The notes: generated by a model from the letters alone, not told the origin. DNA of 24,082 nucleotides from a virus (IMGVR_UViG_3300029448_000435:1-24082), one strand, 5' to 3'; positions 1 to 24,082 are shown, counted from the first letter of the stretch. Program-made: numbers and translations.

Positions 1-1
1 A

Positions 2-169
2 GAGAAAAGATGGGATGCTGAAAGTGGTGAAGCATTAGCTGATAGTGAAAGAGAATATAGTTTATCACAATTAGAATCTGAAAAAGCAAGATATGATGCT
101 GATATGGCAAGAGCAAAAGAATATTCAGATGGATTAGACTCTGCAATCGCTGATTTCAAGAAACTTTAA
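2..169 (+). CDS. 3' end of a hypothetical phage protein (5'-truncated by the window)
   Basis: Frame 2 is open from base 2 to TAA at 167-169: EKRWDAESGEALADSEREYSLSQLESEKARYDADMARAKEYSDGLDSAIADFKKL. It is helical and acidic. Not in the ORF track. Confidence 0.7.
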   Translation, partial: EKRWDAESGEALADSEREYSLSQLESEKARYDADMARAKEYSDGLDSAIADFKKL

Positions 170-191
170 TTAACAAAACAAGGAGTTACAA

Positions 192-428
192 GTGGCAAAA
201 AAGAAAGAAGAGCCAAAAGTAAACATACTCGGCAAAGAGTACACACAAAAAGACATAGATGCTATGTCACCAGAAGCAAAAGCAATGCTTTCACACAGGC
301 AGGATCTTATGAACAAAATTGAAAGAGCAAACTTTAACTTGGTTCAAATGCAATTTGGATTAAGAGCCTTTGAAGATGGATTAAGAGAACAAGGTCTGGG
401 TGAAGAACCAAATCAAGAAACTAAATAA
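192..428 (+). CDS. Hypothetical coiled-coil phage protein
   Basis: GTG start with AGGAG Shine-Dalgarno at 181-185; 78 aa. Confidence 0.8.
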   Translation: MAKKKEEPKVNILGKEYTQKDIDAMSPEAKAMLSHRQDLMNKIERANFNLVQMQFGLRAFEDGLREQGLGEEPNQETK

Positions 429-448
429 CGGAGATTTTATCGTAGTCT

Positions 449-673
449 ATGAAAACACTAACATTTCTTATAGTATTCCTGTGGTGTACAAATTGCAGTC
501 AAGGATGGAGCATAAGCGGAATAGAGTTGACACCAAACAACACAACAACAAATACTGTGTTTCTAGAGATTGTAGATGTTGACTCAATTGTTCATTGGTA
601 TCATGGCACTATTCGTGATTATAGCAATTGGTGTTATAAGCATGATCGAATGGAAGAAGTTGAGGTAAGGTGA
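449..673 (+). CDS. Putative exported protein or lipoprotein (possible spanin-like lysis accessory)
   Basis: N-terminus MKTLTFLIVFLWCTNC is a basic residue, a hydrophobic run and Cys. The stop overlaps the next start (GTGA). Confidence 0.55.
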   Translation: MKTLTFLIVFLWCTNCSQGWSISGIELTPNNTTTNTVFLEIVDVDSIVHWYHGTIRDYSNWCYKHDRMEEVEVR

Positions 674-993
674 GTGATAGGCCCCAAACAGCTAGAAGTT
701 ATAGAGGGAGCATTATTGATGACAATGCTGTTATCTCTCTTAATATTAAATGGTTGGGGCAAATCATCTTACTTGTGGCTGGTATTGTATATGGGTATTG
801 GAGGATTGAGTCTCGACTGGGAGCATTGGAAGATAAAGTTACTTTTGCTGATGAACAGATTGGGGATTTACTTAGTAAACACATCGTGGAAGAAAGGGCT
901 GAACGAGAAGAGTTGGCAGAGAAAGTAGCGTTTTATGAAAAAGAGTTCAATATCAACCCATTGTCTTGGGGAAAGAAAAAGCGGAGAAAGTAA
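670..993 (+). CDS. Single-TM coiled-coil membrane protein (holin- or spanin-like)
   Basis: TM segment WLGQIILLVAGIVYGYW, then a coiled coil and a basic C-terminus. GAGG upstream of the GTG start. Confidence 0.7.
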   Translation: MSDRPQTARSYRGSIIDDNAVISLNIKWLGQIILLVAGIVYGYWRIESRLGALEDKVTFADEQIGDLLSKHIVEERAEREELAEKVAFYEKEFNINPLSWGKKKRRK

Positions 994-1310
994 TGGATTT
1001 TATGGCACTTTACAACGAAGGTGGAATGGTTGCTGTTGTAGGAGCAATGTTTATGTTCCTTGTGTACAGTTTAAACAAAAGATCAAGTGAACAAGCTCAA
1101 ACATTGGAAGACTTAAAAATAGAAAACAAAGGCCAATCCGAAACATTAGAAAATATGGAAAGCATGATAATTAAGTTAATTGACAGATGGAATAAATCAG
1201 ATGAAACAAGGGATAGAAGGCACGAAAAAATGGTAGAGGAACTGAATGACCAAAGTTCAATTTTAATGGAAATAAAGGGCAATTTAAGCCGAATAAATGG
1301 GAAGCACTAA
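993..1310 (+). CDS. Holin-like protein with N-terminal TM and coiled coil
   Basis: Start re-assigned to the ATG at 993 (TAATG overlap with the upstream stop). TM segment GGMVAVVGAMFMFLVYSL. Confidence 0.65.
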   Translation: MDFMALYNEGGMVAVVGAMFMFLVYSLNKRSSEQAQTLEDLKIENKGQSETLENMESMIIKLIDRWNKSDETRDRRHEKMVEELNDQSSILMEIKGNLSRINGKH

Positions 1311-1525
1311 TGCCTTCAGATCAAGACTTATACGGAATGCTAGTCAAATTAGATGAACGTCAAAAAACATTGTTTAATATGATGACTAGAGTAGAGAAGC
1401 ATTTAGAAAAATTAAATGGAAAAGTAGATACGCATGAAATAGCCGTAGCTCAAATTAAAGTATATGGTACAATTGCTATTATTACTCTTCCTGTAATTGT
1501 AAACGTAATAATGGAGATGCTATAA
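1310..1525 (+). CDS. XhlA-like small protein (N-terminal coiled coil, C-terminal TM)
   Basis: TAATG coupling; coiled coil followed by VYGTIAIITLPVIVNVIM. Confidence 0.65.
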   Translation: MPSDQDLYGMLVKLDERQKTLFNMMTRVEKHLEKLNGKVDTHEIAVAQIKVYGTIAIITLPVIVNVIMEML

Positions 1526-1680
1526 TGGAATGGCTTTCAACAAATTGGGAATGGGTTTTATTGGGATTTATGATAGCAGAAAAAATTGTCAAAATGAGTC
1601 CATCCGATAAAGACGATATTCTTTTGGATGTGGTTATGGAAGGATTAACCAAAATGGTAAAAGGAAAGAAAGATGATTAA
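1525..1680 (+). CDS. Small membrane-associated protein (51 aa), holin-like
   Basis: Manual translation MEWLSTNWEWVLLGFMIAEKIVKMSPSDKDDILLDVVMEGLTKMVKGKKDD. TAATG coupling, GGAG upstream. Below the ORF-track cutoff. Confidence 0.75.
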   Translation: MEWLSTNWEWVLLGFMIAEKIVKMSPSDKDDILLDVVMEGLTKMVKGKKDD

Positions 1681-1822
1681 ACGATATGTCAAAGGTCAAA
1701 TAAAGAAACACGGAGTAAAAGGTTTCGTTATTAAGGTTTTGGAATTAATAGCCAAAGTTACTCCTTCCAAAGAAGACGATAAGATTGTTGCTAAAATTAA
1801 AGTATTTGTAGCAGGTCTGTAA
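1673..1822 (+). CDS. Small amphipathic protein (49 aa)
   Basis: Manual translation MIKRYVKGQIKKHGVKGFVIKVLELIAKVTPSKEDDKIVAKIKVFVAGL. AAGGA upstream; the stop overlaps the next ATG. Confidence 0.75.
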   Translation: MIKRYVKGQIKKHGVKGFVIKVLELIAKVTPSKEDDKIVAKIKVFVAGL

Positions 1823-2127
1823 TGGCTACAAAAAAGAAATACAAAACTCCTGCATGGCAACGCAAAGCTGGTAAAAGTCCTAGTGGTGGATTAAATGCAA
1901 AAGGTAGAGCTTCTGCTAAAGCACAAGGTAGCAATTTAAAAGCTCCTTTAAGCAAAGGAACTAGTCCTAGAAGAGTAAGCTTTGCTGCTCGTTTTGCAGG
2001 TATGAAAGGGCCAATGAAAGATGCAAAGGGTAGGCCTACACGTAAAGCATTGGCTTTAAAAAAATGGGGTTTTGGTTCCGTAGCAGCAGCTAAAGCATTT
2101 GCTAATAGACACAAAAAAAAGAAGTAG
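1822..2127 (+). CDS. Highly basic phage protein (resembles the DUF6321-type family)
   Basis: Motifs AWQRKAGKSPSGGLNAKGRAS and RRVSFAARF...ALKKW. The family is recalled from memory, not searched. Confidence 0.75.
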   Translation: MATKKKYKTPAWQRKAGKSPSGGLNAKGRASAKAQGSNLKAPLSKGTSPRRVSFAARFAGMKGPMKDAKGRPTRKALALKKWGFGSVAAAKAFANRHKKKK

Positions 2128-2133
2128 GAAAAG

Positions 2134-2265
2134 ATGGCTAAAAAAGTAAGTTGGATGTGGGGTGGCAAACGGTACAGTGGAACTCTAATACGAGAAACAA
2201 AAAAGCACAAGTTTGCTAGAACTCACAATGGTAAAATAAAAAAAATAGTAAAGAAAGGTAAATAA
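2134..2265 (+). CDS. Small basic protein (43 aa)
   Basis: Manual translation MAKKVSWMWGGKRYSGTLIRETKKHKFARTHNGKIKKIVKKGK. AGGA upstream. Confidence 0.7.
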   Translation: MAKKVSWMWGGKRYSGTLIRETKKHKFARTHNGKIKKIVKKGK

Positions 2266-2266
2266 G

Positions 2267-2359
2267 ATGCCATACGGAAAAGGAACATATGGGTCTAAAG
2301 TTGGAAGACCTAAAAAGAAAAAGGGTAAAAAGAATGCCAAGGCTAGGAAAAAGAAGTAA
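2267..2359 (+). CDS. Tiny basic peptide (30 aa) with an AT-hook-like GRP core
   Basis: Manual translation MPYGKGTYGSKVGRPKKKKGKKNAKARKKK. AAGG upstream; it fills the gap before the endolysin. Confidence 0.65.
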   Translation: MPYGKGTYGSKVGRPKKKKGKKNAKARKKK

Positions 2360-2750
2360 AACAAGATTAGAGGGAGTCGATGAAAGATTGGTACATCTTC
2401 TTACTGAAGTATGTAAATACTTTGACATCACGGTTATTGAAGGCAAACGAAGTCAAAAACGCCAAAATGAATTGGTGGCTCAAGGAAAAAGTAAAACCAA
2501 ATTCGGAAAACACGTATTGGGAATGGCGGTAGATATAGCACCATACGATCCTACAGTAAAAGGAAAAATAGATTGGAATGCTAGGGATGATTTTCATTAC
2601 ATGGGTGGCTGGGTTATGGCTATGGCAAATAAACTTGGTTATAAAATTCGTTGGGGAGGAGACTGGAATGCTAGTTCTCTCTACAAAGGACAACGCACAA
2701 CCAAGGACAATTCCTTTGACGACTTAGTTCATTTTGAGTTATTAGACTAA
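2334..2750 (+). CDS. Endolysin, M15-family L-alanyl-D-glutamate peptidase (T5 endolysin-like)
   Basis: Motifs EGKRS, KH-x6-D (KHVLGMAVD), IRWGGDW and DxxHFEL supply the Zn ligands. The start is re-assigned to ATG 2334 (MPRLGKRS...). Confidence 0.9.
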   Translation: MPRLGKRSKTRLEGVDERLVHLLTEVCKYFDITVIEGKRSQKRQNELVAQGKSKTKFGKHVLGMAVDIAPYDPTVKGKIDWNARDDFHYMGGWVMAMANKLGYKIRWGGDWNASSLYKGQRTTKDNSFDDLVHFELLD

Positions 2751-3511
2751 TGAAACGAGCTATTATTATACCAGATCAACATTTTCCTATTCACGATGAA
2801 AGAGCTGTTAATATAGTGTTACAGGCTATTGAGTATATACAGCCTGAAATCTTTATTAATTTAGGTGATGTTGGTGAATGGGAATCGGTTTCTGCATGGT
2901 GTTTTAAAGGAAAAAGATTACCCAATCTTGAACATCAACTTATTAACGTAGATAAAGAGATTGAAGACGTTAATGCAGGAATAGATTTGTTTGATAAAAT
3001 CCTGGACAAAGTAGACTGTAAAGAACGCTATATCCTTGCAGGAAATCACGATGAGTGGTTGGATCATTTTGTAGACAAGCATCCGTATTTAAAAGGGTAT
3101 AATTTTAAAGAAGCTTGTAAATGGAAGGAAAGAGGCTATAAATATTTTCCTTATAATAAACCATTAAAAATAGGCAAGCTTAATTTTATACATGGAGCAT
3201 ATGCTACTACGTATCATGCTAAAAAACATTTAGAAGCATACGGTTCTAATATAGTCTATGGCCATACGCATGACATACAAAGACACAGCTTAACAAAACT
3301 AGACTCAGGTACAATAGCAGCTTGGTCTATGGGATGTTTAAAAGATATGTCTCCTAGAAAAAATAAATGGTTAAAAGGCAGGTTACATAATTGGAATCAT
3401 TGTTTTGGTATTGTTACGTTTTTTGATAAACCAAAAGGTAATTTTCAAATGGAACAGATTGAAATACTAAACGGTAAATGCACATTCTGGGGAAAAGAGT
3501 TTAATGCCTAA
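2750..3511 (+). CDS. Calcineurin-like metallophosphoesterase
   Basis: Motifs PDQH, LGDVGE, GNHD, FIHG and GHTH appear in canonical order. Confidence 0.92.
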   Translation: MKRAIIIPDQHFPIHDERAVNIVLQAIEYIQPEIFINLGDVGEWESVSAWCFKGKRLPNLEHQLINVDKEIEDVNAGIDLFDKILDKVDCKERYILAGNHDEWLDHFVDKHPYLKGYNFKEACKWKERGYKYFPYNKPLKIGKLNFIHGAYATTYHAKKHLEAYGSNIVYGHTHDIQRHSLTKLDSGTIAAWSMGCLKDMSPRKNKWLKGRLHNWNHCFGIVTFFDKPKGNFQMEQIEILNGKCTFWGKEFNA

Positions 3512-6014
3512 ACAAATATATCAAATAAAAGATTTTAGTGGTGGTGTTAATACATTAAAAGACCCTGCGGATATTGCTGATAATGAATTGGCAAATATTG
3601 AAAATTTAAGTGTCAAAACACAAGGATCTATTACACCTGCTTATTTAAATACAGATGCTTCTAACAATAAAATAAGTGGATATAACAATAACACTATTGC
3701 TACCATAAACGCAGGATACGGATTAGGGTATTTTGAAACAGATCATGTACGAGATCCAGTTACAGTTACACAAACAAGTAGCATTGGAGGGGTATATACA
3801 GTTGGAGATGGAGCTATTTCAGGCGGTACAGCTAGAACTGGTTTTGCAGTATATAGGCATAATACAAGTAGTATTTATAAAGAAATTGAATATAGAATTA
3901 CCAACACACAACAAGATTTAGCAAGTTCATTTCCGATTGGTACTATATTAAAAATTGAAGCAACAGGTTTTCCAATTGGGAATGGTATAACAACATCAGG
4001 TCAAGGTATTTATTTTGTTGTAAATCATAATGGAAATAATATTATTGTAGATCGTCAAATTAACATGCGTGTTGATGCTACTACAGCAAATTTTTGGGGA
4101 GGAACATTAACAGGAACTTCATTAGGAGATCAAGTAATTTTACTTTCTAATCCTGCAGATCATAAAATTGATGTGTATTCAGCTAACTCATCTTCAAATT
4201 GGCTAAATGATGCTATTACGTTACGTTCTGATGCAACAAATATAACATCAAAAGTAAAATATTATAAAGTAGAGGATGAAATACGGTGTTGTGATACTGC
4301 AGATAAAAACGATTGTAAAATTCAATGGTATGGTTGGATACAAAGAAGGCATTTTGAGGTTTCAGGAAATGGATCTTCAACTGATACAAATACTTATACA
4401 GGTTATTATGCTAAAGACAATACATTAGCTCCTCCTACAGAAGATGATTTAACCAGTGCTTCTACTAATTCACCTGCTAATTTTACTACGTACCCTAATA
4501 GTGCAGGTACAGGTTTTGAGTTTAATATTATTACTCATACAGATGTAGATGGAACAATTTCTGCAACAACTTATGAATTGGCTTCTACATTTATTTATGA
4601 TGGCAATCAAGAATCTTTACCGTTTAAGTACGCTAATACTCATACAATAGCAAGTGGAAATGATTTATGTGCTTTATCATTAAATGTAAGTGCAAAAGGG
4701 CCATATGATCCACGCATATCAGGAGGTAGAATTTATATACGTGAGTTAGGTACAGATTCAGAATACATTATGTTACTAGACATTGATTTAACAAAAGGAT
4801 GTAGAACAAAATTTTCAGATGATTATACTGTGTGGCATGATGCAGGTAGTAGTCAATATAATTGTCCAACTGCAACAGCTACTGCTAATTTTGAAGTTAC
4901 CGAATTTGGTTTATTAACGTATGAAATTATTAACGGATTTTCTTCTAGTATTTTTAGTAACTATATAGGAGACCAAGGGGAATATTGGAAAGATTCTGTT
5001 GTTGCAAATAATAGAGTATTTGTTTGCAATGTAACTATAAAAGATGAAAACACAGGTATAGATAAAGAAAACGCTACTTTAAAAAAATATTCTGACAGGA
5101 TTATGTATTCTATGCCCAATCGTTTTGACACATTTCCATATCATAATTATATTGAAGCCTCTAAAGGAGATGCAGATGTATATACAGCAATAGATTCTTA
5201 TGGAGACAGATTGCTTGCATTTAAAAATCGTAGTTTAGATATTATTAATATTTCTTCACCAGATGATGCAAATTGGTTTTTAGAAGAAACAAAACAATAC
5301 ATGGGAGTAAGTTGGCATGAAGCAGTAAAACGTACCCAATATGGATTGTTATGGGTAAATGAACAAGGTTTGTTTTTATACAACGGTAATCAAATAATTA
5401 ACCTAAAAGAAAACAAAATTAATAATGAAACTTGGATTGCTTCTGTCACATCTACCTCTGCTATATTGTACGATGAAAAATCATCTCTTGCTTATATTAC
5501 AAGATCGTATGCAGGTTCTGCATCTGGATATACTGTTGATTTAAAAAAAGGTACTTTTGTTAAGACTACTAATTTTTTATTGGTAGCAAACAATGCATCT
5601 AATTCTGTGGATACAGAAGACAATGTTTTAATTGCATATGATGCTGGTAGCAGTATTGATATATATCAATTGTATCGAACTGAAGTAGCAAACACTTGTG
5701 ATTTTCAAACAAAAGATTTTGATTTTGGAGATCCGTCTACCTCTAAAAAAGTGTATGCAATTTACGTTACGTATAAATCCGATGGTGCATTAACTAATTA
5801 TTTTACATTAGTAGAAGACGATGGTACTTCTCATTCATTAAGTGGCACAATTGCTGCTTCTTCAAGTAATTATGCAACCGTTAAGCTCACTCCTAGCTCT
5901 CCTGTAACTTGCAATAAAATATCGGTTAAGTTTGATTCAAGTAGTAATGCTAGAGAATTATTTATAAACGATATTGGTATTGAGTATAGATCACTAAAAA
6001 AGAGAGCTGGCTAA
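3504..6014 (+). CDS. Tail nozzle / stabilization protein (tail tubular protein B or P22 gp10-like), putative
   Basis: 836 aa, beta-rich, with N-terminal DFSGGVN and C-terminal TKDFDFGDP...KK motifs. It sits just before the ejection-protein genes. Confidence 0.7.
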   Translation: MPKQIYQIKDFSGGVNTLKDPADIADNELANIENLSVKTQGSITPAYLNTDASNNKISGYNNNTIATINAGYGLGYFETDHVRDPVTVTQTSSIGGVYTVGDGAISGGTARTGFAVYRHNTSSIYKEIEYRITNTQQDLASSFPIGTILKIEATGFPIGNGITTSGQGIYFVVNHNGNNIIVDRQINMRVDATTANFWGGTLTGTSLGDQVILLSNPADHKIDVYSANSSSNWLNDAITLRSDATNITSKVKYYKVEDEIRCCDTADKNDCKIQWYGWIQRRHFEVSGNGSSTDTNTYTGYYAKDNTLAPPTEDDLTSASTNSPANFTTYPNSAGTGFEFNIITHTDVDGTISATTYELASTFIYDGNQESLPFKYANTHTIASGNDLCALSLNVSAKGPYDPRISGGRIYIRELGTDSEYIMLLDIDLTKGCRTKFSDDYTVWHDAGSSQYNCPTATATANFEVTEFGLLTYEIINGFSSSIFSNYIGDQGEYWKDSVVANNRVFVCNVTIKDENTGIDKENATLKKYSDRIMYSMPNRFDTFPYHNYIEASKGDADVYTAIDSYGDRLLAFKNRSLDIINISSPDDANWFLEETKQYMGVSWHEAVKRTQYGLLWVNEQGLFLYNGNQIINLKENKINNETWIASVTSTSAILYDEKSSLAYITRSYAGSASGYTVDLKKGTFVKTTNFLLVANNASNSVDTEDNVLIAYDAGSSIDIYQLYRTEVANTCDFQTKDFDFGDPSTSKKVYAIYVTYKSDGALTNYFTLVEDDGTSHSLSGTIAASSSNYATVKLTPSSPVTCNKISVKFDSSSNARELFINDIGIEYRSLKKRAG

Positions 6015-6595
6015 TGGATCGTATAGCAAGATTTATACAAAACAAAAAACAAAATAAAATACAACAAGTTAGAAATCAGCCTTCTGTTAATTCTATGCGT
6101 GAAGGAGAAGAAGTTTTGTATTTACATAAGAATGGTCAATTAATGCGATATAGAAAACAACAAGGTAAACTATGGAGCACACTTATGTCTACTGATGGAA
6201 ACTTTCATATTGAAAAACAATTAATATCAGATTCTATTCAATCTAATGCTATACATGGTAATAAAGTATATGCTCATAACTTAATATTTACTCAAGGAAA
6301 AGACTTAACAATAAGTAGTGGTGCAATAACTATTACTCATTCTCTTCATAGAATAGATACACAAAGCAGTGCTTCGTCAGACAATTTAGATGATATTAAC
6401 AACGGTCAAGAAGGACAATTATTAATATTAAAAACAAAAAATAGTTCTAGAGATGTAACCATTAGACATGACGAAGGAAACATATATACCAATGGAGAAA
6501 ATGATATTGTATTAAACACAATTGAAGATACAGTAATGTTATTTTATTTTGGATCAAGTTGGTATCAAATTTTAAAATCAGATTCAGGAGCATAG
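6014..6595 (+). CDS. Putative tail-associated structural protein (needle- or fibre-like C-terminal beta domain)
   Basis: TAATG coupling to the nozzle gene; beta-rich C-terminus ending in YFGSSWYQI. Confidence 0.55.
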   Translation: MDRIARFIQNKKQNKIQQVRNQPSVNSMREGEEVLYLHKNGQLMRYRKQQGKLWSTLMSTDGNFHIEKQLISDSIQSNAIHGNKVYAHNLIFTQGKDLTISSGAITITHSLHRIDTQSSASSDNLDDINNGQEGQLLILKTKNSSRDVTIRHDEGNIYTNGENDIVLNTIEDTVMLFYFGSSWYQILKSDSGA

Positions 6596-6605
6596 AGAGG
6601 ATATT

Positions 6606-7445
6606 ATGTCATTAGGAAACTTATTTTTACAACAACAAATGGGAGAAACCCAAAGAAGAGTAGAGGCTAAACAAGCTGATGAGCAAAAACGAAGAGAACG
6701 TGCAGGATTGTTTTCATCGTTTGGTGGTGGTATTGGTGGACTTTTAGGTGGACTAGCAGCAGGTGCTTTAACGGCTGGTACAGGCGGTTTAGCAGGAGCT
6801 GCTTTATTAGGATTGGGAGCTACAGGTGGATCTTTATTGGGTGCTAGAACAGGTTTAGAATTAGGGGACGGTAGACGAAAAGATGCTGTAGGTTTAGGTA
6901 AAAATGTAGATATGTTGACTGGAAAGACAAAAGAGTTTGGTCAAACTATTAAAGATAAATACAGAAGAGATATTGATAGTTTTCAAAGATCATTAAATAC
7001 AAACATATTAGGACAAGCAGTAAACACAGGTTTAAAAGCAGGAGCATTTGCATTTGCGAATCCAGCTTTGCAAAAAGGATTAGGTAAAGCTAGAAATTTT
7101 ATATCTGGTAATCAATTGCCTACACCAGCAACAGCAAATATAGCAGGAGCACAAGCATATCAACCTGCAGGTATGGGGTCAGATACATTGATAGGGCCAG
7201 CTAGAGCTATGCAAGCTCCTATGCAAGGGCCTATGCCTGTACCACCTACTACGTTACCAACTCCAGCAGTAGCAACAACTCCTACAATGAGTATACCTAC
7301 TCCTACTATGAATACAGCTATGGCTGGTAGCACTTCGGTAACACAGCCTAATAACTTTTTAAACATGGTATATGGGCCACCTAGGCCACCTTCACCATCT
7401 AATTATGTGTCAGATATTTTTAACAGTATGATAGGAGTTCAATAA
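6606..7445 (+). CDS. Putative internal virion / DNA ejection protein
   Basis: GAGG SD. Gly/Ala-rich hydrophobic segment (GGGIGGLLGGLAAGALTAGTGGLAGAALLGLGATGG) and a Pro/Thr-rich tail. Confidence 0.65.
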   Translation: MSLGNLFLQQQMGETQRRVEAKQADEQKRRERAGLFSSFGGGIGGLLGGLAAGALTAGTGGLAGAALLGLGATGGSLLGARTGLELGDGRRKDAVGLGKNVDMLTGKTKEFGQTIKDKYRRDIDSFQRSLNTNILGQAVNTGLKAGAFAFANPALQKGLGKARNFISGNQLPTPATANIAGAQAYQPAGMGSDTLIGPARAMQAPMQGPMPVPPTTLPTPAVATTPTMSIPTPTMNTAMAGSTSVTQPNNFLNMVYGPPRPPSPSNYVSDIFNSMIGVQ

Positions 7446-7446
7446 A

Positions 7447-8172
7447 ATGCATAGACCAGATCATATTATGGATGCAGGAAGATCATTAGAAACAGATAAT
7501 CTTGGAAATATTTCTATTCCTAATCAACCAAATCAATTTGGCCCAACGAATCCAAGTCAATATCAATACAATTGGGATCAGAATACTATTAATCCTTATA
7601 TCCAACAAGGAAGTCCAATTAATAACCCAGCAGGTCAAAACCAAATACAATTTTTAAGCGAGCAAGGTATTAATGTAACAGATCTAGATGAGTCTAGTTT
7701 AGCATTTTTACCTAGTATGGATAGGTTAAATACTGCTTACGACAGAATGAACACTCAAGTAGGTATGGCAAGAACTGGACTTGGGTTTGATATGGGTGCT
7801 CAACAATTATCAGGACAACAAAATTTATTGAATATGACTGGTGGTATGGGACTATCTAGTATGGGTAGTGGTTTTGGAGCACAGGGAAGAAATATGGCTA
7901 GTAACCTTGCCAATACAAACCAAGCATATCAAACAGGTTTAAATCAATCTATGGCAGGTTTTCAATCAGATATATTGGGTATGCAGTATGACTATCAAGA
8001 TTCTCAAACAGATTATCAAGGTGCATTAACTACAGCATTGGGTAATCTTATGGCATCTGGAGAAGATCAATTTAATGTAGCGTATACTGGTAATACTGCA
8101 GGTACAGGTGCAGTAAATCAAAATGTAAGTAGTGATCCAATGACAGATTACTATGATAGTCTATATGGATAA
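7447..8172 (+). CDS. Putative internal virion / ejection protein
   Basis: Low complexity, rich in Q/N/G/M; GGAG SD; located in the ejection-gene block. Confidence 0.6.
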   Translation: MHRPDHIMDAGRSLETDNLGNISIPNQPNQFGPTNPSQYQYNWDQNTINPYIQQGSPINNPAGQNQIQFLSEQGINVTDLDESSLAFLPSMDRLNTAYDRMNTQVGMARTGLGFDMGAQQLSGQQNLLNMTGGMGLSSMGSGFGAQGRNMASNLANTNQAYQTGLNQSMAGFQSDILGMQYDYQDSQTDYQGALTTALGNLMASGEDQFNVAYTGNTAGTGAVNQNVSSDPMTDYYDSLYG

Positions 8173-8193
8173 AAAATTAAATAGGAGTTTATT

Positions 8194-8811
8194 ATGGCAG
8201 TAGATCCAGCAATGGTAGGTTTTCAAGTTGTTGATAATTTACAAAACACATTACTAAACTATGTAATGCAAAACAGAAGAATGCAGTCTCAAGAAAGACA
8301 GTTTAATACTCAAATGAATATGGAGCAGAATCGTCTAGATGAAATGGCAAGACAAGCAAATATTCGAGAAGGACGTTTGGATAGGCAAGAACAACGTGTT
8401 ATTGATAGAGATAAAGCTGGAGCAGATACATTTCGTGAGTTTTTTAATGTAGAAAAAACCAAACGTGATGCAGATAAGTATAAACGTGATCGTCTTGAGT
8501 ATATTACAAAACAAAGGAAAGATCCAATGCGTACAGATTTATTTAATATTGGTGGTTATACTTCGTATGGAGATCCTTTAGGAATTACTGGTGGTAGAAA
8601 AGAATATAAAAGACGTGTTGAAGATTTACTAACAAAAGAGTTTGAAGGTAGAAGAGGTACAATGCCAGAAGTATCTGTTCCTACGTTACCTGATTATGGT
8701 TTTGTTCCTCAATATGCACCTGAATTGTTATCTCTCTACAGACAAAACAATCCAAATAATATTCTGAATCAAGCACAATTAAATCAACTATTACAGAGAT
8801 TGGGAGGATAG
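8194..8811 (+). CDS. Putative internal virion protein
   Basis: AGGAG SD; Q/R/E-rich coiled coil. Confidence 0.6.
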   Translation: MAVDPAMVGFQVVDNLQNTLLNYVMQNRRMQSQERQFNTQMNMEQNRLDEMARQANIREGRLDRQEQRVIDRDKAGADTFREFFNVEKTKRDADKYKRDRLEYITKQRKDPMRTDLFNIGGYTSYGDPLGITGGRKEYKRRVEDLLTKEFEGRRGTMPEVSVPTLPDYGFVPQYAPELLSLYRQNNPNNILNQAQLNQLLQRLGG

Positions 8812-8812
8812 A

Positions 8813-9496
8813 ATGGATCCATATCAAATAGTACAATTAATAGAACAGTATAATGAAAATCCAGATAGGTATACCGATGAAGAAGCAGAGTTTATAGCTC
8901 AACTTGCTCAAGGTATGAATACTAGGTTTGAAAGAGAAAGCAAACCGATACAAAAAGGATTATTTGATTTAGTAGATACGGCTGCATTTGGTTTGATACC
9001 AGATAAGTTTCGTCCTACTACTAGAGGTGAAACTGTATTTGGAGATACAGGAGAAGAAGAACTAGCTAGTCTTCTTGGCTTAGTAGGAGGTGGAGTAGCT
9101 GGTGGTGTTGGTTTAGTCAAAGGTGGCAGAGGCCTTATAAATCGTTTTAAGGGTAGTAAAAAAAGTAGTGGTGGAAATTCAATGACTACTTATGGTGGAG
9201 CTGATGTAGATGCAGATAGAAGAAATAGTTTACTTCAATTAACATCAGGTACTAAAAACAAATCAACCAAAAGATTAAATCCATATTCTAGCGATATAGA
9301 TATAGAAATAAATAGATTAGAAAGAGAAGCTGCTATGGGAGACTATAGTTCTTGGGAAAGATTAAAAGATTTGTACAAATATCAATCAGGTTATACTGGA
9401 AATATTGATTATAGAAAAAGATTTGGAGGTATTAATAATTTTGGTTTTTTTGAAAAGAATCTTGGTGTTCTTAATACTGACGATTTACCGTTTTAA
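8813..9496 (+). CDS. Putative internal virion protein sharing an N-terminal module with the 2655-aa protein
   Basis: GGAGG SD; Gly-rich hydrophobic stretch LLGLVGGGVAGGVGLV; the N-terminus aligns by eye with the next gene. Confidence 0.65.
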   Translation: MDPYQIVQLIEQYNENPDRYTDEEAEFIAQLAQGMNTRFERESKPIQKGLFDLVDTAAFGLIPDKFRPTTRGETVFGDTGEEELASLLGLVGGGVAGGVGLVKGGRGLINRFKGSKKSSGGNSMTTYGGADVDADRRNSLLQLTSGTKNKSTKRLNPYSSDIDIEINRLEREAAMGDYSSWERLKDLYKYQSGYTGNIDYRKRFGGINNFGFFEKNLGVLNTDDLPF

Positions 9497-9500
9497 ATAA

Positions 9501-12500
9501 ATGGCATCACAATATGAAACGTATAAAGTACGTGAACTAGTTACTGCATATAGATCCAATCCTACTATGTTTACAGATGATCAATTAGATCAACTGGAAG
9601 AACTAGCATACAATAATGACATAGAGTTTAAAAGAATCAATAGTGATTTTAATTTAAGCAGAGCTGTACGGAATGCATTTGCTGGAGCTGTAGAAGGGTT
9701 TACTACCTTTGATTTAATTCCTGAAACACCTCGTAATACAGGTGAAGCTATTTTTAGACAGATCGGTCATCTAGTTGGATTTGCCCCAGGAATTGCAAAA
9801 GCTCCTATCTTAGCAGCTTCTAAAGTAGCAAGACGAATTACAGGAGATACAACTCGTAATCGTTTTACTCAAGCTGCACTAGATCATATTGATATATTGG
9901 CTACAAAATCTGTACCTATGCAGTTTAGTAGAGCAGGACAATACGGCTTGGGTAGAGTATTGGAAAAAACAGGCTTAGAATCTGCAGGTTTTTTACAAAA
10001 GGGAACTGTAGGTAGGCAAATAGCAGATGAAGCCGTAGGACTAGGATATGCGAGTGCTATTAGTAATATATGGAAAGGTGAAGATGCAGTCATGGATGGT
10101 TTTATTGGTGGAGCTATTGCAGGGGGAGCATTTGGTGGTATTGGTAATTTTGTTAGTCTAGGTAATTTATATAAAGGCACACCTCAACAAGTAGAAAGAG
10201 CCAATCAAGTTTTACGTGCAGGAGTAGGTTCTTTGGTTACTGGACTTCCCAGTACATTAGCAGATGAGCCTACAGAAATGCAGTTATACAACTATTTATT
10301 GGGTGGCTTTTTTGGATACAAAACAAGACCTGCAGTAGATAGAGAAGCATCTACATGGTATAACAAAGATCGTAATCCTGCAGAAAATTTTAGACCAGAA
10401 GAATCAAAAGATTGGAATAGCATGAGCAAAGAAGCTCAAGACTATATTCGATATGAGCACCCTATGGGATATGAATCTAGTAACAACCAAGCTGGTGGGA
10501 GTGCTGGATTAGCCTTTAAGTATTTAAATAGAAAATCTCAAGAAGCTGGACAGAATATAAACTGGAGAGATAGAGCTATACAGTTTTTTAATCAGAGTGA
10601 TAGAGACTATACAGAAAGAGATATACTAGACTATTATCGTCAAAAAGCAATGCAACAATACAATCAAAATCGTAAAGTATTGGACGATGCTGTTGTGTTT
10701 AGAAACAACGTATACAATAGTGAACAGCTAGACAGAATGGATATAGCTGATCGTGATCGTATTCGTTTAAAGAACACTTCTAAAAAGCTATTTAAACAAT
10801 CCGATAAGTTTCCTACAGACATAGATGTTACGGTTGCTATAGATAACCTTGCTAAAGGATCGAATGGCAATAAAGAACAGTTTATGCTTAACATACAGGA
10901 CACGTTTGGCAAGAAAGCAATTACTCAAAAGATAGACAGAGAATTGCGTACATGGTTTGATGACAAATTAAACATTATGCAACCAATAGATTTGCCAGTA
11001 TTAGATGGCAATAGTGGTACAGGTAGAATAGATATTGTAGAAAATAAACGTATTCAAGATGTAACGATACGAGAGAAAGCTCCTATACTGCCTATTCAAA
11101 AGTTAGCACCTGAAGCTGATATACGTTATCTGACTCATGTTGTATTGGACAATCAAACACCTGTTAAGCTGTTACAACAAAAGTTAAATAGAGATAACGA
11201 AATAGAATATGCTGTAGGGCAGGATGATTTATTGCTACTTAAAAATGTTTTAGCAGAAAACAATAGGTATATTTTCAGTCCTAACAAAGATAAGCTTAAT
11301 GGGTTTACTAGTAATTTTAGAGATGATAATTATACTTTAGATGACATATTTAATATTTTTACTCGTAGTGGATTATCGTTAGAAGAAATACAGCAAAAAT
11401 ATCAAGATGCTTTAGAATTGCAGTATAATATGGTAGGTAGCAAATCGGATTCTGTAGCAAATTTATTTCAACGTGAGTTTATATCCAATGTAGTTACAGA
11501 GTCTCAATTAGAAGGTATACCTGTAGAAGAAAGCTATCGTTTTATACAGGAAGATTCTCCGTATTTAAAGAACGTAATTGATTTTAATAAACGTATGCAG
11601 TTACCTACTGCACGTATGACGTACATGGAACCAGCTAGTTTTAAAGATATAGCTGGAACTAACAATGGAGAGTCCTATAATGTTATATTGGTAAATGATT
11701 TAGACCTAGCAAATCAAGATGGCCATTCTGCAGTTAGAAATGATTTTATGGATGCTAGAGTAAAAGCAATGGGATTAGATTCAAAAATAACAGGATTTGA
11801 TAAGCCTGTCGTATTTACTAAAACAGATTTAGGAGCATTTGCACAAAAGACAAGTGGGCAAACTGCAGCAGAGCCATTGGATAAGTTTATGAGAGATAAC
11901 AATATACATGAAGTGGTTTGGTTATCTTCTGCAAAACGAAAAGGTAATTTGCCTATTACAGAATTAACCTATGGCAAAGATGGCACATGGAGTAGTGAAA
12001 ACATACAGCCTATTACTTTGCCTACGAATGCATTGCAAATTAGTGCAGGCACACGAGAAAACAATTTAAAAGATGTTTTTGGTACAGATATAGTTCTTCA
12101 GTTTTATAACCAAATGAACAATGTACAAGGAACTGGATTTGCAAAAGTGTATCTTGAAAATGTATTACGTCCTTCATTGCAAGGGACTAGAAAAGCACAG
12201 GAACTTGTAGAGACTTTTAATAAAAATAAAGATGTAGATGCATTTGTTAAAGAGTTTAATGAAAAGAAACTTACTATTCATAAGATGCCAATGAATTTTA
12301 TGATAGACAAATTGCAAAGAAATCCTAATGAGCCTGTATCTATTTTCTTATCTGATAAGTTAATGAATGCTGAAACTAAGTTTGAAAATGATGAACCTAT
12401 GAATGAAGACATAGAGTTTGATAGCGATTCTTCTTTTAATGATTATCATTCAGAAAATGAAATGTTAGCTCAAGCATTAAGTAATTCGTATGTAGCTAAA

Positions 12501-15500
12501 CACACTATGAGTTTTAACAAACGTAATTATTTTAATGCATTACGTAAATATTTTACGAAAAGAATTACAAACCCTACCATACCTACTGGTGCAAAATCTA
12601 TTTTACGAGGGTATTACGCACCAGAGATTACCCAGTATATAGAGTTTGATCCGTTAAAAAAAGGAAATAGGAATATAGAATATGGTGAAATCTACCTTGA
12701 TAATGCTCAAAGACAGATGCCTGTGGTTTTTAGGGACAAGCAACTCTCCCTTGGCGAACTTTGGAGTCAGTATACTAGGGCCGTCCCCAAAGGACTTTCC
12801 AAAGAGGATCGTAAAGCTTATGACGATGCACTTACCTTTCTTGTTATTCGTACTCCTGCTGATTCCGTTAGTGGAACACGTGCTGTACGTTTTCGAGGCT
12901 GGTCAAACCAAAGAGGTGGAGGAGCATTATTACATGCCAAAGATAAACAATACCTCGGAGGTGCAGACCACGACATTGATAGTATAAAAATATTTCAAGG
13001 ATTAGGCCCAGAGTTAGCAGAATTTTATAGAAAGAATAAAGATGAAAGAGCTAGATGGGATACAGATCCTGAGTATGTTAATAGTTTAAATGATTTATTT
13101 GTAGATAAGAATATTCCTACAAAACTAAAAGAAGGTTTTGAAGATAAATTTAATATCTTTTCTCCTTCTTATCGTTTATTAACAGGTATGCGATCTAGTA
13201 CAGGTAAAGATGGATTGGGTAGAGGATTAACGGCTGGACAGCATTTAATGTCTATGTATGATTTTGTTAATTCTAAAGGTGGTTTTTTTGAAATAAAAAA
13301 CGCTAAAGATGATGGAGCAGCAGTTACAATAACTCTTCAAACAAAAAGCAAAGAAGATTTTTTAGAGTTTTTAGACAGAAAAGTAATGGTGGTAAATAAA
13401 GCAGCAGATGCTAGTAAAGATCCAACTATTATACCGTATAACCTTCAACCTGATTTGTTACTAGATAAAATATTTACTATTAGAAAAAATGGCAATCCTA
13501 TTAATGCTGATTACAATCAGTTTACACGATATATTGCTGGAACAAAATTAGAAGCAATTAAGAATACCGTACGATTAAGTAAGCCAAAGCAACGAAGTGC
13601 TGATGGCAAAACAGCTAAAGATTATTTTGAATATATAAAAGATTTAAATGCTGTACGAGCTACGTTAGAAAACGAAGGATTAGATTTAATTCATCCTGCT
13701 CTTAACCGAGAGCTACAGAGAACGTTTCGAGATGGAATTGATTACAGTAATATTAATCGTGTGCAAGAGCGATTGTTTAGAGAGCTTAAACGAAGTTATG
13801 AGCTTGAACGATCAGGTAAGCTTAAGATTAGAGAAAATAAAAAGAAAGCAGAAGAATATCTGTCTAAACATTTTGATATTATAACCGATGAGTTAAGCTT
13901 TAGAAATGTAAATACACATAGACTGGCAATGGAAAACGATCCAAATGAAGGCTATGATATGTTTGGTAAAGATATAGGCCAGTATGCTACTATGGAATTA
14001 TTAACCAAACAATTTGTTGATATACAAAATGCTTTTTATGATAAAGGTAGAGTCGTAAATGTAGTAGATGATGTGTTTCCTAAAATAAAGGAAGAAGCAT
14101 TTCAGATTAAAGATTATGTACAAGAAATCTTTAAGAATCCTGAAAGAGATAATACTATGAATTTAGATCTAGATGGCAAGATACGATCCATGATGGAACG
14201 ATTGCAGGATTTAGAAAGAGATAGTGGCATTCAAGATGGCTTATTGCAGGATTATTTTTCTTATTGGTTATTAAGTCCAATACGAAGAAATCCTACACCA
14301 AATAAACCAGCCAAGCCACAATATTATAAGATGCTACATTCTTCTAGAGCAATCCCTATGCGTGCTAAGAAAGATTTCTATCAGCAAATGGATGCTATCT
14401 TTAATAGAACATTAGAAGCAGATAAAGGCATTATAGAATTGCAAAAACCTAGAAAGTTAGAAGAAACTATACTAGGTAGTAATGCAAAAGTATTTGATAC
14501 ATTAGATACATTGGTTTCTAAGAATGCATTAGAAAACATAGCATTTACAGACAAAGATTTAGTTGAAGTGCAAAAGTTACAGGAAACTATTAAAACAAAT
14601 CCAGCAGGTGTTGATTTTAACAATTGGTTTATGAACTACACCAATAGCAAAGGTCAAGCTAGAGACATAACTACTATGACTATGAATGACGTTAAAGAAG
14701 TGAATACGTATCTTAAAGAACTGGATACGGTAGAAGGATTACCTGTATATCTTAAAGATTGGCATACGTCACCTATGACTTTAGAAAGAAAATTACAAAA
14801 AATGAATTTTCTAACCAGAGGTATTAAAGCACGAAAAGCTGTTTTAACAAGCAAGGGTATGGTAGATAGAGAATTTGTTAAGATAATGAGTCCTATAGAG
14901 TCTATTCGATTATCTGTGAATGATATGGAACGCAATATTAATATCTATGACAGAAAAGCATTGTTAATGCGTAAAGATTTAGAACGATCATTAGCTAATA
15001 TATCGAGTGTACCTAATGTACGTGGTGCATATATAAAAGAATTAATTGAATATAGAGAAGGTAGAAAGACTTTAGAGCAACTAGATAAGTCTATTGATCA
15101 AAAGAAATTTCTACAATTAAATGATAGTGCTACAAAGTTTTTTAAAGACATGTGGCAATTTGTTGCTGTAAAAGATAAAGCAGGAAATGATTTTGACTGG
15201 AGTAAAATTGATAAGAATAAAGAATATGGCAGGATTAATAATTACATTAAGTATAATAAGAATGGAAAGTTTGATTTAAAGCATTTTGAGAATACAGTTA
15301 TGAATGCAAAACCAACGGATGCTATCATTAAAACAGTAGGGATAGATGGTTTAATGAGATATAACTACGAGTATCGACTAGAAAAGTTAATTCAAAGCAA
15401 GAACCCTAAGAATCCTAAAGTATTTAGAGAGCAGCAAAGAGCAAACAAACCATTTTATCCTAGACGGAAACGTAATTTTGACACGTATATACACCATAGC

Positions 15501-17468
15501 ATACGTAAAGTAAATGAAAAGACTTTATTGGAACAAGCAGAATGGTTAAATAGACAAGCAGAAAAAGGCAATCTAAATAGATTATCTAGAGATCTTGCTA
15601 TGAACAATCCATTCTTTGATATTAATAGCAGAATTACAATTGGTACAGATTATGAAGTTGCCTTTGAACAATCTAGAGGATCGTATGCTTCTCCCTTAAA
15701 AAAGCGTGGTGAGGATTCTGTTCCTTTTAAAAAAGATGAAGGCTTATTTAAAGATTATCAAGATGCTATCATTAGAGGCTATTTTAGAAACTTAACTAAG
15801 TTTAAAGCACAAGGTGATATAGATGCTTTCTTAGATAATATGCAGAATTATAAACCAGCACCCAATGAAGCAAAGAAATTTAAAGACCTATATAAAGGAG
15901 TAAGCCTTACAGAAATACCTGATAATCAGAGATATAATAACTATGTAGATGTATGGGCAGACTTTATACGTACGTATGCAGAAACATCTATGGGATACCA
16001 GACAACATTTTCTACAAAGCAAAAAACACCACAAGGAAGAAAGTTACTGCATTTAAATAAGTCTAATTTGTTTTATCTAACGTCAGATGAAGTAGGTGCA
16101 AATCAATTAGAAAAGATTTATAAGAGTAGATTTGGTGGCAAAGAGACGATTCCCTTTATTAATAAAAAGTTAATACCACAAGACCCACAAGCTAGACAAA
16201 TGTTTTATTACAACCTGATACGTAATTGGGGAGCTATGGAAGCTAAGTATCAGTTAATGTCTTTGTTGTTTAATACTGGTTCGTTTGTAAATAATGTATT
16301 TGGTGGTACTACACAAACGGCAGCGTATGCAGGTTTAGAAAACTTAAAAGATTCTGGTAACATGAAAGTTGTAAATGATTTATTGCTTACCGATCAATAT
16401 GGAGTTAGTAAAGTCTTTTTAAATAATGGTAAACCTGTAAAGTCTTTTAAAGATATAAGTAAATGGCTAGAAGAAAATGGTTTTTATGACAATTATTTAC
16501 AGAACGAATTTGATTTTAATCCAGAATTAACTACACGATTAAAAGAATTAGGTCATAGCTTTAAAGATTTTAACCGAGATATGTTAACGGCTTTAAAAAG
16601 TAAGAAAGGCAATCGTGATGAAAGTGTAAAAGATGTATTAAATAAATACGGTGTATCCGATATAATGCTAAAGACTGGTGGATTTTTTATGCAAGAATCA
16701 GAACGCATTAATCGAAAGAAAGCTTTTCTTGCTGGAGCATTACAATATATTAAAGGTACAGGTAGGCTAGGTAAAAATTTAACATTATCAGATGATCAAG
16801 TAATTGAACATGCTATGAATGCTATACGATATTCTCAATTCTTTTATCAGAATGCAGAAAGACCTTTGTTTATGTCTACATCAACAGGAAAAGTATTAAG
16901 TAGGTTTAAACTCTTCGCATTCAACAGCGTAAGGATACGTAAAGAATATTATAGACAAGCTAAAGAGCTAGGCATGAATCCTAACTCAAAAGAATTTAAA
17001 CGACTCGAAAGACAGATTACTGCTGATTTATGGATGTATATGTTAGGTGCTGCTTTTATGTTTAGTTTATTTGATACTACGTTACCTCCACCATATGATT
17101 GGATACAATCGTTAGCTGACTATACTTTTGGTACAAAAAAACAAAAAGAAATGGCATACTTTAATGATCCATTAGGGCCATTAAGTATATTGAAACCACC
17201 TATTGCCAGAATACCTGAAGCTGCAGGTGAGCTATTAACAGGTAACTGGGATGAGTTTACAGATTATACTATGTATACCTTATTGCCATTTGGTAGAGGG
17301 ATTAGGCAAGCTGTGCAATTATCAGATGATAGAATTGGGAGAGGGTTAGATCGTGCTCCTGAAATATTGTTTAGAATCCCTTATGGTCAATTTATAAATA
17401 GAGTTGAAAGAGCTAAGTCTAAAAAGAAACGTATGGATTATATAGAAAAACTATTAGAAAATTCATAA
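9501..17468 (+). CDS. Giant virion protein with a two-barrel (DPBB) RNA polymerase core; putative virion RNA polymerase
   Basis: RTP (aa 1117-1119) and ALLH...LGGADHDID (DxDxD at aa 1156-1160). Upstream are DG (aa 740) and the K768/K783 pair. The C-terminus resembles an ejection protein. It is the last gene of the ejection block. Confidence 0.8.
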   Translation: MASQYETYKVRELVTAYRSNPTMFTDDQLDQLEELAYNNDIEFKRINSDFNLSRAVRNAFAGAVEGFTTFDLIPETPRNTGEAIFRQIGHLVGFAPGIAKAPILAASKVARRITGDTTRNRFTQAALDHIDILATKSVPMQFSRAGQYGLGRVLEKTGLESAGFLQKGTVGRQIADEAVGLGYASAISNIWKGEDAVMDGFIGGAIAGGAFGGIGNFVSLGNLYKGTPQQVERANQVLRAGVGSLVTGLPSTLADEPTEMQLYNYLLGGFFGYKTRPAVDREASTWYNKDRNPAENFRPEESKDWNSMSKEAQDYIRYEHPMGYESSNNQAGGSAGLAFKYLNRKSQEAGQNINWRDRAIQFFNQSDRDYTERDILDYYRQKAMQQYNQNRKVLDDAVVFRNNVYNSEQLDRMDIADRDRIRLKNTSKKLFKQSDKFPTDIDVTVAIDNLAKGSNGNKEQFMLNIQDTFGKKAITQKIDRELRTWFDDKLNIMQPIDLPVLDGNSGTGRIDIVENKRIQDVTIREKAPILPIQKLAPEADIRYLTHVVLDNQTPVKLLQQKLNRDNEIEYAVGQDDLLLLKNVLAENNRYIFSPNKDKLNGFTSNFRDDNYTLDDIFNIFTRSGLSLEEIQQKYQDALELQYNMVGSKSDSVANLFQREFISNVVTESQLEGIPVEESYRFIQEDSPYLKNVIDFNKRMQLPTARMTYMEPASFKDIAGTNNGESYNVILVNDLDLANQDGHSAVRNDFMDARVKAMGLDSKITGFDKPVVFTKTDLGAFAQKTSGQTAAEPLDKFMRDNNIHEVVWLSSAKRKGNLPITELTYGKDGTWSSENIQPITLPTNALQISAGTRENNLKDVFGTDIVLQFYNQMNNVQGTGFAKVYLENVLRPSLQGTRKAQELVETFNKNKDVDAFVKEFNEKKLTIHKMPMNFMIDKLQRNPNEPVSIFLSDKLMNAETKFENDEPMNEDIEFDSDSSFNDYHSENEMLAQALSNSYVAKHTMSFNKRNYFNALRKYFTKRITNPTIPTGAKSILRGYYAPEITQYIEFDPLKKGNRNIEYGEIYLDNAQRQMPVVFRDKQLSLGELWSQYTRAVPKGLSKEDRKAYDDALTFLVIRTPADSVSGTRAVRFRGWSNQRGGGALLHAKDKQYLGGADHDIDSIKIFQGLGPELAEFYRKNKDERARWDTDPEYVNSLNDLFVDKNIPTKLKEGFEDKFNIFSPSYRLLTGMRSSTGKDGLGRGLTAGQHLMSMYDFVNSKGGFFEIKNAKDDGAAVTITLQTKSKEDFLEFLDRKVMVVNKAADASKDPTIIPYNLQPDLLLDKIFTIRKNGNPINADYNQFTRYIAGTKLEAIKNTVRLSKPKQRSADGKTAKDYFEYIKDLNAVRATLENEGLDLIHPALNRELQRTFRDGIDYSNINRVQERLFRELKRSYELERSGKLKIRENKKKAEEYLSKHFDIITDELSFRNVNTHRLAMENDPNEGYDMFGKDIGQYATMELLTKQFVDIQNAFYDKGRVVNVVDDVFPKIKEEAFQIKDYVQEIFKNPERDNTMNLDLDGKIRSMMERLQDLERDSGIQDGLLQDYFSYWLLSPIRRNPTPNKPAKPQYYKMLHSSRAIPMRAKKDFYQQMDAIFNRTLEADKGIIELQKPRKLEETILGSNAKVFDTLDTLVSKNALENIAFTDKDLVEVQKLQETIKTNPAGVDFNNWFMNYTNSKGQARDITTMTMNDVKEVNTYLKELDTVEGLPVYLKDWHTSPMTLERKLQKMNFLTRGIKARKAVLTSKGMVDREFVKIMSPIESIRLSVNDMERNINIYDRKALLMRKDLERSLANISSVPNVRGAYIKELIEYREGRKTLEQLDKSIDQKKFLQLNDSATKFFKDMWQFVAVKDKAGNDFDWSKIDKNKEYGRINNYIKYNKNGKFDLKHFENTVMNAKPTDAIIKTVGIDGLMRYNYEYRLEKLIQSKNPKNPKVFREQQRANKPFYPRRKRNFDTYIHHSIRKVNEKTLLEQAEWLNRQAEKGNLNRLSRDLAMNNPFFDINSRITIGTDYEVAFEQSRGSYASPLKKRGEDSVPFKKDEGLFKDYQDAIIRGYFRNLTKFKAQGDIDAFLDNMQNYKPAPNEAKKFKDLYKGVSLTEIPDNQRYNNYVDVWADFIRTYAETSMGYQTTFSTKQKTPQGRKLLHLNKSNLFYLTSDEVGANQLEKIYKSRFGGKETIPFINKKLIPQDPQARQMFYYNLIRNWGAMEAKYQLMSLLFNTGSFVNNVFGGTTQTAAYAGLENLKDSGNMKVVNDLLLTDQYGVSKVFLNNGKPVKSFKDISKWLEENGFYDNYLQNEFDFNPELTTRLKELGHSFKDFNRDMLTALKSKKGNRDESVKDVLNKYGVSDIMLKTGGFFMQESERINRKKAFLAGALQYIKGTGRLGKNLTLSDDQVIEHAMNAIRYSQFFYQNAERPLFMSTSTGKVLSRFKLFAFNSVRIRKEYYRQAKELGMNPNSKEFKRLERQITADLWMYMLGAAFMFSLFDTTLPPPYDWIQSLADYTFGTKKQKEMAYFNDPLGPLSILKPPIARIPEAAGELLTGNWDEFTDYTMYTLLPFGRGIRQAVQLSDDRIGRGLDRAPEILFRIPYGQFINRVERAKSKKKRMDYIEKLLENS

Positions 17469-17480
17469 TTCGTTATAAAT

Positions 17481-17502
17481 TAGCATACCAATAACAAACT
17501 AA
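17481..17502 (+). repeat. attP left-arm tandem 11-bp repeats (putative integrase arm-type sites)
   Basis: TAGCATACCAA + TAACAAACTAA, matching the pair at 17638-17659. Confidence 0.65.
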
Positions 17503-17550
17503 AGTTGTTTTGATTGCTTATGAATTTTACAGTTTTTCTTCTCAGTAAAC

Positions 17551-17598
17551 TTACGTTGACATCGTAGAGGTCGGCGGTTCGACTCCGTCATCGCCCAC
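17551..17598 (+). mobile_element. attP core: 3' half of tRNA-Val(GAC)
   Basis: Anticodon arm TTACG-TTGACAT-CGTAG, variable loop AGGTC, T arm GGCGG-TTCGACT-CCGTC, acceptor 3' strand ATCGCCC-A. There is no 5' acceptor strand or D arm. It ends 63 bp before the integrase ATG. Confidence 0.9.
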
Positions 17599-17637
17599 TG
17601 TAGACAAAACAATATTAGTTGTTATTAGGTTTTTTGA

Positions 17638-17659
17638 TAACAGACCAATAGCAGACCAA
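17638..17659 (+). repeat. attP right-arm tandem 11-bp repeats (putative integrase arm-type sites)
   Basis: TAACAGACCAA + TAGCAGACCAA directly before the integrase ATG. Confidence 0.7.
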
Positions 17660-17661
17660 TT

Positions 17662-18549
17662 ATGTCATCAATCTTTAAAAACAAAGGTATTTACTACCTT
17701 AAAATCACATATCATTACAAGCGTATAGTACGATCTTTACAAACCAAAGATAAACGTATTGCTAAACAACGTGCTAAAATATTAGAACCACAGTTGTTTG
17801 AAGAGTTAATTCATCCTAGTAATAAACAATTTTTACCTTTTAATGATCTAATTAAAAAGTATCTACAAGCAGAGCATAACTGGAGTAAAGCTTCTAGAGA
17901 CACAACAATTCAAGTCTTAAAAAAATATAAGAAAGGAATACCGTTACCTGAGAATGAGGCAACAAGAATAGGAGTACAGGGAAGGCTAAATGCGGTGATA
18001 AATTGGGGTAAAAAGAACGGTTTTACTACAGATCTAAACAAGTATAAGCTTAAGAAAAAACCAGCTAGAAATCGAGTATTTACTGACATAGAATTAGTAA
18101 AAATATTTAAGCATACACGTGATTTAAACTTTAGAAGATTTGTACAATTTGCATATTATACAGGTGCAAGACGTAGTGAGCTTTGTAATATGAAACAAAG
18201 TAATATATATGAAAAGTATTTTAAAACTTTTGGTAAAACAGGAGAGAGGCTTGTTCGTTTAAATACGCAAGCTAAAGACATTTTATACCAGCAGGGTAAG
18301 TTATGGGAGTACGAAACTGATTATGTTACTCATCACTTTAAAAAAAATCTACGCAGGATAGGCATAGAAGACGGATGCTTCCATGATCTGCGTAGAACAT
18401 TTGGTTTAAATTTAATTAAATCAGGTATGCCTATATATACGGTGTCTAAGCTTTTGGGACATAGCAGCATCTCTACTACAGAATGGAACTATGCCCCATT
18501 GCTTGTAACCGATATAGGAGATTTTAGTCTACCTGTTAATTCCAAATAA
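17662..18549 (+). CDS. int: Tyrosine recombinase / phage integrase
   Basis: Motifs TGARRSE (R), KT (K), HDLRRT (HxxR), LLGHS and WNY (catalytic Tyr). Short N-terminal beta-rich arm-binding-like region. Adjacent to attP. Confidence 0.93.
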   Translation: MSSIFKNKGIYYLKITYHYKRIVRSLQTKDKRIAKQRAKILEPQLFEELIHPSNKQFLPFNDLIKKYLQAEHNWSKASRDTTIQVLKKYKKGIPLPENEATRIGVQGRLNAVINWGKKNGFTTDLNKYKLKKKPARNRVFTDIELVKIFKHTRDLNFRRFVQFAYYTGARRSELCNMKQSNIYEKYFKTFGKTGERLVRLNTQAKDILYQQGKLWEYETDYVTHHFKKNLRRIGIEDGCFHDLRRTFGLNLIKSGMPIYTVSKLLGHSSISTTEWNYAPLLVTDIGDFSLPVNSK

Positions 18550-18661
18550 GCTCAAGCCATTTGAAAAGAAAATGTGTAATAAGTCCAAATCCAATGCCTA
18601 CATAAAAGACAGATTTGCATAACACCTCTATATACCATAGCCAATCAGGATAAAACATCAT
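18536..18661 (-). CDS. Small membrane peptide (41 aa)
   Basis: Manual translation MMFYPDWLWYIEVLCKSVFYVGIGFGLITHFLFKWLELIWN. AAGGAG SD; ATGA overlap with the upstream gene. Confidence 0.7.
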   Translation of the reverse strand: MMFYPDWLWYIEVLCKSVFYVGIGFGLITHFLFKWLELIWN

Positions 18662-18798
18662 CGTCTAAACTCCTTTCGTATCCAATTAATCCAGAACCAT
18701 CTATCTACAAATTTATCTATTACTAAATAAATAATTAAGATAGGGATCATTATATCATGCCTATGCTCTACAAGAGCTTGCCAATAGTATTCCCACAT
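18658..18798 (-). CDS. Small membrane peptide (46 aa)
   Basis: Manual translation MWEYYWQALVEHRHDIMIPILIIYLVIDKFVDRWFWINWIRKEFRR. AGGAG SD. Confidence 0.72.
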   Translation of the reverse strand: MWEYYWQALVEHRHDIMIPILIIYLVIDKFVDRWFWINWIRKEFRR

Positions 18799-18806
18799 AG
18801 TAACTC

Positions 18807-19190
18807 CTACGTTATGTTAATAAATGGTTTTAAGTACCATTTAGATTGTAAAGATTTAAGTGTAGACTCTAGTAACTCAATGTGTTTTTTCTTCTTATTG
18901 TTTTCGTAACGTAATTTTTTAATCGTGCTGTCTCTTTTACTCATTTTAGTTACTATATCAAGTAATTCTTCATCCATTGCTTCCAGTTCTCTTTTGGTTT
19001 GTTTTACAGAAGACAAAGCTGTTTCTTGATATTCTTTATATTCATCAGATAGTTTGCTATATCTTTTTCTTAAGTCAATTAGTTCTTCTGAAGGCAATCT
19101 AGGAACACCATAATGATCAAAGACATATTGGAATCCTTTTTTATACATAGGATGTTCCATGTTTTTTTCATGTTCAAAAGGATCTTTCAT
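18807..19190 (-). CDS. Hypothetical coiled-coil protein
   Basis: AGGAG SD; long heptad-like helical region. Confidence 0.8.
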   Translation of the reverse strand: MKDPFEHEKNMEHPMYKKGFQYVFDHYGVPRLPSEELIDLRKRYSKLSDEYKEYQETALSSVKQTKRELEAMDEELLDIVTKMSKRDSTIKKLRYENNKKKKHIELLESTLKSLQSKWYLKPFINIT

Positions 19191-19199
19191 ATATTCTCC

Positions 19200-19454
19200 T
19201 TATTTATAATGTTCTCTATCAGGATCCCATTCTTCATACAAATGATCAATAGGATAGTTATCGCTTTCTATGTTTTGATGTGAATAGTAATATTGTTTCA
19301 TATAGTATTTAAGTTCTTCTCTAGCTTCACCATTTCCTACAACATCATCAGCTACTTGAGCTAGTAATCTATCAAGTGTTGTATGATATTTATGGTTATC
19401 TATACTTACTTCTTCAATTTTATTTGTTTGAGTTAAATCATGTTTTGTGTACAT
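19200..19454 (-). CDS. Hypothetical protein
   Basis: AAGGAGG SD before the ATG; 84 aa. Confidence 0.8.
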   Translation of the reverse strand: MYTKHDLTQTNKIEEVSIDNHKYHTTLDRLLAQVADDVVGNGEAREELKYYMKQYYYSHQNIESDNYPIDHLYEEWDPDREHYK

Positions 19455-19779
19455 GTGTATCCTCCTTTTTATATGTTTGTTTCATTGCAAGAAAAAGCAA
19501 AAGGTAATTAATAATATCACTTACACGTCCTTCAATGCTTTCTGATGAATGTTCTTGTCCATCCTTGAAATAGCTTTGAAGACTAGATAAGTGTTTATTT
19601 AGGTATACAGATAGAACTTGCATAGGCTCTAAGCCAAGCTTATTACCTATGCTTTCAAAGTTCCATAATACGTTACTGTTTTGATGTCCTTCGGTATACT
19701 CGATTCTTTTTTCATCTGATAGTTTTAAAGTATCCTGTAAGAAGTGATCTCTAAACTGTTCGTATTCTTTAGCTGTCAT
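19438..19779 (-). CDS. All-alpha NTP-pyrophosphatase-like protein (MazG / Nmad1-DUF1599-like)
   Basis: Pattern K..EY...NF...Y..KH...ESIEGR..DIINY. Start re-assigned to ATG 19779 with a GAGGA SD. Confidence 0.6.
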   Translation of the reverse strand: MTAKEYEQFRDHFLQDTLKLSDEKRIEYTEGHQNSNVLWNFESIGNKLGLEPMQVLSVYLNKHLSSLQSYFKDGQEHSSESIEGRVSDIINYLLLFLAMKQTYKKEDTHVHKT

Positions 19780-19915
19780 AATCTTCCTCTGGCTTTTCAA
19801 TTATAAATGTATATTTTAAACAATTGTCATCTGATGAATCTAAATGCCACAGATAAGGACAATTATTTAACCATTCTAAAAACTTATTATTTACGTATTT
19901 TGACAGTATATCCAT
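19769..19915 (-). CDS. Hypothetical protein (48 aa)
   Basis: Manual translation MDILSKYVNNKFLEWLNNCPYLWHLDSSDDNCLKYTFIIEKPEEDYDS. TAATG coupling; fills an operon gap. Confidence 0.7.
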   Translation of the reverse strand: MDILSKYVNNKFLEWLNNCPYLWHLDSSDDNCLKYTFIIEKPEEDYDS

Positions 19916-20301
19916 TACATTTGCTCCTGCTGATCTTCATTAAGTGCATTGCAAATAACTTGTGCTTTTCTCATTACGTCAGCTATTGTCTTGTCAGGAG
20001 TATTTTGATAACATTCTCCAATAAAGACATTCCAGTTATCGTTAGTTACCCATACTTCACAACCATTCTTGCGTGTGGTTACTGAATATGGATCTGTATC
20101 TATATGCTTCATAGTGTTTTCCTTTTGCAATAAATCGTCTATAGTAATTTTAAAGAAAGCAGCTAATTGTTTTAATTGAGCAATAGATGGTTCGGTTATT
20201 GAACCTTCCCATCTTGCTATTGTTTGCTGGTTTACTTTAAATATATCAGCTAATTGCTGTTGAGTTAGTTTTTTGTTTTTTCGTAATTGTTTTAGTCTCA
20301 T
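19915..20301 (-). CDS. XRE/Cro-C1 family HTH transcriptional regulator with a C-terminal extension
   Basis: RLKQLRKNKKLTQQQLADIFKVNQQTIARWEGSITEPSIAQLKQLAAFFKITIDDLL is a canonical HTH_3-type domain. Confidence 0.88.
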   Translation of the reverse strand: MRLKQLRKNKKLTQQQLADIFKVNQQTIARWEGSITEPSIAQLKQLAAFFKITIDDLLQKENTMKHIDTDPYSVTTRKNGCEVWVTNDNWNVFIGECYQNTPDKTIADVMRKAQVICNALNEDQQEQM

Positions 20302-20555
20302 TATTCTTTCTTTATATTTTCGATTCGTTTTACTTCATCATATATTTCATTACTACCCATTCCTCTGGGATCTCCTGCTTTCCATTCTTCATAGATTTGA
20401 TCTCTAGCATCTTTATATTTGCTGGTATCTACTTGAATACCCAATACAGGGCCAAAACTCATATCTGCTGTATTGCAGAAGAATCCTATTTGATACAATC
20501 CTTCGTATTTAGGATCGTCATAACTAATATCATTTTGCCATAGCTCCCATGCCAT
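20301..20555 (-). CDS. Hypothetical protein
   Basis: Start re-assigned to ATG 20555, which has an AAGGAG SD 7 nt upstream. Confidence 0.75.
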   Translation of the reverse strand: MAWELWQNDISYDDPKYEGLYQIGFFCNTADMSFGPVLGIQVDTSKYKDARDQIYEEWKAGDPRGMGSNEIYDEVKRIENIKKE

Positions 20556-20576
20556 AGTATTTCTCCTTTTAAACAT

Positions 20577-20644
20577 CGGTAGGAAAGGTCGAGGTACTAA
20601 GCTTTCTAGAAAAGCGTTCTCTTTACTGTCCCCTACGTCCGTTT
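20577..20644 (-). other. GC-rich intergenic element with nested inverted repeats
   Basis: GTAGG/CCTAC outer stem and GCTTT-TCTAG-AAAGC inner hairpin, upstream of a strong SD. Confidence 0.4.
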
Positions 20645-20653
20645 ACTTAAGTT

Positions 20654-20899
20654 TTATTTACATTGTTTACATACTTTAATTTGTTTTCCATAGGTAGGAA
20701 AATTTTCATAGTACAAATAGATCTTTTTATTTGCTTCTCTATTTGATTTTACTTTTGATTTTTCACTATCTATTTCATAGCAACGATCACAATCAGGGCA
20801 ATATTTAATAGCAACATCTGCTCTACGTGCATCATATAAGTTCTGATTTCTATGTTGTCTATCAATAATCTTTTCCCCAGACAGCCATTTTTCTAGCAT
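20654..20899 (-). CDS. Zn-ribbon protein
   Basis: CPDC...CKQC pairs; AAGGA upstream. Confidence 0.75.
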   Translation of the reverse strand: MLEKWLSGEKIIDRQHRNQNLYDARRADVAIKYCPDCDRCYEIDSEKSKVKSNREANKKIYLYYENFPTYGKQIKVCKQCK

Positions 20900-21119
20900 G
20901 ATCTATTTCCTTTTGCATATCGTGAATTAAGTCTTTTAGTTCTTGCAGCATTACCCCAATTTGAGAATTAGGGTCAACAGAGGGATGTTTTGCTAATTTG
21001 TTAATTATTTTGTAACATTCTTGTGCATGCATTGTAACTCCTACGTTATTAAAGTATGCGTAAAAGGGGAACATGGTTTTAGCCAAAACCAATATATGCT
21101 CCCCTTTTTTATTTCTCAT
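20862..21119 (-). CDS. Hypothetical protein
   Basis: AGGAG SD; overlaps its neighbours in the operon. Confidence 0.75.
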   Translation of the reverse strand: MRNKKGEHILVLAKTMFPFYAYFNNVGVTMHAQECYKIINKLAKHPSVDPNSQIGVMLQELKDLIHDMQKEIDHARKMAVWGKDY

Positions 21120-21294
21120 TGTCTCCTAAACGCCAACCTAGAAAACAACGTACATTTGCCATTCTTTTTGTATGCTTTTCATAGAAACACAAAACAATAA
21201 CTATTTTGTTTATGTTCTTTGAGTCAACCATTGACAAAAAGAAGTCACCTAGCTCATATCTTTTTTTGATAATCATCGCTAGACTATTACCCAC
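21109..21294 (-). CDS. Hypothetical protein (start uncertain; may be ATG 21276)
   Basis: Fills the operon gap between the resolvase and the next gene. Confidence 0.55.
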   Translation of the reverse strand: MGNSLAMIIKKRYELGDFFLSMVDSKNINKIVIVLCFYEKHTKRMANVRCFLGWRLGDNEK

Positions 21295-21658
21295 TTATCA
21301 TTTTAAATAAGTCAAGTAAATCTTGATATCGTATAGTTACTAACGCTTCTTTACGATCTTCTTTGAGAATTTGTCCATAGACTTCATCACATGGTTTTAA
21401 GTAATCAGCTATAGCTTTACGACCTTTAACTTGAAATTTGAATACTCCATAATCATTCTCATAATTTTTATAATTAATATTGCTTGAAGTTTTTACATTA
21501 TCAGGTAACGTAATTGTCATGTCTACTTCTTCATGCCAGCCTAATGATCTGCCATCAGATCCCCAAGCACGTTTGGATTCAAATCCATAGCCTTTAGCTA
21601 AATTGACACATTCTCGTTCAATTCTATTGCCTTTTTGTTTGGGTGCTTTGCCACTCAT
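21287..21658 (-). CDS. Holliday-junction resolvase-like PD-(D/E)xK nuclease (Hjc-like)
   Basis: Pattern KQKGNRIERE...EVD...FQVK; located downstream of the primase-helicase. Confidence 0.75.
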   Translation of the reverse strand: MSGKAPKQKGNRIERECVNLAKGYGFESKRAWGSDGRSLGWHEEVDMTITLPDNVKTSSNINYKNYENDYGVFKFQVKGRKAIADYLKPCDEVYGQILKEDRKEALVTIRYQDLLDLFKMISG

Positions 21659-21780
21659 AATTCTTGCTCCTCAAAATCTGTGTGTTCTGCACAATCACCA
21701 CATAATCCATACCATTCGTCTTCAAACTCATGTATATCATATAATGGCAATGCTCCACAGCATACGCTTACATAAATCAT
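21655..21780 (-). CDS. Small Cys-rich Zn-finger protein (41 aa)
   Basis: Manual translation MIYVSVCCGALPLYDIHEFEDEWYGLCGDCAEHTDFEEQEL. ATGA overlaps at both ends; GAGGA upstream. Confidence 0.75.
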   Translation of the reverse strand: MIYVSVCCGALPLYDIHEFEDEWYGLCGDCAEHTDFEEQEL

Positions 21781-21986
21781 TCTTCCTCCTCAAGATTAGG
21801 TAATGCTTTTTTCTTATTTGCTTCTATTTCTGCATAAGTAGGTTGCCCTAATAATCTCCAGATTCCATCTAAATAATGTTTGCCACTACTGCTCATTCTT
21901 TGACGATCACAATTTTCAAGATCAGTTAATAACATGATTAATTCTTGAGTCATTTGTGATTGAATATTTGCTTTGGGTTTTTTCAT
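21777..21986 (-). CDS. Hypothetical protein
   Basis: Start re-assigned to ATG 21986 (ATGA overlap, AGGTGG upstream). Confidence 0.7.
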   Translation of the reverse strand: MKKPKANIQSQMTQELIMLLTDLENCDRQRMSSSGKHYLDGIWRLLGQPTYAEIEANKKKALPNLEEEE

Positions 21987-22204
21987 AATATCCACCTTTT
22001 TTCTATGTTGAATCCGATAAATAATCGTAGTGGTAGTAGCTCAAAATAAATAGCTACTGCTCCACTCATGGTATCACTTAGTGTAATTGCAACACTAAAT
22101 GCATTGAGTATCACTAGTTTATATTGCCTAGTGGGATACTCTTTACTCTTCTTCAGATAAAAGAGCTTCATTGTTGCTACGTCTAGTATGCGTAAGACTG
22201 TCAT
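21983..22204 (-). CDS. Hypothetical protein
   Basis: AGGA upstream; part of the tightly packed operon. Confidence 0.6.
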   Translation of the reverse strand: MTVLRILDVATMKLFYLKKSKEYPTRQYKLVILNAFSVAITLSDTMSGAVAIYFELLPLRLFIGFNIEKRWIL

Positions 22205-22337
22205 ATATTTCTTCCTGTTTGTTAAAAATCATTGTGGTTGTTTTTTCTATATCATGATCATGCACAATTACATATGTACCATGTCCCTCAATTTTCTGTA
22301 CTTGATTCTCTTTGATATGTATTTCTACTGTTGGCAT
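22143..22337 (-). CDS. Hypothetical protein (64 aa)
   Basis: Start re-assigned to ATG 22337 with a strong AAAGGAGG SD. Confidence 0.7.
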   Translation of the reverse strand: MPTVEIHIKENQVQKIEGHGTYVIVHDHDIEKTTTMIFNKQEEIYDSLTHTRRSNNEALLSEEE

Positions 22338-22359
22338 ACAGCCTCCTTTAGTATGTGTA

Positions 22360-22396
22360 GACAAAGGGCACAAATAAAGGAATCTGTGCCCATGTC
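22360..22396 (-). promoter_or_regulatory. Hairpin after the helicase stop with an anti-SD loop (terminator-like or translational control)
   Basis: The - strand reads GGGCACAGAT-TCCTTT-ATTTGTGCCC, and the stem can be extended by GACA/TGTC. Confidence 0.55.
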
Positions 22397-22397
22397 A

Positions 22398-24082
22398 TTA
22401 TGATCTTTTATCAAATGTGAATGTTTCATAATTAAACTTAAGTGCAAGTTCAAACATAGATTCATCCCTTGCTTTTAAAGAGCGTACGGTGCGTTTCTTT
22501 TTGGATGCGTCACCATCTACACTCTCAAATGCAATGTATTGATCTGACTTTTGTTCTATTGAGGAATTACCTTTACCGCTATGTACATCTAATTTCTGAC
22601 CTTCACTCAATCGAGTAGAGGAATACTTAGAAATATGATGTATTGCTATGACAATAACGTCTTCTTTCATTGCCATATCTTTTAAAGCGTTAGCAATTAC
22701 TTCTTGTCTCGCTAGATCATCTTTACCTGCGTATTTAGCAGGAATACGATCTATAGTATCTATTACAATAACTTTGCATTCGCTATTTGCAACAAAACTA
22801 GGTAACTCTTGTATGTCAGGAGAACGAGGAACAAGTTGTATATGCTTGATAGATTCTTCTGCTTCTATCATCATTTCCATGTTTTTAGATGTTAAACCAA
22901 TTTCTATTTGTTGCTTTGTCATACCAAGTGCTGCTTGCATAAATCGTCTAGACATAGTTTGTTCATCTACTTCTAGAGATAAGAACAAACATTTTAGACT
23001 TTTAATGCGAGTAATGATGTATTGTATTAAAGCAGTTTTACCTAGTCCAGTATCTCCAATTAAGGTAATTAATTGTCCTGTGGTAAATAGATGTGGTTTC
23101 TTCATAAATGGAAAGATGTTTTGCATATCAAAAGATCTATCTGTGTAATCTGTTTGATAAAACTCAGCAAGATTTTCTATCATACTTTTAGCAGATAGAA
23201 TTTCAGCAGTTTCATCAAGATCCTTATATCTATATAAGGTACACTTACTATCACAATACGGAACTAAATCAGGATGATTGCATCCAAAGTTGTAGTCATT
23301 TTTAATAGCATCTGTTACGATTCTATTGACTTCATCCATTGGAAGTGGTTTTTCCATTTGTTCTACATACGTTCTTGCTAATGCAAGTACTGCAGGTTTT
23401 GGATGTCCTAATTTCTTATGCCATATTGCTGCTAGTGCCAATAAATGCCTATGACGTTTTTTATCTACATGTCCAGCATTGTATATATGCTGTGCACAAG
23501 AAATAAAACGTGTGGCTTTCTTGGATGTATTCTCATAGACTTTTCGTACTTCGACTATATTCTTACGACTCATATCCATAGGTTCTAAATGCAACAATTC
23601 TTCATGTATAATTGCAGTTGCTTTATCTTGCACAGGTTGTTTAGCATAGTCTTTTATAGACTCATAACTCATGTTATCTAAATCCTGTACACCAATAGGT
23701 ACTTTGTATCGTTTGGATTTGTAGTTATAACTAAATCCACTACGAATGAGTCTTCGAGGGTCATAGATCAAGTCAATATCTGCACCAAAGTCTCTAGCCA
23801 TTGTTGACCTGACTTGAGCAGATAGTTTTTTACTGGTTTGTTCTTTAAAACCGTATACATTTGCTAGATGGATATGAAATCCTGTACCAGAAAACCATAT
23901 ATTATAGTGTTCTGGTCTAATGTTTAAGCTATGTATCGTTTCAACAACCTTTTTGACTTGTTCTATAGTTTTTTCTCCATTTATTTGATCCGATAACGGA
24001 GATTTGTGATAGTCAATATCAATAACAAGTTTGTCAACCGCTTGCAGGCCATTAAAACCAATCACCGTTTTATTTGTTTCCA
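22398..24082 (-). CDS. Primase-helicase fusion: AEP (PrimPol) domain, Cys-containing helical domain and SF4 (DnaB-like) helicase; 5'-truncated
   Basis: AEP motifs VIDID, FSGTGFHIH and IYDPRRLIR. Helicase motifs Walker A GDTGLGKT, SLE, Walker B VIVID, KGNSSIEQ and KAR. The frame stays open to the window edge. Confidence 0.9.
   Translation of the reverse strand, partial: ETNKTVIGFNGLQAVDKLVIDIDYHKSPLSDQINGEKTIEQVKKVVETIHSLNIRPEHYNIWFSGTGFHIHLANVYGFKEQTSKKLSAQVRSTMARDFGADIDLIYDPRRLIRSGFSYNYKSKRYKVPIGVQDLDNMSYESIKDYAKQPVQDKATAIIHEELLHLEPMDMSRKNIVEVRKVYENTSKKATRFISCAQHIYNAGHVDKKRHRHLLALAAIWHKKLGHPKPAVLALARTYVEQMEKPLPMDEVNRIVTDAIKNDYNFGCNHPDLVPYCDSKCTLYRYKDLDETAEILSAKSMIENLAEFYQTDYTDRSFDMQNIFPFMKKPHLFTTGQLITLIGDTGLGKTALIQYIITRIKSLKCLFLSLEVDEQTMSRRFMQAALGMTKQQIEIGLTSKNMEMMIEAEESIKHIQLVPRSPDIQELPSFVANSECKVIVIDTIDRIPAKYAGKDDLARQEVIANALKDMAMKEDVIVIAIHHISKYSSTRLSEGQKLDVHSGKGNSSIEQKSDQYIAFESVDGDASKKKRTVRSLKARDESMFELALKFNYETFTFDKRS

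Follow-up and report, generated by a model that had tools for sequence, protein, structure and literature searches.

We identified a gene for a large RNA polymerase (RNAP) directly next to a phage attachment site (attP) and an intact integrase in a virus record of 24,082 nucleotides, the whole of which is referred to here as the window. The reading we favor, with a confidence modestly above even, is that the window is half of a marine podovirus genome of about 47 kb, that the RNAP is packaged and injected, that lysogeny was gained through an integrase-attP insert together with a predicted helix-turn-helix (HTH)-PAS repressor, and that host RNAP restarts the early genes on induction.

The window covers the half of a larger genome that bears attP, and a sibling record (G005; 47,552 bp, CheckV 100%) has 95% nucleotide identity to it. 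G005 is of podovirus type, with a terminase, a P22-like portal (P22_portal), an SU10-type capsid (SU10_MCP) and an SU10_adaptor protein. Its two arms diverge from one end of the genome and meet at attP; the final gene of the structural arm is that of the RNAP. The window stops short of the repressor and promoter region, which was read from G005 and relatives. Features of the window are as follows.

6606..8811 (+): three small Gly/Gln-rich genes, candidate ejection or internal virion proteins (position and composition)
8813..9496 (+): 227-aa gene, candidate ejection protein (N-terminal ~100 aa in common with the RNAP, blastp E 1.2e-5)
9501..17468 (+): single-chain two-barrel RNAP, 2655 aa (invariant residues, model, Foldseek)
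12966..12980 (+): catalytic DxDxD motif, D1156-D1160 (kept in 42/42 homologues)
17481..17502 (+): attP left arm, two 11-nt arm-type copies (repeat analysis)
17552..17598 (+): attP core, 3' half of tRNA-Val(GAC), 47 nt (identity to Marinisomatota tRNA)
17638..17659 (+): attP right arm, two 11-nt copies (repeat analysis)
17662..18549 (+): tyrosine integrase, 295 aa, catalytic set intact (PF00589 E 9e-19; PHROG 1 E 1e-37)
18807..22204 (-): distal end of the convergent early arm, with small genes and a PD-(D/E)XK/RusA-like nuclease (synteny with G005)
19915..20301 (-): small conserved early protein with a fused XRE HTH (Pfam HTH_3 E 2e-13)
22398..24082 (-): primase-DnaB helicase, cut by the end of the window (family searches)

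Two-barrel RNA polymerase

The open reading frame of the large protein ends with TAA at 17466-17468. In an alignment of 42 rows, D740, K768, K783, R1117, P1119 and D1156/D1158/D1160 are invariant, and all 42 homologues keep the R-x-P and G-x-D-x-D-x-D motifs. Two-barrel RNAPs are described, in the passages available to us, as having eight invariant residues, with DxDxD, R and P in one barrel and D, K and K in the other (PMC2919709). All eight are found in the window protein, matched to the canonical positions by motif order. The core comprises approximately residues 650-1400, and a model of this region has a pLDDT of 87 and a pTM of 0.86. Its top PDB match in Foldseek is gp66 of phage phi14:2 (6vr4; E 7.5e-10, TM 0.49, 12% identity), followed by QDE-1 and RDR2, and the model has the pair of double-psi barrels. 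Named matches in a viral library include crAss-like phage proteins.

Sequence searches of Pfam, PHROGs and the PDB (phmmer/hmmsearch) returned nothing, tblastn found no match to any annotated phage record, an outcome that also sets the protein apart from YonO of phage SPbeta, and the ESM Atlas gave only viral clusters without names, under 0.9. With 477 clusters at 50% identity, the family is a large one, and DxDxD is kept in seven of seven members checked from a distant temperate group (the first phage of G439, and G490, G491, G494, G495, G498 and G499). The large protein thus belongs to the crAss gp66 type of RNAP; a sequence-only reading of the window had called it a putative RNAP, which the eight catalytic residues and the fold match bear out.

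Probable virion packaging and the early-arm motif

Every genome drawn has the RNAP at the end of the structural arm, after the candidate ejection genes. In each of 15 genomes, clustering places the 227-aa upstream gene with the RNAPs, and the region common to the two contains weakly hydrophobic glycine-rich segments. No convincing Pfam or PHROG family was found for the small Gly/Gln-rich genes preceding it. No second RNAP, sigma factor or DNA polymerase was recognized in G005. Because of this final position, the N-terminus held in common with the upstream gene, a nearest fold that is a virion enzyme, and the lack of a recognizable second RNAP or sigma factor in G005, we consider it probable that the RNAP is packaged in the virion and injected.

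G005 contains five copies of a directional motif, all of them on the early-arm strand and none on the other, when scored with a matrix trained on the integrase-free genome G409. With the same matrix, G411, G415, G417, G420, G439 and G423 have 25 early-strand matches versus three on the other strand. In close relatives the motif stands ahead of early genes; the late arm of G005 lacks it, and variants of it were found in G436 and G448. It is a candidate promoter for the two-barrel virion RNAP. Since it is also present in integrase-free genomes, it is not a repressor operator. Some copies make up the 3' side of a hairpin with trailing T's, and a role as a terminator or RNA-processing site is possible; the sequence is kept whether or not the hairpin forms. 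The motif was not detected in the distant temperate group, where a de novo search in six genomes gave nothing convincing.

These observations bear on an alternative in which the RNAP is an enzyme like YonO that is made during the cycle, or is mainly a DNA-ejection motor, with host RNAP starting the early genes on infection and on induction alike and no dual entry. Bacillus prophage SPbeta combines lysogeny with a two-barrel RNAP of a single chain, as the phage described here probably does; this enzyme, YonO, acts on late genes, namely the structural operon, and no passage available to us calls it virion-borne (PMC8270828, PMC2919709). The accessible text on phi14:2 reports no common motif upstream of early transcripts that gp66 might read, unlike the repeated motif found here (bioRxiv 2020.03.07.982082). 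The hairpin-forming copies, as well as the lack of a detectable motif in the distant temperate group, would also fit this alternative. However, this alternative accounts less well for a gene placed last in the structural arm, with an N-terminus like that of a candidate ejection protein and a fold nearest to a virion enzyme, or for a motif that persists with or without its hairpin and is missing from the late arm of G005. We regard a YonO-like or motor role as rather unlikely, and packaging remains the preferred reading.

An HTH-PAS repressor candidate

All-against-all clustering of 15 genomes revealed one family that tracks the integrase. This HTH-coiled-coil-PAS family is present in five of the five integrase genomes that cover the region and in none of the eight others. 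Among records at least 90% complete, the candidate was found in all four that are integrase-positive and in 0 of 19 that are integrase-negative. A profile of the family matched none of 73 integrase-negative records, many of which are fragments, and its five matches are its own members. Sixteen further records were found through the repressor candidate, and the eight of them that carry an integrase are all those of at least 22 kb. Both records fetched from those found through the att core only (G498 and G499) also encode it.

The candidate consists of an N-terminal HTH, a coiled coil and a PAS-like domain. The model of the latter has a pLDDT of 76; VIA gives Z scores of up to 8.8 with PAS-containing proteins in 49 of 50 rows, and the PAS matches in Foldseek are weak (E>=2e-3). 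The Atlas holds clusters that carry both Phage_CI_repr and PAS_3 in Fidelibacterota. The S24 self-cleavage domain had no match at E<=1 in five members, and the PAS-like domain takes the C-terminal place that S24 has in repressors of the Lambda CI/LexA type. The gene lies in the middle of the early arm, with the pre-early block on one side and the replication genes on the other, 10-12 kb from the integrase. It faces away from the replication genes in 11 genomes, and is co-directional, not divergent, in G005 and G411. We consider this protein the candidate for the switch, a predicted repressor that G005 and its relatives would carry, as a temperate phage should, outside the region covered by the window.

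The XRE HTH gene to which the sequence-only reading drew attention is indeed encoded in the window, at 19915-20301 on the minus strand, but it is full length only in this strain (L270). We rejected it as the lysogeny switch because the HTH half is strain-specific and absent from G005.

Host-type promoter-like sites

Sigma70-like sites before the first lytic gene of ten divergent genomes have a summed score of 71.8, compared to 50.9+-5.3 for dinucleotide shuffles (p 0.002) and 40.2 for the opposite strand, in a scoring that used generic sigma70 weights and in which the start in G494 and two scan widths were set by hand. Scores for single genomes are mostly non-significant (lytic direction, p 0.04-0.94). 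In G005, a 10/12 site and two terminators lie upstream of the repressor candidate (promoter p 0.003). G411 has no such sigma70-like site (p 0.84), and a promoter scan of the early start of G005 gave no more sites than shuffles. The site often overlaps a short palindrome, and in G436 a terminator-like hairpin lies between the site and the first lytic gene. In eight distant temperate genomes, a conserved gene of 103-123 aa that belongs to no known family directly follows the sigma70-like site, and in seven of these eight the best site is at a near-constant distance from the start. The sites suggest an entry point for host RNAP beside the integrase-linked repressor candidate. In this respect the dual-entry program proposed from the sequence alone gains support, although not with the XRE gene as its switch.

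Proposed transcription on infection and induction

In the reading that we favor, the RNAP would be made late and ejected together with the neighboring proteins. On infection, the injected RNAP would read the repeated motif and transcribe the early arm. The repressor and the integrase, which lie outside or against transcription from the early motif, would be made by host RNAP. Integration into tRNA-Val would split the genome between the RNAP and integrase genes and restore the tRNA, so that at one end of the prophage the integrase would follow the restored tRNA-Val and the other end would carry the RNAP gene. A signal sensed by the PAS domain, rather than RecA-type self-cleavage, would lift repression. 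Host RNAP could then enter the replication half of the early arm, bypassing the pre-early block, and would next transcribe the late genes, including that of the RNAP for new virions.

A bolder form of this reading, which we offer tentatively, is that Marinisomatota phages include a recurrent lineage with two separate means of ignition. One would be a gp66-like polymerase that is injected and acts on private promoters upon infection, and the other a ligand-sensing HTH-PAS repressor, placed midway in the early arm with a host promoter, through which the replication genes of the prophage restart independently of the SOS response. If true, two unlinked cassettes would repeatedly turn a lytic virion-RNAP phage temperate, and induction would be tied to light, redox state or a metabolite.

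In another scheme, which we consider unlikely, the phage has a virion RNAP and integrates, but induction depends on freshly synthesized phage RNAP or on an activator transcribed by the host, and not on host RNAP entering directly at the repressor. The phage motif does stand directly before the first gene after the repressor in G005, G411 and G420, and the small gene that follows the sigma70-like site in the eight distant temperate genomes could encode an activator. However, this small gene is missing from G005, G411, G420 and G436. Moreover, the late arm has the RNAP gene at its far end, near a junction where a promoter scan gave no more sites than shuffles, and making the RNAP would itself need host RNAP.

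The attachment site and integrase

Exactly 12 nt separate the RNAP stop codon from the first arm copy, and an intact integrase follows the repeats, as described in the sequence-only reading. R170, K192, H241, R244, H267 and Y277 of the integrase are invariant across seven aligned integrases. With up to two mismatches to the last copy, the 11-mer has 11 matches in the window, three of them in the arms; the 11-mer alone is therefore not rare, and what counts is its tandem placement on either side of the core. Of 57 genome loci retrieved with the first 31 nt of the core, 25 match all 47 nt exactly. These 25 loci comprise 13 from Marinimicrobia/Neomarinimicrobiota and 12 from bacteria without a phylum name, and no other named phylum is represented; in L047 the exact identity extends to 50 nt. 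The window contains no whole tRNA, and Rfam and ARAGORN made no call on the half tRNA. Since there is no whole tRNA and phage genes are present on either side, the site is an attP. The combination of integrase, tRNA-derived core and arm repeats is that of a temperate phage that targets tRNA genes.

The integrase family also occurs in chromosomal elements of Marinisomatales, where close integrases were found in 14 of 233 genomes without phage neighbors. The att core matches, together with these close integrases, make Marinisomatota the likely host.

At least 14 virus records, including the window, have the RNAP and integrase layout, and four tRNA targets (tRNA-Val, -Gly, -Ala and -Leu) are represented. 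PF00589 was identified in six of 79 RNAP-bearing records (four of the 23 that are at least 90% complete). A reverse search added G490, G491, G494, G495 (direct terminal repeats) and G498-G500, all of which carry both genes, records found by the att core alone (three of three) included. In metagenomes, an RNAP lies upstream of 12 of 78 integrase loci, some of these being duplicate virus records. In a tree of 51 RNAP cores built by a quick method, which excludes seven distant temperate RNAPs dropped by the motif filter, the seven integrase-positive rows need six changes, similar to shuffled labels. As judged from these comparisons, the integrase-attP module is an optional insert where the two arms meet and is absent from most relatives. 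The co-occurrence of integrase and RNAP that the sequence-only reading proposed to check is recurrent, but a special coupling of the two is not supported, because the module is optional and missing from most relatives. Genes of ~350 aa that follow the RNAP in other relatives were considered as integrases and rejected, as they are not integrases.

The sequence-only reading also proposed a search for integrated homologues in genomes and metagenome-assembled genomes. None was found: the RNAP is present in 0 of 401 genomes of the phylum and 0 of 233 of the order, which are overlapping sets of incomplete MAGs and SAGs in which the integrase is rare, and none of the 78 metagenome integrase loci has a clear host-prophage junction. 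One locus of only 2.8 kb (L283), too short for a decision, combines a merR-like host gene and a complete tRNA-Pro with a related integrase and a single homologue from the early arm.

The low frequency and scattered placement of the integrase among relatives, its occurrence without phage neighbors in Marinisomatales, and the lack of a recovered prophage would each be compatible with a hitch-hiking or short-lived insert from host genomic islands in a phage that is effectively lytic. We judge this improbable. Evidence against it comes from the complete catalytic residues of the integrases, the arm repeats and the use of four tRNA genes as targets. In addition, wherever the region is covered, the integrase is always accompanied by another gene at a distance of 10-12 kb, a pattern that a passive insert would not produce.

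A chimeric assembly at the tRNA-like core is scarcely credible: although Logan contigs from four runs end at the core or close to it, and none of them covers the entire stretch, such breaks are expected where host tRNAs carry the same core. G005 aligns with the window over positions 9477-19477 in one block at 94.7%, three overlapping Logan pieces of run X8 tile 16688-18069, and at least 13 other virus records, which have other tRNA cores, show this gene order as well. Long-range support for the junction thus comes from the G005 alignment and the Logan pieces.

Relation to known systems

The nearest structural relative of the RNAP, phi14:2 gp66 (PDB 6VR4; Crassvirales), is also a single-chain two-barrel enzyme with DxDxD, similarity to QDE-1 and the form of a large protein of the structural module. 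Crassvirales have a crAss-type capsid, portal and terminase, a genome of ~100 kb and a Bacteroidota host. In contrast, the window phage is a ~47-kb phage (47.5 kb in the complete sibling) with a P22-like portal (P22_portal), an SU10-type capsid (SU10_MCP), an integrase, a repressor candidate and a Marinisomatota att core. It therefore has the gp66-fold RNAP of the Crassvirales and, as judged from these features, lies outside the group in capsid, portal, size and likely host.

The N4 virion RNAP is T7-like, and Schitoviridae carry a T7-like single-subunit virion RNAP along with a second RNAP. The phage described here differs from them, as its RNAP is two-barrel and no second RNAP was recognized in G005. 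Nevertheless, 40 integrated N4-like proviruses (Schitoviridae) with a virion RNAP and an integrase have been reported (Zheng et al. 2023, PMC10654107). They pose the same induction problem, and the passages available to us describe no switch or induction mechanism (PMC10654107). The statement in the sequence-only reading that phages with virion RNAPs are not known as integrase-using prophages was therefore partly wrong, and its extension to crAss-like phages is not supported either. Epsilon crAss-like phages encode a gp66-like RNAP, a repressor and antirepressors, and two incomplete Parabacteroides prophages are known; their hosts are gut Bacteroidota, and the text available to us names transposases, a repressor and antirepressors but no attP-integrase unit (PMC11054128).

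In Thermus phage P23-45, the two-barrel virion RNAP (gp96/gp64) reads a conserved motif before the pre-early genes, which the early motif found here resembles (bioRxiv 2022.12.01.518664). Our fold search gave gp64 as a weak match. P23-45 differs in having a tape-measure fusion and a second, non-virion RNAP, and the words prophage and temperate are absent from the text on it (bioRxiv 2022.12.01.518664). The accessible part of another text (PMC11437467) contains nothing on the pairing of virion RNAP and lysogeny.

Given the N4-like proviruses, the epsilon crAss-like prophages and SPbeta, the combination of virion RNAP and lysogeny is not a new category. Searches of open full texts gave no description of this family, of its HTH-PAS repressor or of an induction route. 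How a prophage with an injected polymerase is induced is unanswered in the literature searched, even though such proviruses have been reported. The phages described here offer a candidate promoter for a two-barrel virion RNAP and a type of repressor without a self-cleavage domain, and they add phages with an assigned host to a marine phylum that is abundant and mostly uncultured. In addition, natural pairs of lytic and temperate phages with polymerases 54-57% identical point to a minimal set of added parts, namely the integrase-attP module, the HTH-PAS repressor and a host promoter.

Candidate repressor and its surroundings

The repressor candidate of G005, the 47,552-bp sibling of the window, combines HTH, coiled-coil and PAS regions and has homologues at four further loci.

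G005 L148:8117-8899, HTH-coiled-coil-PAS repressor candidate
L161:6022-6819, L163:11117-11866, L165:16788-17489, L177:3356-4192, its homologues
L241:3264-4958(-), L243:6900-8552(-), ParB-like-domain genes (520-565 aa)
L241:1946-2296(-), gene of 103-123 aa, no known family (seven further homologues)

The candidate is divergent in 11 genomes and co-directional in G005 and a second record, G411. Related proteins are encoded by 12 of 401 genomes of the Marinisomatota, the likely host phylum, and one of these proteins lies in a host context (locus L268). The small gene lies directly 3' of the sigma70-like site and is present only in the distant temperate group; its product could be a Cro, an antirepressor or an activator. 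In several distant temperate genomes, the 3' end of the repressor candidate adjoins the ParB-like-domain gene.

The same lysogeny genes are carried by a different phage, the 40-kb record G493, in which a 2910-aa protein with no match to the RNAP family of the window is followed by a 1168-aa protein and then by adjoining integrase and HTH-PAS genes.

G493 13530-27944, genes of the 2910-aa and 1168-aa proteins, then integrase and HTH-PAS gene side by side

The G439 record (88,986 bp) consists of two related phage genomes joined together, the first of which is temperate and the second not.

Early arm of G005

A directional pyrimidine-rich motif precedes early genes.

G005 22450, 22954, 23474, 24928, 27882, forward, five motif copies

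The motif varies by lineage, reaching 11 copies in G448 and seven in G436, and some copies form the 3' arms of hairpins. The replication genes are a primase-helicase, Sak and DUF932; no DNA polymerase was recognised in the whole G005 record.

Attachment sites and chromosomal integrases

The RNAP stop codon and the left attP arm both fall within the span of an imperfect inverted repeat.

Window 17444-17468 / 17518-17542, 25-nt inverted repeat (76%)

Some att sites (G436, G439, G451, G494, G495, L278, L339, L346) carry, in place of a tRNA 3' half, a whole tRNA (Gly, Leu) or a 5' part (Val, Gly, Ala).

Many chromosomal integrases (L280-L347, L348-L363), 43-50% identical to that of the window, lie behind reversed tRNA fragments, which we assigned to Pro, Leu, Ser, Ala, Asp and Arg by reading the sequence letters. 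Phage genes are not present near these integrases. Locus L283 contains a merR-like host gene, a whole tRNA-Pro(GGG), an integrase 56% identical to that of G499, and one early-arm homologue, and is possibly the attL of a related element.

Additional domains in RNAP homologues

Precomputed annotations place PF13532, which we take to be the 2OG-Fe(II) oxygenase family, in some homologues (P0015, P0017, P0018, P0027), and PF25176 in P0042.
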